From Bdellovibrionota bacterium (lineage in GTDB: Bacteria > Bdellovibrionota_C > UBA2361 > CALJRW01), in assembly GCA_041740355.1 (NCBI GenBank), contig JBGSMD010000006.1, positions 32,001-96,000 of the forward strand: a DNA stretch of 64,000 nucleotides, given 5' to 3'. Under the pieces are notes generated by a model, which saw only the letters and a program-made list of their open reading frames with translations, did no database searches and had not been told where the DNA came from. The position numbers and the translations under genes are program-made. Numbering within the stretch: position 1 is the first letter of the stretch; each line of letters begins with the position of its first letter. This document shows positions 1 to 64,000 of this stretch, one piece after another.

Positions 1-1
1 A

Positions 2-253
2 AATACGGCGCCACAAAACATTGCTAGTATTGCAACTGCTCCAGCTACACCAACAAATGTTGCTCCGGTGGTTAGTACGAATCTCCCGGTTACATTAGCA
101 AGTAATAATAGCGCTCGATCTGCTGTTGAGTTAGATTGGGTAAAAAGCGATGGACGAATTAGAATGATTCCTGCTCGCAATGGTTCTTCCAATATTATTT
201 GGGTAAAAGCTCCAAGAAGTCGGTATTTGGCTAAAGTCCAACAAAATAAATAG
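2..253 (+). CDS. 3' end of a gene starting before the window; possibly the C-terminal part of an anti-sigma-factor-like membrane protein
   Basis: Frame is open from position 2 (NTAPQNIASIATAPATPTNVAPVV...) to TAA at 251-253. An Ala/Pro/Thr linker precedes a short beta domain ending IIWV. The family guess is weak. Confidence 0.45.
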   Translation, partial: NTAPQNIASIATAPATPTNVAPVVSTNLPVTLASNNSARSAVELDWVKSDGRIRMIPARNGSSNIIWVKAPRSRYLAKVQQNK

Positions 254-255
254 TT

Positions 256-744
256 ATGCTGAAAATCACGACCATACTACTTTGTGCATTACTTATTCCT
301 GTTTTATCTTTTGCTAAAGATTTAACTTTAACGGTGGAGACAATTACTTGCGAAGAGCCTCGAGTCGACTTAACGGATAAGAAATTAACAATTCCTGATT
401 CACTTGGACATATCAAAGAGAAACTTGAAGATATCCATTTTAAAACTTTCAATTTAGAATCTGCTCAGTCGGTAACTTTACCGATGAAGGAAAAGAAAAA
501 GTTAACTCTTAATAATGGTGACGCCCTAGAACTGGAAGTACTTTATTTTGAAGATCAAAGAGTAGGACTCTGGATTAATTGGAACGATTCCTCTGGAATG
601 CAATTACTAGATACCCGAATGCATTTTGATGCCTCAGAAACAATGTTAGCTGGCGCTGAGTGTGAAGAGAATAAAGGGAAGATGTTGGCGGTTAAGGTTT
701 CTTCAGAGGCAGCTGTGGCGGTGGAAGTTGAATCCTCAAAATAG
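256..744 (+). CDS. Secreted hypothetical protein
   Basis: N-terminal signal peptide (MLKITTILLCALLIPVLSFA); starts 2 nt after the upstream stop. Confidence 0.75.
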   Translation: MLKITTILLCALLIPVLSFAKDLTLTVETITCEEPRVDLTDKKLTIPDSLGHIKEKLEDIHFKTFNLESAQSVTLPMKEKKKLTLNNGDALELEVLYFEDQRVGLWINWNDSSGMQLLDTRMHFDASETMLAGAECEENKGKMLAVKVSSEAAVAVEVESSK

Positions 745-767
745 TTGGGTTAAATATTAAATAGACT

Positions 768-980
768 TTGATGAGAAAAAAAGTTGAAGTAGTTTTTTTT
801 GGTCAGGCAAAGGATTTCACTAAAAGTGATTCAATTAACTATTGGCAAAAGCAATCAGATGAGGCTAGGCTAAGGGCAGTGTGGGAATTAACAGTTGATG
901 CTTGGAAACTAAAAGGAAAAGATTTGAATGAACTCCGATTTCAAAGAACTGTTGGCTTATTTAAATCAAGAAAAAGTTAA
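768..980 (+). CDS. Small hypothetical protein paired with the downstream nucleotidyltransferase
   Basis: 70 aa with motif YWQKQSDEARLRAVWEL; overlaps the start of the next gene, typical of a small two-gene module. Confidence 0.6.
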   Translation: MMRKKVEVVFFGQAKDFTKSDSINYWQKQSDEARLRAVWELTVDAWKLKGKDLNELRFQRTVGLFKSRKS

Positions 981-1377
981 GTATTTAATTGTTGGAGGCT
1001 ATGCCGTTTCATATTATGCCGAACCAAGATACACTAAAGACTTAGATATCTGGGTCGAACCGACCAGTATTAATTCAAAAAAACTAATCCAAGCATTAAG
1101 CAAATTTGGAGCACCAATTGAACAGTTTGCTCTAGATGAGTTCGCTCATCCTGGTGTGATTTTTATTTTTGGGATTGCTCCCAACAGGATTTATATTTTA
1201 ACTAAAGTCCAAGGAACGACATTTGCGCATGCTTGGAGCAATAAACATCAAGTTAAATTTGAAGATTTAAAGATAAATTTTATCTCTAAAAATGACCTGA
1301 AAAAATCAAAAAAAGCAGCTGGACGTCCCCAGGACTTAATTGATCTAGAAAATTTGAAGGGAAAGTTAGACTCCTAG
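928..1377 (+). CDS. Nucleotidyltransferase-family protein (DUF6036-like)
   Basis: YLIVGGYAV...PRYTKDLDIW N-terminal NTase motif and C-terminal KKAAGRPQDLID. Confidence 0.8.
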   Translation: MNSDFKELLAYLNQEKVKYLIVGGYAVSYYAEPRYTKDLDIWVEPTSINSKKLIQALSKFGAPIEQFALDEFAHPGVIFIFGIAPNRIYILTKVQGTTFAHAWSNKHQVKFEDLKINFISKNDLKKSKKAAGRPQDLIDLENLKGKLDS

Positions 1378-1443
1378 TGGGAATTAATTCGGAATTTCAT
1401 AAGACGTTTCTTTCCTTAAAAAGTCTTATTCAATAATAAAATT

Positions 1444-3402
1444 TTAAGAGATTAATTCCAACTTCAAATCATTCTTTTCAGGATTAACTGCGAGTAAACG
1501 CACTTTGATTTCAGTGTTCCCAGTCATGTTTTGAGGTAGGGCAACTAAGCCTGTGATTAAAAGATCTTTTAGTACAACCATACCAAGTTTTTTGTCATTT
1601 TTAATTACTGTAGCAATGAATTCGGAGCCTTTAGGATAGTTTTCTGATAAGTACTTTAACAACCAAAATCGTTTACTTTCCTTACTGGCAGTAACTGCTT
1701 CTTTTAGTGGGGAGAAAGTTAACTTCTTAATTTTTTCTAAGTCTTTGCGATCAAGTTCAGTTTTCTTAGTTTTTAAGTGACTAATAATTTGGCGTTGATT
1801 ACACAAATCTTGATAACGACGAATTGGAGAAGTTGCTTGTAAGTATGCTTTTAATCCTAAGGCATGGTGTGGTTGCGCTGTTAAGTTAGTGTAAGAAGGT
1901 TTAAATTGTTCAGGGTTTTGTTGTCCAGCAGCATTCTGAGTTTGCTCCGGTGCTTCTTGGCAACGAAAAAAAGCCGGAATAAAATTTTGTGAGGCGTACT
2001 CCGCAAAAATCTTGTTAGCAATAATCATTAACTCAGCAATGATGTTCCTTGCAAAGTCATGCTCATCGAAAATTTCTAAAGTTAATTTGCCGTTAATAAT
2101 TTTTGTATCACTCACTTTTTTAGGAGTTTTAATTGCCCCCGATTCAATTCTTTTCGTCTCAAATTGATTAGTTATTTGATAGAGCTCTACGAATCTAGGG
2201 TCTTCCGCTTCTAGTAATTGATCCACTTGTTGGTAAGAAAGTTTTTCGGAAACTTTGATTAAGCTCGGAAAGATTTTAGAAGATAATAAGTTGTAGTGGC
2301 GGTCTAAATTCAAGTGAATGGTTAATGCTGGACGAACTTCTCCTGCCAGTAAACTTCCTAAATTTTCAGAAATTTCTGCTGGCAGCATATTTACATTTTG
2401 CCCCGTGGAGTAGACGGACGTAGCTCTTTTTAAGGCTAATTTATCAAGAACTGAGCCCTTACAAATTAGTGCCGAAATATCACTAATATGAATTCCTAAT
2501 TGCCAACCATCAATTGATTGTTCCAGAGAAATTGCGTCATCCATATCCATTGTGGATGCGTCATCAATAGTGAACATGGGAACTTTAGTTAAATCTTTGC
2601 GGTTTTTATCCTGAATGATTTTTGGGTAAGCAACTGCTAGCTTTTTACATTCTTGCATTACCTGCTTGGAAAAACTCAAACTTTGGTGATGCCGAATTAA
2701 AATTAAATCAGCGTAGTTTTTAATAATCCCTAGTTTTAAAAGGATCTGATAAGCAGAAGCGGGAATTGGATCTAAATCAGTAATCTTTAAAATCTTAATT
2801 AACTCTTTTAGAAATTCTCGAGCTTCCTTTTTTTCTTCAGGTAAGATGTCTCGGCTTTCGGCAGCAAAGGCTAGTAAATTATGGACCAGTCTTTCCGCTA
2901 TTTCTGGGAGGCCCTGCAAGTTGCTGATATTATCTCTTAAGAACTCTAGTGTTGCTTGTAATTCCTGCTGATTAATTTGATCCTTTTTGTGCGTCAAAAG
3001 CCTGTCAGCAACCTCTTTTTCTGAGCGACGGTGAAATTCTTGCCCCTTTCTCTTAAAATGGATTTTATCGGCATTAATTGCTTCAAAGATAGCTAAATTC
3101 TCTAGTATTCCTGAGGAGTTAAAGGCAATTATGGAAAGTTCATCAGCGCTTAATTTTTCCTGCTTAGCGGTTGCAAGCCAGATTTTAGGAATGTCTATTT
3201 CTAAAGATTTTTTGGAGGCTAATTTCTGGGTTTCTGTAAGATTTAAATTGTCGTCTGAAGCATCACCTAGGATGTATAACCTATTGATATTTATCTTAAT
3301 TTCTTTTTGATTAGATGTGGTCACACTGAATTCTGTGCCAGTTTGTTCTTGGGCAGAGCCCAGAAGGTAAGAATCATCTTGAAAGTAAATAACAAATTTC
3401 AC
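1444..3402 (-). CDS. RNB-domain exoribonuclease (RNase II/R family)
   Basis: FTIDDASTMDMDDAIS catalytic motif, HISDIS, RATSVY, HHALGLKAYLQATSPIRRYQD; C-terminal S1-like region. Confidence 0.9.
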   Translation of the reverse strand: MKFVIYFQDDSYLLGSAQEQTGTEFSVTTSNQKEIKININRLYILGDASDDNLNLTETQKLASKKSLEIDIPKIWLATAKQEKLSADELSIIAFNSSGILENLAIFEAINADKIHFKRKGQEFHRRSEKEVADRLLTHKKDQINQQELQATLEFLRDNISNLQGLPEIAERLVHNLLAFAAESRDILPEEKKEAREFLKELIKILKITDLDPIPASAYQILLKLGIIKNYADLILIRHHQSLSFSKQVMQECKKLAVAYPKIIQDKNRKDLTKVPMFTIDDASTMDMDDAISLEQSIDGWQLGIHISDISALICKGSVLDKLALKRATSVYSTGQNVNMLPAEISENLGSLLAGEVRPALTIHLNLDRHYNLLSSKIFPSLIKVSEKLSYQQVDQLLEAEDPRFVELYQITNQFETKRIESGAIKTPKKVSDTKIINGKLTLEIFDEHDFARNIIAELMIIANKIFAEYASQNFIPAFFRCQEAPEQTQNAAGQQNPEQFKPSYTNLTAQPHHALGLKAYLQATSPIRRYQDLCNQRQIISHLKTKKTELDRKDLEKIKKLTFSPLKEAVTASKESKRFWLLKYLSENYPKGSEFIATVIKNDKKLGMVVLKDLLITGLVALPQNMTGNTEIKVRLLAVNPEKNDLKLELIS

Positions 3403-3542
3403 TTATATTGAAGCAACATAAAGCCGAAGATAGACATAACTTATAATATCTTTTTATCTTTTACCAATCTGAGTGATAACTATCTGTTATAGGTTATAAA
3501 TCTTAAAGTGCAATTGGTCTAAAAAAATTTAAGTCAAATATC

Positions 3543-5192
3543 ATGTCATTAAAGATCATTAATATTGAACCTGAAGCCTTCCCAGTCGAATCAGCTAAAG
3601 GTCTTAATGCACCCCCACCCCCAAAAAGCACCCCAGAATCTAATGAAGCAAAAGGGTTTAATCCTCTGGTGATAACAAAACTTGATCCATTGAGTCACTA
3701 TAAGTTGCCTAATGCAAATATTCGATGGGAAGATCATGTAGCATTTTTAGAGCAAGAAAATGCAGCAAAAGAGCCTATACTTAGAAAAGGTATTAAGACA
3801 GATACTGACGATCGAGCAGGTGTAATTGATAACTTAACTAATACTTTCCCGACTGTCATTAAGCAAACAACTTTGCAGAATGAGAATAAACAATATTTAA
3901 CTTTAAATGGTGATCCGATTCAAGTCGCTCGTTTTGAAGTAGCGAGTGCCAGCAATGGTTATAAAATTAGCACTGTACTGGATTATCCTGGAGCGGAACA
4001 AATTCCTTGTAATCAAGCAGTATTAAAAGAGGTCTGCAAACTAGCAAAAGAATTAGATTCGAAAAGTGGAAAGATGTTAGAAAACGATTTAAATAAAATC
4101 GTTCAACTATTGCAGTCTGCTGGCATGTTGCATTATGCAGAACTGGAGGGGTTTACGATACAATCCCAGACAACTATAGCCGGGCAGTATCAAGGGATTA
4201 GATTTAAGAATATGACAATTTGTGGCACAGTCTCACTTGATCTTAAAACTCGAGAAGGTTTAGATCATGATAAATCATTGGACATAACCTCAGCGCTGAT
4301 TAGTTGTAAGATTATAAAGGGTCGTTTCTTTGGTAACATGGCTGATTTAGAAATTTCTAAAGCAGATCCAGCTGTCAAAGGTTATGCTTTAATCTGTCAG
4401 GGAGCTGACTTAAATGGACCTGCGGGAAGCGATTGGTCTAAAATGAAAAACTATAATCCCCGAGATATAAAGTTTAAGAATGATCACTTTGGTGGAAGAG
4501 ATGGATCAGATCGCTTTGATAATGTTCATGGTCTTTGGGGGTCGATGAATTTTGAAACAATTAAGTATTTACTAGGGGTACGTCAGCCTTGTTTAGCAAA
4601 TATGGTCAAATTTGGAGAGGGTTCTCCAATGGATCTTTACTTAGGTTCTTATGCGAGAAAGAATGGTGCGGAAAGAGTTAGGCATCGCTGGAATTATCAA
4701 GCCTTTTTATATGATACCGAAGTGTCAGGTTTTTCGGAGACTACTAAAAAGTCATTAACAGCTGGGGAAGTGACGGTACCAGTAAAACTGCCGAATTATA
4801 ATAATGCCGCAATCTTACGTAATCTGGCCAAAAGAGATTCTAGTCTAATTACCTGTGAAATTGGTAAGAAGATTTTTTATGTTGAAGCTGCTAGTTCTTC
4901 TTTTCGTGGTGCTTACATTGCGGAAACATCAGATCTTAGTAAGGTTGCAATCGCAATTCTAGATACAGATTACATTGTTCGACAACACTATATTTGTGAG
5001 GTTGATTTATTGGCCAAAGCTTTAGAAGAGATGAGAATTCAAGACGTAGCTGCTCGTGTGAAACGCACAAAATCTCAGATGAACAACGCTTTAGATCCTA
5101 TTGTTGGGGCTTCGAAGGCTATCGATGACAGTTCAAGTCGCTCATTATTTGATATAGCATTTAATAATTTTTTTGAATCAAAAAAAATATAA
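3543..5192 (+). CDS. Hypothetical protein (549 aa)
   Basis: Long ORF with Pro-rich N-terminus, no signal peptide and no recognised family. Confidence 0.75.
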   Translation: MSLKIINIEPEAFPVESAKGLNAPPPPKSTPESNEAKGFNPLVITKLDPLSHYKLPNANIRWEDHVAFLEQENAAKEPILRKGIKTDTDDRAGVIDNLTNTFPTVIKQTTLQNENKQYLTLNGDPIQVARFEVASASNGYKISTVLDYPGAEQIPCNQAVLKEVCKLAKELDSKSGKMLENDLNKIVQLLQSAGMLHYAELEGFTIQSQTTIAGQYQGIRFKNMTICGTVSLDLKTREGLDHDKSLDITSALISCKIIKGRFFGNMADLEISKADPAVKGYALICQGADLNGPAGSDWSKMKNYNPRDIKFKNDHFGGRDGSDRFDNVHGLWGSMNFETIKYLLGVRQPCLANMVKFGEGSPMDLYLGSYARKNGAERVRHRWNYQAFLYDTEVSGFSETTKKSLTAGEVTVPVKLPNYNNAAILRNLAKRDSSLITCEIGKKIFYVEAASSSFRGAYIAETSDLSKVAIAILDTDYIVRQHYICEVDLLAKALEEMRIQDVAARVKRTKSQMNNALDPIVGASKAIDDSSSRSLFDIAFNNFFESKKI

Positions 5193-5204
5193 GAATTAAT
5201 AAAA

Positions 5205-6446
5205 ATGACTGAGGTAGTAAGATCGAAAATTTTTCTAACAGAGGGTAAGGATCGCAGCGATGCGATTGTCGGTTACTATCAAAAATGGGCAGGAGCTTCA
5301 ATCACACCACCAGAACATGGCTTTAGAGCTGAGCGTATTAGCCGTGTGCTAGAGTATGATCCAGCAACGATTTCACATTCACAAGATCCAAATGCTCTAA
5401 ATTACACTTTAAGAATTTTTAAGTCATTTGAAGCTACTCAAAAAAACATTGATCAGTTAGTTCCACAAGAGAATAGATTAGGTTTAGCAACAGCACTGTT
5501 ATTAGATATCAATCATCAATTTAAAGTTTTAGAGGCTAATCCAGAGGCAAACGCTGAGTTGCGTAATTTACATTTCTTATCCATGCCATACCTTGTATTA
5601 AGATTTAACGCGAGCCAAATTGCAGCAAATTTTAATCTTCCAAAGGATGATTATCCGGTGGTAGCAGCACATCTGTTAAAAGGAGAATTACAGGAAGTGC
5701 TGGAGAAGATTCCAACTAGCAATTCAGTTGTGAAATCTAATATTAAAAAATTATATGCAGCTTTGGCGTTGTATGATGAAGAAATACTTATTGCGAAGAT
5801 TGAAAAGGAAAAAGATGGGGGTAAGGAGGATGACAAGTTTAAGGCTGAGGTTAGAGATGAATATCAAGTGGCTAAGCTCAATAATTTATTAAGCCAAAAA
5901 AGCATTGGTTCAGAAGTTGTCGGGGCAGTTTCTGAATTTATGACTAGCATTTTAAAAGAAAATACTGGGAGTACTGTCACTTCAGTCGAACTATATGAGA
6001 ATTTATGTAAAGTTCAGCCAAGGCTGAAGCCAGATGAAATGTCATTTGACATCTTAAGTGATGATAATCTTAAAGTTACATTAACAAAGCTGACTCAAGC
6101 ACTATTACTTACAAAAACTTTAAGTGCCAAGATGATTACAAGGATTGATAGCTTTGTTCAGCAGGTTCCGGTAGAACCAAGATTTAATGGTATTAATCAA
6201 GTGTTAGGTAAGGCCTTAGATTTAATTCGTAATGATATCCAAGATGCGGTTTTAGGAATCAGAGATGACAAATTCCATTTTGACGACAAACGCGCTTGGG
6301 AAGGTATTCAGTATCCATCAGATCCTTCTGGAACAGCTCCAACACCAAAACATTCCAGCGAATTTTTAGCTGCATATAAAGTGACTTATGGACGAATTTT
6401 TCTAGATATTCTTGAGCTCGGGACGAAATATACAGGGGATAAATAG
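5205..6446 (+). CDS. Hypothetical protein (413 aa, helical)
   Basis: Long ORF 12 nt downstream of the previous gene; no recognised family. Confidence 0.75.
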   Translation: MTEVVRSKIFLTEGKDRSDAIVGYYQKWAGASITPPEHGFRAERISRVLEYDPATISHSQDPNALNYTLRIFKSFEATQKNIDQLVPQENRLGLATALLLDINHQFKVLEANPEANAELRNLHFLSMPYLVLRFNASQIAANFNLPKDDYPVVAAHLLKGELQEVLEKIPTSNSVVKSNIKKLYAALALYDEEILIAKIEKEKDGGKEDDKFKAEVRDEYQVAKLNNLLSQKSIGSEVVGAVSEFMTSILKENTGSTVTSVELYENLCKVQPRLKPDEMSFDILSDDNLKVTLTKLTQALLLTKTLSAKMITRIDSFVQQVPVEPRFNGINQVLGKALDLIRNDIQDAVLGIRDDKFHFDDKRAWEGIQYPSDPSGTAPTPKHSSEFLAAYKVTYGRIFLDILELGTKYTGDK

Positions 6447-6448
6447 AT

Positions 6449-8680
6449 ATGGCAGTACAAGCTCCAAATAATAATCTACCAAACTCAGGACCCGAGATTA
6501 AGGCCGATGCACCGACATTTAGAGCTTTATCTGAAGATGAAAGAAAAGATTATAACCAATTCCATCAGAACCTTCAAGCGGGAAGTCCTGAGTGGAGAAT
6601 TTTAGTAAATAAAGAACAAGCAACGGTTCATGGGTCAATAGCGGAGACGATCTTTAATCCGGAGAAAGGAGTCGTTGATTGGGAACAATTAAAGAAATCT
6701 TACAAAGGGATCATTGGACGTTTTGAAATGTTAGTTTATGAAAATAAAGAGCGTCGTGCGCCTGCTTATTTATTAAACGCGAATACATTAAAAGAATTGA
6801 TTAGTTATGATCCTGGGACACATTCGATTGAAGATGATAGTAAGTTTTACCGTATGCAGAACAATCTTCTTGTTGGCATTAAGAAAGTTTTTGTAACTGA
6901 GCATCCTGAACCTTCGGTTGATCCCACTAAATCTTCAACTGAGGAGCCGATCAAGAGAAGTCGCATTAAAGGGCCTGGGAATAGTATAAACGACGCAGCC
7001 TCATCTCTTGGATTACTAGGAAATATTATTAATTATGGTGATATGAATCGGACCGCTGTTGAAGGTGCGGTTAGTTGTCATGTGCCAGTTGCAATGTTGG
7101 CTTTAGCAAAGGCTCTTGATAATCAGTGTAAACAGGAGACTGGAAAATGGTTGACCTCTGATCGAGGAGATACAGAAAGACTAGCCGCGACATTGCTGAT
7201 AATGTCTTATGAAAAATATTTGGTGGATCAGAAGATTTCAGGACCAGACTCAGATTTAACAATGGTTGTGTTAAATCAAGTTGACTGGATTATGAGATCT
7301 AATGAAAAAAAACTTAGCGATCAAGATCCGGCTAAAATTCTACAGTTTGCTGTTAATACTCACTCCGTTTCTGCACAAGGTTGTTTAAATTCTTTGCTTT
7401 TTCATGCTTATGGTCGTGGTCAGTCAGTATTATTGTATGATAATTCTCGTGAAGTCAGTAAGGGTTCTCCAAGTTTTGATAATCATTCTTGGAAAGGAAA
7501 TGCGATGGATAACCCATTGCAGATTTTTGAGTATCAACTGAGACATCATGAGCGTTCAATCCCAGGCCTCCCGGATTCAATTTATCGGAGACAATTTAAG
7601 AGTGGAATCCGATGCCTACTATCCTTTTCTGCGGCCGGAGTTCCCAACCTTAAAACAGCTACTGACTTGAGAAATAAAAACTATGATAATGCTTTGCCAC
7701 TAAGAGCCAAGATTCTAATTCCAGATGTGATTCTAGCAACACAGTCTTGGAATCGACAAGAGTCTGGTCTAGCTCGAATGGTTTCTGCTTTAGATTCTCC
7801 AACTGAGCAGGATACGTTTCATATGACAAAATTTCCTAGAGATGGGAAGCGCCCTTTTATTCATATTGATACATACAACGCGGCGAGAGAGGAATCTATT
7901 GAAGATTTACTATGCCAGCGGTATAAAGATGTAATGTCTGCAGTCGTTAAACACATGACTGATAAGTCAGCAACAGACACCTTTCCTGTTTTGGAAGTTC
8001 AAAAGTGCTTGGAGCATCTCTTGGTTTTAATTCCTAAAATTCCCGGTATGCCAGATCCACAAGAGTTTTTTAATCTTGTAGGTAAAAGTTATGAGGAAAG
8101 ATCCAAGGGAATAGTTTCTGAAGTAACAAAACTAGATAAAGAAGATCAAAAAGCATACGTGGTATTATTTTCATATTTGATTCTTAACCGTCTTCAGGAG
8201 ATGGATAATACTATTAAGGGATTAGAAGATTCTACACCTAAGAACCAAATCTCCAAGAAATTAAATGACTGTTTTCTTGATTCGGATTACTTAGCTAGCT
8301 TAAAAGAAGAGAGAAAAGAGTTTTTTGATGCTGTAAAAGCTTCCTTTCAGGCACTCTTAAAGGGTAAGGAGCCGAGGGATTCAGAAGAAGTCATCAATCC
8401 TGAGATTTCGAAGAAGATTAAAGAGGAGTATCGAAATAAATTAACAGTTTTGCAAAACAAAATTTTGGGAACCTTGCCAGCTAGTCCAGTTATTGATACA
8501 GAAACAGTCGTTGTAGAATCTGGTGATCCCACTGGAGATAAGTCAGTAAATGTAGATACTAAAAAATCACAGAACGAAGCGAGTGGAGGACTGCCTCCAA
8601 TTCCACAGGATATATTAGATAAACAAGTTATGGCATCTTTGGCACGTGTATTTGCGAAGCTCTCTTCTGAGGGAGAATAG
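6449..8680 (+). CDS. Hypothetical protein (743 aa)
   Basis: Long ORF 2 nt downstream of the previous gene; low-complexity N- and C-termini. Confidence 0.75.
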   Translation: MAVQAPNNNLPNSGPEIKADAPTFRALSEDERKDYNQFHQNLQAGSPEWRILVNKEQATVHGSIAETIFNPEKGVVDWEQLKKSYKGIIGRFEMLVYENKERRAPAYLLNANTLKELISYDPGTHSIEDDSKFYRMQNNLLVGIKKVFVTEHPEPSVDPTKSSTEEPIKRSRIKGPGNSINDAASSLGLLGNIINYGDMNRTAVEGAVSCHVPVAMLALAKALDNQCKQETGKWLTSDRGDTERLAATLLIMSYEKYLVDQKISGPDSDLTMVVLNQVDWIMRSNEKKLSDQDPAKILQFAVNTHSVSAQGCLNSLLFHAYGRGQSVLLYDNSREVSKGSPSFDNHSWKGNAMDNPLQIFEYQLRHHERSIPGLPDSIYRRQFKSGIRCLLSFSAAGVPNLKTATDLRNKNYDNALPLRAKILIPDVILATQSWNRQESGLARMVSALDSPTEQDTFHMTKFPRDGKRPFIHIDTYNAAREESIEDLLCQRYKDVMSAVVKHMTDKSATDTFPVLEVQKCLEHLLVLIPKIPGMPDPQEFFNLVGKSYEERSKGIVSEVTKLDKEDQKAYVVLFSYLILNRLQEMDNTIKGLEDSTPKNQISKKLNDCFLDSDYLASLKEERKEFFDAVKASFQALLKGKEPRDSEEVINPEISKKIKEEYRNKLTVLQNKILGTLPASPVIDTETVVVESGDPTGDKSVNVDTKKSQNEASGGLPPIPQDILDKQVMASLARVFAKLSSEGE

Positions 8681-8733
8681 TACTATTACTTCATATACTA
8701 ATCGACTAATTTAAAAAAGTAATCTTACGTCGC

Positions 8734-9228
8734 CTAGAATAAATTTCGTGCAGACAAAATTAATAGGCCAGATAGTGCACCTGCCACCAAATCATCCATC
8801 ATTACTCCCCTAGCCCCGGGGAATTTTTCAGCAAGACTTACTGGCCAAACTTTACTGGCATCAAACAATCTAAATAAAGCAAAGGCCAAAATTATTTGCC
8901 AGACATTGGTGGGGTCCACCGCTAAGAAAGCTACAGCTAATCCTGCCCACTCATCAATTACAATCCACGAAGGATCATTGTGTTTTTTATTACCTTCCTG
9001 ATTAATTCGGGGAAGGAGATAAGCAGTTAGTAGCCATCCGACAAGTGTAACAATTATAAGTGCTAAGATTTGCCAAAGATAATTAGAAGAAAGAACAAAA
9101 AACCAGATAAGCAGATAGGCAAAACTTCCCACTGTTCCTGGAGCGAATGGGAACTCTCCGGTGTAAAAGCCGGAGCAGAAGAATTTTGCAACTTCAATTT
9201 TAATCGACTTTAGTTCTGGGGTTTTCAT
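8734..9228 (-). CDS. pgpA: Phosphatidylglycerophosphatase A
   Basis: PFAPGTVGS, DPSWIVIDEWAG, FRLFDASKVWP and GVMMDDLVAG motifs. Confidence 0.95.
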   Translation of the reverse strand: MKTPELKSIKIEVAKFFCSGFYTGEFPFAPGTVGSFAYLLIWFFVLSSNYLWQILALIIVTLVGWLLTAYLLPRINQEGNKKHNDPSWIVIDEWAGLAVAFLAVDPTNVWQIILAFALFRLFDASKVWPVSLAEKFPGARGVMMDDLVAGALSGLLILSARNLF

Positions 9229-9499
9229 AGAAGTGAATGTCGTGTTTTTTAAGTTAGTAAGCTAGGCAGTAATTCCGAAGAATCTTCTGGAAGTATTACT
9301 TCTTCTCCTTACTACAATTATTAAATCTAAAGTAAAATAATTATTACTTTTAGTAATACTTTTGGTAAACTTTTTAATTTATTACTAATAAGTTATATTA
9401 GCCTATAATTAGCTTTCTTAGCATTTAGTTTGTGAATATTTAACATAATTCATTTGACTAGGAAGATCTAATTTTGCTATAAGCATACTACAAGTAGTT

Positions 9500-9635
9500 T
9501 AAACCTACCTTGGGTTATTTTTAGAAAAATCTCCCAAGGTAGGTTTAGTGTTTTCTACGGCAAAAAATGGCTGTGCCATTGTTTTGCTCGCCCAGCAGTA
9601 ATCACTTTTTCAAATATTGATTACTGCTGGGTTTA
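9500..9635. repeat. Three-hairpin intergenic element, copy 1 (second copy at 40443-40586)
   Basis: Inverted repeats at 9500-9514/9533-9547, 9560-9587 and 9591-9604/9618-9631; core ttttctacggcaaaaaatggctgNgccattNttttgctcgccca is shared with copy 2. Confidence 0.8.
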
Positions 9636-9655
9636 AATCAACCAAGTAAATCCCT

Positions 9656-10507
9656 ATGCAAAACGAATCTAGTAATAAATCTGGCGCAAGCTTAGTAAGT
9701 GCTCGTGGCACTGGAGATGGTTTAACACTTAGATTGTTAGCGACTGAAGAATCGAATGTTTTACTTCACGCCATTACTGAATACTTAGAAGCTCGTCGCT
9801 CTTTTCTTTCTGGCAATGAAGTAATCTTGGAGTGGTGTGAAGGAATTCCCGCAGATGATTTATGTGCTCAGGTGGTTGATCTATTAAAAACTAAATTTCA
9901 AATTAAAGTTCAGAATAAAGAATTTGCTTCGAAAGAAGATGCAATGGAAGAATATTCTGGATTACATGTCTCTAGGACTTCCTCGTTTCAACCAGAAAGA
10001 ACTAGCTCTACTCCACGCACAGGACTTTTTGCCGGCATTGAAAACTTATCCGAAGCAATCGAAACAGATGTTACTAAAGATGATTTTGATGTGAGTTTTC
10101 CTGAAGCTAAATCTAAGAATTCTCCTTTTGCTAATTCTATGTTCTGGGATAATCCTGACGCGATGATTGTTCATGCCACTTTACGCTCAGGTCAAAAAAT
10201 TGAAACAGAAAATTCTATTGTGCTTGTTGGAGACGTTAATTACGGGGCAGAGATTGTTGCTGGTGGAGATGTGATTGTCCTTGGAATTCTTCGTGGTGTG
10301 GTTCATGCGGGTGCCTATGATGAGAATGGTGGGGGACGGTTTATCTTTTCTTTAGATTTACAACCAACCCAACTTCGAATTGGTTCAGTGATTTCCCGAG
10401 GGACTGAGCTTAAAAAAGGAAAAGGGGTTGAGATTGCGTACGTAGATGGAAGTGCTATTGTTGTTGAACAATACAACTCCAGAAATGCTGCAAATCGAAT
10501 TCGCTAA
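9656..10507 (+). CDS. minC: Septum site-determining protein MinC
   Basis: TLRSGQ...GDVNYGAEIVAGGDVIVLGILRGVVHAG; upstream of minD and minE. Confidence 0.93.
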   Translation: MQNESSNKSGASLVSARGTGDGLTLRLLATEESNVLLHAITEYLEARRSFLSGNEVILEWCEGIPADDLCAQVVDLLKTKFQIKVQNKEFASKEDAMEEYSGLHVSRTSSFQPERTSSTPRTGLFAGIENLSEAIETDVTKDDFDVSFPEAKSKNSPFANSMFWDNPDAMIVHATLRSGQKIETENSIVLVGDVNYGAEIVAGGDVIVLGILRGVVHAGAYDENGGGRFIFSLDLQPTQLRIGSVISRGTELKKGKGVEIAYVDGSAIVVEQYNSRNAANRIR

Positions 10508-10777
10508 TCTGATAAGAAGGTTTTGTCTGCTGAGGTTTTTTGATCATTAAAATTCGGATTGTTTTCTGATTTAGTAGTATTTTTTTATTAAATGATAAAA
10601 CAAGATAAATTTTCTTGATTTTTTTGAATATTGTACTAATTTAAGTACGAAGAAAAATCCCAATTCTTTTTTAGTAGGTAATTCTCTAGGCATTTATAAA
10701 TTTTGAGTGGAATCGCACTTCCGCTAAAAGTTAAATTCTTAGGTAAAATTAATTTGTCGATGTAGGTAGTTAATAAT

Positions 10778-11608
10778 ATGAATAATTCAAACGGCTCCAC
10801 TGGTAAAAAGAAAGGCTTAGCCGAAGTAATTGTAATTACTTCAGGTAAAGGCGGTACTGGTAAAACAACATCCACTGCCAGTATTGGTGCTGCTTTAGCA
10901 ATGAAGGGCATGAGAACTTTGTTAGTTGATGCTGACATTGGGCTTCGTAATCTTGATGTGATTCTAGGATTAGAAAATCGCATTGTGTTTAACATCGTTG
11001 ATGTTGCTAAAGGTGTTTGCAAGCCAAGCCAAGCAATTATTAAATCTAAAAAATCTCCGAATCTTTATATGCTTCCAGCGTCACAAACTGATGATAAAGA
11101 TGTCATTACTGAAGATGAAGTGCGACATGTAATTGAGCAATACAAGCGTGAATTCCATTTTATCTTAATTGATTCTCCAGCTGGTATTGAGCAAGGATTT
11201 AAGAATGCCTATGCTGCTGCTGATTCAGCAATTATTGTTACTACTCCAGAAGTTTCTTCGATTCGTGATGGGGATAGAGTTATTGGGCTGCTAGCAGCCG
11301 CAGGTATTGAGGCCAAAATGTTGATTAATCGTTTAGATTACAACATGGTTAGCCGTGGGGATATGTTATCAGTAGCGGACGTAAAAGAGATTCTAGGGAT
11401 TGAATTAATTGGTGTAGTTGAGCGTGATGATAATGTGATTATTGCGGCGAATACTGGAGAACCAGTTGTTTACAATCCTAAAGCTAGATCTGCTAAGGGC
11501 TTTATGAAAGTTGCGGATCGTTTATGTGGCCACGGTGAGATGGACGAGTCAGATTATCGTGCACCATCGATATTTACTAGGTTGTCACGTCGCCTAGGTA
11601 TGGCTTAG
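10778..11608 (+). CDS. minD: Septum site-determining ATPase MinD
   Basis: Deviant Walker A TSGKGGTGKTT, DADIGLRNLD, DSPAGIEQGF; C-terminal amphipathic helix. Confidence 0.97.
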   Translation: MNNSNGSTGKKKGLAEVIVITSGKGGTGKTTSTASIGAALAMKGMRTLLVDADIGLRNLDVILGLENRIVFNIVDVAKGVCKPSQAIIKSKKSPNLYMLPASQTDDKDVITEDEVRHVIEQYKREFHFILIDSPAGIEQGFKNAYAAADSAIIVTTPEVSSIRDGDRVIGLLAAAGIEAKMLINRLDYNMVSRGDMLSVADVKEILGIELIGVVERDDNVIIAANTGEPVVYNPKARSAKGFMKVADRLCGHGEMDESDYRAPSIFTRLSRRLGMA

Positions 11609-11722
11609 AATAGGGAGTTAACAGCTACCTGATAAATACTAAAATTTATCATTGTTTAGCGAGTTGTTTTTTAGCTATTCAAACTTTGATTAGCGTTCGG
11701 ATAATTATTTAAGGGGTTTCAA

Positions 11723-12070
11723 ATGATTACTTTATGGCAGAAAATATTTGGCAGTGCAGCTAGCAGCAATCAAACAGCCAAGAGCAGATTACACTTCGTG
11801 TTGGTTCAAGATCGCACTGGGTTAAACAGTGAAGAAATGGCTTCTTTTAAAGAAGAATTAGTTCAAGTTATCGAAAAATATTTCGAAATTGAGAAAGATG
11901 GTTTTGATATTTCTTACAAACGTGAAGATGAAGAAACTGCCCTTGTGATCAATTCCCCAGTGGTTGTTCGTAAGGCTCGTAAGAAGATTGAAGTTGAATC
12001 TACTCCTTCTAAGAAACCTAAGAAGGAAAATGTTACTACAGAAACTGCGGAAGCTGCTCCGGTCGCCTAG
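11723..12070 (+). CDS. minE: Cell division topological specificity factor MinE
   Basis: AKSRLHFVLVQDR motif; follows minD. Confidence 0.92.
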   Translation: MITLWQKIFGSAASSNQTAKSRLHFVLVQDRTGLNSEEMASFKEELVQVIEKYFEIEKDGFDISYKREDEETALVINSPVVVRKARKKIEVESTPSKKPKKENVTTETAEAAPVA

Positions 12071-12093
12071 TATTTTCAAACTGTAATAATTTA

Positions 12094-12135
12094 GAAAGCC
12101 CCGTAGGTTATGAAAGTAACTTTCGGGGCTTTTTT
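12094..12135 (+). terminator. Rho-independent terminator after minE
   Basis: aaagccccg...cggggcttt stem followed by a T-run. Confidence 0.75.
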
Positions 12136-12470
12136 GTCGCCTATTATGAGTACTTGGACATAACTTGCTTCTTAACAGACTTACTCTCTCAAAGTTTTAT
12201 ATGAAATTTGACATGTTACATGTTGTATTTCATGAAATATAGCGGAATGGGTGATTAAGAGATTTTTTCAATCCTATAGAATTCAGGTTATTTGATCGGA
12301 TAAATGCTTTTAATAGAGTTGTTTTAGAACCTAATTACTAAGTTACTATTTTTAAAGTCAGCTGTGTCGGGCTTTTTAGAGCACGAGTAATCTTCATACG
12401 ACTGAATTATGCTCACGACTAAAATTCAGTTCAGTGAATTTTACTCGGATTGAAAAGATAGCTTTATTTT

Positions 12471-13559
12471 CTAGTTTGAGGGCCTTTGGTAGAAAGGAAG
12501 CTTCGTAATCTTGGCCTTAACTTTGCGTCCACGAATATCAAGAAAGACTTCATTTCCAATCTGAGACTCTTTATCCTCAATTATTCCTAAGGCAATTGCT
12601 TTATTAAGAGTGGGAGTTTTGGTGCCACTCGTTAAATGTCCAATCTCCACGTCTGCATTGTTAAAAACTTTAGTTCCTTCTCGGGCGATACCTGGCTCTA
12701 ATAATTCCAGACCAGTTAGTTTTCGATAATTTGTTTCTTTGTATTTCACTAAAGCATCTTTGCCGATAAAATTTGCTTTATTAAACTTGATAATCCAGGC
12801 AAGTCCTGAGGACAAAGCAGGAGTATCTGGCGTTAGCTCATGGCCATGCAAGGGATACGCTGCTTCTAGCCTTAATGTATCTCTAGCACCTAAGCCACAA
12901 GGGGTAATGTCTGTTCCACCAAGTTTAAGTAATTCGGTCCAAAGTTTAGCAGTATGTTCAGCTTGTAAGTATACTTCAAAGCCATCTTCTCCGGTGTAAC
13001 CAGTTCTTGCAATTAATATTGGGCGATCTAGCCAATTAGTTTCTAAGAAGTGAAAGTATTTTAATTCAGAGGCAGTTGGAAAGAGCTTGGTTAGGATTGC
13101 TTCAGCTTTTGGACCTTGAATCGCAATTTGTCCGTAGAAGTTACTGAGATTTAAAATATCTGCCTTAAACTTATTGTTATCAAGCATCCACTGATAATCG
13201 TTATCAGCATTTGAAGCATTAACACAAAGTAAGAACTTAGTAGAATTGAAACGATAGATAATTAAGTCATCAACAACTCCACCTTGCTGATTTAAGAAAG
13301 CGGAGTACTGTGCTTGTCCATCTTTAATTTTAGAGAGATCATTACAGCAAAGATATTGCAGAGTTTCCTCAGCAAAGTCTCCGGTAATTAGAATCTCACC
13401 CATGTGGCTGACATCAAACAGTCCTGCTGATTGTCGGCAAGCATTGTGTTCGGCAATTATTCCCGAATAACTAACAGGCATTTCCCAGCCAGCAAAAGGA
13501 ACGATTTGTGCTTTAAGTTTTAAGTGTTCGTTATATAGCGGGGTTCTTTGGTTGGTCAT
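12471..13559 (-). CDS. gcvT: Glycine cleavage system aminomethyltransferase T
   Basis: FAGWEMPVSY, LFDVSHMGE, RTGYTGEDGFE, GLGARDTLRLEA. Confidence 0.97.
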   Translation of the reverse strand: MTNQRTPLYNEHLKLKAQIVPFAGWEMPVSYSGIIAEHNACRQSAGLFDVSHMGEILITGDFAEETLQYLCCNDLSKIKDGQAQYSAFLNQQGGVVDDLIIYRFNSTKFLLCVNASNADNDYQWMLDNNKFKADILNLSNFYGQIAIQGPKAEAILTKLFPTASELKYFHFLETNWLDRPILIARTGYTGEDGFEVYLQAEHTAKLWTELLKLGGTDITPCGLGARDTLRLEAAYPLHGHELTPDTPALSSGLAWIIKFNKANFIGKDALVKYKETNYRKLTGLELLEPGIAREGTKVFNNADVEIGHLTSGTKTPTLNKAIALGIIEDKESQIGNEVFLDIRGRKVKAKITKLPFYQRPSN

Positions 13560-13581
13560 TTATGTTTTCTATTAAAAGCTA

Positions 13582-14505
13582 TCAATTTCTTTTGTAAATC
13601 TCTAAGGTGTTTTTCATTAACATGGCAACTGTCATTGGGCCAACTCCACCGGGGACAGGTGTGATTGCAGAAGTGTGTGAAGCAATTTCTTCAAAGTCTA
13701 CATCTCCAATTAAAAATCCTTCGGAGTTACGGTTAATGCCAACATCAATTACTACCGCACCTTTTTTAACCCAGTCAGATTTCACAAGCTGCGGAACTCC
13801 GGCAGCGGCGATCACGATGTCGGCTTGTTTGCAGATTTCGGCAATGTTGGCTGTTTTAGAGTGAGCTTGGATTACCGTGCAGTCACGATTGAGCAGTAAG
13901 GAGTGTAATGGTTTTCCAACCAAGATGGAACGACCAATAATTACGGCAGTTTTTCCTTTTAGATCTACTTGTGGGATGTCTGAAAATTTGACGTTTTCTT
14001 GATCAGACTCAAATTTAGAAAAGGCTAAATCAATTAAGGCCATTGAGCCTAGAGGGGTACAAGGTTTTAAGTAACCTTCGCCACGAAACATTATCCCTTG
14101 GTTTAGGGGGTGCAGGGCATCAGCATCTTTTCTTGGGTCAATTTGATCGATAAATTTATTAGCTGATAAGTGACGTGGGAGTGGAAGTTGTAAGAGAATC
14201 CCATCAATTTCTGGATCAAGGTTGAACTTTTTAATTGCCTCGGAAAGTTCTGTCTCAGTGCAGTTGTCCGCAAGATTTAAGTCTTTGGTAATAAAGCCAC
14301 ATTGTTGTTCCGCCACCAAACTTTTTCGTTTCACATAAGAGAGAGAAGCTGGATTATTACCAACTAGAATTACACCAAGTCCTGGCACTCGACCTTTACT
14401 TGTCTTAAGTTGTTGAACTTCTTCTAGTATTTCAGCTTGCAGAATGCTGGATAACCAATTACCACTTAACTTCTTAAATTTATTTTTATCTTTATTGAAC
14501 TTCAT
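13582..14505 (-). CDS. folD: Bifunctional methylene-THF dehydrogenase/cyclohydrolase
   Basis: GILLQLPLP, PCTPLG, GRSILVGKP, DVGIN, TPVPGGVGPMTVAML. Confidence 0.97.
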   Translation of the reverse strand: MKFNKDKNKFKKLSGNWLSSILQAEILEEVQQLKTSKGRVPGLGVILVGNNPASLSYVKRKSLVAEQQCGFITKDLNLADNCTETELSEAIKKFNLDPEIDGILLQLPLPRHLSANKFIDQIDPRKDADALHPLNQGIMFRGEGYLKPCTPLGSMALIDLAFSKFESDQENVKFSDIPQVDLKGKTAVIIGRSILVGKPLHSLLLNRDCTVIQAHSKTANIAEICKQADIVIAAAGVPQLVKSDWVKKGAVVIDVGINRNSEGFLIGDVDFEEIASHTSAITPVPGGVGPMTVAMLMKNTLEIYKRN

Positions 14506-14529
14506 GTTGACTTATTACTTAAAGGTTTT

Positions 14530-14577
14530 TAATTATTAGCTGCGACTAATTCAAAGATTAGTCGCAGCTAATAATTA
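14530..14577. repeat. Perfect 21-bp inverted repeat in the folD/ald divergent intergenic region
   Basis: taattattagctgcgactaat-tcaaag-attagtcgcagctaataatta. Confidence 0.85.
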
Positions 14578-14715
14578 TCACGCCAAAGCTGCAAAAAATT
14601 AAGTTTTGAAGTAGCAAACTTCCAGCGTAAGTGGATTGGTAATTCAAGCTAACTGTTGAGTTTATCCTCAATGTTATCCACCCAGTTAATCTTACTAATT
14701 AAAAAAAAAATTACA

Positions 14716-15825
14716 ATGATCATTTCCGTACCAAGAGAAAGAAAAACCTTAGAAAAACGAGTTGCAATAACGCCATATGGCGCGAGACAGTTGATTCTTA
14801 GTGGGCACACAGTGCTAGTTGAAAAAGATGCCGGGCTTGGTTCGTTTTTTACTAATCAGGATTATTTAGAGGTGGGCTGTGAAATTGTTAATACCTTGGA
14901 AGAGTGCTGGAAGCGAGCTGAGTTATTAGTAAAAGTGAAAGAACCAGCTCCGGAAGAATATCAATATTTTCGTAAAGATTTAGTTGTTTTTGATTATCTG
15001 CATTTAGCAGGCTTACCAGAAGTTGCTAAAGAGTTAATCAAGTCAGGGATGACAGGTATTAGTTATGAATTAGTACAAATGGATGATGGGCGCTTACCAC
15101 TGCTTGAGCCAATGAGTGAGGTTGCTGGAAAATTAGCAGTTCAACTTGGAGCACATTTAATCTTAACTCAAAAAGGTGGGCGAGGAGTATTATTAGGAGG
15201 GACAGATACCGTATCGCCGGGAGAGGTAACTGTGATTGGAGCAGGTATTGCCGGACAAGCAGCAGTTGAAGTCGCTTATGGTATGGGTGCTAGAGTGCAT
15301 GTGCTTGATATTAATGAAGCAAGACTGAGTGACTTAGCCGGACGTTATGGTGACCGTTTAAAAACTTATCAATCCACACCAGAAAATATTTCTAAGTTGT
15401 GTCCAGAAACTGACGTGATGATTCTAGCTGTATTAATCCCTGGTGCAAAAGCTCCAAGAGTCTTAACTAGAGAACAAGTTGGAATGATGCAGGAAGGTTC
15501 CGTCTTAATTGATATTTCAATTGATCAGGGTGGAGCTGCTGAAACAATTCGGACAACTAGTTTAGAAAATCCAACTTATGTGGAAGCAGGAGTGATTCAT
15601 TACGGAGTTCCAAATATGCCGTCACAAGTTGCTCGTACTTCAACAAAAGCTCTAACTAAAGTAACACTTCCTTACATTCAGAAGATGGCTGACTTAGGTT
15701 TTAAGGAAGCATTAAAAAGCACACCTGAACTGTTAAAAGCAGTAAATACTTATGGTGGGCAAGTTTGTAATTTAGAAGTGGCGCATGCCTTAAATTTAGA
15801 GTGTGTTGAATTAATTTTAGAATAG
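14716..15825 (+). CDS. ald: Alanine dehydrogenase
   Basis: Likely start ATG 14716 (MIISVPRE); KVKEP, YLHLA, PMSEVAG, GAGIAG, IDQGG and YGVPNMP motifs. Confidence 0.95.
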   Translation: MIISVPRERKTLEKRVAITPYGARQLILSGHTVLVEKDAGLGSFFTNQDYLEVGCEIVNTLEECWKRAELLVKVKEPAPEEYQYFRKDLVVFDYLHLAGLPEVAKELIKSGMTGISYELVQMDDGRLPLLEPMSEVAGKLAVQLGAHLILTQKGGRGVLLGGTDTVSPGEVTVIGAGIAGQAAVEVAYGMGARVHVLDINEARLSDLAGRYGDRLKTYQSTPENISKLCPETDVMILAVLIPGAKAPRVLTREQVGMMQEGSVLIDISIDQGGAAETIRTTSLENPTYVEAGVIHYGVPNMPSQVARTSTKALTKVTLPYIQKMADLGFKEALKSTPELLKAVNTYGGQVCNLEVAHALNLECVELILE

Positions 15826-15833
15826 AAAAGAAA

Positions 15834-16214
15834 ATGAATTATCCAGCAAATTATAAATATACAAAAGATCATGAGTGGGTCTTATTAGAGAACGGCATAG
15901 CAAAAATTGGGATTACCGATTTTGCTCAATCAGAGTTGGGGGAAGTTGTTTATGTTGAATTACCAGCGATTGGAAAAGAACTGCAAGCAGGAAATCCTGC
16001 CTGTGTAGTAGAATCAACTAAAGCTGCCTCCGATGTCTATGCCCCAATTAACGGCAAAGTGGCTAGCGTTAATTTGGAATTAAATGACCAGCCAAATTTA
16101 CTAAATTCAGATCCACATAATGCTGCCTGGATTTTTTGTTTAGAGAATATTTCCGAAGTAGAGATAGGAAATTTAATGTCAGCAGAAGAATATTCTAAAT
16201 TGGTACACGCCTAA
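15834..16214 (+). CDS. gcvH: Glycine cleavage system H protein
   Basis: YTKDHEW, GITDFAQSELG, lipoyl-Lys motif VESTKAASD. Confidence 0.97.
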   Translation: MNYPANYKYTKDHEWVLLENGIAKIGITDFAQSELGEVVYVELPAIGKELQAGNPACVVESTKAASDVYAPINGKVASVNLELNDQPNLLNSDPHNAAWIFCLENISEVEIGNLMSAEEYSKLVHA

Positions 16215-16247
16215 GTAATAATTTATTTTTTGTCATAAGTATAAACT

Positions 16248-19103
16248 ATGGGAAATGAGAGTAAGCTAACAACTAAGTCGACTGATGTTTTTGCTAGTCG
16301 TCATTTGGGCTTAAGTGATTCGGAGATTTCCGAGCTTTTAAACGAGCTTGGTTTTAAAACACTAACAGATTTTATTTCCAAAGTTATTCCTCAGCAGATC
16401 CAAGTTTCTAATTCATTACGACTAAGTACATTTCAAGAGCCAATGTCGGAAGCAGAGTGTTTGGCATATTTCCAGTCCTTAGCTAAGAAAAATATTATTG
16501 CTAAAAATTACATTGGTTGTGGATATTACGACACAGTAGTTCCAGCAGTAATTCAAAGAAATATTTTAGAGAACCCAAGTTGGTATACGCAGTACACTCC
16601 TTACCAGCCAGAAATCTCTCAGGGTCGTTTGGAAGCACTGCTTAATTTTCAAACAATGATCATGAGCCTGACAGGCTTGGAGATTTCCAACGCATCACTG
16701 CTAGATGAAGGCACAGCTGCGGCAGAAGCGATGTATATGTCGTTTAATCTTTACGGGAAAAACAATCCAAATATTCGTAAATATTTTGTTGATCAAAATG
16801 TTTTTCCACAGACGCTAGCTGTTATCCAAACTAGAGCTACAAGTCTTGGCTTGGAATTAGTTGTTGGGGATTATCAGAAATTCACTGAGTTTAAAGAAGT
16901 TTTTGGATGTTACATTCAGTACCCTGCAAGTCATGGTGGGGTAATTGATTATCGTAAATTCATTGCGACAGCTAAGAATGCTGGTTGTTATGTTACTGTT
17001 GGAACGGATTTACTAGCACTTTGTTTATTGGAATCTCCTGGAAGTATGGGAGCGGACATCGCTGTTGGCTCAGCACAACGCTTTGGAGTGCCGATGGGAT
17101 TTGGTGGGCCACATGCCGGGTTCATGGCGTGCAAAACTGAATTTCAAAGACTAATTCCGGGAAGATTAATCGGTGTTTCTAAAGATCGCTTAGGAAATCC
17201 TGCTTTAAGATTATCTTTGCAGACTCGTGAACAACATATCAGACGGGACAAGGCGACCAGTAATATTTGTACGGCGCAAGTACTACTTGCTATCATGGCA
17301 GTGATGTACGCCACTTATCATGGGCCAGCGGGACTTAAAGCCATTGCTACACGAGTTCATCGCTTAACAAAAACTCTGGCCAAAGTTTTAGCTGATAATG
17401 GAATTGCTATTAAGCAAAAAGAATTTTTTGATACGCTAGAAATTGAAGCTAATGCGGAAGTTATTGCCCGGGCAAATGCTGTAAATATTAATTTAGGAGT
17501 TTGGAAGTCAGGTTCGATTGTAATTGCAATTGATGAAACAACTTCAGCTAGTGATTTGCAACAGATAATTAAAGTAATAACAAAAAAAGAAATTACCTTA
17601 GATGAGATTGAGAGAATCTTTGCTTTAGAAAAAGTTAATTTAGAACTTTCTCGCAAAAGCGAATATTTAAAGGAATCAGTATTTAACACTTACCATACGG
17701 AGACTGAGTTCCTTCGTTACGCTAAAAGACTAGAGACTAAAGATTTATCCCTAGCGACTGCAATGATTCCACTGGGATCTTGTACGATGAAGTTAAATGC
17801 AACGACCGAAATGTTGCCGGTAACTATGCCGGAATTTTCTAAGATTCATCCCTTTGCTCCTGAGTCACAAACAGTTGGATACTTAGAATTAATTAATACT
17901 TTGGAGAAGTCTTTAGAAGAAATTACGGGATTTGATTGTGTTTCTTTACAACCAAATGCTGGATCACAAGGCGAGTTTGCTGGACTTATTGCAATTAAAG
18001 CTTACTTAAACTCTAGAGGGGAGTCACATCGTGATATTTGTTTAATTCCAAAATCGGCGCATGGAACAAATCCAGCGAGTGCTGTGATTGCTGGGTTAAA
18101 AGTCATCGTCATCGAGTGTGATCAGGATGGGAATGTTGATTTAGCAGACCTCGAAGCCAAAGCAAAATTACACCAAGCAAATTTAGCTGCGCTGATGGTT
18201 ACTTATCCTTCAACTCATGGCGTGTTCGAGGAAGACATTAAAATTATTTGTGACTTGATTCATAAAAATGGTGGGCAAGTTTATTTGGATGGGGCGAACT
18301 TTAATGCCCTAGTTGGACTTTCTTACCCAGCAGAGATTGGAGCTGATGTGATGCACATCAATTTACATAAAACTTTTTGTATTCCACATGGTGGTGGTGG
18401 ACCGGGAGTTGGACCAATTGCCGCTAAAGAACATTTGCGAAATTATTTACCGTCTCATCCACTTGCATTTAGTAATGATGGTTTCGGCCCAGTATCAGCT
18501 GCGCCTTATGGCAGTGCTTCCATTCTATCAATCTCTTTAGCTTACATTGCAATGATGGGAGCCGAAGGTTTAGTGAAAGCTTCGCAAGTTGCAATTTTAA
18601 GTGCTAATTATTTAGCCAATAAACTTGGAGAGTTTTATCCAGTACTTTATCGTGGAAAAAATAAACTTGTAGCACATGAGTGTATTTTAGATTGTCGATC
18701 CTTTAAGGATGTTGGTGTGGAAGTAGAAGACATTGCCAAACGCTTAATGGATTATGGTTTTCATGCGCCAACTGTATCTTGGCCAGTGCCGGGTACGATC
18801 ATGGTCGAACCAACAGAATCTGAAGGCCTAGCAGAGTTAAATCGTTTTTGTGAAGCAATGATTGGTATTTCTAAAGAAATTGCTGATATTAAATCAGGAG
18901 AACTTGATCGTGCTGATAATCCTTTAAAATCAGCCCCACACATAGCAATTGAGGTTTGTGGAAATGTTTGGAATCATTCTTATTCCAGAGAGCTTGCTGC
19001 TTATCCAACAAACTTTGTGAAGAATTATAAATTCTGGCCAACTGTTGCTAGAATTGATGCTGCTTATGGGGATAGAAATTTGGTTTGTAGTTGCTCAGCT
19101 TAA
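16248..19103 (+). CDS. gcvP: Glycine dehydrogenase (decarboxylating), single-chain P protein
   Basis: [35 protein letters not shown] motif [16 protein letters not shown]. Confidence 0.98.
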
Positions 19104-19113
19104 TTACAAGATT

Positions 19114-19545
19114 TTAATTAAATGGATTGGTAACTTTTAACCATTTAAATTTTAAGAAATCGCTATCTGCCGTGATGATTTCTTTTACTCCATGCTCTTT
19201 AAGGATTGATGCGATTTGTAAATCAAAGAGAAAATTTCCTTTAGCAAAAGTGCTGCTGAGTTCTTCCAACACGATTGGCAGATGATTATTGCCGTGTGTC
19301 AGAATTCTAAGGCTTGGAGAATCGAGTATGTTTTTAATTATCAAAGCGACTTCGCTAGAGCTAGCAGGTGGACTGATCAGCTTGTGATGAGTTAGTACGC
19401 GACTAAATTCATAAATAGAACTCCAGGTGATTGCCCAAAGATTATTTCCTTCAGCTAAATCAATAATTATTTTATTAGCAACTTTATGTTGGGAAAATTC
19501 TTCGCGAACAGCGTAAATTAAAATATTTGTATCCACTGCAATCAT
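19114..19545 (-). CDS. vapC: VapC-family PIN-domain toxin
   Basis: IAVDTNILIYA...E...D.QIA...ITADSDF acidic PIN residues. Confidence 0.9.
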   Translation of the reverse strand: MIAVDTNILIYAVREEFSQHKVANKIIIDLAEGNNLWAITWSSIYEFSRVLTHHKLISPPASSSEVALIIKNILDSPSLRILTHGNNHLPIVLEELSSTFAKGNFLFDLQIASILKEHGVKEIITADSDFLKFKWLKVTNPFN

Positions 19546-19790
19546 TTCAATTTTTCGTCAAAAATGCTGAATAGTTGATCTCGATTACTAATATCAATTC
19601 CTGGAATTAGGTTGCCTTTAGTCGTTGGTAATTTTAATTCAAAATTTTTCTTATTTTCCTTTGGCATATTACGGAGACCTTCTCTTAAGGTAAGTTGGAT
19701 TTGGTCTTTCAAAGTTCGTTGAGCCTGTTGCGCAAGGGTTCTTAATTCTTCTAGTAAATTTTCGTCCAACATTAAGGATGTTCTTTTCAT
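19542..19790 (-). CDS. VapB-like ribbon-helix-helix antitoxin
   Basis: Likely start ATG 19790 (MKRTSLMLDENLL); 4-nt overlap with vapC. Confidence 0.8.
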   Translation of the reverse strand: MKRTSLMLDENLLEELRTLAQQAQRTLKDQIQLTLREGLRNMPKENKKNFELKLPTTKGNLIPGIDISNRDQLFSIFDEKLK

Positions 19791-19942
19791 ATGTATTAGC
19801 ATATTTATAAAACATATATATGTCCAATTAATTAGAATGCTAATTCGTGAGATACTCACCATTTATCGTTGAATTAATAATTTAATTTCAATTTACCTGA
19901 AAATTTCTAACTAATTTATTTTAATCGGTCGATACTAGTTAC

Positions 19943-20341
19943 ATGCTCAGACTTAATATATTGATATTACTAATTATTTCTGGTTTTGCCGAGGCTCAGG
20001 TTTGGAACTGTAAAAATGGTGTTTATACGACCAAGGAGGGTGAGGACTGTGTGCAGGTTGCATCTTCAGTGTACTGTGGAAATGGTGGGAATAAGTACAT
20101 TTCGCCCTTAAAGAATGTTGACGATTTGGTTATTGAAAGCTGTGCCGAAACTAATGAGTGGAAAAGTCCTTTAGTAGACTTAGATCTAGCCAAGGATTTG
20201 CCTAAAAGAGAGCCCAAAAAATTACAATCGACTCGTAGCAGCCGTTCAAATGGGAATGATAATAATCCATTATCTGAAAATGCCATTGTGGATCAATACA
20301 AGCAGATCTTTGATAGTTATAGTAAAATTTTAGAAGAATAA
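19943..20341 (+). CDS. Secreted Cys-containing hypothetical protein
   Basis: Signal peptide ending AEA; four Cys in the N-terminal half (VWNC...C...C...C). Confidence 0.7.
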   Translation: MLRLNILILLIISGFAEAQVWNCKNGVYTTKEGEDCVQVASSVYCGNGGNKYISPLKNVDDLVIESCAETNEWKSPLVDLDLAKDLPKREPKKLQSTRSSRSNGNDNNPLSENAIVDQYKQIFDSYSKILEE

Positions 20342-20448
20342 ATTGCCAAATTTTTCAATATTTAATGATTAAAGCCTGAAGCATTTCAATGCTTTAGTCC
20401 GATATGTAATATAATAAAGCAGTTTTTAGGGTATAGGTTCTTTCGAAA

Positions 20449-21504
20449 ATGTTTAATAAATTTAAATATTTAGCACTAATAGTAATTGTTACACAGGTAG
20501 CAGTAACTAGCCTTATCTGCCTTGCGGAAGAGCAATCTTTTTTCCCCGGCCAAGAACGCGAGGTTAGGAATATCTTTGGTAAAGACCTAAAAATTGAGAA
20601 ATCTTATTACGCGGAAGAAGATAAATTACTGCTAGAAGCAAGTAACGAGGGTCATAATTCCAAATTGCCAGAAACCCCACAGGATAAAATAATTGCTGAG
20701 TATGGAAGTCCAAAAGTTGCTCATGAAGTGAAAGCAATTAAGGATGCTCCAAAGCCATTTCAGGCGATGATCGAAGCCCTAAAAGTTGGTGATAAGAAGC
20801 TAGCACTTGAATATGCAGTGCAATACCAAGATTACTTAGGGGAGTTAGAGAGAATCAATCAGGATGCGGCTTCGATTCAAGGTATCGCTATGTACAAGAA
20901 GGGGACGATGTCGGACGAAAGTTGGGTTAAGTCTGAACTTCAAAATAATCCTGATTTAATGCAGTTTATTAATGATGAGCCTAAGATAGAAGATCAACAT
21001 GGCAGGTTGGCTGTTGATGCCCAAGAATTACTTTTAAAAGCAAAGCGAAAAGATAATGACTTATTCGCGGGATCAATTGAAGAGAAACGTGATATTGCGG
21101 AAGCAGAACGTACTCAGGCTCGTTCCGAACTAACTGGCAAGGTTCCATACCTTCCTACTGGTCAAGTAGATGTTTATTTCTTCTTTAAGTCTACCGATCA
21201 AAAATCAATTAATCAGGGTAAAGAGTTGCAAACAGTCTATTCCAAATTAGACGACCAAGATCAGCTTAATTTCCTAGGATTTGCCCTAGATGATCAAAGC
21301 CAAGGTGATTTGCTTAACTTTCAAAAGAGAACTGGAGCTAAATTTACTACTTTGGCATCTAAAGACTTGGCTACAAAGTTAAATATTACCCATGCTCCTA
21401 CAATTATGATTGTGGATGCACAGTCTGGAAAATTTTATCAAATCAATGATGTTGTCAGTGCTGACTACTTAGATGAAATGTTTAAAATAGTGAGAGGTAA
21501 ATGA
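20449..21504 (+). CDS. Exported protein with C-terminal TraF-like thioredoxin fold lacking CxxC
   Basis: Signal peptide; VYFFFKSTDQKS...GFALD...LATKLNITHAPTIMIVD pattern resembles TraF/TrbB thioredoxin-like domains. Confidence 0.6.
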   Translation: MFNKFKYLALIVIVTQVAVTSLICLAEEQSFFPGQEREVRNIFGKDLKIEKSYYAEEDKLLLEASNEGHNSKLPETPQDKIIAEYGSPKVAHEVKAIKDAPKPFQAMIEALKVGDKKLALEYAVQYQDYLGELERINQDAASIQGIAMYKKGTMSDESWVKSELQNNPDLMQFINDEPKIEDQHGRLAVDAQELLLKAKRKDNDLFAGSIEEKRDIAEAERTQARSELTGKVPYLPTGQVDVYFFFKSTDQKSINQGKELQTVYSKLDDQDQLNFLGFALDDQSQGDLLNFQKRTGAKFTTLASKDLATKLNITHAPTIMIVDAQSGKFYQINDVVSADYLDEMFKIVRGK

Positions 21505-22154
21505 AGAAAGTATTTCTAGTTTTGATTTCGGGAGTAATGCTTTTTAGTCAGAGCATAGTTTTGGCAGAAAACTTACCTGTGATGTATAAAAATCAAATTA
21601 CTACTCTTGGACCAGCATCCAATGCTCCCGGAGATGGAAATCTTCCTGCTCCTTATGTACCACGTGTTCCAACAGAAGGGGCTGCGAGCACTCCTCGGGA
21701 AGCGAGCGACACGACAACATTACGAGTAGCACCGTATCAAGGATATGTAGATTCCATGAGTCATCAGGTAAGTGTTGATACTCTTAATTTAGGACTAAAA
21801 GGTAAGGTAACTCTTTACATGACAGGAGTCGCGATGACTGAACCAGCAGTGCTTGCTGGCCTACAGTCTGCTAACGAGTTTAGTAATCAACAGCTGGATC
21901 GATCTCTAAAGACCTATGACTTAGTAACTGCCGCAGCTAGGGATTCTGGTTCTGTGACATCAATGCAGTTGTTGTCTGAACTTAGTGCTTGTATCACTAA
22001 AAAAGCAACAGCGAACAAATCACATGATGTCGGATTATTAGTTGATGTTTGTTTAGCTAAAGAACCTGCAGCAGAATCTGAGCAGATTGAAACACCAAAT
22101 CGTCGCAAAGATGCTGATGGTGCCGGTATTAATACACTGTTTGTTGGAAATTAA
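21501..22154 (+). CDS. Secreted hypothetical protein (possible ICE/Tra accessory)
   Basis: Signal peptide; 4-nt overlap with the upstream gene; Cys pair near the C-terminus. Confidence 0.65.
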   Translation: MKKVFLVLISGVMLFSQSIVLAENLPVMYKNQITTLGPASNAPGDGNLPAPYVPRVPTEGAASTPREASDTTTLRVAPYQGYVDSMSHQVSVDTLNLGLKGKVTLYMTGVAMTEPAVLAGLQSANEFSNQQLDRSLKTYDLVTAAARDSGSVTSMQLLSELSACITKKATANKSHDVGLLVDVCLAKEPAAESEQIETPNRRKDADGAGINTLFVGN

Positions 22155-22160
22155 AAAAAT

Positions 22161-23105
22161 ATGATGGAAAAGGTTTTAAATAAATTTTTAGTTTTGGTTC
22201 CACTTTTACTGATTAGTAATATTGTTCTTGCGGCAGATTGTGATTTTGCCAATAAAAAAACAATATCTTTGGTGGATTCTACTTTTTGCTCGAATAATTT
22301 AGTTACTCAGCTTTCAAAAGCTAAATTAGATGAGTATCGCGATGAGTATAAAAAATATTTTGGTGATGTAACTATTACGCGGGTTGATACTGAAACAACA
22401 GTAGGCTGGACACCAGCTAAAATTGCTCCTACAGAGTCAAGCGTTGGTCACTGCAATGCTCCAAATCAGCTTCCGATTACAACATTAACTTGTGAGATTG
22501 CCACTGAAAAATGGACGGGTTTGATGGAGGTCTTAAAAAAAATCTGCGATGGCGTACCAAACAAAAAACCTGAGGAAATGAAGCTCTCTAGCGATACTTA
22601 CCTTGAAGAATTAGAGGGACTAGCTAAGAAATATAACAGTCTTTCCATTCCTGAAATTAAATTTACAGAATACAATGCTCAAGCTTTTTTAAAGCTCTAT
22701 CGCACATTTACCAATGAACTTAAGTGCGACGATTTTGGAACTGCTAACAAGTTCGATGAAAAGTGGGAGCTCTATGGTAAAGAGGAGGGCAGTTTATCTG
22801 AGGAACAGCGAGATAGTTTTGATTATTCTAACTATTATTTTGTTTATGTGACTAATATTGCCTACCACCAGTCATTAAGCTTGATGTATAATTATGCTAA
22901 TTTAGTAAAAACAGCGATTTCCACAATGAATGAGGAACAGCGCAAAAGTTATGAAGTTTTATTAACTGGCCTAAATGAAAGTTCCGGCGGTAAATTAGAG
23001 GATATTCAAGCTACTCAGATGCAAATTGCCAAAGGTATTTTTGATTTAAACCAAGCAGTTGAAAATAGAGTGAAAAACTATAAGCAACCAGGGTATAAAA
23101 AGTAA
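22161..23105 (+). CDS. Secreted Cys-rich helical hypothetical protein (possible ICE/Tra accessory)
   Basis: Own signal peptide (…ISNIVLA-ADC), six Cys; directly upstream of the TraG-like gene. Confidence 0.65.
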   Translation: MMEKVLNKFLVLVPLLLISNIVLAADCDFANKKTISLVDSTFCSNNLVTQLSKAKLDEYRDEYKKYFGDVTITRVDTETTVGWTPAKIAPTESSVGHCNAPNQLPITTLTCEIATEKWTGLMEVLKKICDGVPNKKPEEMKLSSDTYLEELEGLAKKYNSLSIPEIKFTEYNAQAFLKLYRTFTNELKCDDFGTANKFDEKWELYGKEEGSLSEEQRDSFDYSNYYFVYVTNIAYHQSLSLMYNYANLVKTAISTMNEEQRKSYEVLLTGLNESSGGKLEDIQATQMQIAKGIFDLNQAVENRVKNYKQPGYKK

Positions 23106-23114
23106 TAGGTAAGA

Positions 23115-26100
23115 ATGACTAAAAGGATTTTAACAGGTTTTTGTTTATTTCTGGCAATTATACTAGTTGCGAGTTCGGTCTCTGCGGCACCAGTTATTAC
23201 TACCCGCTGTACGCCAGATGCCAGTGGGCATCTTTCCTCTGGTGAATATTGTTCTTCCGCGACTAACCCGATCACAGCATCCTATGCAACCATGGGCTAT
23301 TGGACTTTGGGCGCATTACTTCAAACATTTGGTGGTCTTGATCAGTTAGGTGGTCTGGAAGATACACCGCTTGGTGGTTCAGGTGCTTACCTAAAAACTA
23401 TTGGTGCTTTTATTTTCATGCTCAGTTTTTTTACTGCTGTGATCATGATGGCTCTTGGTCAACCACCTAAAATGTATGCTTGGTTCGCAGCGGGACCAGG
23501 GATTATGTATTTTTTACTTTTCAACATCGTAGAGCGTCATGGTGTGGCCTGGGAGATCGGAGGAGAAAGACAAGATCAAAGAGTTGTTTGGGAACTAGCC
23601 TATACCGGATTAAATAACCCAATTATTACCTCAACTGCTGGTAGTTTGATTGGACCAGCCTATCAAGAAGTTGGATCAATGCATGGAATTTATGTGCCTT
23701 GGTTTTTTACAAAACTTGATGAAGTTTCCAGTGAAGTAATTCAAAACATTGTAGGTTTAATGGGAGTTAGAGGTGAATTATTGGAAGACCGACATGGTGA
23801 TGGGAGTATGCCAGACCAAACTACTAACTGGCCGTTACTAAGCACCGAGAAATGGGAGCTGATGGAAAACATTACAGGTGCTAAAATTTCAAATAACGAT
23901 CTGCGGGAATTACTAGTGCAGTACATGGCCAGTGAATGTGGTGATAAGATGAGTGAGTTCTTAAACAAGGGTGCCTTTATTAAGGCTTCCACTTCTAATG
24001 GCTTAAACTTACCAAAAACACTATTCACTCTTACTCCTGATACTGTGACAAATGCTGGAACTTCAATATCAACTGATTGTAGTTCTGGAAATGATAAGGA
24101 TAAATTATTATGTGAACTAAATAAGATTCGCCTTCCAACACCCTATGCCTATAAGCAATTACTTAATAAGAAGACTGCTGATAACGCTAACCCAGGATTT
24201 CAAGAATTCGCACTTAAGGATACAATGAGTGCAGGTGCTGATGCAGAATTACAATACCAAGCTTCAACAGTTACTTGTGATGACTGGCTATGGATGTTGA
24301 TGACAGGGATTCGTTGGGAGTCTGCACTCCATTATATTAATTTACGTTCCTCCTTGGAACTACCTGTCGCTGCGGACACTGTAAAAAATGAAGTTATTGG
24401 CACTGATGTGATGGATTTCGTTTTTACTTATGACTGGGAGTTTTTAAAGGCTGATGGAGAAGAAGAGCCGATTGCCACTCCCGATCAAAGGCAACAATTC
24501 ATGTTTCATATGATTATGGCCTACATGATCCGAAATGAGTTTGCCCTAGCCCCTCAGATTGCCGAGCAAAATTTATTACCATCAGCTCGTAGTGCAAATT
24601 ATGCCGAAGAATTTTCGCGAACTACGAATTCTAAAAATAAATTTGCGGAGGTCTACACTTGGGCTAAAATGTTACCACACGTTCAAGGGATGATTTTGTA
24701 TCTTCTGTCTATTGGCTATCCACTGGCCTGTGTAATGATCCTTGTTCCGGGTTGGTGGAAGTGGATGATTACTTGGTCTAGTTTTTATGTATGGGCTAAG
24801 AGCTGGGACGCGGGTTTTGCTGTAATTCAAAATATTGAAAAATCTATTTGGGCTAATCTTGGTAACTCCAACAACGTAGCCTCGCTCAATTACCATATTT
24901 TAAAATTAGATTTCCCTAATGATCAGAATAGTACTAATGCCGTAAACTTTGTATTTGGTCCGGATGGAAAAGCCAGTTCTATCCTGCAAGGTGTTAAGTT
25001 AACCGAAGGTTATGCCCTTGATTTATTTGATCGAGGATTAATTCTTTCTCGTGCTCTTAATCATGATTTAGTAAATGCATATTACATTTATTTAATGTCG
25101 GCGCTTTACTTCGCTGTTCCTGCAGTTACTGGCCAATTATTACTTGGTGCTAAGTCGGGAATGTCCAACATGGTGAAAGAAGGTATTGGTGGAGTATCTT
25201 CCGAAGGTGGATCCGCTGCTCGTTCTGGTGCAGTAGCAGAAGAAACTCGCCATGGAACTATGAACAACATGGCCGCGGAGCAACAGTGGGCTGCTAAAGG
25301 TGCGACTCAACAAGGATTTGCGTTGAGAGCATTACAATCTAAGAATCAAGCTATGGGCTTGGAAATGCAGAGTGGCGCGGCTCAGGCACGTTCAAGTTTT
25401 ATGGAGCAAGGATCACAAAGTCGCTCTGATATGTCACAAATTGCTGAGGCACGAATAGGTCAGAAAATGGGTACATGGGGAGCAGTAAATGCTGAACATA
25501 AAGCGCATATGTCGGCCTTAGGTCGTGTGGGTGGTGCTGGTGAAAGTGAAATGGAAAGATGGGCTAGAAATCAGAATACTGGGACTTCCTCATCTTCACC
25601 ATTGCCTCCAGGTGCTTCTTCTGCAAATCCAAATGCCACACCGAGTGGCGCTCCAACACAAGGAAAGGGTGCAGTGCCACATGTTGCAAATAAAGTTCAG
25701 TCAGCAGCCAAGACTATTTTAGGGCCTGGCGACCGATATGCCTCGGAATATGGTACTCATTTATCAGGTATTTCTGACGCACAATTAGCGGAACAAAAAG
25801 CAGGGCAAAATTTAGCGCTTACGAATCAAGCACTAGATGCGAAGCAGCAAGCTAGAAGTGCGAATGTTGCAGCGTCAATGGCGCAATTTCAACTTGGAAA
25901 TCAGGCCAGAGCATCAACGGAATCGGCGGCACGTTTAACACAGGAAGCTAATTTTGGAGCACGTCAATCTGCTTATAGTGAAGGGGCGAAATTCAGCAAA
26001 CATATGTCTGGGATGATGGCTGCTAGAGGTGTCGTTGCTGGAGCATTTGATCCGAAGGATAAACCGAAGGATTTGGAATCAATCGGAGCTGGTGGGATGT

Positions 26101-26459
26101 TAGGTAATGGATATTCACAAGCTTTTTCTTATCCAAGTAATGGATTTTTAACAGAGTTAGGGGGGCAGGTATCAGCTCTCTCTCCAGCAGTAGCACATGC
26201 AAATCAAAGCTATCAAGCAGGATCCTCTGGATATGGTGTTAATTTTGATAAGGCAGTTGGGAATGTTAAAATGGCTGAAACTTATGCAATGGCATCTGTT
26301 GCTGGTAATGCACTTCTTGATGGGACTGATAAAAAGAAATTTGGTGCTGGATTAGTTAGTACTGTCACAGCAGCCGGAGCTAGAGAGGTAGTAGAAATGG
26401 CTACGGGAGAAGATCGAAATACACGCCGAGATGCATTAGCTCCTGCTTTGAAGAAGTAA
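23115..26459 (+). CDS. TraG-like (TraG_N / VirB6-like) polytopic membrane protein with long Gly/Ala/Ser/Gln-rich tail
   Basis: N-terminal TMs, large periplasmic loop with Cys, second TM block LPHVQGMILYLLSIGYPLAC...FYVWAKSWDAGFAVI, and a low-complexity C-terminal 430 aa, matching F-type TraG architecture. Confidence 0.7.
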   Translation: MTKRILTGFCLFLAIILVASSVSAAPVITTRCTPDASGHLSSGEYCSSATNPITASYATMGYWTLGALLQTFGGLDQLGGLEDTPLGGSGAYLKTIGAFIFMLSFFTAVIMMALGQPPKMYAWFAAGPGIMYFLLFNIVERHGVAWEIGGERQDQRVVWELAYTGLNNPIITSTAGSLIGPAYQEVGSMHGIYVPWFFTKLDEVSSEVIQNIVGLMGVRGELLEDRHGDGSMPDQTTNWPLLSTEKWELMENITGAKISNNDLRELLVQYMASECGDKMSEFLNKGAFIKASTSNGLNLPKTLFTLTPDTVTNAGTSISTDCSSGNDKDKLLCELNKIRLPTPYAYKQLLNKKTADNANPGFQEFALKDTMSAGADAELQYQASTVTCDDWLWMLMTGIRWESALHYINLRSSLELPVAADTVKNEVIGTDVMDFVFTYDWEFLKADGEEEPIATPDQRQQFMFHMIMAYMIRNEFALAPQIAEQNLLPSARSANYAEEFSRTTNSKNKFAEVYTWAKMLPHVQGMILYLLSIGYPLACVMILVPGWWKWMITWSSFYVWAKSWDAGFAVIQNIEKSIWANLGNSNNVASLNYHILKLDFPNDQNSTNAVNFVFGPDGKASSILQGVKLTEGYALDLFDRGLILSRALNHDLVNAYYIYLMSALYFAVPAVTGQLLLGAKSGMSNMVKEGIGGVSSEGGSAARSGAVAEETRHGTMNNMAAEQQWAAKGATQQGFALRALQSKNQAMGLEMQSGAAQARSSFMEQGSQSRSDMSQIAEARIGQKMGTWGAVNAEHKAHMSALGRVGGAGESEMERWARNQNTGTSSSSPLPPGASSANPNATPSGAPTQGKGAVPHVANKVQSAAKTILGPGDRYASEYGTHLSGISDAQLAEQKAGQNLALTNQALDAKQQARSANVAASMAQFQLGNQARASTESAARLTQEANFGARQSAYSEGAKFSKHMSGMMAARGVVAGAFDPKDKPKDLESIGAGGMLGNGYSQAFSYPSNGFLTELGGQVSALSPAVAHANQSYQAGSSGYGVNFDKAVGNVKMAETYAMASVAGNALLDGTDKKKFGAGLVSTVTAAGAREVVEMATGEDRNTRRDALAPALKK

Positions 26460-26503
26460 GATAAAAGATTAATATTAGGAATTTTGTGTAGAAAAAGATT
26501 TAC

Positions 26504-27550
26504 CTAATCTAAGCCGACACTCAATACTAACCATCTCCGCTCCGAAAAACCACCGGAGCGGGATGCCGCCATAGATGAGGTCATCTTAGTTTGAAAGATA
26601 AAATGAAACTGTCCATCAACTAGAGCTGATTCAGGGGGATGGGGGTCGCGCGCCTTATCTTTCACAGCGGTGTGAATTAAACTATTAAAAATTTCCGAAC
26701 CAGAATTAGTGACAAGTTTTGTACTTACCAGATTTCCCTCAGGATCTAGTTTTGCAATGACTGTGGCATTTCCTGTAATTTTCTGAACCTCTTGATAGTT
26801 TAACTGTTTCCAGGCACGATTTTTTAGTTCATTAAAAACTTGAATGGCAACTCGCCTAACAAAAACAGCATATTTAGAAGCTTTTGTATTTAATAAAGTA
26901 ATTTCACCTTCACGAATATTTGGTAGTAAATCGGGACTACCACCTTGTCCTGCAAAAAGACTTCCAGCTAAAGCGGAATTTAAATTATTTTGAGTTTTAG
27001 TTTGAAGATCCAGAGCTTTTTCCCTTGGCTCAATTTGTTTTTCAAATTTTATCTCGGGAGTAATTTTTTTGCCAGGTGTTTCTTGGGAAGTTTTTTCTTT
27101 TACTGGTAGAGGAGTTTCCGTTTTTTTTGTTACGGACGTTTTCTTAATCATTTCGGTTTTAGAACTCGGTTTAGCCAGTGTTTGTTTTGGAATTGGTTTC
27201 CCACCATCTCCACGTTTAATACTTTCTTCTAGAATGGAATTGTTTTGCTCAGCTTCTTTAAATTCTTGCTTAGGCATTACTTTATTGACCTTTTCTGATT
27301 CGCTAACAATTTGTTTCTTATTATTAAATAGCTCTGGGGAAAGTTCCACAGCTAAAACTTTTTGAATCTTAGGAAGATTATCTTTAGAGAATAAGCCTGT
27401 AAAATTGAGGTAGACTAGAAAAAATAAAATGATGTGGAATAAGGCCGAGACGGTAAGTGCTAAGAGTTGCACTTCGCGGTCAGTAGAACGTAAGATAATT
27501 AGTCTATTTGGAGTATTGGTCCATTTTTGTTCAAAGTTTAAGTCTGGCAC
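26504..27550 (-). CDS. TonB/TolA-family energy transducer
   Basis: TM with SALFH (SxxxH) motif, Lys/Pro-rich linker, TonB-C-like domain (LDPEGNLV...NSGSEIFN). Confidence 0.8.
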   Translation of the reverse strand: MPDLNFEQKWTNTPNRLIILRSTDREVQLLALTVSALFHIILFFLVYLNFTGLFSKDNLPKIQKVLAVELSPELFNNKKQIVSESEKVNKVMPKQEFKEAEQNNSILEESIKRGDGGKPIPKQTLAKPSSKTEMIKKTSVTKKTETPLPVKEKTSQETPGKKITPEIKFEKQIEPREKALDLQTKTQNNLNSALAGSLFAGQGGSPDLLPNIREGEITLLNTKASKYAVFVRRVAIQVFNELKNRAWKQLNYQEVQKITGNATVIAKLDPEGNLVSTKLVTNSGSEIFNSLIHTAVKDKARDPHPPESALVDGQFHFIFQTKMTSSMAASRSGGFSERRWLVLSVGLD

Positions 27551-27660
27551 TAATTAGTTATCTTCATAAATTTAAGTCACTTTAACAGTGAAACGTTTGT
27601 TCTTCAATTTGTTCAGGCTAAAGCTTCAGAAAATCTTCTAATAACTTCTCCGCTGACGTC

Positions 27661-27782
27661 TTTATCGCGTCAAAACCCTATAAAATCTTCCGAGTTTATA
27701 ATAATTTCTGGCGACGATGGATTTATCACGTCAAAGCCCTATAAAGTCTTTGAAGTTTATAATAATTTCTGGCGACGACGGA
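27661..27782 (+). repeat. Two tandem 61-bp imperfect direct repeats upstream of tRNA-fMet
   Basis: tttatcRcgtcaaaRccctataaaRtctt...agtttataataatttctggcgacgaYgga at 27661-27721 and 27722-27782. Confidence 0.85.
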
Positions 27783-27823
27783 GAGTTATACTACAATCAT
27801 TCTTACCTAATTTCCGCACCACT

Positions 27824-27832
27824 TGATATAAT
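27824..27832 (+). promoter_or_regulatory. Extended -10 promoter element for tRNA-fMet
   Basis: TGnTATAAT (tgatataat) 24 nt upstream of the tRNA 5' end. Confidence 0.55.
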
Positions 27833-27856
27833 TTCTGTAATGATCTACAATATTTG

Positions 27857-27931
<75 letters not shown>

Positions 27932-27933
<2 letters not shown>

Positions 27934-28007
27934 TTCTCCCCTTTTGGGAAGCTCGGCATAATGGTTAATAAATGCATCGTCCTTTTGCTTCCCAAAAGGG
28001 GAGAATG
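27932..28007. repeat. Perfect 21-bp inverted repeat abutting the tRNA 3' end
   Basis: cattctccccttttgggaagc (27932-27952) / gcttcccaaaaggggagaatg (27987-28007). Confidence 0.85.
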
Positions 28008-28152
28008 TCACGTCGAAGCCCTCCAATATCTTCCAAATTCCCAATATCTTCTAGTAAATTGTTTTTCTCCTAAACGCTTCCCTCACACCCACAATTGCAC
28101 CCAACTTTAAGCAGTGGTATAAAACTGCATCAAATCCTTTAATGACTATTTT

Positions 28153-28305
28153 ATGAAAAACCTACTCTATTTATCCTTATTTGTGGCTCTAACTTTCTCT
28201 GCTTGCCAAAAACTGCCACTGCCATCTGCTGACATCAAAGAGCCTAACGATAATGTAAAGTATACTCAAGAAGTACGCGTAATTACTCCTGATGTAACGC
28301 AATAA
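28153..28305 (+). CDS. Small (50 aa) putative lipoprotein, not in the ORF track
   Basis: MKNLLYLSLFVALTFSAC-QKLPLPSADIKEPNDNVKYTQEVRVITPDVTQ: basic N-terminus, hydrophobic core, lipobox FSAC; ends 12 nt before the next gene. Confidence 0.7.
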   Translation: MKNLLYLSLFVALTFSACQKLPLPSADIKEPNDNVKYTQEVRVITPDVTQ

Positions 28306-28317
28306 ACAATAAATCAT

Positions 28318-29385
28318 ATGTTAAATTACAGTGGTGTCTTTTCTAGAGCTCAAGCTAGGGAGCATGAGTCGGTCATATTTTTTTATTGTCCTGTAACTAA
28401 GTTAAAAGCTATCGTTGCCGTGCACAGCACTGCTTTAGGGCCAAGCTTAGGAGGATGTAGAATTAAGAATTACAGTAGCGAGGAGGAAGCTCTAGAAGAT
28501 GTAACTCGTTTGTCTGAGGGGATGTCTTATAAAAACTCCATTGCTGGACTTAATCTAGGTGGTGGGAAAGCCTGTATTATCGCCGACTCGCATTTAGATG
28601 AAGGGCGAGATGAGTTATTTACGCAGTTTGGTAAATATTTAAATACTCTTGGTGGGACCTATTACACTGCCGAAGATATGGGAACTAAAGTTTCTGATAT
28701 TCAAACTATTAAACAAGTTAGTAATTATTGTGTTGGTTTTGCTGAAGAAGCAGGTGGTAGTGGTGATCCTTCTCCGTGGACTGCCAAAGGTGTTTTTGAA
28801 AGTTTAAAAACAGTAGTCGAGCAAAAACTAAATAAAAAAGTTTCTGAAATTACAGTCGCTATTGAGGGAATCGGAAAAGTTGGTTACGGCTTAGCAGAAC
28901 ATTTGCAACAACATGGTGCTAAGTTAATTGTGACCGATGTTAACCAAGTAAATCTTGATCGCGCTAAAAATGAATTAGGCGCCAAGCTTGTTGCCCTAAA
29001 TGATATTCATAAAGTTGAGTGTGATGTTTTTGCACCTTGTGCCATTGGCCAGACAATTAATAAAAAAACTATTAAGAGCCTGACTTGTAAAGTAATTTTA
29101 GGTGCAGCGAATAATCAAATCAGTGATTCTTCCATGTGGTCAGAAATAACTGATCGCGGAATTCTTTATTGCCCAGATTTTGTTGTTAATGCCGGAGGAG
29201 TTATCTCTGTTGGAGCTGAACTAAATCAGGGTGGCTGGAGTCGTGACTGGGTTCATAATAAAATTATGCAAATTCCAAATACTCTAATTAAGATTCTTAA
29301 TGACGCGGAAAAGCAGTCACAATTTCCTGAAGAAACAGCTATTTATTTAGCTAAAAAACGGATTAAAGATAAGACAATTCTCTAA
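28318..29385 (+). CDS. Leucine dehydrogenase (Glu/Leu/Phe/Val dehydrogenase family)
   Basis: LGPSLGGCR, GMSYKN...GGGK, TAEDMGT, GDPSPWTA, GIGKVG, GAANNQ, PDFVVNAGG. Confidence 0.93.
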   Translation: MLNYSGVFSRAQAREHESVIFFYCPVTKLKAIVAVHSTALGPSLGGCRIKNYSSEEEALEDVTRLSEGMSYKNSIAGLNLGGGKACIIADSHLDEGRDELFTQFGKYLNTLGGTYYTAEDMGTKVSDIQTIKQVSNYCVGFAEEAGGSGDPSPWTAKGVFESLKTVVEQKLNKKVSEITVAIEGIGKVGYGLAEHLQQHGAKLIVTDVNQVNLDRAKNELGAKLVALNDIHKVECDVFAPCAIGQTINKKTIKSLTCKVILGAANNQISDSSMWSEITDRGILYCPDFVVNAGGVISVGAELNQGGWSRDWVHNKIMQIPNTLIKILNDAEKQSQFPEETAIYLAKKRIKDKTIL

Positions 29386-29401
29386 TAAATTAACTATACT
29401 T

Positions 29402-29851
29402 ATGTCTAACGAAATTCCAGCTAGTTTTCTAAAAAGATATCTTGCTGGGTCTCTTGATTGTATAATTATTTTTATTGTTGCGCTTATCTTTCGTTATCTT
29501 CTGAACTTATTACTACCAGATAATTACAGTCACTTTCAGATTATTCAGTTAACTCAATTTTGCACGTATGCTGTAGTTTTCGCATATTTCGGATATTACC
29601 ATTCCCAAGAGGGATCTAGTATTGGTAAGAAAGCGCTTAAATTAAAAATTATAGATCGCAAATCAGGGGGTAATCCTAGTTTTATTAAAAGCGGACTCAG
29701 AAACACTTTTGGAATAATGATCTCGGCAATACCATTCTTCATCGGATTCATTATGATTTTTTTTACAAGAGACCGAATGGCTTTACATGACTATATTTTC
29801 AGTACTCAAGTAGTAGAAGATATAGTCAGTCCAAAAAGTAATTTCCGTTAG
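29402..29851 (+). CDS. RDD-family membrane protein
   Basis: ASFLKRYLAGSLD...SIGKKALKLKI...RDRMALHDYIFSTQVV. Confidence 0.9.
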   Translation: MSNEIPASFLKRYLAGSLDCIIIFIVALIFRYLLNLLLPDNYSHFQIIQLTQFCTYAVVFAYFGYYHSQEGSSIGKKALKLKIIDRKSGGNPSFIKSGLRNTFGIMISAIPFFIGFIMIFFTRDRMALHDYIFSTQVVEDIVSPKSNFR

Positions 29852-29966
29852 GAATTACTTTTTGGGGCTTTCTATCCCCCGCAAGCGTTATAAAATCATA
29901 TAGTTATGACAAAAATCACAAAACTAACTTTTTAATATTCGGAAATTACTTTTTGTCATAACTATA
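29821..29966 (+). repeat. MITE-like two-hairpin repeat, copy A (others at 40993-41130 and 61712-61798)
   Basis: ccaaaaagtaatt...aattactttttgg hairpin, then a 17-bp perfect IR at 29899-29915/29950-29966. Confidence 0.8.
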
Positions 29967-30022
29967 ATACTTCACCACATAAGAGTACTTAGTCCCGACA
30001 TATTCTGATAGGCCTATATTTA

Positions 30023-30445
30023 TTACAGCAAATATTCTAAATCCAAATTAGAGTTTGCTGTTTCAAAAATGCTTGCGACGAACTTATAATATTCTTCTGC
30101 TTCTTTTTTGCTAAAGCTTTTACCGCCTGAATACAGCTCAGCATTTCGCATTAGTCTCATTTTATTGCCGATGAGTAAAATGTCTTCATTTTCTAGAATT
30201 TCAGCTAGTTTTTCGATCACTTTAATATGATGGCCTAATGTGCTTTTGATCCTAACTCCTCCCACTTTTGCAATCACTGCAATGCCTAATTTGAGTAATG
30301 CTTGGTAACTGTAAGTAAAACGTACCTCTTGAAAGTTAACTTCCTTTGCGATCTTAAGATCACGCAAAGCTGCTTCAAATAGAGAATTAAAATCGTCTTG
30401 ACTGAAAGATACTTTTTCAAAAAAATTATCATCAAATTTTTTCAT
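30023..30445 (-). CDS. HEPN-domain protein (putative toxin of an MNT-HEPN pair)
   Basis: Helical HEPN-like protein with RNAELY (Rx4Y) at the motif position; 4-nt overlap with MNT. Confidence 0.7.
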   Translation of the reverse strand: MKKFDDNFFEKVSFSQDDFNSLFEAALRDLKIAKEVNFQEVRFTYSYQALLKLGIAVIAKVGGVRIKSTLGHHIKVIEKLAEILENEDILLIGNKMRLMRNAELYSGGKSFSKKEAEEYYKFVASIFETANSNLDLEYLL

Positions 30446-30984
30446 ACTAATCCAATTTTTTTGCCTTTCATTACAGTCTTAACAAAAGTATCGTCATTTT
30501 TTCTTTTCTCAAATTCATCTTTAGTGATACTAAACAAATTTATCTCACGGTCTGTATTTTTTTGGATCTTCGAAAGTTCTTTTTGTAGATGGATGGTGTC
30601 GTGATCTCCAACAATAAATATGTCAATATCACTACCAGCATTCATACTATCTTTCGCATAGGAACCATAAATAAAAGCAGAACCTATACCATGTATATTA
30701 CTTAAAATTTCTTTCAGGAGATATTCAATGCCGATAGTTGATAAGATTATTTTTTTATAATGTTCTAAAAGTGGATAGTTATGATTTAGCTTGTAAAATC
30801 TTTGCAGGCCTCTTTGTCGGCTTATAAAGATCCCTTCATTCTCAATTTCTTTAAGTTTTCTGGTTAAATTTCCACTATCAACTTCAAACTTTGAGCTCAT
30901 TTCGTTGATATAAAGTTCTGCTTCTGGATGGAGCATAAAATAACTTAAAACTTTTTTGGTAATTTTAGATTTTAAACTAATCAT
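30442..30984 (-). CDS. wHTH + minimal nucleotidyltransferase (MNT) antitoxin-like protein
   Basis: Likely start ATG 30984; N-terminal winged helix, YGSYAKDSMNAGSDIDIF (GSx10DxD) motif. Confidence 0.85.
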   Translation of the reverse strand: MISLKSKITKKVLSYFMLHPEAELYINEMSSKFEVDSGNLTRKLKEIENEGIFISRQRGLQRFYKLNHNYPLLEHYKKIILSTIGIEYLLKEILSNIHGIGSAFIYGSYAKDSMNAGSDIDIFIVGDHDTIHLQKELSKIQKNTDREINLFSITKDEFEKRKNDDTFVKTVMKGKKIGLV

Positions 30985-30990
30985 TTTGTC

Positions 30991-31030
30991 CTGTAATATA
31001 ATACAGTAAGTACTGTAATATATTACAGTA
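30991..31030. promoter_or_regulatory. Two tandem palindromic operators (CTGT-N8-ACAG)
   Basis: ctgtaatataatacag (30991-31006) and perfect palindrome tactgtaatatattacagta (31011-31030), just upstream of the MNT start. Confidence 0.7.
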
Positions 31031-31345
31031 AAAGCCTCAATCCCTTTATAAGTCTTCAAAAATACCGTATATTTTTGAAGTGAGTGATTAAAAATTTACA
31101 AATTTAAAGTCGAATTAGGCAAAAGTGAGCCTGTCCAAGGAATCGCTATTTTGATCCGGCATGAAAAATAAAAAGTTTATTCGTTATTCGAGAGATTAGA
31201 CTGTTTGTTGTATTAAAAAAATTGATTTGCATGGAAGGAGTAGGATTATTTAATAAACAATAATCCCTTATGAGTTTCTTCAGTGAATTTACCGTTTGTA
31301 TACTAAAGGCCATAAGGTTTGAACCTGACGGCTTGCAAAAAAGCT

Positions 31346-31375
31346 TCCACCTTCGCTAAAGCTACGGCGGACAAG
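31346..31375 (+). repeat. Short REP-like palindromic repeat (cttcgctaaagctacgg family)
   Basis: tccaccttcgctaaagctacggcggacaag; reverse-strand copies at 40648-40706 and a partial copy at 57948-57966. Confidence 0.75.
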
Positions 31376-31422
31376 ATAAGCTTTTTCCGTTTATCGGGTT
31401 TTTAGTATATTTGTTTTCCCCA

Positions 31423-31546
31423 GCAGAAATGCTTGTAAAACAGGCCTTTCTGCCTTAGCGACCCCCTAGGGTCGCTACAAGTGCTTCGCACTTGATATAC
31501 TAGGCGACTGATTTATAACGGTAATTTTAAATGTCGCCTAGTATAT
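31423..31546. repeat. Cluster of four adjacent hairpins upstream of uvrB
   Basis: gcagaaa/tttctgc; tagcgaccc/gggtcgcta; caagtgc/gcacttg; atatactaggcgac/gtcgcctagtatat. Confidence 0.75.
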
Positions 31547-31571
31547 TTATTCAGTATTCAATTTAACTCTT

Positions 31572-33584
31572 ATGGCTAAGCGCGAATTCACACCTTCCCC
31601 TGGAAAATTTAAACTGGAATCTACCTTTGAGCCCAGAGGAGATCAGCCAACTGCGATTGCTGGTTTGATTGAAAGTGTTAATGCCAAAAACACTTATCAA
31701 ACACTTCTTGGTATTACTGGTTCAGGGAAGACTTATACCATCGCCAAGGTTATTGAATCCGTTAATCGTCCGGCACTTATTATTGCTCCTAACAAAACCT
31801 TAGCTGCCCAGCTCTATAATGAGTTTAGAGAATTCTTTCCAAGTAATAACGTGCATTATTTTGTCAGTTATTATGACTATTACCAACCAGAAGCTTACCT
31901 TCCAACTTCTGATACTTACATCGAAAAAGACTCTTCAATAAATCAGGAGATAGATAAATTACGCCATGCGGCTACACGCGCAATTCTAGAATCAAGAGAT
32001 ACGATCATTGTTGCCAGTGTTAGTTGTATTTATGGTTTGGGAGCTCCAGAAGAATATTTTAACTTAATGCTTTTTGTGGAAGATGGGGATCAAGTTGAAC
32101 GCGATCAAATCGTTCAGCAATTAGTTTACATGCAGTATCAGCGAAGTGATTTAGAATTTAAACGAGGTACTTTTAGGGTTCGCGGAGATGTAATTGATGT
32201 TTTCCCGGGAGATCAAGACACACTAGCCATCAGAATTGAATTATTTGGTGATGAAGTGGAAAGTCTTAGTTACATCGATCCACTCACTAGTAAGTTTTTA
32301 AAAAAAGTAAAAAAAGTTGCCGTTTATCCCCTAAGTCACTTCTTAACAAGTCAGGAGTCGGTGAAGAAAGCAATTGTAGCTATTAAGGATGAACTAAATG
32401 CTTGGCTTCCAGTCTTTCGAGCTCGCGGTAAAGGATTTGAAGCAGAGAGAATTAAACAGCGAACGCTTTATGACTTAGAATTATTTCAAGAAGTAGGATT
32501 TTGTCCGGGAGTTGAAAACTACAGCCGACATTTAGCTGGAAGGGATGCGGGGGAATCACCAACGACTTTAATCGATTATTTTCCCGATGACTTTTTAGTC
32601 ATTATCGACGAGTCTCATGTTACAGTCCCACAAATTGGTGGAATGTTTGCCGGAGATCGAGCACGGAAAACAAATCTTGTGGAGTATGGGTTTCGTTTGC
32701 CATCCGCATTAGATAATCGACCCCTAAATAGTGACGAGTTTTGGGATCGTGCAAAACAAGTAATCTTTGTCTCGGCAACTCCTGGGGATCGAGAATTAGA
32801 AAGATCTCAAGGCAAAACCTTTGCTCAGATTAATCGACCAACCGGATTATTAGATCCCGAAATTTCCATTCGTCCCGCTAAAAATCAAATTGACGATCTG
32901 ACCCATGAGATTCGCCTAACAATTGAAAGAGGGGAGCGAGTAATTGTTACTACGCTTACCAAGAAAATGGCGGAAGATTTAGCTACCTATTTTCGGGAGA
33001 TAGATATTAACTGCCGTTATTTACATTCCGATGTAAAGACAATTGAAAGGGTCGAGATCATTAGGGGTCTTAGAAAAGGGGACTTTGATGTTTTAATAGG
33101 AATTAATTTACTGCGAGAAGGACTAGATTTAGTTGAAGTAAGTTTAGTCGCGATTTTAGATGCCGATAAGGAAGGCTTTTTAAGGTCAGAACGTTCTTTA
33201 ATTCAAACAGTTGGAAGAGCAGCTAGAAACTTAAATGGTCGAGCCATTCTTTACGCGGATAAAATGACGGGATCAATTCAGGCAACCTTAGATGAGACAA
33301 ATCGCCGGAGATTAATTCAGGCGAAGTATAATCTGGAGAATAATATTACACCAGTTTCTGCTAAAAGTTCAGTAGATGCTTCTATTTTTGAATCATTAGC
33401 TGACCTATCAGATCTTGTAAATGATCATCAAGAATTACCAAAAGATCCGAAAGAAATTTTAAAATTAATTAATCTGCAAAGAGAAAAAATGTTTCAGTTT
33501 GCCGCCAAGAAAGAATTTGAAGAAGCTGCAAAGGTACGGGATTTGATCTTTAAACTAGAAGAACTTTTATTAATTGCCGAGTAG
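31572..33584 (+). CDS. uvrB: Excinuclease ABC subunit B
   Basis: GITGSGKT, FVSYYDYYQPEAY, DESH, GINLLREGLD, C-terminal UVR domain. Confidence 0.98.
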   Translation: MAKREFTPSPGKFKLESTFEPRGDQPTAIAGLIESVNAKNTYQTLLGITGSGKTYTIAKVIESVNRPALIIAPNKTLAAQLYNEFREFFPSNNVHYFVSYYDYYQPEAYLPTSDTYIEKDSSINQEIDKLRHAATRAILESRDTIIVASVSCIYGLGAPEEYFNLMLFVEDGDQVERDQIVQQLVYMQYQRSDLEFKRGTFRVRGDVIDVFPGDQDTLAIRIELFGDEVESLSYIDPLTSKFLKKVKKVAVYPLSHFLTSQESVKKAIVAIKDELNAWLPVFRARGKGFEAERIKQRTLYDLELFQEVGFCPGVENYSRHLAGRDAGESPTTLIDYFPDDFLVIIDESHVTVPQIGGMFAGDRARKTNLVEYGFRLPSALDNRPLNSDEFWDRAKQVIFVSATPGDRELERSQGKTFAQINRPTGLLDPEISIRPAKNQIDDLTHEIRLTIERGERVIVTTLTKKMAEDLATYFREIDINCRYLHSDVKTIERVEIIRGLRKGDFDVLIGINLLREGLDLVEVSLVAILDADKEGFLRSERSLIQTVGRAARNLNGRAILYADKMTGSIQATLDETNRRRLIQAKYNLENNITPVSAKSSVDASIFESLADLSDLVNDHQELPKDPKEILKLINLQREKMFQFAAKKEFEEAAKVRDLIFKLEELLLIAE

Positions 33585-33587
33585 TTA

Positions 33588-35441
33588 GTGACTGAGTCAA
33601 TGACCTTACTTTTTGACCAATTTAATGCCGGTGAGCGGGCCTTCTTAAATAACATGCCACGATCCTCCGGAGTTTACCTGATGAAAGATCAGGAAGCTAA
33701 AGTGGTCTATATTGGGAAAGCTAAAGATTTAAAAGTTCGTTTGAGTAGTTATTTTTTTGGAAGGGATGATCGCTATCAAATTAAATTTTTAATGCAGCGT
33801 GTCTATCAAATTCAAACGATTGTAACAGAAACTGAAGAGCAGTCGCTAATTTTAGAACGTGATTTAATCAATAAATATAAACCCCGTTATAACATTAGGC
33901 TAAAGGATGATAAAAATTACCTGAGTATTCGAGTTGATACTAATGCTGAGTGGCCGAGGGTAGAATTAGTGCGCCGAGTTGAAAATGATGGGGCAAAATA
34001 TTTTGGACCATATAGTTATAGTTATGAGGTTAGAGAATTAACGGAACTAATTCATCAAACAATTCCACTACGGACCTGTACTGATACGGTTTTTCACAAT
34101 CGTCAGCGTCCTTGTTTGGAATATCAAATTAAACGCTGTGCGGGGCCTTGTTGTTTAGCGGTTGATCCAAATCAATATGCTGATTGGGTGAAGCAAGCGA
34201 CTGCCTTGTTAAACGGACAAATCCAACCAATTGTGAAACAGTTAGAAACGCAAATGGAGCAGGCTAGTCAAAACTTATTTTTTGAAGATGCTGCTGTCGC
34301 TCGTGATCGAATTGAGATTTTAGAGAAGTTTAAACAAGGTCAGAAGTATATTTCTTCGGGGACTGAGAATCGCGATATCTTTGCCTTGTATCGCGAAGAA
34401 GGTTTGGCGGTAGTTGCTGTAATGCAGGTTCGTAATGGCAGAATTGCTTATAACAATAATTATCCTTTTGAATTAGTGGATTTGCCAGATGAGGATTTAA
34501 TGCAGTCAGTGATTGAGCAATATTATCTTGCTGGAAGGGATGTTCCAGAGGAGATTGTTTGTAATATCTTACCACTTAGTCCTGACTTTATTCAAAATCA
34601 TTTAAAGATTATTACTGGGCACAAAGTGCCAATTACAGAACCACAAAAAGGCTTGAAATTTCGTTTAGTTAATTTAGCTAAATTAAATGCTCAGAAATAT
34701 TTTGAGCTTAGATTTAACTCGGAGGTTGAATATCAAAATTTAGCACAAGAGTTAACAAAGCTTTGTAAACTAAAACAAGTACCACGCAGAATTGAGTGCC
34801 TCGATATTTCTAACTTGCAGGGGAGTGATATTGTCGGAGCAATTGTGAGCTTTTATGATGGCAAGCCAGATAAACAAAATTACCGCAAATATAAAATTAG
34901 CTTTCAGGATCAACCAAATGACTTTGCCGCCGTTAAGGAAGTGGTTAAACGTCGGATGCAATCAGCCATGGAAAATACTGATTTTCCAGATCTGCTAATT
35001 ATTGATGGTGGCCAAATCCAGCTTAAATATGCCATGGAAGCCTTGGATGAGTTAAAGATAAATCAGGAAATTATCTCCTTAGCTAAGGAGCGAGTTACTG
35101 AAGTTCGTAAATTTCGTGTTAGTAAGCCCGAAAGGATTTTCCTACCATATGCAACTACACCAATTGAACTACCAGCAGAACGTAAATTAACTAAGCTGAT
35201 TGCAGGTATTCGTGATGAAGTTCACCGATTCGTAATTACTTTTCACCGTACGCAAAGAGCTAAGCGGGTTTTTTCTTCAGCCTTGGATAATATTCCTGGA
35301 ATTGGAGCAAAGCGTAAAACATTACTGTTAAAAGCTTTTGGAAGTATTGAAGAAATTAAAAATGCTTCAATCGAAGAAATAGCTCAAACTGGTCGAATGA
35401 ATTTACAACTAGCGGAAACTTTACTGCAAAAATTGCGATAA
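33588..35441 (+). CDS. uvrC: Excinuclease ABC subunit C
   Basis: GIY-YIG (GVYLM...YIGKAKDL), Cys cluster, IECLDIS, IIDGG, RDEVHRF, HhH. Confidence 0.97.
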   Translation: MTESMTLLFDQFNAGERAFLNNMPRSSGVYLMKDQEAKVVYIGKAKDLKVRLSSYFFGRDDRYQIKFLMQRVYQIQTIVTETEEQSLILERDLINKYKPRYNIRLKDDKNYLSIRVDTNAEWPRVELVRRVENDGAKYFGPYSYSYEVRELTELIHQTIPLRTCTDTVFHNRQRPCLEYQIKRCAGPCCLAVDPNQYADWVKQATALLNGQIQPIVKQLETQMEQASQNLFFEDAAVARDRIEILEKFKQGQKYISSGTENRDIFALYREEGLAVVAVMQVRNGRIAYNNNYPFELVDLPDEDLMQSVIEQYYLAGRDVPEEIVCNILPLSPDFIQNHLKIITGHKVPITEPQKGLKFRLVNLAKLNAQKYFELRFNSEVEYQNLAQELTKLCKLKQVPRRIECLDISNLQGSDIVGAIVSFYDGKPDKQNYRKYKISFQDQPNDFAAVKEVVKRRMQSAMENTDFPDLLIIDGGQIQLKYAMEALDELKINQEIISLAKERVTEVRKFRVSKPERIFLPYATTPIELPAERKLTKLIAGIRDEVHRFVITFHRTQRAKRVFSSALDNIPGIGAKRKTLLLKAFGSIEEIKNASIEEIAQTGRMNLQLAETLLQKLR

Positions 35442-36128
35442 CTGATTCACTGCTAACTGAAATTTTAAAAATTGTTGATTAGCACCTGCTAATCGATAGC
35501 TCACATTCTTAGGAATTTGATTTAAGTTTTTGAGTCGTGTTGTTTGGCTAGGATGCTCTGAAACCCCATGTCCTGGTTGTAGTTCATAAAGACGATTAAT
35601 TGCGGAATAAGCAGCAGATATCGGACGATTAGTTGCAACCAGTAAGTTACTAGCCATTAAGTCAGCATTAAGCTCTTGTTCTAAATTTCCCTGTCTATTG
35701 GGATTGGCGCGCAAATCGCAATTCGTAATATGAGCATTTTCGTGTGCTAAGACAAAAAAGAGTTCGTCTTCTGAATTTAGTTTAGAAATTAAACCACTCG
35801 AAATTAAAATTTGTGCTTTGTTTGTTGTCAGAGCAAAAGGCTGTCGGCGGTCGGCAATTACGACGTTTGAAGGTTGTACGCACTTATGAGAATAAATTCG
35901 GGATAGTTTTTCTTGGATTTGTTGATTTAAGGCAAAAAGATAGCGCTTGGTCTCATAGTCATTAATAAATTCAAAACTTTTTTGATAAAATGCTTCTTCT
36001 GCTAGTGCGTTTGCAGATGTTGATTGGGCAGCGTCATCTTGAGTTGTAATATTAGTACAGGCGAAGAAATATGTAAGTATGGAACAGAATAAAATTAGTG
36101 GAAGAAAACGAAGAGGGGAGTGTCTCAT
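35421..36128 (-). CDS. M48-family metallopeptidase, probable lipoprotein
   Basis: FVLAHENAH zinc motif, ELNAD, HPS...R; likely start ATG 36128 with lipobox-like FFAC. Confidence 0.8.
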   Translation of the reverse strand: MRHSPLRFLPLILFCSILTYFFACTNITTQDDAAQSTSANALAEEAFYQKSFEFINDYETKRYLFALNQQIQEKLSRIYSHKCVQPSNVVIADRRQPFALTTNKAQILISSGLISKLNSEDELFFVLAHENAHITNCDLRANPNRQGNLEQELNADLMASNLLVATNRPISAAYSAINRLYELQPGHGVSEHPSQTTRLKNLNQIPKNVSYRLAGANQQFLKFQLAVNQLSQFLQ

Positions 36129-37633
36129 TGTTGCGTAAGATTTACCTTGTGTTCCAGAGAATAATATTAAAAGCGAAAAGACGCTATCCCTTGATCCTAC
36201 CAATTATACTGCTAGTTCTAATTCAGGAAATCAGTATTTCCGATCAGTGGACATTAATTTTATATATTGTCTCATTAATCTTCTTGCTTGTTCTTGTACG
36301 AACGGCCTACAGATTCGTCTTTATATTTGGCTTGCTACTTTTCGGATGGCTGACTGCTGAACATAGTAATCCAAATTTTGTTAGGCATTCTGCAAGCGGA
36401 GTGTTGGTTAAATTGGAAGCAAGTCCCAAGGTCCAAAAAGTTCGTGACTTGCAATTAAGTTTTCAGGTAATAGATCCTGGATCAGATTTGCAATTAGTAA
36501 AGAATGCGCGACTTTTTTGCCAAAGTGTTAGCTTAGTTGATAATAATGCTAACTTATTAGAGGCTAAACAACATTATTTAATTTCCGGCCAATTTGAGCC
36601 GTTAAGTTTAAATGCTGACAATGCCTATGAGCGAAATTTAATTCTCCGGGGCTATCAAGGCAAGTGTCGGATTAATTATTTAGCTCCACTAAGAGTAACA
36701 AATCGATCTGCTATTCAAAGAGTCAAAGATCGAATTCTTTTCCAAGCAGTTAGTAATAATATAATTGATGATTCACAAGCGCTGTTTTTATCAATGTCCA
36801 TTGGATTTGATGCCCAATTAAGCTTATCGCAGATTCAAACTTTTAAAGAGCTTGGTTTGGCCCACTTGTTGGTTGTTTCTGGATTTCAAGTCACTTTAAT
36901 TTTTTATTTCATTCAAGTAATTTTTTTAAAAATCTTACTAATCAGTCGCTGGTTAGCGTCTCATTTCAATCTAGCCGCATGGTCCAGTTGCGTAGCAATA
37001 ATTGTTAGCTATCACTATGCACTGCTAGTTGGCTTTGATAGTGCCTCAACTAGAGCAGTCATCGCCTTAGTCTTACTCGTGGTTACAAAAGTATTAGATC
37101 GCAATGTAAGTTTTCAAAATGTAATTCTTAGTACGTTTTTTATTGATTTAATCTTGAATCCCTACTGCTATCGACAGCCAGGATCTCAATTGACTTATTT
37201 TGCCTTGCTAGGGATTGCCTTGGGGCATCAGCCAGGGCTTGGAACTATTGCAAATTTAATACGTGTAAATTTCTGTACGACTATTTCCACAGGAATAATT
37301 AGTATAATCTGGTTTAATCAGTTTTACTTAGTAACTTTTTTTGCAAATTTACTAATTGCACCAATTGCTACCCTGGTAAGCTGCCAGCTAGGTTTTATAG
37401 CATTAATCTTACTTTATTTTGGTTATCATTGGCTGTTTGATTTCTGTGTTTTTTTAACTTCATATCTAAGTGAAGTTTCTAAAGTAGCCAGTGAGTTGTT
37501 TTCTCGAAATATTAGCAGCAGCTATCTTTTGTTAGGTTTAATTCTTCTTTGGTTTTTTATTTGTGGATATCGGATAGTACTTTATTATCGTACTTGTTTG
37601 TTGCGTCCGCACCTTTTTGGAAGCGCTAAATAA
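36098..37633 (+). CDS. comEC: ComEC/Rec2-family competence membrane protein (no C-terminal beta-lactamase domain)
   Basis: GLAHLLVVSGFQV, SASTRA, PGSQLTY motifs; true start may be TTG near 36131. Confidence 0.85.
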   Translation: MEENEEGSVSLLRKIYLVFQRIILKAKRRYPLILPIILLVLIQEISISDQWTLILYIVSLIFLLVLVRTAYRFVFIFGLLLFGWLTAEHSNPNFVRHSASGVLVKLEASPKVQKVRDLQLSFQVIDPGSDLQLVKNARLFCQSVSLVDNNANLLEAKQHYLISGQFEPLSLNADNAYERNLILRGYQGKCRINYLAPLRVTNRSAIQRVKDRILFQAVSNNIIDDSQALFLSMSIGFDAQLSLSQIQTFKELGLAHLLVVSGFQVTLIFYFIQVIFLKILLISRWLASHFNLAAWSSCVAIIVSYHYALLVGFDSASTRAVIALVLLVVTKVLDRNVSFQNVILSTFFIDLILNPYCYRQPGSQLTYFALLGIALGHQPGLGTIANLIRVNFCTTISTGIISIIWFNQFYLVTFFANLLIAPIATLVSCQLGFIALILLYFGYHWLFDFCVFLTSYLSEVSKVASELFSRNISSSYLLLGLILLWFFICGYRIVLYYRTCLLRPHLFGSAK

Positions 37634-37680
37634 CGCTTTTGTTAACAATTTTCTTTGGTTTACGAAAAGGGAAGAATGAA

Positions 37681-38637
37681 TTATCTAAAACTTAATTTAG
37701 AATGAAAGCTAAGTGGGGCAGCTTTTGGCGCAGCTTGTTGTTCAGATGGCTTGGAACACATGGCGTTAAAAAGATCATCGATTGAATTAATCTTATGATT
37801 TTTTACAGTAAAATGTTGAAAGTCATAATTAATTAAAACATTTTCCGGGCTAATTTGAGAAGCAATAATTCTGATTTTATTTTCATAGAAAGCACTCATC
37901 ATATTATCCAAAACGATAATTGTTTCTCCACTTGGAGAATGAATTACGGGGTAATTAGGAGGCAATACCTGTTGAATTAGACGTTGCATCTTTTGGAAGA
38001 TAGAAAGCGTTTGAGGAAAGCCAACTTCTTTTTCTAAGTCGCTAGAATTGATTAGTTTTAATCTTAAGATTTCCACTGAGCTAGCGCCAAGTTTATTTAA
38101 TAATTTTTCGGCACGAACGTAGAATTCAGCAAAATCTAAATTTTCAATTTTATTGGCATTGGAATTTTTTTCAAGCTCAATCACGCTAGAAATTAGTCCA
38201 GAAGCTTTTTGTAATGAAGCGCGAAGTTCCGTCGTAAAGAAATCTAAAGATGGACTGTCGCAATACAGCACAGGTGAGGCATCCAAGTTGTAAGTATCGG
38301 CATTCTCTCTTAAGATCGGTAAACCGATAATGCTTTGAACGGGACAATCGTAGTGATAGAAGCCGAGTGATCGAGCAGTATTGTTAAATGGTGAGGCACT
38401 TGCAGGCTGGTGGTTTTTAGAGATCCAACCAATAAATCCCGCTCCTGACTTGGAGAGGAAGCGACGATCTACTTTTTGGTCTGAAGCTAGGCCAGCTAAG
38501 CTAAGAACAGTGGAAGATTCTGCCTGTTCACCTTTTGGGTTTTTGATTGGATTGAAAATTAAGACACTCTGAGCGCCAGAGAAGTCCTTAATAAGTTCGG
38601 CAATTTGATCTAAATTATTGTTTAACTCTTGAGCCAT
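37681..38637 (-). CDS. GAF-domain protein with degenerate GGDEF-like C-terminal domain
   Basis: GAGFIGWISKNHQP...LGFYH...SIIGLPI GAF pattern; C-terminal alpha/beta domain lacks GGDEF. Confidence 0.6.
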   Translation of the reverse strand: MAQELNNNLDQIAELIKDFSGAQSVLIFNPIKNPKGEQAESSTVLSLAGLASDQKVDRRFLSKSGAGFIGWISKNHQPASASPFNNTARSLGFYHYDCPVQSIIGLPILRENADTYNLDASPVLYCDSPSLDFFTTELRASLQKASGLISSVIELEKNSNANKIENLDFAEFYVRAEKLLNKLGASSVEILRLKLINSSDLEKEVGFPQTLSIFQKMQRLIQQVLPPNYPVIHSPSGETIIVLDNMMSAFYENKIRIIASQISPENVLINYDFQHFTVKNHKINSIDDLFNAMCSKPSEQQAAPKAAPLSFHSKLSFR

Positions 38638-38752
38638 CGAAAAACTAAAAAAACCAATAGTACAAAAAATATTTATACTACAAATAGTTTAAAGTAAAAA
38701 GATGGTATTTAAAAAAAAGTGAAATTTTTTAATTAGATAGAAGCTGTTAACA

Positions 38753-38782
38753 CCTGAATTGATCATTTTGGATCAATTCAGG
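38753..38782. terminator. Hairpin directly downstream of the RNase E/G gene
   Basis: cctgaattgatc-attttg-gatcaattcagg 12-bp stem, 8 nt after the stop; no clear U-tract. Confidence 0.5.
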
Positions 38783-38790
38783 ATCTGGAA

Positions 38791-40341
38791 TTACTCTTCT
38801 TCTTGTTCTGCCAGTTCAATTTCCTGTTTTACAGGAGCTGATTTTGGAGGAGTCGGAGCCGATTCCATTTCAAACTCAACGGAATCTGGTAACAGACTGT
38901 TATCTGCTAAAATGTAGATCAGTGCACCGTATTGTTCTTCAAGTGCAACCAACTCTGATTTTTTATTATTCAAAATAAAAAGTGCCGGAGATGGGGAAAG
39001 ACGACATTTTACAATTCGAATTCCACCAACGATGATTGCCGACTGAATTTTTCGAAGTACCTCAAGCGCTACTACGCTGGCACTCTTGATAAATCCTCGC
39101 CCTTGGCAGTGTTGGCAGGTGATTGTGCTTTTTCCGATAATCGAAGCCCGGAGTCTCTGGCGAGACATCTCCAGCAAGCCAAATTTAGATAATTGTCCCA
39201 ATTCAATTCTGGCTTTATCGATCTTAACTGCCTCTTGCAGTTCTCTTTCCACCGCGGTGCGATTTTTTAGGCTAATCATATCAATAAAATCGATAACTAT
39301 TAGTCCACCAAGATCTCGTAGGCGCAATTGTCGAGCAATTTCGCGTGCAGCTTCTAAATTAGTACGGTAGGCAGTTTCTTCGATACCATCTCCCGAAGTT
39401 GACTTTCCGGAGTTAACATCAATTGCCACTAAAGCTTCAAGGGAATCAATCACAATTGAGCCCCCAGATTTTAAAGCTACTTCTCGCTTCATGGTATTCT
39501 CAACCTGACTATCAATGTTGTGTGTAGTGAAGATTGGTTGAGTATTGGCATAATGCTTCACACGGGAGCGATAGCGGGGCATGGTTTCACCAACGAAATT
39601 TTTCACTCTTTCATAAGTGTTATGATCGTCAATTAGGATTTCCCTGATTTCAGGAGTAAAATAATCTCGAATTACACGAATCGCTGAATCGCTTTCCTGA
39701 TAAAGCAGTGCAGGCATATCTTTGCTCTTAGAGTTGGTAATAATCTTCTCCCAAAGCTTTAATTGGATATCTAAGTCACGGCTTAAATCAGTTAATGATC
39801 GATCTATTCCAGCAGTACGGATAATCATACCCATGCCAGTTGGAAGCTCTAATTCAGAGTAGATCTTATTTAGTCTAGATCTTTGGCTAGATGATTTAAT
39901 TTTTTTAGACATTCCCGAGCTGTCTGAGCCAGGCATTAAAACGATATATCTTCCAGGAAGGGAAAGGTAAGTAGTAAGGGTGGCACCTTTAACTCCTCGT
40001 TCTTCTTTTACAACTTGAACAATAATCTCTTGTCCAGTTTTTAAAACTCTTTGAATTGGAATCTTCTGGTGTCGTTTTTTCTGGTAACTCTCATCTAGAA
40101 AGTAAGAGGGGTGAACATCATTGATTTGTAAGAAAGCATTACGCTTGGTTCCAATATCTATGAAAGCGGCCTGCAAACTAGGTTCAATTCGGGTAATTCT
40201 AGTTTTATAGATATTACCTTTAAGTTTTTTGTTAGCATTTATTGAATCTGATTGCAGTTCAACAAGTTCTTTGCCTTGCACGATAGCAATTCGCATATCT
40301 TCCGGGTGCAATGCATTAATAAGCATTTTTTGTGCGTCCAT
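38791..40341 (-). CDS. Ribonuclease E/G family endoribonuclease (catalytic domain only)
   Basis: GNIYK...EPSLQAAFID S1 domain, IDVNSG, RLRDLGGLIVIDFIDM, CxxC Zn-link. Confidence 0.95.
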   Translation of the reverse strand: MDAQKMLINALHPEDMRIAIVQGKELVELQSDSINANKKLKGNIYKTRITRIEPSLQAAFIDIGTKRNAFLQINDVHPSYFLDESYQKKRHQKIPIQRVLKTGQEIIVQVVKEERGVKGATLTTYLSLPGRYIVLMPGSDSSGMSKKIKSSSQRSRLNKIYSELELPTGMGMIIRTAGIDRSLTDLSRDLDIQLKLWEKIITNSKSKDMPALLYQESDSAIRVIRDYFTPEIREILIDDHNTYERVKNFVGETMPRYRSRVKHYANTQPIFTTHNIDSQVENTMKREVALKSGGSIVIDSLEALVAIDVNSGKSTSGDGIEETAYRTNLEAAREIARQLRLRDLGGLIVIDFIDMISLKNRTAVERELQEAVKIDKARIELGQLSKFGLLEMSRQRLRASIIGKSTITCQHCQGRGFIKSASVVALEVLRKIQSAIIVGGIRIVKCRLSPSPALFILNNKKSELVALEEQYGALIYILADNSLLPDSVEFEMESAPTPPKSAPVKQEIELAEQEEE

Positions 40342-40442
40342 TTGTGTAATCCTATGTGGTCGAGCAGATCCCTAGATGCCAAGCATTTGAGTTGGAATTT
40401 ATAATTTCTAGAATGAATATTAAGCGGGAAAGAAATCATTAT

Positions 40443-40586
40443 AAACCTTCTTGTTATCATTTTTGAAAATATCAAATAAAACATAGGAGGGTTTGGTGTT
40501 ATTTTCTACGGCAAAAAATGGCTGAGCCATTATTTTGCTCGCCCACTGGCATTCATTTTTGTCAAAAATGAACGCCAGTGGGTTTA
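40443..40586. repeat. Three-hairpin intergenic element, copy 2
   Basis: Same core and flanking aaacc/ggttt and ccca/tggg stems as 9500-9635. Confidence 0.8.
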
Positions 40587-40647
40587 CACTAAATTTCAAA
40601 AATCCTTACCAAGCATATTAAATATACGGCGAGTAAAAATACTCGGA

Positions 40648-40706
40648 CTGTCCTCCAAAGCTTTCTTGTCCTCCAAAGCCTTAGCGACGGAGGAAGCGAC
40701 GGAAGA
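40648..40706 (-). repeat. Nested pair of REP-like repeats
   Basis: ctgtcctccaaagcttt[cttgtcctccaaagccttagcgacggagga]agcgacggaaga. Confidence 0.75.
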
Positions 40707-40992
40707 TTTCCAGTTTTGTACCGCTAAAAACAACATAAATAGTGTTTCTTTCGATGCTTGATAAAGGCAAAGACTCTTTGATAACACTAAAATTGTCTAA
40801 CTATCGTGGAAACTGATCAACCAAAGATGTAACCATCCAAATTTCTATCGAAATTTAGCTATAAGTTACAATAAAATCTGTTAGTTAGCTTAATCTGATA
40901 AGCCAAACATAATCATATATTAAATGCACTGTTTAGACAAATGTTTTCTTTTTTGGAGTATTAATCCCCCGGAAAAGACAATTATACTTAAT

Positions 40993-41130
40993 AAGTCCCC
41001 AAAGTAATTTCCGTTCAGAATTACTTTTTGGGGCTTACTATCTTCCTGAGGGGTAATAAAATCATATGGTTATGATAAAAAACGCTAAAATTACTTTTAA
41101 ACATTTGGAAATCATTTTTTCATAAATATA
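40993..41130 (+). repeat. MITE-like two-hairpin repeat, copy B
   Basis: aagtccccaaagtaatttccgttcagaattactttttggggctt...aaaatcatatggttatga; colinear with copy A. Confidence 0.8.
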
Positions 41131-41178
41131 AATGTCGATTTCGTGTTACATTTTGCATCTTTTAAAGCATAATTTTGT

Positions 41179-41601
41179 TTGATACCATATTTTTATGTCG
41201 TTAATATGTCATTACAATCCGAAGGATACTATTTCATGAATACTTTGCCTGTTAACCAAAAGCGGGTAGATACTTTCAAATTGGTTGTACAGTTTGGAGA
41301 GCATAAAGGTAAGGAATTTATTCTTCCCAAAGGAGAAATTATCTTAGGTCGTTGGGATCCTGAATCGGGTTCGTTTCCTGAAATTAACTTGGAATTAGTC
41401 GATGTCGAAGCACGTATTTCCAGAAGACATGCACGAATTCAGGTTGAGCCAGGTAGAGTCTTGCTAGAAGATTTAAATAGCCTAAATGGTACCTATGTTA
41501 ATCGAGGTGATAAATTAGCTCCAGGGATACGTTGTAGTTTACAATTAAATGATGAAATTATTTTAGGAAAAACTATTTTTAAATTGAAATCGGCAGATTA
41601 A
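41179..41601 (+). CDS. Single FHA-domain protein
   Basis: LGRWD...ISRRHARI...EDLNSLNGTYVN with intact pThr-binding residues; true start may be a downstream ATG. Confidence 0.88.
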   Translation: MIPYFYVVNMSLQSEGYYFMNTLPVNQKRVDTFKLVVQFGEHKGKEFILPKGEIILGRWDPESGSFPEINLELVDVEARISRRHARIQVEPGRVLLEDLNSLNGTYVNRGDKLAPGIRCSLQLNDEIILGKTIFKLKSAD

Positions 41602-41809
41602 TTCTAATCCTAAGGCAACAGAAATTTGATAGTTTTTGTGATGTCGCCTGTTTTTCTTCTTTCTCTTTAGCCCATGCTTTCTTATTTCTTTGTGGACAAT
41701 TAACTTAAAGTTACTTATAGTAAGTCTCAAGTTTTGGTGGAAGTTTCGGTGCTTATATTAATCTTCCTAACCAATCGAAACAATTAATCTTTCTAGCATG
41801 TAAGTTCGT

Positions 41810-42622
41810 ATGATCTTAAATTCTCTTTTTGACCGTAGTTCCTTTATTCTTGAAATGCAGAGCTTTGAAGGCCCAATCGATCTGCTCTTACACTTAGTAA
41901 AAAAACGCGAACTAGAATTAAATAAATTTTCCTTAGCCCAAGTTTGTGAACAGTATTTAGGTTATATCAATTTAGCTAAAGAGTTAGATCTCGATTTAGC
42001 AAGTGAATACTTAGTGATTGCTGCCACTCTAGTTTCAATCAAAAGTAACCTTCTTTTAAATAATCCAGTTGAATTTGTAGAAGATGAGGATGGAAATTTT
42101 GTCGATCTGCATGAAGAGTTACTCCGCATGTTAAGAGAGGCGGAAGTTTATAAGCAAGCTGTAAATCTAATCAGCAACAGTAAGAAAATTTTAGGGGATG
42201 ATGTTTTTGCCCCGGTATCAGCACTCGCTGATTTTGATGCTCCGGAAGAAGGTTTCATGGAACACGATTCTTATTTACTTGTGAAGGCTTTTAGAAAGGC
42301 ACTTTCTCGGATTAAAGATCAAAAAACTTATCAGATTGTTCTGGAGTCAGTTTCAATTGTAGAGAGAATGTCCTTGGTTTTAAGTTTCCTAGAAAAAACC
42401 CCACAGGTAGATTTCCAAGAACTGTTAGGTGAGTCATATACAAAGAGCCAATTAGTTGGTACCTTCTTAGCGTTATTAGAGCTGAGCAAGCGTCAAGTTA
42501 TTCGTGTTAGCCAAACTGACGACGTAATAACTCTAACCTTGGCTGGTCGAGCTTTCGATCAGTCTGAATCCTTAGATTCAGAATTTGACCAACAACTTGA
42601 GCCGATCAGTTTGAAAGCTTAA
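41810..42622 (+). CDS. scpA: Segregation and condensation protein A
   Basis: FEGPIDLLLHLV, ASEYLVIAATL, TFLALLEL. Confidence 0.95.
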   Translation: MILNSLFDRSSFILEMQSFEGPIDLLLHLVKKRELELNKFSLAQVCEQYLGYINLAKELDLDLASEYLVIAATLVSIKSNLLLNNPVEFVEDEDGNFVDLHEELLRMLREAEVYKQAVNLISNSKKILGDDVFAPVSALADFDAPEEGFMEHDSYLLVKAFRKALSRIKDQKTYQIVLESVSIVERMSLVLSFLEKTPQVDFQELLGESYTKSQLVGTFLALLELSKRQVIRVSQTDDVITLTLAGRAFDQSESLDSEFDQQLEPISLKA

Positions 42623-42638
42623 TTTATTCGTAACTAAG

Positions 42639-43331
42639 ATGTCTGAAGAAAATAATCCAATCGAGACTCAGGATGTTGTAGAACAACCGGAAAATCAAAA
42701 TCAGTTTAATAGCAAAGAAGAAGTCGTTCCTGTTTTAGAAGCACTATTAATTGCACATGGTGAACCACTTTCCCTGAAGCAATTAGGTGCTGTTTTAGAA
42801 ACAAGTGACGACTTAATTAAAGAAGCACTGGATCTTCTCCAAGCTAGATATCAAGAAGATTTTTCTGGTGTGGAGTTAGCATTAATTGCTGAGCAATATC
42901 AAATTAGAACTAAAAATCTTTACAGCGCATATATTCAAAAACTAAAAGCCAGTAAGCCCAAAAAACTAAGCCCAGCAGCCCTCGAGACATTAGCTATTAT
43001 CGCCTATCGACAGCCTGTTGTTAAGTCGGAAGTTGAGAAGATTCGGGGAGTTGATGTCAGCCCAACACTAAAGACATTATTAGATCGAAAGTTGATTAAA
43101 ATTGCTGGGCAGCAAGCGACTCCCGGGCAGCCTTCACTGTATGCAACTACTGATGAATTTTTAAAAGTGTTTGGCCTAAGCTCACTGGCCGACTTACCAA
43201 ATCTAAGAGAAGTGGAAGAAATTGAAAACTCGGTGGGAGAGTTACTGGCAAATAGCTTAGAAGCTGTGGAGGATTTTGAAGAATCTTTATTGGAAGAGCC
43301 AACTCAGGAACAGACTGAATGTCAGGAGTAA
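42639..43331 (+). CDS. scpB: Segregation and condensation protein B
   Basis: LSPAALETLAIIAYRQPV...IRGV...YATTDEFL..FGL. Confidence 0.96.
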   Translation: MSEENNPIETQDVVEQPENQNQFNSKEEVVPVLEALLIAHGEPLSLKQLGAVLETSDDLIKEALDLLQARYQEDFSGVELALIAEQYQIRTKNLYSAYIQKLKASKPKKLSPAALETLAIIAYRQPVVKSEVEKIRGVDVSPTLKTLLDRKLIKIAGQQATPGQPSLYATTDEFLKVFGLSSLADLPNLREVEEIENSVGELLANSLEAVEDFEESLLEEPTQEQTECQE

Positions 43332-44092
43332 AATCTAAATTAGGGACAGGCAATACTGAAGCAATTGTCCGAATCCAAAAATATATTGCGGAATGTACTA
43401 ATATCTCTAGGCGACAAGCAGAAAGGCTAATTACTGAAGGTGAAGTGACCTTAAATGGTAAGATTGTCACCGAGCTTGGCACGAAGATGAATCCTGCAAG
43501 TGATAGTGTTAAAGTTAAAAATCAATTGTTACGTGCTCCAGAAAAGGGCCTGTTAATTCTACATAAGCCCTTACGTTTCATTACTAGCAGAGAAGATCCA
43601 GAAGGTCGTCCGACCGTATACGAATTGCTGACTCCAAAATATCGAGAATATATTACTGTCGGACGCCTTGACTATAACACTACGGGACTTTTAATTTTAA
43701 CTAACGATGGCGATTTAGCGAATCGTTTAATGCATCCGCGCTATGAATTTGTTCGGACTTATCAAGCCTTAGTAAAAGGATCGATGCCAGACGAAATCTT
43801 AAATAAAATCGAACGGGGAGTTCGCCTAGCAGATGGAAATATTATTGGAGAAGGAAGAATTGTCGCTCAAAAAGGCCCTAATACATTAATAAATTTAGAG
43901 CTTTCGGAAGGACGCAATCGGATCGTTCGGCGCTTAATGGCACATCTTGGCTACCCAGTGGTCGAGCTTAAGCGACTTTCTTACGGACCATTTCAGCTCG
44001 GAAGTTTAGCCGTGGGTAAATTTGAGAAGTTGAACCAGGGAGATTATGCCAGACTTCGGCGCCAGATTTTTGCAGAGAATCCAAGATCTTAA
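43319..44092 (+). CDS. rluB: 23S rRNA pseudouridine synthase (RluB/RsuA family)
   Basis: S4 domain, VGRLDYNTTGLL, EGRNR; follows scpB. Confidence 0.88.
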   Translation: MSGVKSKLGTGNTEAIVRIQKYIAECTNISRRQAERLITEGEVTLNGKIVTELGTKMNPASDSVKVKNQLLRAPEKGLLILHKPLRFITSREDPEGRPTVYELLTPKYREYITVGRLDYNTTGLLILTNDGDLANRLMHPRYEFVRTYQALVKGSMPDEILNKIERGVRLADGNIIGEGRIVAQKGPNTLINLELSEGRNRIVRRLMAHLGYPVVELKRLSYGPFQLGSLAVGKFEKLNQGDYARLRRQIFAENPRS

Positions 44093-44161
44093 GTCAATAA
44101 AGATTAATTTTATACTAGTCTAAAAAGTTTTTTTACTTTAATATACTTAAAGTTAGCATAT

Positions 44162-44267
44162 CCGTTCACAAGGCAATAGGATTTTGTATTGCAAAGATTT
44201 GGAAGGAGATAACGCTGATTTATTCCTTGGTCAAAATCTGAACGATTTTGACCAGTAGTGTGAACGG
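44162..44267. repeat. Multi-branched inverted-repeat element
   Basis: Outer IR ccgttcaca/tgtgaacgg enclosing gcaata/tattgc and tggtcaaaatc/gattttgacca hairpins. Confidence 0.55.
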
Positions 44268-44432
44268 CTAATGTCTCCACCCCCAATTTACTTTGTAAAT
44301 TAACCCCTTTTGTAGGGGTATTGTGGATAGATGTCTACCAAAACTAAAGTTAGCACTTTAGCTTCCTTTAGTAATCTTTAAGAATGCCCTAATTTTTATG
44401 GCGTTCCCTGTTCAAATTAACAATTTGTTGTT

Positions 44433-45794
44433 ATGAGTAATAATCTAAAGTTTGATTTTGATAAGCCGTTGGGTAACTTAAATAATTCCAGAGAGTCTGA
44501 AAATCTTGTAATCCAATGTCAGTATTGTGAAACTCGTTATTCCATTCCAAGTGAGAGTGTTGTTAATTCAGCAGCATCTAAATTTCATTGTTTTTCTTGT
44601 GATAATATTTTTGAAGTAGAAGTGGGGAGTAAAGTTCCACAGGCAGAAGCAGTAATCGAGCAAACGGGTTTTAATTTTAATTCAGAGTTAAAGTCTTCGA
44701 CGACCTCAAGCTTGCCATCTTTCCAAACAAAAGTGACAACTACTAACTTGTCATCTCCAAATCCAGCATCAGCTGTTTTACCTGCACCAGCATCAACAAA
44801 ACCTTCTTTTGGATTTAATTCTAGTCTCAAGGTGACCTCTGAGCCGCTTGTTGCTGTTCGAACTAAGAAAGAAGAATCCAGTGTCGCTGAGAAAATGAAT
44901 TTTGCGATTAGTAATAAAGCCCCCGATCTTTCAGCTCGTAATATAGATTCTAATCAACCACGCAAATCTTTTGTGTTTACTGAGTTTCAAAAATCCATTT
45001 CGAGTAAACCTGAGCTCCAACTACCAGAAGCAAAATCAAATTCTTCATGGATGGTTGGTTCTGAGTCAGCAGGGATAAAGTTACCAAATGTTTCGGTAAA
45101 GGGTTTGTTTGCTAAATTCTCTTTACCAAAAATTGATCCTAAAAAATTTACTAATAGCTTGCCCGATCTCTCCTTTCCAAAAATGTCCTTACCTAGTTTT
45201 TCTGCGCCACGATTTACATCAAAAAGATTCTCTTCCGAAAGTTTTGCAAAGCTTAATCCGGGACGTGCCAATTTTGGAGCATCAACAAGATTGATGGTTT
45301 TAGTTGCTCCGATTTTGTTAGTGTTAATATTGTTATATTTATTGACTAGTATTATTTTAACCTCTCCTCAAAGTTTTTCTGGTTACTTTGGATTCGCTAC
45401 GCAATCTTCCCGAAGTTATCCACTTCCCGGTGTTGGAGTAAAAAGCCTAGAATTAAAACTTGTTAAGTTAGACAATGGGGAAAATTTGCAGCTACTTACA
45501 GGGGAGTTTTATAATAACAGTACTAAGTCGATTAATAATCCAGTAATTGAAGGTGTATTGTTTGATACTAAAGGACAAGTTCTCTCTCGTTCTTTACACA
45601 CCCTTGATAAAGATATTTCTAAGGTTCAATATGCTTCGTTAGACCGTAAAACCCTAACTGAATTGCCTATCTCTAAAGAAAAGGATAAGTTTGTTCTGTT
45701 ACCTAATCAGAAACAAAGCTTTTCTTTTGCTTTGTCCACTGATTCTGAAATCCAGCCGACATATTATGCTGGAAGAGTTTATTCAATAAGTTAA
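44433..45794 (+). CDS. Zinc-ribbon (MJ0042-like) membrane protein with DUF3426-like C-terminal domain
   Basis: CQYC...CFSC N-terminus, Ser-rich linker, one TM, C-terminal beta domain. Confidence 0.75.
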   Translation: MSNNLKFDFDKPLGNLNNSRESENLVIQCQYCETRYSIPSESVVNSAASKFHCFSCDNIFEVEVGSKVPQAEAVIEQTGFNFNSELKSSTTSSLPSFQTKVTTTNLSSPNPASAVLPAPASTKPSFGFNSSLKVTSEPLVAVRTKKEESSVAEKMNFAISNKAPDLSARNIDSNQPRKSFVFTEFQKSISSKPELQLPEAKSNSSWMVGSESAGIKLPNVSVKGLFAKFSLPKIDPKKFTNSLPDLSFPKMSLPSFSAPRFTSKRFSSESFAKLNPGRANFGASTRLMVLVAPILLVLILLYLLTSIILTSPQSFSGYFGFATQSSRSYPLPGVGVKSLELKLVKLDNGENLQLLTGEFYNNSTKSINNPVIEGVLFDTKGQVLSRSLHTLDKDISKVQYASLDRKTLTELPISKEKDKFVLLPNQKQSFSFALSTDSEIQPTYYAGRVYSIS

Positions 45795-45798
45795 AGAA

Positions 45799-45999
45799 AT
45801 GTTTGGATTAAGTGTTACTGAATTAGCAATGATCGTAGGCGTTGTTGTTCTATTATTTGGTTCTAGAAAATTACCGGAATTAGGATCAGGCTTAGGAAAA
45901 GCAATCAGCAATTTTCGTCATTCTTACAAAGCTTCTGAGGCAATAGATATTACCCCCAAAGAAGAAGAAAAAACAGACGACAAAGATAAACAGAAGTAA
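45799..45999 (+). CDS. tatA: Twin-arginine translocase TatA/E
   Basis: VVLLFGSRKLPELGSGLGKAISNF. Confidence 0.93.
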   Translation: MFGLSVTELAMIVGVVVLLFGSRKLPELGSGLGKAISNFRHSYKASEAIDITPKEEEKTDDKDKQK

Positions 46000-46730
46000 T
46001 GCCTTACTTAGTAGGTAAAAATTCTATTATTGAGTTACTAAAAGCTCAGCCTTCACGTATTAAAAAAATCCATTGTTCTTTAGATTTAGGCAAATCATAT
46101 AACTCCCTGCTTGCTGAGTTAATTAATCAGAATTCAATCAAAGTTCTGAGTCAAGATAAGTTTGCTCTAGATCGCTTAGCCCCCAATAGTCAACACCAAG
46201 GAGTAGTTGCTGAAATAACGGAGCGAAAAATTTATAGCTTATCGGAGTATTTAAATACGGCACGAAACCAACATGAACTAATTTTAATTTTAGATCAGAT
46301 TAGCGATCCACATAACTTTGGTGCAATCTTGCGCGCCGCGGAGTGTTTTGGTGTATCAGCAGTACTTTGGAGTAATGTCCGTAATTCAGGTATCACCGAT
46401 GTTGTGACTAAAGTTTCGGTCGGTGCTTCGGAATTAGTTAATTTAATTCAAGTTACTAATATTTCTCAAGCACTTAAAGAATTGAAGAAAAATAATTTTT
46501 GGATCGCGGCAACTGCCATTGATGAAGGGGCTGAACCGATTCAGAAATTCAAATTTCCTGAAAAGACCGCATTAATCTTAGGATCTGAGGGTGAGGGTAT
46601 TAAGCATATCTTATTAGAAAATTCAGACTTTAAAGTTTACTTACCAATGTACGGTCAGATTGATTCATTAAATGTCTCTCAAGCTGCCGCAGTATTTCTA
46701 ACCTATTGGCGTGATGCCATCGCCTCTTAA
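45999..46730 (+). CDS. rlmB: 23S rRNA Gm2251 methyltransferase (TrmH/SpoU family)
   Basis: HQGVVA, DPHNFGAILR, LGSEGEGI, DSLNVSQA. Confidence 0.92.
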   Translation: MPYLVGKNSIIELLKAQPSRIKKIHCSLDLGKSYNSLLAELINQNSIKVLSQDKFALDRLAPNSQHQGVVAEITERKIYSLSEYLNTARNQHELILILDQISDPHNFGAILRAAECFGVSAVLWSNVRNSGITDVVTKVSVGASELVNLIQVTNISQALKELKKNNFWIAATAIDEGAEPIQKFKFPEKTALILGSEGEGIKHILLENSDFKVYLPMYGQIDSLNVSQAAAVFLTYWRDAIAS

Positions 46731-46750
46731 TTACTGAAAGGCTAAAAGAA

Positions 46751-47134
46751 TTAATTTAGTTCAACGGCAACTAATAATTTTCTAACTTCGCTCAGTAATA
46801 TATCCGGTTTGCATGGTTTAACTAGGACGCTGTTACAACCAGCACTGATTGCTTCTTGATGAATCTCTTCTTCGTCCATTGCGGAAAATGCAATAATTGG
46901 ACATTTAACTCCCAGGGTTCTCAGTCGTTTTACTGTTTCAGTTCCTGATAATTTTGGCATCATCAGATCCATCACAATTAAATCGGGATGATCCTTGTTC
47001 TTTTCCAGCTCACTTATAGCTAGGAGTCCATTAATCGCCTGATCTACCTGAAAACCATCATTTTCAAATAGTATTTGAATTAGATCTAATTGAGATACGT
47101 TATCATCCACTAGTAAAATCCGTTTTCTTTTCAT
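46751..47134 (-). CDS. Single-domain response regulator (receiver)
   Basis: LLVDD, MDLMMP, KP motifs. Confidence 0.92.
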   Translation of the reverse strand: MKRKRILLVDDNVSQLDLIQILFENDGFQVDQAINGLLAISELEKNKDHPDLIVMDLMMPKLSGTETVKRLRTLGVKCPIIAFSAMDEEEIHQEAISAGCNSVLVKPCKPDILLSEVRKLLVAVELN

Positions 47135-47481
47135 AATTGCCTTATCTAAAAGATGCCATTCTAAGATGCCTACTTAACTGAAACCTGTTCAAGCCTAGTG
47201 TCCTCACCAGATTAATATGCTAGATTTATCATATTTTAGATAGAGATCTGAATGATTTGGAAACACGATTTGTTTTTTGTTCAGTAGTCCGAAAGTTACA
47301 CATAAGCTAAAAATAACGTTGAATTCTTATTTTTAGCATTTTACAATCTTTTTTGTAACATTTAATAAGTTATCTTAATCATAGTAAGAGCAGCAGGGTG
47401 ATTTGAAATGAAAACCTGAAGGTTGCTGATTATTTTTTCAGATGAAAGCTGAAAAATTCGCTAACGCAAAGTTGAACAAAT

Positions 47482-48936
47482 ATGTTTGCTATAGATATTT
47501 TACCTTTAGTTGATTCCGAGCATCATTTGCCTGAAAGGTTTTTTCGTGGGCAACCATCTGTGATCATTGGCAGTGATCTTGAATGTCAGTTGCAACATCC
47601 CTTATTGAGAAATTTAAATTTTAACGTTTTAATTCAGAAGTTAGCTGGAAGTCAGTTTGAATGTCGCCAAATTTTTCATGAAAATTCTGATCGGGTTGGT
47701 TTTCAAGATATTTACGAATCTACTGCTAAGCTTAATCTTGGAACTGTCAAGATTCTGATAACAAGTATTGATGCTGATTTACTAGTCAAGGAGAACGAGG
47801 CTCCGGATCAAGCAGGCTATCGCTTGTTAAAACAGGCCGTCACTTCACAACTTACGACATTTCCCGCCTTAGAAATTAATAAACCATATAAAGCTGTAGT
47901 TTCTTTCAATCCCGATCAAGTACTAACTGTTGGTCGAGCGGATTATCATCATTTAGTGATTGAACAGTTCGATGTTTCTTCCGATCATGCCAGATTTGGC
48001 TTTGCAAATAATAAATATTGGGTTGAGGATTTAGGTTCTACCAATGGAACCTTTCTTAATAATCAACAAGTCTCTGGGAAGATATTTTTCGAACCGGGAG
48101 ACTCTGTTTTACTTGGAGCTAGCACAAAGATCACGGGATTGAAAAAAGTTGTTCAAAAAATAGTGGAGTCAGTGATTCCAGAACAAGTTTCAGTTAATAT
48201 CCCTCAAGAATCAGATCAATTACAGACCAACTCGTTACAAACATCTTATCCTGAGACTGAAGTGGAAGATCATCTTCCGACGGAAGAGCTTTCACTATCA
48301 CGGGTAGAAGAACTATTGGTCGATGTCCGTTATCCAGTATTGCTGGCTGTCAATAAGATTGCTCGTCCAGGGCGTTTAATTTTAAAGAAAGATCAAACTG
48401 TTTTAATTGGTCGTGATGCAAAATCAGATTTATGGCTAGGGGCACCCTATGTTTCTCGTGAGCATAATCAAATAACTTATTTAGGGGATGGTGAAATTCG
48501 AATTCAAGATCATAGTTCTAATGGTACTGCATATTCCGAAGGTATGATTCCGGCTGGCGGCGAATTACTTGTTAGTAATAAGTCTGAGATTTTACATTAT
48601 GGTTCTGGTTTAGCAGTTGCACTATGTTTTAACCAAGAAGACGAAGAAATATTTGTAGCTTCTGGTGGTCGTGCCGATGCTTTTATAGAAAATTTGCCAA
48701 CACCAATCAAGGAGCAAGTTTCTCCGCTGATGGCACCAAAGACTGCTACTTCCTCGAAAGAGAAGACATACCGTCCGTTACGTTCAAATGACGTTGTAAA
48801 AAATGGAGTAGTAGGAAAAATTCTTTATCGCTTCCTCAGTTTTGACATAAAAAGAAAGGTTTTCATTTGTTGTTTAAGCCTGCTAGTCATTGCGATATTT
48901 GTCTTATTAATATCAATAATCTTAACGTTTTTGTAA
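47482..48936 (+). CDS. Multi-FHA-domain protein with C-terminal membrane anchor
   Basis: One degenerate and two intact FHA domains (GR...SSDH...STNGT; GR...SREH...SSNGT); the protein ends in a hydrophobic helix. Confidence 0.85.
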   Translation: MFAIDILPLVDSEHHLPERFFRGQPSVIIGSDLECQLQHPLLRNLNFNVLIQKLAGSQFECRQIFHENSDRVGFQDIYESTAKLNLGTVKILITSIDADLLVKENEAPDQAGYRLLKQAVTSQLTTFPALEINKPYKAVVSFNPDQVLTVGRADYHHLVIEQFDVSSDHARFGFANNKYWVEDLGSTNGTFLNNQQVSGKIFFEPGDSVLLGASTKITGLKKVVQKIVESVIPEQVSVNIPQESDQLQTNSLQTSYPETEVEDHLPTEELSLSRVEELLVDVRYPVLLAVNKIARPGRLILKKDQTVLIGRDAKSDLWLGAPYVSREHNQITYLGDGEIRIQDHSSNGTAYSEGMIPAGGELLVSNKSEILHYGSGLAVALCFNQEDEEIFVASGGRADAFIENLPTPIKEQVSPLMAPKTATSSKEKTYRPLRSNDVVKNGVVGKILYRFLSFDIKRKVFICCLSLLVIAIFVLLISIILTFL

Positions 48937-48994
48937 TTTTTGTAATTTTTGTGATTTTTGGTGTTAATCGCACCTTTTGATGCAAAAATTCCAC

Positions 48995-49021
48995 TAAAGT
49001 TTCTAAATAGAGAGTCGATAT
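48995..49021 (+). promoter_or_regulatory. Putative sigma28 (FliA)-type promoter
   Basis: TAAAGTTT-N11-GTCGATAT versus consensus TAAAGTTT-N11-GCCGATAA. Confidence 0.65.
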
Positions 49022-49195
49022 TCTAAATAGCCAAACGATGTTAAGAGGCGTTTCATAATCTTTCCTAGTAAGGGTTAGTTATGATTAGCAATTGAAAAGA
49101 TAGATTTTTTGTCACCAATGAAAGTTTTTATTTTGCAGATTACTGCTGCAAAATTTACTTAGTGGCATTGTTAGCTTAATTTTATAATATTAAAT

Positions 49196-50263
49196 ATGTC
49201 AGCAGATAGTACAGAATTAACTTTTATTAGATGTTCATCATGTCGTAGCTTAGTGCCCGCAATGTCTACACGTTGTCGTATGTGTGGCGCAGATTTGCAA
49301 GCTAAGAAACCAACAGCTACTCCCGAGGCAACAGCCCCCAAGGAGAAAATTGAAGCAAAAGCACCAGCGATAGTTGCCAGCACGGAATTAGATCCCTTGA
49401 ATGAATTTTTAAGTGAAGAAGATCAATTCGATGATGTTGATATTGTTGATGATCAATTAGAAGCTTCAGATAAAGAATCTGATGAAGAATTCTCCGCTGG
49501 CAATCCTTCTGAATTTAGGGATGACTTTGAGGATGATTTTGATGAGGAACAAGCTATCAAAGAATTAGATAGTTTATTAGAAGAATTAAATGCGACTTCA
49601 GTTGCCACGGCAGTACCTATTCCAGTGGTTGCAACTCCTGTAGTACCAGTTGTAACTAAAGCAACAAAGTCTGAGCTGATTGATGTTTTAGAGCCAAAAG
49701 TTGTTCCGAAAAAAACCGAGACGAAAATCGAACCTGTCAAAGTTATGACTCCGGTTGCAGCTTCAGTAATTCCGCAAAATTTTAGTTCACCTGAACCAAA
49801 AATTCCAACAAAAGCTGAGATTAAAGAAGATATTATAAAAGAGGAGAATATTATGGAAAAAGAATTAAGAGCAGTGGAGAGTAAGGTAACTTCCATTAAG
49901 TCTGCTGGTATTAAACAACAACCTGATAAGCAAACAGCTTTATTCGGCTGGTTTGTTAGTTATCAAGAAGCGGTGGGCGTTTCTCGTGAAATTCGCGAAG
50001 GTAAATTTTTTGTTACCGCAAAAAGTTTAAAACCAAATGACCTAATTATCGAAGATGATAGTGTGTCTACGCCCCATGCGATGATTACAGTAAGTCATGA
50101 ACTTGGCTTTCAAATTCAAGATTTAATGAGTGAACATGGGTTGTATATAAAAAAACATGGATCTAAGAAGTATGAAGTGATTGATGATATTGAAGTTGTG
50201 GAGAATGGGGACTGGATTAGGTTCGGTAATATAGAATTCATGGTAGTAATAATGCCCGTCTAA
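49196..50263 (+). CDS. Zinc-ribbon / acidic linker / degenerate FHA protein
   Basis: CSSC...CRMC N-terminus, Asp/Glu-rich then Pro/Val/Lys-rich linker, C-terminal FHA-like domain (VSTPHA...DLMSEHG). Confidence 0.75.
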   Translation: MSADSTELTFIRCSSCRSLVPAMSTRCRMCGADLQAKKPTATPEATAPKEKIEAKAPAIVASTELDPLNEFLSEEDQFDDVDIVDDQLEASDKESDEEFSAGNPSEFRDDFEDDFDEEQAIKELDSLLEELNATSVATAVPIPVVATPVVPVVTKATKSELIDVLEPKVVPKKTETKIEPVKVMTPVAASVIPQNFSSPEPKIPTKAEIKEDIIKEENIMEKELRAVESKVTSIKSAGIKQQPDKQTALFGWFVSYQEAVGVSREIREGKFFVTAKSLKPNDLIIEDDSVSTPHAMITVSHELGFQIQDLMSEHGLYIKKHGSKKYEVIDDIEVVENGDWIRFGNIEFMVVIMPV

Positions 50264-50345
50264 AAAGTACAACCCAGCTTTTGGCGAATCTCGAATTTAA
50301 AACTAAGCTAAATTACTTCCCGCGGCGCCCTCTGGGCTTTGGGGG

Positions 50346-50378
50346 ACAAGCAGCTGTACTCCAAGTACAGCTGCTTGT
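50346..50378. terminator. Perfect 14-bp hairpin between the FHA gene and sctJ
   Basis: acaagcagctgtac-tccaa-gtacagctgcttgt followed by a short T-run. Confidence 0.5.
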
Positions 50379-50555
50379 TTACCTTAGTTTAAAATCCGAC
50401 CTTCACTCAAAATCTGAATGGTACGGAATGCACACCAAACTTCTTTATGATTATATGGAGATAATCTGATTTTAATAGCTATCAGTTAATAACCAAAAGT
50501 AGAGAGTTTCAAAATCAGTGTGCTTATGTAAGAATAGCGGTAAGCTTAAAATCAA

Positions 50556-51398
50556 ATGAAAATAATTAAACTTACTTTTTTACTATTAATTCTTCTTTTT
50601 ACTAGTAGCTGTCGTGACGTCCAAGTCGCTGAAAATATTAATCAGTACCAGGCACATCAAATTATCAATAAGTTAAACTCAGCGGGAATAGACTCCAAGT
50701 ATTTTGCCAGCAATAACGGCAAATCTTATTCAGTTTCCGTGACCCAAAGAAATTATTTACCAGCAGTGGGAATTATTGCTTCTTCCGGAATTTTACCCAA
50801 GGTTGATTCAGATTTTAAAGAATTAACCGAGCCTAAAGGGTTCTTATCAAGCAATAAATCTTTTGATTTATTAAGACTAGACCGTGCTATCGCTGTAGAG
50901 TTGGAAGATGCTCTGCTAGGAGTTCCAAGTATCACCAACGCAAAGGTTGTTGTCCGTTTAAATAGTTTACCTGAAAACCAAATGCCCTCTGTCTCGATTA
51001 TTGCTGGAACACGTGATCAACAAACTGATCTTAGTTACATTACAGATTTAGTAAAAAATGCTATTCCCGGAATCCAAGACGATCATATTAAGCTAATCAT
51101 AGAGCGACTACCTGAATCTGAAGCTGATTTTTCGCTGATTGGAACAACACAGGCTCAGGGGAAGTTGTTGGCTGTCCCCTTAGTTCCGTTTTTAATCTGG
51201 CAGGTCCCTGCCGGGGTTGAATTAGAATTAGCTTGGACGGCAATTATAATTCTGATTTTTGCATTACTAGTGGGTTATTTTTTTGCAACACTTTTTCGTA
51301 AGCCGAAGTCTCGCGAACGTAATTCACTAAGTTTGCCAGAGTCAAGCTCTTTAGCGATAGGATTACAAAAAGATTTGAATGAGGAGGATTTTCGATGA
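50556..51398 (+). CDS. sctJ: SctJ/YscJ/FliF-family inner-membrane ring lipoprotein
   Basis: Lipobox TSSC, QAHQIINKLNSAGI, ELEDAL..VPSITNAKV, PSVSII, LVKNAIPGI...IKL, C-terminal TM. Confidence 0.85.
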   Translation: MKIIKLTFLLLILLFTSSCRDVQVAENINQYQAHQIINKLNSAGIDSKYFASNNGKSYSVSVTQRNYLPAVGIIASSGILPKVDSDFKELTEPKGFLSSNKSFDLLRLDRAIAVELEDALLGVPSITNAKVVVRLNSLPENQMPSVSIIAGTRDQQTDLSYITDLVKNAIPGIQDDHIKLIIERLPESEADFSLIGTTQAQGKLLAVPLVPFLIWQVPAGVELELAWTAIIILIFALLVGYFFATLFRKPKSRERNSLSLPESSSLAIGLQKDLNEEDFR

Positions 51399-51640
51399 GC
51401 CCAGAGAATCAAGGAATGGTTTTCAATAAATTAGCTCCAGAGCAACAAGCTTTAGTCGCAATAGCTGTCTTGCTTGACGGTTTTGATAGTCCCTTTTTTT
51501 TAGGAGAGGATTTTAAGTTTGAGGATCAATTGCGGAAGGCCGCAGAAGAAATTGTAAAAGATGCTCCTGCGCAAAGGTTGCCATATGTGGCAACGTTACT
51601 GCGTCGAGCTTTAAATGAGTTAAGGAATCAAGATGAGTGA
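51395..51640 (+). CDS. Small T3SS-cluster protein (FliG-N/SctK-like position)
   Basis: Translationally coupled between sctJ and the sctQ-like gene; LAPEQQALVAIAVLLDG weakly resembles the FliG N-terminus. Confidence 0.5.
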   Translation: MSPENQGMVFNKLAPEQQALVAIAVLLDGFDSPFFLGEDFKFEDQLRKAAEEIVKDAPAQRLPYVATLLRRALNELRNQDE

Positions 51641-52628
51641 GAATTGGCAATTAGCTGACGAAATTGAAGAACTTGATCCCAAGATAATTAAATATGGAAT
51701 TGGTTTTCTAAAATCACGTCCCCAGAATTGGATTCCTAACTTCTCAACTTTTTGGACTCCATTACTAGATCTTTTAAATTTCGAGGTAGCAGTATTAGAT
51801 ATTCAGCCAACATTTGAATTCCCATTAAGTGGAAGTGGAGTTTGGTTAGGAGCCTTTGAAAATAATAAAATTGGAATTAGTTGTGAACCCTTTGTCGCTA
51901 AATATTTAGCTAGTCTTTTTATTACAGATATTGATGCGGAGACAAGTAAGATTTTAGAGGATTATCTTGCTAGACGATTAATGCGTTCGCTCGTTGCTTC
52001 CTGGACTGGGCCGTCACTAAGTAATTTTAAATATTTTGGTGCCAGTTCCATTAAAGATTTCGATCCAAGTGCTGGTATTAAAATTACAATGTCGATAAAC
52101 GGTAGGCAAGTAACGCTTTGGTTATTAATTGAAGAGCTTTTACTCAAAAAATTGGATAATTTGTGGAGAAGGCAAACCACAACATTTAATATTAAAAAAT
52201 TAGAGGCTAGAAAATACCAATTAATTCTATTTACACAGCAAATCCAACTAGACGATTTAGAGTCATTATTGGTAATAGGAAATAAGATTTACCTTACTGG
52301 CTTGGATCCTAAGTATTTAGCAATGCGGGATGTGATTAATGACTCCACCTGGAAAGTTAAGCTTTACAGTAGCACCGATCAATTAGTAATGAAGATTCTT
52401 GAATCAAACGTTGCATATCAATTAGATCTAAGAGATTTATTAATGCGGGTGACGTTGCCTGAAATTACATTAAGTACTGAACAGCTACAGTTAAATAGTA
52501 GCGAATCATTCTTGCCTACTGGCTTAGCCCTGGGAACAGAGCTTATGATTAAGGTTTCTGATGAAACTGTGGCCCAGGCTAAGTTAGGCAAAGATACAAA
52601 CGGTTACTATGCTGAAATTCTAAACTAG
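51633..52628 (+). CDS. Putative SctQ/FliM-like sorting-platform protein
   Basis: Position before sctR; C-terminal region resembles SPOA repeats (IQLDDLESLLVIG, IKVSDETVAQAKLG). Confidence 0.55.
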   Translation: MSENWQLADEIEELDPKIIKYGIGFLKSRPQNWIPNFSTFWTPLLDLLNFEVAVLDIQPTFEFPLSGSGVWLGAFENNKIGISCEPFVAKYLASLFITDIDAETSKILEDYLARRLMRSLVASWTGPSLSNFKYFGASSIKDFDPSAGIKITMSINGRQVTLWLLIEELLLKKLDNLWRRQTTTFNIKKLEARKYQLILFTQQIQLDDLESLLVIGNKIYLTGLDPKYLAMRDVINDSTWKVKLYSSTDQLVMKILESNVAYQLDLRDLLMRVTLPEITLSTEQLQLNSSESFLPTGLALGTELMIKVSDETVAQAKLGKDTNGYYAEILN

Positions 52629-52698
52629 CTATCTTTATCAGGCGTTAGTTGAAAATTCCCCCTAGAATGCTTGAGGTAACTCAGTTATACTCCACAGC

Positions 52699-53271
52699 AT
52701 GTTAGAATTAGTGTTTATTATGTTGGTGTCCAGTGCTTTTATTAAGCTTGTAACGACACTCAGTATTTTTCAGTACGGATTAGGGCTTAAGAATTTTTCC
52801 TTTAGCATTATAGTTTTTCTATTTAGTCTAGTTTTAACCCTTTTTGTAATGCAACCTACCTGGGATAATTTGGGAGGTTGGCAAGGAGTAAGTAAAGCTA
52901 CCCCCGAACAAGTTGTTATCTTTCAAAGTCAAATTGATCCATTTGTTACTAAGCATAGTGATCCTGAAACGCTTGCAAAGTTACAAGCAATCTATCAAAA
53001 AAATCAGCCTGAAGTTTCAGTGACAGTTATTCCTTGGTCAGTAAAGATTACGGCCTTTATGATTACGGAACTAAAAGAAGCTTTTTATATTGGACTTTTA
53101 TTAATCATACCTTTTATTTTCCTAGATTTACTGACAGTTAATATTTTAATGGCGCTGGGAATTACTCAAATTTCAGCTTTAACTGTAGCACTACCCTTCA
53201 AATTGTTAATTTTTTATCTTTTCGATGGGTGGCAGTTATTAACTGAGAAATTGCTAAGCTTTTACAATTAA
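52699..53271 (+). CDS. sctR: SctR/FliP-family export-gate protein (divergent)
   Basis: SAFIKLVTTLSI, LTLFVMQP, AFMITELKEAF.IG...PFIFLDL...NILMALG...LPFKLLIFYLFDGW. Confidence 0.9.
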   Translation: MLELVFIMLVSSAFIKLVTTLSIFQYGLGLKNFSFSIIVFLFSLVLTLFVMQPTWDNLGGWQGVSKATPEQVVIFQSQIDPFVTKHSDPETLAKLQAIYQKNQPEVSVTVIPWSVKITAFMITELKEAFYIGLLLIIPFIFLDLLTVNILMALGITQISALTVALPFKLLIFYLFDGWQLLTEKLLSFYN

Positions 53272-53276
53272 ATAAA

Positions 53277-53525
53277 ATGACTCCAGACTTATTAATTGAA
53301 TCATTAATTTATGCTGTACGTATTTTTTTATTGGTAACAATTCCACTTTTAGCCATCTTGACCTTGGCTGGTACTATTTCAGGAATGCTCCAAGCAATAA
53401 CAGGGATACGGGAAAGTTTACTGAATTATTTGACTAAGCTAATTGCCTTGTTTGCTGTGTTTTATTTCTTTTTGCCAAGCTTCTTACAAACTTTGGAAGA
53501 AATGTTTAATAACTACTACTTATGA
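53277..53525 (+). CDS. sctS: SctS/FliQ-family export-gate protein (divergent)
   Basis: 82 aa, P...G...GMLQAITGIRE..L.Y..K; follows sctR. Confidence 0.82.
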   Translation: MTPDLLIESLIYAVRIFLLVTIPLLAILTLAGTISGMLQAITGIRESLLNYLTKLIALFAVFYFFLPSFLQTLEEMFNNYYL

Positions 53526-54097
53526 CACCATTAGTACTTAGTGGAGTAATAGTTTACTGTTGGGGACGGATTGGTTTTCTCTTGGGGTTAATATTTCTAA
53601 TTAGCTTACTTATTTATTTTACAGGCGAGCTGGGACTTTCGATCACACCTTTAGAAAGGCTCTTGTTAGTATCTTCCGTAATGAGCCTTCCGCTCAGTTT
53701 TTATTTAGCTGGTTCATATCTAGATAATTATTTAGCGGATAAATTTTCTTTCCAGTTACCTTTCGCGCTGGTGTTTCTTTTGTCTGGTAGTTATCTTTTA
53801 TTAGAGCAAGGACTTTTAATAGATCAACTTGACCATACATTAAATTTAATTAATGCCGCAGCTGATAATTCCTTCTTAATGATTCTGTTCGAAATAATTA
53901 GTAAGATAATTATGACAACCACAGGCCTAATGCTAATTGTTTTATTAATCGCGCTAATTTTTATTGTGCCACTTGCTTGGCTGATGAAAAATTCTCAATT
54001 GAATTTTAGTTGGAGTATCCCCAGTCTTAATTTCATATTGATATTATTTTTTTTAGCATCCGGCTACCAGTTAATTTTATCTAAATTATTATCCTAA
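53522..54097 (+). CDS. SctT/FliR-like polytopic membrane protein (short, divergent)
   Basis: Very hydrophobic, located between sctS and the sctU-like gene; AGSYLD and C-terminal QLN...SIP patterns. Confidence 0.6.
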   Translation: MTPLVLSGVIVYCWGRIGFLLGLIFLISLLIYFTGELGLSITPLERLLLVSSVMSLPLSFYLAGSYLDNYLADKFSFQLPFALVFLLSGSYLLLEQGLLIDQLDHTLNLINAAADNSFLMILFEIISKIIMTTTGLMLIVLLIALIFIVPLAWLMKNSQLNFSWSIPSLNFILILFFLASGYQLILSKLLS

Positions 54098-54772
54098 ATG
54101 GCTTTTAGCTTTCTAAATAACAGGCAGCTGCAAGACCTTCGTCGGCAAGGAATTTTCCAATATTCTTCTTGGACTAGTCGGCTTATTGTCTTAGTCAGTC
54201 TCTCTGGTTATTTTTATTTTTCTGGGGATAAGTTAATTCCTATGCTATTAAGTTTTTATCAAAATCTTTTCTCAATTCATGATTTAAACTTAATGGTAGT
54301 GGGGCAATTTTGGAGTAAGCTGTTATTTGATTTTATATTCATCCCAACATTACTTTTAATACTGTCAATTTTAATTGGGGGGTTATTACAGACTAAGTTT
54401 TATTTAAGATTTAATAGTCTGGCATTTGACTTGGGGCAACTTGGATTAAAGGCACAGTTGCAAAAAATTAAGCCAATTAAACGAATTTTATTTGGGCTAG
54501 CATTTCCGATACTATTTTTTATTCTATTAATGTTAACAATAAGTTGGGTAAAAAATCTACTTATTGCTTTTTCCTGGGCGCAGGAGGAATCTCTCGTTCA
54601 GTACTTATCTCTCTTCAAATCAATTGCTAGTCAAATTGCCATCGTTGCTGTATTATTAATATTCTTAGCAACGATCCTCAACTGGTTCTATTTCCGGCTT
54701 GAACATCGAAATATTGATCATGATTTGGCAGAAGATTCTGCCAATCAGAGTGCTATTGATAGTATTAGATAA
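54098..54772 (+). CDS. SctU/FlhB-like membrane domain only
   Basis: LQDLRRQG...S N-terminus, four TMs, GGLLQTKF; ends before the NPTH domain. Confidence 0.7.
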   Translation: MAFSFLNNRQLQDLRRQGIFQYSSWTSRLIVLVSLSGYFYFSGDKLIPMLLSFYQNLFSIHDLNLMVVGQFWSKLLFDFIFIPTLLLILSILIGGLLQTKFYLRFNSLAFDLGQLGLKAQLQKIKPIKRILFGLAFPILFFILLMLTISWVKNLLIAFSWAQEESLVQYLSLFKSIASQIAIVAVLLIFLATILNWFYFRLEHRNIDHDLAEDSANQSAIDSIR

Positions 54773-55014
54773 TGCCATACCCAAAAAAAGACTTAATATC
54801 GCATGCTCCTTTATTCTTGTTATTACCAGAACGTCGCTCTTTGGATGGCTTTGAGAAGTATCTGTCTGCTTTTTATTTAAGGCTGGAAAAACTTAAACAG
54901 TTAGAGCAAGAAGGGGATCAGTTATCAAGCGAAGATTTATCTGAACTAACAATGCTACGGCAAGTCGTCGATTGGCTTACACTCCATTCAGAAATTGAAA
55001 GTAATAGGAATTAA
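54772..55014 (+). CDS. Small hypothetical protein (SctX-like position)
   Basis: Coupled to the sctU-like gene and upstream of the TPR protein. Confidence 0.55.
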   Translation: MPYPKKDLISHAPLFLLLPERRSLDGFEKYLSAFYLRLEKLKQLEQEGDQLSSEDLSELTMLRQVVDWLTLHSEIESNRN

Positions 55015-55019
55015 TAAAA

Positions 55020-55439
55020 ATGAGTTTATTAGATGCTAAGTCCAGTAGTTATTCCGAGGAAGAGTTGGACTTGCTTTACTCTTTGGGTCTTTTTTATTTA
55101 GAAGCGGGACATTATCGTTCGGCAGAAATGATCTTTCAGGGCTTAACCGCAGTAGCCCCCAGTTTTGCTGATAGTTGGTTAGCAGCTTCAGCTACATTCT
55201 TTATGTTAGGTAATTTTGATCAAGCTAAACGCCATGCGCATCAAGCAATGCGTCTAAATCCCCATGATATTCAAGTACAATTACTTTATGTGACAATCTT
55301 ATTGTCTCAAGGTGAATTATCTGAGGCAGGAACTTTACTTGGTGAAATTAAAGAGCAGATTGATACTCGGGTGATTCAGAATCCCGATCAGATACGTTAT
55401 TTTAAAGCACAGTTAGCAAGATTCGAATTTGGTCAGTAA
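55020..55439 (+). CDS. TPR protein, SctY/SycD(LcrH)-like T3SS chaperone
   Basis: LYSLGLFYLEAGHYRSAEMIFQGL..P, two to three TPRs, 139 aa. Confidence 0.75.
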   Translation: MSLLDAKSSSYSEEELDLLYSLGLFYLEAGHYRSAEMIFQGLTAVAPSFADSWLAASATFFMLGNFDQAKRHAHQAMRLNPHDIQVQLLYVTILLSQGELSEAGTLLGEIKEQIDTRVIQNPDQIRYFKAQLARFEFGQ

Positions 55440-55499
55440 GCATTTAGACTTTGGCAGATCTCAAAAGAAAAAACTATAAATATTTACGTAGGTCAGTAG

Positions 55500-55850
55500 T
55501 TACAACTTTTCTTTGTCATCATCTTCATCATTGTCACCCGAGTCAACTAATGCTGCATCGATAGTTTGCTTTACAGCTAATTCAATTGCCTCGCGTTGAG
55601 CTTGAGGTATTTTTGAGTTAGAAAAAAGCTTTTCAGCTTCTTGCTCTACCATTTGTAATAATTCGCTACGTTCTTGGAAAGACATTTCCCTCGTAGGCAT
55701 TCGACTAGTGCTAGAGACGCCAGTAATTGCTCCAACTTTAGAAGTTTTATTAACCTGAGAAATTGCTTCGGATTTACGTACCGAATTTAAGGCATCAGTT
55801 TTATTAATACCCTTAATTTTTTTATCATTTGAATCAACACCATCAACCAT
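55500..55850 (-). CDS. Small hypothetical protein downstream of a sigma factor
   Basis: Disordered N-terminal half, helical C-terminal half; 28 nt after the sigma gene. Confidence 0.65.
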   Translation of the reverse strand: MVDGVDSNDKKIKGINKTDALNSVRKSEAISQVNKTSKVGAITGVSSTSRMPTREMSFQERSELLQMVEQEAEKLFSNSKIPQAQREAIELAVKQTIDAALVDSGDNDEDDDKEKL

Positions 55851-55878
55851 TTTATTCTCCGTTCATTTAGAAATCTAT

Positions 55879-56664
55879 TTAGTACTGTCCTGAAAATTCT
55901 GAAACTTTTTTTGTAAATATTCCAAAATCTTCTTGATTTGCTAAGACCATATTGGCATCTTTTAGTCCTGGCCTAATACGCGGGCAATCTAATTCTTTAC
56001 CTGTAGAAACACTTTTTTGTAGATACTCCATGATGACTTTGTGTTCTCGAATTACATTTAACTCATCGGTATTCCATTCCGTTGCAACACCACGAAGCGA
56101 TAGTCCTTCCCAGTAGACCTTCCAGACTAGTAATTGATGCAGAGGTTGTAGATCGGAGAGATTGATGATCAATTGTTTAAACTCAGTTGCTTCTTCCGGA
56201 TTGGAATCTTGAATTCCATGTTTAGTAGATATTAAACAGGCACTAATTAACAACTGTTGAATTCCAACGCGGACACCTTGTTCCGAATCATCATCACTCG
56301 GCAAAACACCTGATCTAATTTGAGGATATAATTCAAATAACTCAGCAGAAATTGCGCGGGCTAATCTTTCTGTGCGTTTAGAATTGCGACTATCTTTTTC
56401 CCAAGATTTACTATTACGGGCAGCTTCAGTAGATGCTTCATGAATTCTGCGGCGGGCATAACTCTTAAATGGCACACCTAAATTAGGATCAAATCTGCGA
56501 GCACAAAAAATTAATGCTTCAAAAGCAGCTCCATCTAGTCCATCATCTTGCCAATGTAAACTCCATCCCCGAGCAACCGATTTGGCAATTTTCTCTGCCC
56601 AAATTTGGTGTTCAAGTACTAACTCATTGGCTTCATCCATGCTTAAAATCGTTGTTTCGGTCAT
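55879..56664 (-). CDS. Divergent FliA/WhiG-like sigma-70 factor
   Basis: Region 2 ARRFDPNLGVPFKSYARRRI; region 4 VYWEGLSLRGVA. Confidence 0.78.
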   Translation of the reverse strand: MTETTILSMDEANELVLEHQIWAEKIAKSVARGWSLHWQDDGLDGAAFEALIFCARRFDPNLGVPFKSYARRRIHEASTEAARNSKSWEKDSRNSKRTERLARAISAELFELYPQIRSGVLPSDDDSEQGVRVGIQQLLISACLISTKHGIQDSNPEEATEFKQLIINLSDLQPLHQLLVWKVYWEGLSLRGVATEWNTDELNVIREHKVIMEYLQKSVSTGKELDCPRIRPGLKDANMVLANQEDFGIFTKKVSEFSGQY

Positions 56665-56986
56665 CTTAAGTATTTTACATTAAAAATTTAGAATTCGCCA
56701 TAAGTTTATAGAAGCAGTTCCCTAAGAATCCACGACAATTACTTATGTGCAATGCACTAATCGCAGACTGGCTATTCAAATCTTGGCTAAATCCCAAGTT
56801 TGAGTTCCTAAAAACAATAAGCTTAGTAAACCCAAGGGAAATTCCTGAAATGTTCTTCAGAAATTATTTTTGAATTTACTATAAATTTTAAGCTGTTCAA
56901 ATTTAATCGAAGTGATTTTTGAACCAGCCGTGGATTCCAAAAGTTAATGTTGCTATACATTTCCTTTTGGAGTCCACTCATAAGGG

Positions 56987-57772
56987 ATGTTTGTTATGAG
57001 TAATAGTCGTTCAGAAGAAGCTAAAACTAAAGCTAAAATATATGATTTCGCAAAAATAGTTGAGCGTAAGGAATCAATTGCGACCCACCTAAGTATCCAT
57101 GAAAAGAATGGTTTAATCATGAAAAACAGAATTCAGGGCCGTAAATTAGCCTGTAGCATGCTAAGAAAATGGAACTGTCGACTAGATTTAGAAGAAGTTG
57201 ATAGTATCGTAGACTTATCTCTCTGCGAAGCAGTAAAGTATTTTGACCCGGCCAAAGGAGTGAATTTTCTAACTTTCCTTTTCTATCATTTACGTGGAAA
57301 TTTAATTCGTACAATTAAAATCCAAGCGAATCAAACTGCTATTCCTTTAGAGTTTACCGATGAGAATATGGAAAGTGGCTATATCGGTCATGAAAGAATT
57401 AATACTGCTGATGCTTTTGAAACTTTTGGAACTGTCCAGAAGTCTCCCGACCAGCAATTACAAGAAGGCCAATTTTTCGAATTAACAAAACTTGCTTGTG
57501 AAAAATTAACGGATCTGGAGCGAGAAATTATCAAAAATGTTTTTATTCATGAGGAGCAGGTAACCCAACTTGCACAAGATTTAAATTATAGTCGCTGTCA
57601 TATTTCCAGATTAAAAACAGCTACGATTAATAAATTAAGATCAGAGATCGAAAAAATTACAGGCGAGAAAATTTCTGTATCGGAAGGAGTAGATAGTCCT
57701 CGTCGAGCACTAGATGTTAGACATCGAGTTCGTGTGCACAAGGTTAGGAAGGTAAAAAAGATAGCTGCTTAA
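56987..57772 (+). CDS. Divergent FliA/SigB-like sigma-70 factor
   Basis: Region 2 LCEAVKYFDPAKGVNFLTF...LRG; region 4 LTDLEREII...LAQDLNYSRCHISRL. Confidence 0.82.
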   Translation: MFVMSNSRSEEAKTKAKIYDFAKIVERKESIATHLSIHEKNGLIMKNRIQGRKLACSMLRKWNCRLDLEEVDSIVDLSLCEAVKYFDPAKGVNFLTFLFYHLRGNLIRTIKIQANQTAIPLEFTDENMESGYIGHERINTADAFETFGTVQKSPDQQLQEGQFFELTKLACEKLTDLEREIIKNVFIHEEQVTQLAQDLNYSRCHISRLKTATINKLRSEIEKITGEKISVSEGVDSPRRALDVRHRVRVHKVRKVKKIAA

Positions 57773-57781
57773 TCTTAAATT

Positions 57782-57811
57782 AAAGGCATCACTGTATTAG
57801 GTGTTGCCTTC
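57782..57811 (+). terminator. Hairpin after the sigma gene
   Basis: aaggcatcac...gtgttgcctt imperfect stem. Confidence 0.4.
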
Positions 57812-58268
57812 GATTTAAATATTCACAAGTTATAGTAAGCACGAAGTTCTGGAAGTGACCCACCCCCAAGGAACGCCTTATCCAAGGTTGGAGGAAATTC
57901 TTAATGGATTTGCTATAATTGTTGTTTTTAGGAATTCAAAGTAAATATCCTCCTTCGCTTAAGCTCTGGCATGAGAGGAGTTCAAGATTTGAAAAGCCGA
58001 TAAATATTGATTTTTACAAATTTAATATTATAAGCGAGGCTCCCGAGTCCTAAAAATAATTTCCTTCAAGGAAATCGTGTTTAGGACGCTCTATATTACT
58101 TTAGTAATATAGAAAGAAGCTAACGTTCCATTCTTTTAAATGATTTAAATCCTATCACAATTGAGTCGTCTCAGACTTGAATTTTATCTTGCAACTAACT
58201 AAGATTGCCCAGCTGTTAAGTCATTTCAGTCAGAAATTACTAGCACTATTTTATTAATCACCAATTTA

Positions 58269-59147
58269 ATGTTTTTGGCATTTATTAAATTACTGTTACT
58301 GATTCTCGGGGCTTCGGCCATAATTACACCGATTAGCTATTATCTGTTACCTAAGATTTTTGTGATGGAATCAATGTGGCCGTATTCGCGAGTATATGAT
58401 CGGGTAGCTTTAGTTGTCTTGATCGTGGGGCTTTATTATTATCGCAAAGAATTTAAGCTTAGTGAGCTAAAGGCTGATTTTGCTCTTTGGAAAGAAAATT
58501 TAAAATGGCGTAAGTTTTTCCTAGGATTTTTCATCGCTTTAATTCCAGTCCTTTTAGTTTTGCCTCTGAAAGTCCAGCTAGGGGATTTGAGTTGGAGAGT
58601 TGAAGACTTTTCTTATTACTTATTTCGAACAGCAAAACTAATACCAACTATTTTTGTTGTTTCTTTTCTAGAAGAACTAGTATTTCGGATTTTTATTTTC
58701 TGGACGCTTTATAAATCATTTGGACTCTTAAAAGGTGTAGTTTTAAGTAGTGTTTTTTATTCTTTTGTTCATTTCATTGCTCCTGTGAAAACCTTTAAGG
58801 TTGAGGGATATGATTTTTGGGCAGGATTTGAATATTACTTAATTGTAACCGAAAGAATTTTATCGTTCGAGATGATTTCTGCCCTAATTGTTTTAATCAC
58901 CATTGGTGGTTTTCTTGCCCTGTTACTTAAGCAAACTCGCTCCTTGTTTTTATGCGCAGGATTTCATGGAGGATGGATTGCTGCAATAAAAATTGCTAAA
59001 TTTTATACAATTTTTAAGGAAACAGGCGTTAGTAAACTTCAAGAACAGTATTTTTTATTAACCTTTCCGGCCACTTGGTTGGCATTAGCAACCACACTAT
59101 TTTTTGCCTACTTAATTTTCTTTAGAAAAAAACTATGGAATTATTAA
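58269..59147 (+). CDS. CPBP (CAAX/Abi) family intramembrane glutamic protease
   Basis: EELVFR, FYSFVHF and FHGGW motifs; multiple TMs. Confidence 0.88.
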   Translation: MFLAFIKLLLLILGASAIITPISYYLLPKIFVMESMWPYSRVYDRVALVVLIVGLYYYRKEFKLSELKADFALWKENLKWRKFFLGFFIALIPVLLVLPLKVQLGDLSWRVEDFSYYLFRTAKLIPTIFVVSFLEELVFRIFIFWTLYKSFGLLKGVVLSSVFYSFVHFIAPVKTFKVEGYDFWAGFEYYLIVTERILSFEMISALIVLITIGGFLALLLKQTRSLFLCAGFHGGWIAAIKIAKFYTIFKETGVSKLQEQYFLLTFPATWLALATTLFFAYLIFFRKKLWNY

Positions 59148-59752
59148 TTGCTAGTAATAATGCGGGAAAGGTTCAGGAAATTAAGTCGTATTTATTACAT
59201 CCTAACCTCAAAATATACAGTTTGCAGGATTGGCAGACGGCTAAAAAACTTAAGGGTTCTGTGCCAGATCCAGAGGAAACAGGGCAAACTTACCAAGAGA
59301 ATTCCTTAATTAAAGCTAAGGCAGCTTACCAGTGGGCAAGAATACCTTGTTTAGCGGATGATACAGGTTTAGAGGTTGAAGCCTTGGATAATGGACCAGG
59401 ATTATACACTGCTCGCTATGCAGGAGTAAACGCTAGCTATGCTGATAACATTGCCAAAATGAAAAATGATTTAAGTGGAGTTGTAAATCGCCGTGCAAAA
59501 TTCAAAGCATGTTTAGTATATTTTGATGGGGATCAGCAAGTAGTATTTAATGGAGAAATCTCTGGGGAGATTTTAACAGTAGAGCAAGGGGCTGGTGGTT
59601 TTGGTTACGATCCGATTTTTAAGCCTGATGGGAGAGACGTGACTTTTGCTGATTTAAAAATTTCTGAGCCGCAATATCCAACCCATCGAATTCAAGCACT
59701 AATTAAATTTAGAGAATTTTTACTTGCTTCAAAGCTTCATACAGCACAATAG
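59135..59752 (+). CDS. rdgB: Non-canonical purine NTP pyrophosphatase (RdgB/HAM1)
   Basis: ASNNAGK, ETGQTYQENS, ADDTGL, PGLYTARY, GFGYDPIF, THR. Confidence 0.94.
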   Translation: MELLIASNNAGKVQEIKSYLLHPNLKIYSLQDWQTAKKLKGSVPDPEETGQTYQENSLIKAKAAYQWARIPCLADDTGLEVEALDNGPGLYTARYAGVNASYADNIAKMKNDLSGVVNRRAKFKACLVYFDGDQQVVFNGEISGEILTVEQGAGGFGYDPIFKPDGRDVTFADLKISEPQYPTHRIQALIKFREFLLASKLHTAQ

Positions 59753-60182
59753 AAACAGCGTTACTTAAATTTAAACTTCGTACACCAGTTTCTAACATTG
59801 GAATTTGTAGTAATTGTTCGTTAGGAAACTTATTCATGAACTCTGATCCAAGTCCTTTAGTCTCACTTCCAAAGACCAAACAATCTTCTTTTCCAAAATC
59901 AGCTTGATAATATGCCTTGCTCGCAAATTTGCTTAGGAGCCAAATTTTCCTAGGGGCATGTTTTTCTTGATAATCTTCCCATTCTAAATATTGTTCTAAA
60001 TGGACATAAGGCCAGTAATCAAGTCCGGCACGTTTAACAGTCCGATCTGATATTTCAAAAGCGGGCTGTCCTATAATCATTAGTGGTGTTTTAGTGGCAG
60101 CGCAAGTTCGGGCGATAGAGCCAGTATTTTGGGGAATTTGGGGGTTAACTAGGGCTACGTGCATGACTAGGACTATACCCAA
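59709..60182 (-). CDS. trmL: tRNA (cytidine/uridine-34-2'-O)-methyltransferase
   Basis: PQIPQNTGSIARTC, RAGLDYW, FGSETKGL, RSLNLSN. Confidence 0.94.
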   Translation of the reverse strand: MGIVLVMHVALVNPQIPQNTGSIARTCAATKTPLMIIGQPAFEISDRTVKRAGLDYWPYVHLEQYLEWEDYQEKHAPRKIWLLSKFASKAYYQADFGKEDCLVFGSETKGLGSEFMNKFPNEQLLQIPMLETGVRSLNLSNAVSIVLYEALKQVKIL

Positions 60183-60244
60183 ATACTTTAATTATTTCAA
60201 TTTTGTGCTATCTATTACGGGGCAAAATTATTAATTTATAAAAG

Positions 60245-61018
60245 ATGTTAAACGCAACCTTAGTTAAAAAAATAGAAATTACAGAGCATTTATTAATTTA
60301 CCGAGTTAAGCCTGATGAGGAGATCCCAGACTTCACCGCAGGGCAGTATGTAGCCTTGGGTCTCATGCCTGAAAATCTTCGTCCAAGTCATTTTCCTGTC
60401 GAATTACACCCTCAAAAACCAGAAAAATTGATTAAACGAACCTATTCAATTGCTTCCTCGCCGGTAGAAAAAAATTATTTTGAATTCTATTTAGCGATAG
60501 TTCCTGATGGAACACTCAGTTCTAGACTTTGTTACTTACAAGAAGGCGAACGCTTATATTGTGCACCAAAAGTAACCGGAAAATTTACACTTGATGTTGT
60601 GCCTCCAGAAGCCAACGTTGTGATGGTTGCCACAGGGACTGGTTTAGCTCCGTTTTTATCTATGCTTCGAACCCCAAGTACCTGGGAGCAACCTGGAAAG
60701 ATTACATTAGTTTATGGTGTAAGATATCAAACAGATGTTGCTTATTTGCAGGAATTACAAGATTTAACTAAAGAACATGAAAACTTTACCTTTGCAGTGA
60801 CAGTTAGTCGACCTAGTGAGGATTGGCCTGGGCATAAAGGCTATGTGCAAACATTGTTTGAGTCAAATCAAGTTATGCTGGATTCATTAACAGATCATTT
60901 GATGTTGTGTGGTAACCCCGCTATGATTGATGATATGCAAAAGTATTTAGAGTCAAAAGGCTTTATTGAAAATACGCGTAAATTACCGGGGAATATTCAT
61001 TTAGAAAAGTATTGGTAA
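60245..61018 (+). CDS. fpr: Ferredoxin--NADP+ reductase
   Basis: RTYSIAS, ATGTGLAPF, LCGNPAMI, C-terminal EKYW. Confidence 0.93.
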   Translation: MLNATLVKKIEITEHLLIYRVKPDEEIPDFTAGQYVALGLMPENLRPSHFPVELHPQKPEKLIKRTYSIASSPVEKNYFEFYLAIVPDGTLSSRLCYLQEGERLYCAPKVTGKFTLDVVPPEANVVMVATGTGLAPFLSMLRTPSTWEQPGKITLVYGVRYQTDVAYLQELQDLTKEHENFTFAVTVSRPSEDWPGHKGYVQTLFESNQVMLDSLTDHLMLCGNPAMIDDMQKYLESKGFIENTRKLPGNIHLEKYW

Positions 61019-61350
61019 ATAAAATGGAAGAAAATCAAAGTAAGCAAAACGTAGGAAATCCATGGTCAAAGTTAGTAGCTTGGATTAATAGCACTAGCTT
61101 ATTTAAGTTCATCAAGTTGAAAACCAGAAATGAATGGTCTAATGCCTTCAAAACCCAGATAAGTGCGACTTACCAAACATTAACAAATTCATCTGAGAAA
61201 TCACTACTAATCGGATTTCTTGCTGGTGTGTTAGTTGTTATTTTTCCAATGCTAATTTTTAAATTACTTCTACTTCTTCTGTTAATAGCATTGTTGATCT
61301 GGTTTATTGCTGATGAGTCTAGAGAGGAAGCCGAAGATCATATAGAGTGA
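61012..61350 (+). CDS. Small membrane hypothetical protein
   Basis: Two C-terminal hydrophobic helices; overlaps the fpr stop. Confidence 0.65.
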   Translation: MVNKMEENQSKQNVGNPWSKLVAWINSTSLFKFIKLKTRNEWSNAFKTQISATYQTLTNSSEKSLLIGFLAGVLVVIFPMLIFKLLLLLLLIALLIWFIADESREEAEDHIE

Positions 61351-61383
61351 TACACCATTAATATTCATGTATCTGTAAAACAG

Positions 61384-61585
61384 CTAATAATTGCATTTTT
61401 TAGCTATAGAGCTTGGATTTTCTACCGTCCAAGCTTTCATAGCAGACTGAAGTAAACTAAGTGCGATTGTATCATAGGCTTTTGCTCGATATTCTTTATA
61501 TAAAGCAGCAGAAATAGAAGCTAAAATTCCGACAATAGTAACGGTTACTAATAATTCAACCAGAGTGAATCCCGTTTTTTTTCAT
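61384..61585 (-). pseudogene. Frameshifted, truncated type IV pilin / prepilin-like gene
   Basis: GFTLVELLVTVTIVGILASISAALYKEYRAKA... is out of frame with ATG 61585 because of an A8 run; stops at TAG 61384-61386. Confidence 0.75.
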
Positions 61586-61711
61586 TTGCAATACTTCTCG
61601 GCATTATATTAAAAAAATTAAAATCCCCCCACAATTTCAAGTTAATAAAACATTGGCAATACATTTTTAGGTAAAATACTACTGAAAGATCTGTCATAAA
61701 CCTAATAAAGC

Positions 61712-61798
61712 TAACTATATGATTTGATTATCCCTACGGGGGATATTAAGCCCCAAAAAGTAATTCCCAATGGAAATTACTTTTTGGACTCACTATAT
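61712..61798 (-). repeat. MITE-like repeat, copy C (inverted, partial)
   Basis: Reverse complement tatagtgagtccaaaaagtaatttcc...gaattactttttggggctt..tatccccc...aatcatatagtta matches copy A. Confidence 0.8.
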
Positions 61799-61899
61799 AC
61801 AAGTGATAATTTGGAATACTTATTCTAATCTTTGATCCAAATTAATCTTTTTTAATCAAAATATTTAATGACTTACAAGTATAGATACGATTCCTTATC

Positions 61900-62322
61900 T
61901 TGTTAGTTAGTTTATTTTGGTTAAAGCTGAAGGTTATGAACAAAGAAGAAGACTTTACTCAGATATCGTTTGAATTAGAAGAAGCAGGACTTATTTGGCA
62001 ACCTTCCTTTGGTGACGAAATCGTGGTTAGGAAAGAGCCCGTGCGAGTCTCGATCTTAGTGGATTCAGCCGGACTTACGCCCGATGAGTTAAGAGATGTT
62101 TATATTTGGCGTCCATCAGTCGAACAGATGGTTCTTCAGGTTGAGGTAAGGCAAGCAATTTTAAAGCATAGTGGTCTTGAACTAAGCGAGAAGATGATTC
62201 AGTATTTAACTATTTTGGATACTCATTATGGGAAGATAGAAGCTCGAGCTCAAAGCTTAAGAGATTCAATTGGCTTAGGCTTAAAAGATTTACTTTTAAT
62301 CAGTTCAAGTCCGATTCACTAG
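61900..62322 (+). CDS. Hypothetical protein
   Basis: ELEEAGLIWQPSFGDE...VYIWRPSVEQM; likely start ATG 61936. Confidence 0.7.
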   Translation: MLVSLFWLKLKVMNKEEDFTQISFELEEAGLIWQPSFGDEIVVRKEPVRVSILVDSAGLTPDELRDVYIWRPSVEQMVLQVEVRQAILKHSGLELSEKMIQYLTILDTHYGKIEARAQSLRDSIGLGLKDLLLISSSPIH

Positions 62323-62926
62323 TATTTACTAACACCTTTTGATTTTTTCTGTGACGATAGTACCAGTAAAGTCCACCGAGTACTAAAGCGATCGCTAAAA
62401 TAATTTCAGTCTTTTGGATATAACCTCTAATTGATTCATAATTCTCAGAAGCGTAATACCCAATGGTAATCATGATTGTCGAGCTAATTAAAGCAGCCAT
62501 CATATCCGCCAGTAAGTAACGTAAAAACTTCATTTTCACAGCGCCACAACAAATGAAAGTAATTGTCCGTAAATAGAATAGATGTCTTCCTAAGAAAATT
62601 GCAGCAATAAAATTTTTGTCTAGTCTGGCCCGAACAGCTTTAATCTTTGCTGGTGGAATTCTGTTTCTAAACCAGCGCTTACTGAATAGGTTAATTCCAA
62701 AGCGCCGACCAATTCCGTAAAGAATCATATCTCCCACGATGATCGAACTGTAAGCTAAAGGAAAAGCCCATTCTAGTTCGACAAGTTTTCTTTGAACTAA
62801 TATACCAATAATAATCAGGATTAAATCTTCGGGAAAAGGTAAGAAGAATGCTCCCCCGATGAGGGTTAAACAAATCATTAAATATAAAAACTGACCCTCT
62901 TGGGCAAGAAACCAATCTGTGAACAT
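62300..62926 (-). CDS. DedA-family membrane protein
   Basis: LPFPED, GDMILYGIGR, IFLGRHLFYLR, CGAVKMKF. Confidence 0.92.
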   Translation of the reverse strand: MFTDWFLAQEGQFLYLMICLTLIGGAFFLPFPEDLILIIIGILVQRKLVELEWAFPLAYSSIIVGDMILYGIGRRFGINLFSKRWFRNRIPPAKIKAVRARLDKNFIAAIFLGRHLFYLRTITFICCGAVKMKFLRYLLADMMAALISSTIMITIGYYASENYESIRGYIQKTEIILAIALVLGGLYWYYRHRKNQKVLVNTSESDLN

Positions 62927-63198
62927 AAGGTGGAGTAGTCTAGTACTTTTTCGTAATGAAGGAAAGTAAGTAAGACCTGCAAGAAATTAATTAATGTCTT
63001 TATTCTATGATCGATCATGGGCCTGAAGCAGTAATCGTAGTTCGATAATTAATCTAAAATGAACAGATTTGACATTCTAGGAATGAGTGTATTTGCTTAA
63101 AAATCCGATTTGATTAGACTCCAGTCAGAGGATTGGGTAATCAAAAGCCATTTACAGTTTAAACTATAATCTCTTATTAGCAGTACAGCAGTTTCAGT

Positions 63199-64000
63199 AT
63201 GAATGAGTTACTCACTAAAATTCAAAAAGGGGATCTTGGTTATTTAGAATCTTCGCAGCTTTTCATTCAGACTCACTTTCAAGATCTAACATATTATGAG
63301 AAAGTATTTTTAGTAGCCGCCTGCATGACCTTAGCGTTTCCTGAACGGAATGGAGAAGTGCCTGGGCAACCTGAGCTATATTTGGATTTTGCGACTGCTC
63401 GAATCTCGCAGTTAATTTTAGAAGTGCAAGCAGATAAACTTCCTGTTATTCCTCGTAAGGCGCTTGATATCTATGCCGTTAATTTCCAGGAAATTTTTGA
63501 TGCCCGAGGTAGGTTTATTGATCCAGCCGAGATTCTTAAGGAACTGACTGATGTTGGTTTGTTAATAGAAAAAGAAGGAAAACATTACATTCTAGGTAAG
63601 TTTGATGTTGGAATTATTCATTATGGAGACTGTGATTTTTTATTAGATGATGGGGTGTTACTTCTCGAAATTAATGGAATCCGCTATTCTCGAATTTTAA
63701 GTTCTCAGTCGGACCTGGAAGTAAAGAGGTTGATAGTCGAATTTCCACATGGTACTTATCCAGTTATTAATCAACAAATTATCAGCCAGATTGGCGATGT
63801 TTTTCCAGATCAGTTTGTGGATGTTAGTTTCAATTTTCAAAATGAATTAATTGGGGTGTATCAAGACGGTGAGAAATATCATTTGTTTCATGGAAAAGAT
63901 ACGCTATTTACGTTTGAATCCCAACCCAAGACATGCTTTTTTTCTGATGCCTTTGCAATTCCTAGTGGGTATGTCATTACTGCAGATGAGATTTATTACT
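63199..64000 (+). CDS. Hypothetical protein, 5' part (runs off the window)
   Basis: Open frame from ATG 63199 (MNELLTKIQKGDLGYLES...) to the window end. Confidence 0.7.
   Translation, partial: MNELLTKIQKGDLGYLESSQLFIQTHFQDLTYYEKVFLVAACMTLAFPERNGEVPGQPELYLDFATARISQLILEVQADKLPVIPRKALDIYAVNFQEIFDARGRFIDPAEILKELTDVGLLIEKEGKHYILGKFDVGIIHYGDCDFLLDDGVLLLEINGIRYSRILSSQSDLEVKRLIVEFPHGTYPVINQQIISQIGDVFPDQFVDVSFNFQNELIGVYQDGEKYHLFHGKDTLFTFESQPKTCFFSDAFAIPSGYVITADEIYY

Follow-up and report, generated by a model that had tools for sequence, protein, structure and literature searches.

A tightly packed gene set at positions 47482-57772 of the window, the whole 64,000-nucleotide stretch of Bdellovibrionota DNA analysed here, raises the question of what a type III secretion (T3SS)-like export gate serves in a locus that holds no gene for SctV, SctN, a secretin, rod or flagellin. 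A preliminary description had claimed both this absence, which is upheld by profile searches, and a T3SS-like gene set combined with FHA and sigma genes, which is confirmed by profile matches for FHA, SctJ, SctR, SctS and SctU; every listed gene is an open frame at its given position. The genes that it named are present, while o116 and a neighbouring response regulator gene were missed. The locus runs in the following order, preceded by that neighbour:

46751-47134, minus strand: single-domain response regulator, divergent from FHA1 (Response_reg, 91.3 bits)
47482-48936, plus strand: FHA1, with two FHA stretches (FHA, 87.3 bits; Yop-YscD_cpl, 49 bits)
49196-50263, plus strand: FHA2 (FHA, 27.7 bits)
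50556-51398, plus strand: SctJ, inner-membrane ring lipoprotein type (YscJ_FliF, 38 bits, above cut-off)
51395-51640, plus strand: o81, a conserved protein of 81 aa between SctJ and SctQ
51633-52628, plus strand: o331, SctQ/FliM-like cytoplasmic platform protein of 331 aa, by predicted fold
52699-53271, plus strand: SctR (FliP family), export-gate subunit (FliP, 123.9 bits)
53277-53525, plus strand: SctS (FliQ family), export-gate subunit (Bac_export_3, 40.9 bits)
53522-54097, plus strand: probable SctT (FliR family), very divergent, by position between SctS and SctU, size and four hydrophobic segments
54098-54772, plus strand: SctU/FlhB, membrane domain only (Bac_export_2, 41.8 bits, profile positions 10-205 of 335)
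54772-55014, plus strand: o80, small protein, predicted helical hairpin with a less ordered N-terminus
55020-55439, plus strand: TPR protein (TPR_19, 47.2 bits), resembling type III secretion chaperones
55500-55850, minus strand: o116, 116 aa, between the TPR and sigma 1 genes, directly downstream of sigma 1 and co-directional with it
55879-56664, minus strand: sigma 1, divergent sigma-70-like (Sigma70_r2, 17.2 bits; TIGR02937, 37.8 bits; both under cut-offs)
56987-57772, plus strand: sigma 2, sigma-70 family, group-3 type (Sigma70_r4, 27.8 bits; TIGR02937, 57 bits; both over cut-offs)

Junctions within the locus, from SctJ to the TPR gene, are overlaps or gaps of 0-8 bases, with the exception of a 70-base gap before SctR. 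The response regulator gene adjoins FHA1 in 11 of 20 relatives' loci and is a conserved part of the neighbourhood. A 62-aa frame at 50281-50469 was rejected as a locus gene, having no counterpart in 100 related loci.

SctJ carries an N-terminal signal with Cys19 and is hydrophobic at residues 1-19 and again at 229-247, the second stretch being a C-terminal membrane segment; it scores 61.7 bits with the SctJ equivalog TIGR02544, below the cut-off of 161.95. SctR is under every NCBIfam cut-off. The window's SctT copy gives no profile match, Bac_export_1 included, and hhalign finds no match between it and the other SctT of the genome; its positional orthologues match Bac_export_1 in 4 cases out of 31 (best E, 3.4e-8). 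The product is termed a probable SctT from its position, size and membrane segments only. SctU lacks the C-terminal autocleavage/switch domain. Its truncation, already recognized in the preliminary description, is borne out by the partial Bac_export_2 coverage and by positional orthologues of 173-261 aa in 31 of 33 relatives; just two Bac_export_2 matches occur in the whole genome, each confined to the N-terminal part.

The label "SctQ-like" for o331 agrees with its predicted fold. This protein has no Pfam or NCBIfam match, and its AlphaFold2 model (pLDDT 85.4) retrieves by Foldseek Salmonella FliM (8umd_C; E 8e-8, probability 1.0), a FliM(SPOA)::FliN fusion at TMt 0.70 and, at TMt 0.62, the middle domain of FliM. 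Every neighbour found with a language model is an SctQ, SepQ or FliM cluster. It is predicted to be an SctQ/FliM-like protein composed of a CheC/FliM-middle-like domain followed by SpoA-like C-terminal domains. The adjacent o81, with no family match in Pfam or NCBIfam, has orthologues in 41 of 100 related loci at an identical position each time (pN 0.09 vs pS 0.63). Further downstream, o80 is present in 62 of 100 related loci and is modelled with helices at residues 27-46 and 53-79 (pLDDT 77.7); its fold search returns nothing at E <= 0.001. The best specific NCBIfam matches of the TPR protein are SctY (37.8 bits) and LcrH/SycD (37 bits), both below cut-off, and o80 could be an SctX-like partner of this protein or a substrate for export.

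A gate without ATPase, switch domain or needle, in which SctT and SctU evolve fast (pN 0.31-0.32 in a comparison with G001, a genome of the same genus, and 3-4 times the rate of neighbouring genes), might be what is left of a flagellar or injectisome cluster in decay. All frames are intact, however, and in the same comparison 12 of 14 genes show pN of 0.03-0.15 and pS of 0.63-0.85. Gene order and content are maintained across at least 36 families of a class of uncultured Bdellovibrionota-labelled MAGs, the short SctU is common to nearly all relatives, as noted above, and both gene sets described below are retained in a family that lost the flagellum. The genes are under purifying selection and kept class-wide, unlike the relaxed selection and patchy loss that the preliminary description had named as marks of decay, and a relic is scarcely credible. 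The FHA1 family occurs in 117 of 124 genomes of the phylum (72 of the 73 of high quality) and the o331 family in 59 of 61 genomes sampled from the class, and the order FHA2-SctJ-o81-o331-SctR is retained in 15 of 20 relatives' loci. This lineage is known here solely from MAG records.

In a tree with flagellar and injectisome references, the window's SctR falls in a clade of its own (13 of 13 rows, SH-aLRT 99) outside 10 flagellar and 3 injectisome sequences. The two SctV paralogues of the genome also group separately, each in a clade of its own that lies outside the injectisome clades sampled. The proposal of a separate minimal system holds as regards a separate branch among the sampled references, but the system is not stand-alone: SctV1 lies in a Tad operon elsewhere, and a second paralogous set exists. 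In the window's genome, which is 97.3% complete, there are two FHIPEP (SctV) genes, two FliP genes, a second SctRSTU set and a second SctJ. The locus is on contig C6, Tad-SctV1 on C30, SctV2 with SctJ2 and a sigma gene on C20, and the second SctRSTU on C64. Of the parts missing from the locus, SctV was thus found twice; a whole-genome search gave no match over the FliI/YscN cut-off for an SctN/FliI ATPase and none for FliH, flagellin or rod genes. Five weaker FliI/YscN matches were rejected as SctN, being two F1 alpha/beta pairs and Rho. The two secretins of the genome were rejected as an outer pore of the gate; one is a PilQ-type orphan and the other a GspD adjoining GspE, so that both belong to other systems and no dedicated secretin accompanies the locus.

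SctV1 takes ninth place in a Tad (Kil-like) pilus operon and lies at the operon end. Genes for a PP2C phosphatase, an FHA protein and a Ser/Thr kinase stand at the head of this operon, and a membrane pseudokinase comes after SctV1. The order TadA-TadB-TadC-SctV1 was found in all 10 relatives fetched, the PP2C-FHA-kinase genes upstream of it in 7 of 10, and the pseudokinase after SctV1 in 9 of 10, the tenth locus stopping at a contig end. No secretin or pilin gene lies within the stretch examined, and the operon's ATPase has no N-terminal FHA domain, unlike KilF. In the relative G003, the Tad operon and the locus are joined into a single co-directional cluster, its 21 genes running from PP2C to TPR on one strand over ~23 kb, with o116 and sigma 1 alongside and with SctV1 directly upstream of FHA1. 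FHA1 and SctV1 also share one short stretch in another relative, G023. This union in G003 suggests that an uncultured bacterial lineage has a hybrid envelope machine. The locus is best explained, with a probability of roughly 0.6, as the inner-membrane core of a non-flagellar T3SS-derived machine, forming one half of a two-part system with the Tad-SctV1 operon.

SctV1 rather than SctV2 is assigned to the window's set because of the G003 arrangement, of the FHA2 paralogue in the Tad operon (30% identity over 179 residues) and by elimination. It is improbable that the window's set pairs instead with SctV2, leaving SctV1 to serve the second SctRSTU set on C64. Such a pairing is suggested by G040 (locus L055), where a divergent sigma-SctJ2-96aa-SctV2-TPR cluster adjoins an SctR-to-TPR-sigma module, an arrangement that counts against the SctV1 assignment; both clusters moreover include a small protein and a TPR protein, recalling the Yersinia order yscX-yscY-lcrD. 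The window and C20 each own an SctJ, however, and therefore two full sets result only as C20 with C64 and the window with SctV1; the proximity of SctV1 and FHA1 in G003 and G023 also argues against SctV2.

In the two-part system, the SctJ ring, the SctR-S-T gate with a switch-less SctU, the SctQ/FliM-like platform, the tail-anchored double-FHA scaffold, the small helical protein with its TPR chaperone and the sigma/anti-sigma module would be provided by the locus, and the missing gate ring by SctV1 of the Tad operon. Proton-motive force acting through SctV, with no ATPase, would power the gate, which may move small substrates across the inner membrane only. FHA1 is cytoplasmic and has two canonical FHA domains, one C-terminal membrane segment (residues 462-480, a tail anchor) and no periplasmic domain. 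Both FHA domains retain GR...SxxH...NG, residues that do not vary among 13 members of the family; FHA1 is possibly a phospho-Thr-dependent scaffold or an SctD-derived anchor. By sequence inspection, FHA2 has an N-terminal CxxC...CxxC zinc ribbon, a long acidic/low-complexity linker and a degenerate C-terminal FHA domain. The phospho-Thr input proposed earlier is in keeping with the motifs of FHA1 and with the kinase and phosphatase heading the partner operon, and threonine phosphorylation, recognised by FHA1, may activate the gate. Pseudomonas type VI secretion likewise combines an envelope machine with genes for a membrane Ser/Thr kinase, a PP2C phosphatase and an FHA scaffold (PpkA, PppA, Fha1), although that machine is a different one and a tail anchor is present here in the kinase, the phosphatase and FHA1 alike. 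The analogy to type VI threonine phosphorylation has been drawn for Kil (PMC8460266).

Among known systems, the Myxococcus Kil pilus with its needle-less T3SS* comes closest. The two are described as co-localised and functionally interdependent (PMC12075869), and Kil loci as rich in FHA proteins (PMC8460266); by analogy, the gate here may cooperate with the Tad pilus. The T3SS* of Myxococcus xanthus corresponds to mxan_2434-2464, and "Myxo" long and short non-flagellar T3SS loci have been distinguished (Abby and Rocha 2012, PMC3459982). Shared features are a non-flagellar core reported to be without secretin, needle, tip and translocon (PMC3459982, PMC12075869), two paralogous loci per genome (PMC3459982), and a tie to a Tad-like pilus with FHA proteins, described as functional there and seen here in the gene arrangement, in a lineage with predatory relatives. 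Unlike T3SS*, the window's genome has neither SctN nor FliH/SctL, its SctU has no C-terminal domain, the place of SctD is taken by a tail-anchored double-FHA protein that has no periplasmic part, and SctV is inside the Tad operon, at whose head are a kinase and a phosphatase. Injectisomes (Ysc, Inv-Mxi-Spa, Hrp, Rhizobiales) share homologues of SctJ, SctQ, SctR, SctS, probably SctT, the membrane part of SctU, and SctV, and the TPR protein beside a small protein recalls the chaperone-substrate pair SctY/SctX. They differ in that SctN, SctC, needle, gatekeeper and translocon are absent here, scores stay under the curated equivalog cut-offs, and SctR and SctV lie outside the sampled injectisome clades.

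Core gate genes alone, without ATPase or needle, might also form a structural platform instead of a secretion channel, for example a flagellar-core-dependent nanotube platform or a "hat-like" inner-membrane complex, since non-secretory roles of the flagellar core have been described (PMC9380563; PMC6456723). This is very improbable: the known examples are tied to flagellar cores and are reported as not seen in Myxococcus, whose only T3SS is non-flagellar (PMC9380563), flagellar genes were not found in the window's genome, and the SctQ-like, TPR chaperone-like and small hairpin proteins fit substrate handling.

The sigma factors had been called FliA-like, a likeness that is weak, with FliA_WhiG scores of 30-33 bits (sigma 2, 33) where the cut-off is 189.6; a search for a shared promoter motif gave none. 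A sigma circuit proper to the locus, as proposed, is suggested by the trio o116-sigma 1-sigma 2, which is conserved among the 100 related loci compared, and o116 itself is found in 88 of them. In the o116 model the N-terminal half has low confidence and the C-terminal half is helical, and 0 of 49 members match FlgM or another family. The predicted complex of sigma 1 with o116 scores 0.80 (three runs: 0.80, 0.85 and 0.75), a value obtained with custom alignments that may reflect likeness to solved sigma/anti-sigma pairs; controls gave 0.00 as the best of three. Among 80 solved complexes, 58 came up to the mark of the sigma 1-o116 pair, as did 2 of 110 mismatched pairs. The runs have at least 48% of contacts in common, with a partner pLDDT of at least 53. 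o116 is predicted to be the probable anti-sigma factor of sigma 1. Taken together, every element of the first inference is supported at the genomic level.

The model support for the sigma 1-o116 complex is also consistent with the gate being an independent inner-membrane export or signalling device, which shares regulation (kinase, phosphatase, FHA) and sometimes neighbourhood with the Tad pilus, has no mechanical link to it, and has as its main task the export of the anti-sigma factor or of a few periplasmic proteins. The sigma trio travels with the SctR-to-TPR module, and in the window's genome and most relatives the two halves are separated, by lying on different contigs or at a great distance. 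This reading is unlikely, though to be taken seriously, as SctV1 is internal to the Tad operon in all ten relatives, which goes beyond shared regulation, and the halves are a single co-directional cluster in G003. In the two-part machine, o116 would hold sigma 1 and may leave via the gate like FlgM in flagella, coupling activity to transcription. As in the flagellar FliA-FlgM pair, a group-3-like sigma gene and a small co-transcribed partner adjoin a type III export gate, and the helical C-terminal half of the partner is predicted to wrap the sigma factor; the case differs in that FlgM is not matched in sequence, FliA/WhiG is matched weakly and the flagellum is absent, and export of the partner would be presumed. 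Sigma 1 is the most conserved gene of the locus, with 96% identity to G001 and 49-57% across the order.

Twelve co-directional open frames occupy window positions 47482-57772 up to a divergent minus-strand pair, which is followed by a single plus-strand frame; the two sigma-like genes at this 3' end lie on opposite strands (sigma 1 minus, sigma 2 plus). The export genes named in the preliminary description are borne out by Pfam, in which SctJ (38 bits), SctR (FliP, 123.9 bits) and SctS (40.9 bits) match above the cut-offs, and SctU is truncated as described there: its match of 41.8 bits covers only profile positions 10-205 of 335, and the C-terminal autocleaving switch domain is absent. No further Bac_export_2 piece is found in the genome besides a second SctU copy, which is also short. 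All four proteins fall under every curated NCBIfam equivalog cut-off; for SctJ and SctU the non-flagellar model gives the higher score, for SctS the flagellar FliQ model does, and for SctR the two kinds of model score similarly. Pfam also recognises the TPR protein, whose best specific NCBIfam matches are the type III secretion (T3SS) chaperones SctY and LcrH/SycD (37-38 bits, under the cut-offs). No Pfam or NCBIfam family is found for two small proteins, o81 (81 aa) and o80 (80 aa), or for o331 (331 aa) and o191 (191 aa), which occupy the SctQ and SctT positions. A 62-aa frame in the spacer between FHA2 and SctJ (50281-50469) has a counterpart in 0 of 100 related loci and is probably not a gene. 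In several relatives (e.g. L056 8396-8773, G030), o81 and the SctQ-like gene are separated by an additional frame of about 115-125 aa, which is absent from the window's genome, G016 and G003.

The SctQ-like identity claimed for o331 holds, with all support for a SpoA domain coming from the predicted fold and from language-model neighbours. An AlphaFold2 model built from a 36-member family alignment (pLDDT 85.4, pTM 0.74) is matched by Foldseek to full-length Salmonella FliM in the C-ring (E 8e-8, probability 1.0), to a FliM(SPOA)::FliN fusion (TMt 0.70) and to FliM middle domains (TMt 0.62), and CheC and CheX are also among the matches. The language-model neighbours all belong to SctQ, SepQ or FliM clusters, and Pfam FliMN_C has no match in the whole genome. 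Because of these fold matches and neighbours, o331 is, on its predicted structure, a SctQ/FliM-type platform protein that sequence models miss. The case of o191, which has four hydrophobic segments, is weaker. The FliR/SctT model (Bac_export_1) matches 4 of 31 positional orthologues but not the window's copy, and comparison of the SctT-position family with the other SctT of the genome by hhalign gives no match (probability 0.15%), so that o191 is called here a probable SctT. The predicted model of o80 is a helical hairpin behind a poorly ordered N-terminus, and its fold search returns no match at E <= 0.001. A likeness of o80 to YscX is without evidence, the YscV:YscX:YscY complex appearing only at rank 40 with E 5.1.

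Compared with the same-genus genome G001, synonymous sites of the 14 locus genes are saturated (pS 0.63-0.85), and pN is 0.03-0.15 in 12 of them and 0.31-0.32 in SctT and SctU. The order FHA2-SctJ-o81-o331-SctR is kept in the loci of 15 of 20 relatives, confirming the synteny of the locus; in the others it is cut at a contig end or split into two modules. The short SctU is common to relatives (173-261 aa in 31 of 33 distinct orthologues), the FHA1 family is present in 117 of 124 sampled genomes of the phylum (72 of 73 high-quality ones), and the o331 family in 59 of 61 genomes sampled from the class. Decay of the locus, named in the preliminary description as a refuting outcome, is made very unlikely by pN lying far under pS, by the shared SctU length and by this spread of the families through phylum and class. 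SctT and SctU (53522-54772) are 53% and 50% identical to their G001 orthologues, against 78-96% for the flanking genes; they accumulate non-synonymous changes 3-4 times as fast as the neighbouring genes, and their frames are intact in all relatives.

The yardstick for a non-flagellar T3SS is a set of nine core genes, sctC, J, N, Q, R, S, T, U and V (Abby and Rocha, 2012). Several of these, as well as flagellar genes, were described as missing from the locus, and across the window's genome (assembly 97.3% complete) this is true of SctN, of a dedicated secretin and of flagellar genes, but not of SctV. Absent at the locus, SctV is encoded by two FHIPEP genes elsewhere (527.7 and 451.6 bits; 524.7 bits with the hrcV model, under its equivalog cut-off of 692). 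The best genome-wide score for the SctN ATPase is 244.6 bits on the FliI/YscN models against a cut-off of 379.5, and the five matches under the cut-off are an F1 alpha/beta pair, an 'alternate' F1 alpha/beta pair and Rho. The genome has two F-type ATPase operons (contigs C64 and C26, L009-L012), one of the 'alternate F1F0' type (beta 870.7, alpha 885 bits). FliH/SctL has no match in the genome, and SctQ is the only sorting-platform part found. The two secretins of the genome are a PilQ-type orphan and a GspD beside GspE in a type II secretion locus, and none is a dedicated SctC for the locus studied here. The needle model PF09392 has no match, although it is silent in the control genomes as well.

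The export gate is duplicated. A second SctR-S-T-U set (set B, the window's being set A) lies on C64, and a cluster on contig C20 has a second SctJ with a sigma factor, a 96-aa protein, one of the two gate ring genes (SctV2) and a TPR protein. The C64 set (L008 5366-12200) is preceded by three unnamed proteins of 126, 96 and 257 aa, the last in the would-be SctQ position, and a 1021-aa GAF/PAS histidine kinase lies downstream. SctV2 (L007 9727-11568) is about 80 residues shorter than usual, a length of 605-644 aa being common to 11 relatives, and it matches FHIPEP in two pieces (positions 3-302 and 461-656), so that part of its cytoplasmic domain is missing or replaced. In relatives from other families, FliP and FHIPEP each occur as three paralogues, of which one is flagellar; in the window's family the flagellar paralogue has been lost and the other two kept.

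The SctV/FlhA tree (38 sequences; IQ-TREE quick search, LG+G4) has four clades whose branching order is not resolved: the other gate ring protein, SctV1 (11 rows, SH-aLRT 100), SctV2 (12 rows, 100), six injectisome-type plasmid references (97) and nine flagellar sequences (99). The 37 sequences of the SctR/FliP tree are likewise separated into set A (13 rows, 99), set B (11 rows, 93), injectisome references (three, 94) and flagellar sequences (ten, 96). The flagellar clades of both trees hold the relatives' true FliP and FlhA. SctR of set A, SctV1 and SctV2 thus stand in clades of their own outside the sampled ordinary ones, as the preliminary description had suspected, the references being proteobacterial and actinobacterial plasmid sequences and the lineage's paralogues, without Myxococcales and Chlamydiales. 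This position, together with the absence of any match to flagellin and rod models in the genome, sets the system apart from a flagellar T3SS.

On contig C30, SctV1 (693 aa) is counted as ninth in an operon that encodes a Tad pilus machine; it stands tenth when every frame is listed.

Genes of the C30 operon in order
Gene 1: PP2C phosphatase, tail-anchored
Gene 2: FHA protein, paralogue of FHA2
Gene 3: 78-aa frame
Gene 4: Ser/Thr kinase (Pkinase 181.5 bits), tail-anchored
Genes 5 and 6: TadZ-like protein; RcpC/CpaB
Genes 7, 8 and 9: TadA; TadB; TadC
Gene 10: SctV1
Gene 11: 798-aa membrane protein with a degenerate kinase domain (L006 12381-14777)

The run TadA-TadB-TadC-SctV1 is found in 10 of 10 relatives' loci examined, the pseudokinase follows SctV1 in 9 of them (the tenth ends with its contig), and the phosphatase-FHA-kinase head is present in 7. 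The pseudokinase has one membrane segment, at about residues 310-328, and its C-terminal half of some 470 aa is helical; the protein may be a transmembrane sensor. A second TadA-like ATPase outside this operon (C46, about 95323-95916; T2SSE 106.8 bits) hints at another Tad-type system.

In G003, a genome from another family of the order, the Tad-SctV1 operon continues directly and co-directionally into FHA1-FHA2-SctJ-o81-SctQ-SctR-S-T-U-o80-TPR in a cluster of about 23 kb, with o116 (a 116-aa candidate anti-sigma) and sigma 1 alongside. Judged by gene order, of which this cluster is the strongest evidence, the window's locus and the Tad-SctV1 operon appear to be two halves of one system. Since the window has its own SctJ and C20 has another with SctV2, two full sets can be assembled only by joining the window to SctV1 and C64 to C20. 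The G003 arrangement favours the former pairing, whereas the main result against it comes from G040, where a C20-type cluster adjoins an SctR-to-TPR module.

A far-reaching reading, with a probability of about 0.3, is that of a hybrid nanomachine in which an ATPase-less, T3SS-derived gate is integral to a Tad pilus, is switched by a tail-anchored kinase, a phosphatase and FHA proteins, delivers cargo onto or beside the pilus, and exports its own anti-sigma factor so that firing reprogrammes transcription; such a machine would date back to the ancestor of an entire class of uncultured Bdellovibrionota. In the most likely working scheme, an envelope signal would reach the tail-anchored kinase and phosphatase, perhaps via the membrane pseudokinase, and the resulting phosphothreonine marks would be read at the membrane by FHA1. 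FHA1 matches the general Pfam FHA model at 87.3 bits in two stretches (FHA2 at 27.7 bits), and GR, SxxH and NG, which we take to be the phosphothreonine-binding set, are invariant in both of its FHA domains across 13 family members. It might instead be a plain SctD, a reading that was considered in view of its match to the YscD-type model, although at 49 bits this lies below the general FHA match, and the protein, whose one hydrophobic segment lies at the very C-terminus, is without a periplasmic part. As a phosphothreonine reader, FHA1 would recruit or free the SctQ platform at the SctJ/SctRSTU/SctV1 gate, which would move small substrates over the inner membrane. Because no ATPase exists, the proton-motive force would be the drive; flagellar export can run without FliI. 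The missing switch domain of SctU points to substrates of one class. In place of the needle and secretin that are lacking, the system may use the Tad machine encoded together with SctV1, as has been proposed for Myxococcus (PMC12075869).

In the Myxococcus loci (T3SS/T3SS*), the ATPase, SctJ and the inner rod are retained, together with SctD in the long locus, and secretin, needle, tip and translocon are absent (PMC3459982). By the definition in that paper, the present system is similar in keeping the export apparatus and SctJ with no dedicated secretin, but differs in lacking SctN and FliH/SctL and in having SctQ alone of the sorting platform. Kil loci encode many FHA proteins, and an FHA domain is also part of KilF (PMC8460266). 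The C30 operon resembles a Kil-type Tad pilus in its TadA, TadB, TadC, RcpC/CpaB and TadZ-like protein and in its several FHA proteins. Unlike KilF, its 505-aa ATPase has no FHA match at E <= 0.01, and unlike Kil with its short secretin KilC, this genome has no third secretin. The logic is that of Myxococcus Kil/T3SS*, in a smaller and differently wired form. Co-occurrence of a Tad pilus with a needle-less T3SS is described as restricted to one myxobacterial suborder (PMC12428579, a 2025 review), and their connection has so far been known from genetics and microscopy in Myxococcus only. Here it is visible in gene order: in all relatives examined SctV belongs to the Tad operon, and one genome unites everything in a single cluster. 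This opens an independent comparative route to the way in which the two machines are joined. If the hybrid machine is real, it would be either independent of the Myxococcus Kil/T3SS* pair or its evolutionary source. Judging from gene content, a gate with no ATPase and no SctU switch domain would be a smaller working type III export core than any studied, which bears on the origin of injectisomes from flagella. No prior description was found in the literature searched on T3SS in Bdellovibrionota/Oligoflexia and on SctV-Tad in Bdellovibrio, mostly at the level of listings and abstracts; supplementary tables may list such genes.

The regulatory module at the 3' end would supply a simple, testable read-out through its predicted sigma/anti-sigma pair. 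Sigma 2 scores above the Sigma70_r4 cut-off and sigma 1 under the Pfam and NCBIfam cut-offs; their description as FliA-like is weak, since FliA_WhiG has a cut-off of 189.6 and the two proteins score 30.6 and 33 bits. The trio o116-sigma 1-sigma 2 occurs in 86-90 of 100 related loci. Among the 80 sigma-anchored loci, 45 have it within reach of the TPR end of the T3SS operon, and many of the remainder are short contigs. The predicted complex of sigma 1 with o116 scores 0.80 (runs 0.80, 0.85 and 0.75; best control 0.00), a mark that was attained in 58 of 80 solved complexes and in 2 of 110 mismatched pairs, although custom alignments make this calibration rough and solved sigma/anti-sigma pairs may have raised the score. 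The runs have at least 48% of contacts in common, with a partner pLDDT of at least 53. In the model, residues 54-104 of o116 touch several stretches of sigma 1 and the first half is unplaced, an arrangement that resembles FlgM on FliA. No FlgM or other consistent Pfam family is found among 49 o116 family members, and the protein atlas gives no lead for o116. The module thus differs from a FliA/FlgM pair in both partners' family scores, with binding predicted from the model. According to the proposed scheme, o116 would be exported through the gate.

Among 16 regions upstream of operons for T3SS, Tad and sigma genes, no convincing shared promoter or operator motif emerges. The 8-mer CTGTTCAA is found upstream of FHA1 and between the sigma genes, but is rejected as an operator with 153 copies in the genome, as is a shared 10-mer that is not conserved in G001. 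The spacer between sigma 1 and sigma 2 (56665-56986) has a 112-base insertion in its middle in the window's copy relative to G001, and contains long blocks identical to G001 despite the saturated synonymous sites; promoters, operators or leader elements may account for the conservation of these blocks.

Follow-up and report, generated by a model that had tools for sequence, protein, structure and literature searches.

Conserved replacement of the methionine gate in an SctR/FliP-family subunit encoded in a needle-less gene cluster of a Bdellovibrionota bacterium

The window analyzed here, a stretch of 64,000 nucleotides from a Bdellovibrionota bacterium (GenBank assembly GCA_041740355.1, contig JBGSMD010000006.1), carries a cluster of genes related to type III secretion that includes the pore subunit SctR and the subunit SctS. 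The features of this cluster are as follows (coordinates in the window, strand, description):

46751..47134, minus strand: response-regulator receiver protein (Pfam Response_reg, E = 5.9e-26), with a homologue upstream of the FHA genes in many of 20 related loci
47482..48936, plus strand: SctD-like protein with two FHA domains (Pfam FHA, E = 9.5e-25, two stretches) and a C-terminal membrane anchor
49196..50263, plus strand: second FHA protein, with a zinc-ribbon-like N-terminus, an acidic middle and a C-terminal FHA domain (Pfam FHA, E = 3.6e-6)
50556..51398, plus strand: SctJ-like inner-membrane ring lipoprotein (Pfam YscJ_FliF, E = 2e-9, 38 bits, cut-off 24.4)
51395..51640, plus strand: conserved 81-aa protein (x81), with orthologues in 10 of the 20 related loci (dN/dS 0.072)
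51633..52628, plus strand: SctQ-like protein with two C-terminal SpoA (FliN-type) domains, from a profile of 16 orthologues (dN/dS 0.032)
52699..53271, plus strand: SctR/FliP-family pore subunit of a Met-less clade, 190 aa
52774..52806, plus strand: SctR residues 26–36 (YGLGLKNFSFS), Q2-belt loop position, aligned to A-L-G-x-Q-Q-x-P-P of FliP
53155..53175, plus strand: SctR residues 153–159 (LGITQIS), M-loop or M-gate position, aligned to (L/M)-G-M-M-M-(L/V)-(S/P)
53277..53525, plus strand: SctS/FliQ-family subunit, 82 aa (Pfam Bac_export_3; dN/dS 0.079)
53391..53417, plus strand: SctS residues 39–47 (QAITGIRES), Q1-belt loop position by alignment to FliQ
53522..54097, plus strand: probable SctT/FliR-equivalent, very divergent, 191 aa, in the SctT position
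54098..54772, plus strand: SctU/FlhB, membrane domain only (Pfam Bac_export_2, E = 1e-10)
54772..55014, plus strand: conserved 80-aa protein, with orthologues in 17 of the 20 related loci
55020..55439, plus strand: TPR protein resembling class II T3SS chaperones (TPR Pfam matches; position conserved)
55500..55850, minus strand: conserved small acidic protein between the chaperone and sigma genes, 116 aa (12 orthologues aligned)
55879..56664, minus strand: sigma-70-family factor A (weak Pfam Sigma70_r2; position conserved)
56987..57772, plus strand: sigma-70-family factor B (Pfam Sigma70_r4 and r2; weak SigB/F/G and FliA similarities; position conserved)

The gene order is shared by the 20 related loci examined, some of which are interrupted by contig ends. 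Among sequencing runs, DNA of the cluster is listed for three from one study, one of them a possible source of the assembly, and no RNA run is listed for it. The SctD-like protein, whose gene position is conserved in these loci, was recognized by Yop-YscD_cpl (49 bits, cut-off 33.2) and has a hydrophobic stretch at its extreme C-terminus; no periplasmic ring domain was found in it. The second FHA protein is likewise conserved in the related loci and is homologous to the FHA protein of a Tad/SctV operon on contig C30. The SctJ-like lipoprotein reached 61.7 bits with the NCBIfam model TIGR02544 (SctJ), below the cut-off of 161.95, and its dN/dS relative to a same-genus genome is 0.043. Neither x81 nor the 80-aa protein matched a Pfam or NCBIfam family. 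No Pfam match was obtained for the SctQ-like protein as a single sequence, and the profile of its orthologues reached YscQ-C (3uep_A, E = 0.0011, residues 203–269), FliY (5xrw_C, E = 0.0028) and FliN (5xrw_A, E = 0.029, residues 283–340). With NCBIfam models the TPR protein stayed below cut-off, at 37.8 bits for SctY (cut-off 70) and 37 bits for LcrH_SycD (cut-off 104.8). Going by their sequences, this LcrH/SctY-like protein and the double-SpoA SctQ-like protein are substrate-handling parts. That the 116-aa acidic protein might be a FlgM-like exported anti-sigma factor is speculative; none of its 12 members had a FlgM or other convincing Pfam match. Sigma factor A scored 30.6 bits with TIGR02479 (FliA_WhiG), far under the cut-off. 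Searches of the cluster with Pfam and NCBIfam found no secretin, needle or SctN gene.

The assignment of 53522..54097 as the SctT/FliR-equivalent is probable, with gene position and size that fit. The candidate had no Pfam (PF01311) or NCBIfam match, and hhalign against 47 FliR gave a probability of 1.1%. Its AF2 model is all-helical (pLDDT 79.9) with a C-terminal hairpin, and Foldseek returned nothing at E ≤ 0.001, SctT/FliR chains appearing at E ~2 (highest listed TMq 0.34 for SctT 8axk_F and 0.39 for FliR 6s3s_F). VIA-align recovered generic hairpins only, the three nearest Atlas clusters all carried Bac_export_1 (scores 0.76–0.78, a lead only), and a predicted complex of two SctR with the candidate, run without controls, spoke neither for nor against the assignment (score 0.01, mark 0.32). 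The hairpin motif SQLNF was considered as the PQxNxF motif of FliR and dropped, as something similar was seen only in the same-genus orthologue (SRLN). SctU covers only positions 10–205 of 335 of the Bac_export_2 profile (PF01312) and stops at residue 224; the autocleaving (NPTH) switch domain on the cytoplasmic side is absent. In the 20 related loci, 16 SctU orthologues were recovered, with ORF lengths of 197–242 aa. Both T and U are fast-evolving, with 53% and 50% identity within the genus.

The gene set is reduced in the genome as a whole (97% complete), in which no flagellin, rod, FliMN_C or FliI/SctN and no other flagellum genes (hook, filament, C-ring) were found. Five ATPase matches correspond to two F1 alpha/beta pairs and Rho, none being FliI/SctN above cut-off, and two secretin-family genes of no assigned secretin type lie elsewhere, outside the cluster. 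Full-length FHIPEP partners are kept, and the order PP2C-FHA-STK-CpaE-RcpC-CpaF-TadB-TadC-FHIPEP-pseudokinase occurs here as well as in four complete relatives and one partial relative. The one-contig genome G079 has only a flagellar FliP/FlhA pair besides the window-type SctR and the Tad-linked SctV, and in genome G040 the other SctV module (the type found on contig C20) lies 4 kb from the SctR gene. A phyletic profile was tried for choosing the SctV partner and rejected: at a threshold of E ≤ 1e-60, the C20-type SctV is matched in 122 of 124 genomes, too many for such a profile to discriminate. The SctV of the Tad operon is the likely partner of the window gate, on the basis of one informative genome and of complementarity. 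This context (needle-less, with no ATPase found, an SctU without the switch domain and a Tad link) is more informative than the gate motifs alone.

SctR matched the Pfam FliP family (PF00813) at E = 9.8e-36 (123.9 bits, cut-off 26.9) over the whole profile, residues 6–185 falling on profile positions 10–191 of 191. Its scores remained below the cut-offs of the NCBIfam models for the yscR equivalog (TIGR01102, 108.5 bits vs. 208.6), the fliP equivalog (TIGR01103, 109.8 vs. 217.45) and the EscR/YscR/HrcR subfamily (117.3 vs. 179). The FliP fold is kept in the AF2 model (pLDDT 90.3), which Foldseek superposed on FliP (9k29_A, E = 1.4e-9, TMq 0.81; 6s3l_B, TMq 0.83) and on SpaP/Spa24 (TMq 0.73–0.77; 0.77 for SpaP 6pem_4), with residues 153–159 as a non-helical loop between two long helices. 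The geometry of this loop, together with the superposition on FliP and SpaP, implies that the Met motif is not concealed elsewhere in the protein. The deposited gene call is 140 aa long, starts at Met51 and leaves out the Q2 loop, while the 190-aa ORF is backed by alignments in which its N-terminal stretch of 50 residues lines up with FliP and with every orthologue. SctR has no signal peptide and no long periplasmic insert.

A preliminary description of this DNA had reported an SctR without the Met-gate, and the reading of G-I-T-Q in place of the G-M-M-M of FliP/SctR was confirmed. In phmmer searches against PDB chains, LMALGITQIS of the window matched LMAMGMMMLS or LMALGMMMVP column by column in four solved FliP, and the flanks PF..D, LPFK and DGW were identical on either side of the M-loop in four independent HMMER alignments to these proteins. 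The description had proposed alignment to the two families as a check; in HMMER alignments to solved FliP and FliQ, the changed segments coincided precisely with the M-gate and Gln-belt loops. The flanking motifs (ELKxAF, LPFKL and DGW) are intact as described, ELKEAF, LPFKL and DGW being found both in the ORF and in the alignments.

The replacement extends well beyond the window. MMM occurs in none of 26 orthologues from related genomes (window included), three of which have a single Met, at the first position. Among the best 150 representatives at 50% identity, the loop reads [V/I]-T-Q (position 155, V in 67 and I in 48; position 156, T in 78; position 157, Q in 97), the commonest triplets being VTQ (32) and ITQ (24), and two Met were present in one row (MVM). 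Of 20 further candidates, two proved to be the second paralogue and 18 were Met-less, among them each of the 12 from other orders within this class. The form G-[V/I]-T-Q-[L/I]-S prevails in this order, and G-L-E-R or G-L-T-Q are found among sister-order variants, with the L-E-R triplet natural in 4 of 12 sister-order genomes. Among the matches listed for diverse FliP/SctR of named genomes (80), 58 had MMM, 17 more had M-x-M, and all 80 had the first Met; for ~2500 FliP, Hüsing 2021 (PMC8239009) gives Met at 99, 87 and 99% of the three gate positions. When a 7-row alignment of the clade was searched against named genomes, all of the matches listed were canonical FliP/SctR and none was a clade member. 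The second FliP paralogue of the same genome (contig C64) reads GMMM and QQVP, and therefore base composition does not explain the loss of Met.

The preliminary description had further proposed a selective loss of lumen-facing residues on a conserved scaffold, which held in part, and had named another cargo, an open or plugged pore and a non-secretory role as possible consequences. Canonical FliP/SctR (n = 85) share 54 positions with a conservation of 80% or more; 157 clade members keep 35 of these and have lost 19. The scaffold is thus retained and two lumen loops of SctR are changed, with eight of the lost positions in the Q2 loop (27, 31, 34, 35) and the M-loop (155, 157, 158, 160), but the remaining 11 lie outside both loops, which makes the change only partly selective for the lumen. 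Since new motifs are conserved at the loops (G27 0.96, F35 0.69, Q157 0.68; consensus GxGLxGxGFG and G-[V/I]-T-Q-[L/I]-S), "replaced" is a better word than "lost".

For the Gln-belts, GLGLKNFS instead of ALGxQQxPP in SctR and QAITGIRES instead of QAxTQIQEQ in SctS read as had been stated, but the canonical motifs are less universal than was implied. In phmmer, GLGLKNFS aligned with ALGLQQTPS of FliP, yet the Q2 loop of Salmonella FliP, a canonical protein, is ALGTPSAPP and has no QQ. SctS was identified by Pfam Bac_export_3 (PF01313, E = 2e-10, 40.9 bits, cut-off 25) and by similarity to PDB FliQ (E = 3.3e-5), its QAITGIRES aligning with QAATQINEM, QAITSIQDQ and QAATSINEQ. Flagellar FliQ (n = 59) itself has S at position 43 in 15, N at position 45 in 20 and M at position 47 in 13 sequences, and the SctS orthologues (n = 13) have S/G/A, R/N/Q/H and P/S/G at these positions. 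The window G-I-R-E-S corresponds neither to the injectisome Gln-x-Gln-x-Gln nor to the flagellar Q/S-x-Q/N-E-Q/M hairpin loop. Q39, T42, E46 and K54 are kept in the window SctS, as are Q39, T42, E/D46 and K/R54 in the 13 orthologues, so that the inter-subunit acid/base pair is present in 13 of 13 (position 46, E in 7 and D in 6; position 54, K in 6 and R in 7). D46 was found in 6 of 13 SctS here vs. 1 of 59 flagellar FliQ, and Asp at FliQ-46 accompanies polar M-loops according to Hüsing 2021 (PMC8239009). Miletic 2021 (PMC7943601) describes the SctR Q2-belt as ancillary and poorly conserved in FliP, and the SctS Q1-belt as tolerant of Gln-to-Ser exchange. The Gln-belt argument is consequently weaker than the Met argument.

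Relative to the same-genus genome, dN was 0.09–0.15 with saturated dS, and dN/dS was 0.03–0.08 for SctJ, x81, the SctQ-like protein and SctS; SctR had a dN of 0.109 and a dS that was not computable. A further check that had been proposed, conservation among orthologues, showed the substitutions to be conserved and not random, in genes under purifying selection, and the M-loop change is not drift. A branch with SH-aLRT 96 sets 44 rows of this clade apart from flagellar, injectisome, Myxococcota and second-paralogue rows, and the clade falls outside the injectisome group in both trees. Its terminal branches are long (~1 change/site vs. 0.1–0.5 for flagellar FliP). Relatives with a flagellar FliP/FlhA pair carry the Met-less paralogue too.

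The best sequence and structure matches were to flagellar FliPQR-FlhB (Salmonella 6F2D, Vibrio 6S3L), of which the ELKxAF, PF..D, LPxK and F..DGW motifs and the FliQ E46/K54-type pair are kept, whereas the M-gasket, QQxPP, signal peptide, long periplasmic insert and FlhB C-domain are missing here. With injectisome SctRST(U) (SpaPQR 6PEP/7AH9, Shigella 6R6B) the gate shares a short SctR without signal peptide, and its neighbors are injectisome-like (SctJ, the SctQ-like protein, the SctD-like FHA protein and a class-II-like chaperone), but Met185–187, Gln44/45 and the SctS Gln-x-Gln-x-Gln that form the M-gate and Q-belts as described in PMC7943601 are absent. Hüsing 2021 (PMC8239009) mentions, in a tree legend, polar M-loop motifs, some without Met, and links polar M-loops to the FliQ salt-bridge Asp; that set comprises flagellated bacteria with the first and third Met at 99%, whereas here a whole non-flagellar paralogue family is Met-less. 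The same paper reports a motile suppressor with the charge pair M-E-R, ion leakage of Salmonella FliP with S, T, N or Q at gate positions 2 and 3, and abolished motility with a large polar residue at position 1. Among the papers listed in searches of the open-access literature, none described a Met-less SctR/FliP family or a T3SS of this lineage.

Another close parallel is the T3SS* of Myxococcus xanthus ("Myxo" NF-T3SS, Abby & Rocha 2012), with a locus without needle/translocon genes and a cluster without secretin, as is the case here. Its set is given in PMC10433427 as SctD, J, I, Q, RSTUV, N and L with LcrH chaperones, without secretin or needle; SctD/J/Q/R/S/T/U/V-type parts, LcrH-like chaperones and FHA proteins are common to both systems (PMC3459982, PMC10433427, PMC12075869). 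According to PMC10433427 and PMC12075869, T3SS* works with the Kil Tad pilus, so that the Tad link is functional there and genetic here, and needle-less T3SS* is needed for prey lysis by Myxococcus (PMC12075869). On the other hand, T3SS* has SctN and SctL, neither of which was found here, and the one Myxococcaceae-type locus examined has a full-length SctU and an adjacent SctV, as opposed to a short SctU and an SctV in the Tad operon. Among the matches listed, 11 Myxococcota SctR read MQM (6), MQT/MQS (4) or MMM (1), with the first Met in all 11, where V or I mostly stands here; the third Met is already lost in the Myxococcaceae-type sequences of this sample (MQT/MQS). The Myxococcota rows and the SctR clade are not joined in either tree. 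Likeness to T3SS* lies in the probable working mode, and the differences above speak against membership. Bradymonabacteria, non-flagellar predators of a different phylum, are similar in having export-apparatus genes only, of the YscRSTUV type and up-regulated during predation as reported in PMC7460792.

Several explanations of the altered gate have to be weighed. That misalignment, a wrong start codon or AT-rich composition merely imitates motif loss is refuted: the deposited call does omit the Q2 loop by starting at Met51, and G+C is low (0.34–0.37 here), but the four HMMER alignments have identities flanking the M-loop, the structural superposition reaches TMq ~0.8, the N-terminal 50 residues align with orthologues and FliP, and the other paralogue of the same genome retains both canonical motifs. 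Decay under relaxed selection, leaving a remnant of a lost flagellum or injectisome with drifting pore residues, could draw on the very long clade branches, the NCBIfam scores that all lie under curated cut-offs, the rapid divergence of T and U and the loss of the flagellum from the genome itself. It is nevertheless very improbable in view of the intact ORFs in an order that is the same in 20 related loci, the low dN/dS of J, x81, Q-like and S, a replacement motif conserved over the best 150 representatives and across orders, and the retention of the Met-less paralogue by relatives that also have the flagellar FliP/FlhA pair.

A less easily dismissed alternative, though still an unlikely one, is that the gate no longer exports protein and serves as a structural nucleus or anchor (e.g., for a Tad platform), or as an ion or small-molecule conduit or sensor tied to FHA, kinase and phosphatase proteins and sigma factors. 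The genome has no T3SS ATPase, the SctU cytoplasmic domain with its docking and switch site is absent, no needle gene was found in the cluster and no rod gene in the genome, each of the three constrictions that contact substrate is changed, Salmonella gates with polar M-loops are leaky for ions (PMC8239009), and the cluster has constant neighbors in the FHA proteins, a response regulator and a pair of sigma genes. Yet the SctQ-like sorting-platform protein and the LcrH/SctY-like chaperone are retained under strong purifying selection, although a system without substrates would hardly need them, FHIPEP partners persist at full length, the pore-lining loops are conserved instead of varying freely, and the needle-less T3SS* is required by Myxococcus for prey lysis (PMC12075869).

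We consider it somewhat probable that the SctR/SctS gate is Met-less through re-specialization, within a needle-less exporter that resembles the Myxococcus T3SS*. SctR and SctS would then belong to an export gate of the inner membrane that is peculiar to this lineage and descends from type III secretion; the system has no needle, no ATPase of its own was found, and it would have been inherited vertically through a small Bdellovibrionota-like phylum-level lineage. In this paralogue family the hydrophobic Met gasket of SctR has given way to a conserved beta-branched/polar loop and the QQ-x-P-P loop to a Gly-rich one, and the SctS Gln ladder is thinned. The replacement and its conservation, the purifying selection, the kept FliP fold and SctS acid/base pair and the reduced gene set are observed, and what follows is proposed. 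An R5-S4-T1-type helical gate would still be built and conduct protein across the inner membrane, driven by the proton-motive force through the SctV encoded in the Tad-pilus operon, and substrates could be released into the periplasm or passed on to the Tad machine, in line with what has been proposed for the Kil/T3SS* pair of Myxococcus. Where neither rod nor needle has to be built and early substrates are not exchanged for late ones, a deformable hydrophobic gasket for very fast export would be less needed. Sealing may instead fall to a polar constriction, hydrogen-bonded or charge-paired, in combination with T and U. A T-Q gate might leak or need another seal, given that polar gate residues leak ions in Salmonella FliP (PMC8239009), and the missing ATPase and SctU docking domain, which fit a non-export role too, were counted against this re-specialized exporter, as were the lack of a firm SctT match for the T candidate, the fast divergence of T and U, and the C20-type SctV module close to the SctR gene in G040.

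More tentatively, and with considerable doubt, the Met-less family may represent a third ancient export-gate lineage beside the flagellar and injectisome ones, in which an ATPase, needle and switch domain of its own are absent a polar or charge-paired constriction ([V/I]-T-Q, L-E-R) stands in for the M-gasket, and proteins are fed into a Tad machine with a matching SctV in its operon. In PMC8239009 the universal seal of type III systems is described as consisting of the Met gasket, the plug of SctT and the salt bridges of SctS, and a whole, selectively maintained paralogue family that has kept the salt-bridge pair and not the gasket is a natural test of the gasket's purpose, with [V/I]-T-Q and L-E-R as ready-made loop variants for tests in model systems. 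The gate change coincides with the loss of needle, ATPase and switch domain and with the genetic Tad link, and this coincidence bears on the way cargo is moved by needle-less T3SS* machines, whose function is known only from predation by Myxococcus. If the third-lineage reading is true, the M-gasket would be an adaptation to the fast export of rod, hook and needle subunits, and not a requirement of type III translocation.

The two export-gate genes are adjacent in the window:

52699-53271, forward strand: SctR, complete ORF, 190 aa
53277-53525, forward strand: SctS, complete ORF, 82 aa

SctR was covered end to end by Pfam FliP (123.9 bits vs. a cut-off of 26.9) and SctS was matched by Bac_export_3 (40.9 bits vs. 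25). All scores of the NCBIfam equivalog and subfamily models (SctR, FliP, SctS, FliQ) fell far under the curated cut-offs (e.g., 108.5 bits for yscR on SctR, with 208.6 required), and on sequence grounds both proteins have diverged strongly from the rest of their families. The AlphaFold2 model of SctR, for which 24 orthologues were used as input (pLDDT 90.3), adopts the FliP fold and superposes on FliP with TMq 0.81–0.83 and on SpaP/Spa24 with 0.73–0.77, residues 153–159 being the loop that joins the last long helices. The public SctR gene call has 140 aa from Met51 and leaves out 52699-52848 of the window, so that it has neither the first helical hairpin nor the Q2 loop; the orthologues and the FliP alignments support the 190-aa ORF instead.

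The preliminary description held that this gate had lost the methionine gate and both glutamine belts. Passages of two papers agree with the literature basis of that claim (PMC7943601, PMC8239009): the M-gate consists of SpaP Met185-187 and SpaR Phe212, the Q1-belt of SpaQ Gln41/43/45 and SpaR Gln208, and an 'ancillary' Q2-belt, with weaker conservation in FliP, of SpaP Gln44/45 (PMC7943601, in part), and in ~2500 FliP the first and third Met are 99% and the second 87% conserved (PMC8239009, in part). In phmmer alignments with solved structures, SctR LMALGITQIS lies on LMAMGMMMLS or LMALGMMMVP of four FliP chains, so that GITQ occupies the place of GMMM and the loss of the Met triplet is borne out. 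In the same comparison GLGLKNFS aligns on FliP ALGLQQTPS, and SctS QAITGIRES aligns on FliQ QAATQINEM, QAITSIQDQ, and QAATSINEQ. The residues thus differ at the aligned belt sites too, but this part of the claim is weaker, as Salmonella FliP lacks QQ and real FliQ vary at each 'belt' position. Among 80 named FliP/SctR used as background, MMM was found in 58 and the first Met in all 80. The second FliP paralogue of the same genome (contig C64) reads GMMM and QQVP, and AT-rich composition is therefore not the cause of the Met loss.

FliP-family matches were present in 41/41 related genomes searched, usually as three paralogues per genome, and the Met triplet was absent from all 26 members of the window orthologue group, the window counted (typical loops: GITQ, GVTQ, GMQQ, GIAN). 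A profile of 24 orthologues retrieved 650 proteins at E ≤ 1e−30 from 1.84 billion representatives; in the best 150 of these 650, position 155 holds V 67 times and I 48 times, T stands at position 156 in 78 rows and Q at position 157 in 97, and one row alone has two Met in the gate loop. Within a comparison set of 124 genomes of this GTDB phylum-level lineage, 64 genomes of the order (own included) had a match at E ≤ 1e−40, two of which proved on inspection to be other paralogues. Twenty further candidates were fetched, two being the other paralogue and 18 Met-less; six of the 18 are divergent members of the same order, and the candidates from other orders of the class were Met-less in 12/12 cases (GLTQ, GLVH, GLSQ, GLER four times, GVNK, GLLQ, GSEH, DFNR, GYTA). 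A 96-row tree set 44 Met-less rows apart (SH-aLRT 96) from flagellar, injectisome-like (AscR, HrcR, rhizobial, Desulfovibrio-type), Myxococcota, and second-paralogue rows, and a 115-row tree gave SH-aLRT 99 for a 26-row core; branches inside the Met-less clade are long, and the trees are read as unrooted. The random variation that would be expected under drift was not found, and the Met replacement is, as far as sequences tell, a family trait.

The scaffold was compared at 54 positions that are ≥ 80% conserved in 85 canonical sequences. The 157 clade members keep 35 of them (including ELKxAF, PF..D, LPxK, and F..DGW) and have newly conserved G27, F35, Q157, and L167. The earlier contrast of lost lumen residues with a conserved scaffold holds in part, since eight of the 19 lost positions belong to the Q2 loop or the M-loop, but 11 lie elsewhere. 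SctS keeps Q39, T42, acidic 46, and basic 54 and departs from the flagellar consensus at positions 43, 45, 47, and 48; position 46 is Asp instead of Glu in 6/13 sequences vs. 1/59 flagellar FliQ, which recalls the association of polar M-loops with Asp given in the figure legends of Hüsing et al. (PMC8239009).

The same gene order was found in 20 related loci, some ended by contig ends: a response regulator, an SctD-like double-FHA protein (with a C-terminal anchor as its sole anchor), a second FHA protein, SctJ, an 81-aa and a 331-aa protein, SctR, SctS, proteins of ~200, ~220, and 80 aa, a TPR protein, a 116-aa acidic protein, and two sigma-70-family genes. The 331-aa protein is SctQ-like by sequence, as a profile of 16 orthologues matched YscQ-C (E 0.0011), FliY, and FliN across two SpoA regions in tandem. 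The 224-aa protein spans FlhB profile positions 10–205 of 335, which makes it by its sequence the SctU/FlhB membrane domain only, and no replacement of the switch domain was found downstream among the window ORFs (Pfam, NCBIfam). No family matched the 191-aa protein that follows SctS; it is probably SctT, as it has the position and size of one, its model shows helical hairpins, its best matches by TM, though weak, are SctT/FliR chains, and all its Atlas neighbours carry Bac_export_1. The conserved 116-aa protein (window 55500-55850, reverse strand), between the TPR chaperone and the sigma genes, is repetitive and probably disordered in its N-terminal half and conserved, helical, and acidic in its C-terminal half; the gene position suggests an exported regulator, and neither FlgM nor any other family matched its 12 orthologues. 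Against a same-genus genome, dN of the cluster genes was 0.09–0.15 with saturated dS, and dN/dS was 0.043 for SctJ, 0.072 for the 81-aa protein, 0.032 for the SctQ-like protein, and 0.079 for SctS (SctR: dN 0.109, no dS computable). SctT and SctU (53522-54772) are just 53% and 50% identical within the genus; the slower neighbours reach 84% (SctJ, SctQ-like, SctR), 88% (81-aa and 80-aa proteins), and 78% (SctS). Elsewhere in the window, large ORFs without Pfam match at E ≤ 1e−6 occur at 3543-8680 (549, 413, 743 aa) and 20449-27550 (351, 217, 314, 1114, 348 aa).

The genome (97% complete) lacks flagellin, rod/hook proteins, a FliM/N domain (FliMN_C), and FliI/SctN. Its five ATPase-model matches are standard and alternate F1 alpha/beta pairs plus Rho; the pairs lie at C64:66328-72203 and C26:18849-22987, and NCBIfam assigns one to the 'alternate F1F0' (N-ATPase) type. 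Most relatives have three FliP-family and three FHIPEP (SctV/FlhA) genes, a canonical flagellar pair among them, and this genome and its congener G001 have two of each, so the flagellum appears to have been lost in this genus. The two FHIPEP genes (contigs C30 and C20) and the second gate set are located as follows:

C30:40133-54777 (L145:4134-18775): Tad-type pilus operon with full-length FHIPEP (693 aa) as penultimate gene
C20:70739-75774 (L146): second set, V part; FliA/SigF-like sigma factor, SctJ-like lipoprotein, 96-aa ORF, 613-aa FHIPEP, TPR
C64:18079-25200 (L147): second set, gate part; FliP (GMMM), FliQ, FliR, FlhB membrane domain only (245 aa)

The C30 operon (PP2C, FHA, Ser/Thr kinase, CpaE, RcpC/CpaB, CpaF, TadB, TadC, FHIPEP, 798-aa pseudokinase) recurs in the same order in G079, G016, G028, and G039 (complete) and in G123 (partial). 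The C20 FHIPEP misses part of its cytoplasmic domain (profile positions ~302–461) and full-length matches to it occur in most of the 124 genomes, some of which have no strong window-type SctR match. The C64 set has neither J nor V and also includes three small genes of no assigned family, a 1021-aa GAF histidine kinase, and an 82-aa ORF. As these gene sets are complementary, they suggest that C64 pairs with C20 and that the Tad-linked SctV belongs to the window cluster; support comes from G079, a one-contig genome that holds a flagellar FliP/FlhA pair, the window-type SctR, the Tad-linked SctV, and no others, whereas a C20-type module 4 kb from SctR in G040 is evidence against the latter pairing.

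Nearest in its probable mode of working is the needle-less Myxococcus T3SS*, a likeness that does not establish membership: the window system lacks SctN and SctL, its SctU is truncated and its SctV unlinked, and its SctR does not group with the Myxococcota rows in the trees. The third Met is also gone from the Myxococcaceae-type SctR sampled (MQT or MQS in 4/11 Myxococcota rows). In one locus of this type SctU is full-length and SctV lies next to it. In L059 (record titled Comamonas sp. KCTC 72670) SctR groups tightly with Myxococcaceae rows and the arrangement R-S-T/U-V is Myxococcus-like; the organism label looks doubtful. The charge-paired M-E-R motility suppressor of Salmonella FliP (PMC8239009, in part) has a natural counterpart in four sister-order genomes:

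L189 (G051), L194 (G073), L196 (G070), L197 (G068): G-L-E-R gate loops, same class, other orders

No Met-less SctR/FliP family or T3SS of this lineage was found in the literature searched; the FliP tree of Hüsing 2021, coloured for 'polar motifs without methionine' (PMC8239009), may overlap.

We favour, with some reservation, a gate that still forms: SctR, SctS, and SctT would assemble as an R5S4T1-type gate, and proton-motive force would drive protein export through the Tad-linked SctV, with the periplasm or the Tad machine as the destination of the cargo, as in the Kil/T3SS* proposal for Myxococcus (parts of PMC12075869, PMC10433427). With rod, needle, and substrate switch all absent, the demand for a deformable hydrophobic gasket may be relaxed, and a Thr/Gln or Glu/Arg ring could seal the pore together with SctT and SctU. 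That the gate is instead a non-exporting scaffold or conduit seems unlikely; it keeps some weight because Salmonella mutagenesis argues that polar loops leak ions, although the charge-paired M-E-R variant is motile (both from passages of PMC8239009). Decay is disfavoured by a new loop conserved across orders and by the low dN/dS (0.032–0.079) of four cluster genes, and an artefact by the FliP/FliQ structure alignments, the FliP-fold model, and the GMMM of the C64 paralogue. The type III core of this lineage is conserved, selected, and stripped down, and its pore-lining loops have been re-specified; what is new here is the conserved gate replacement.
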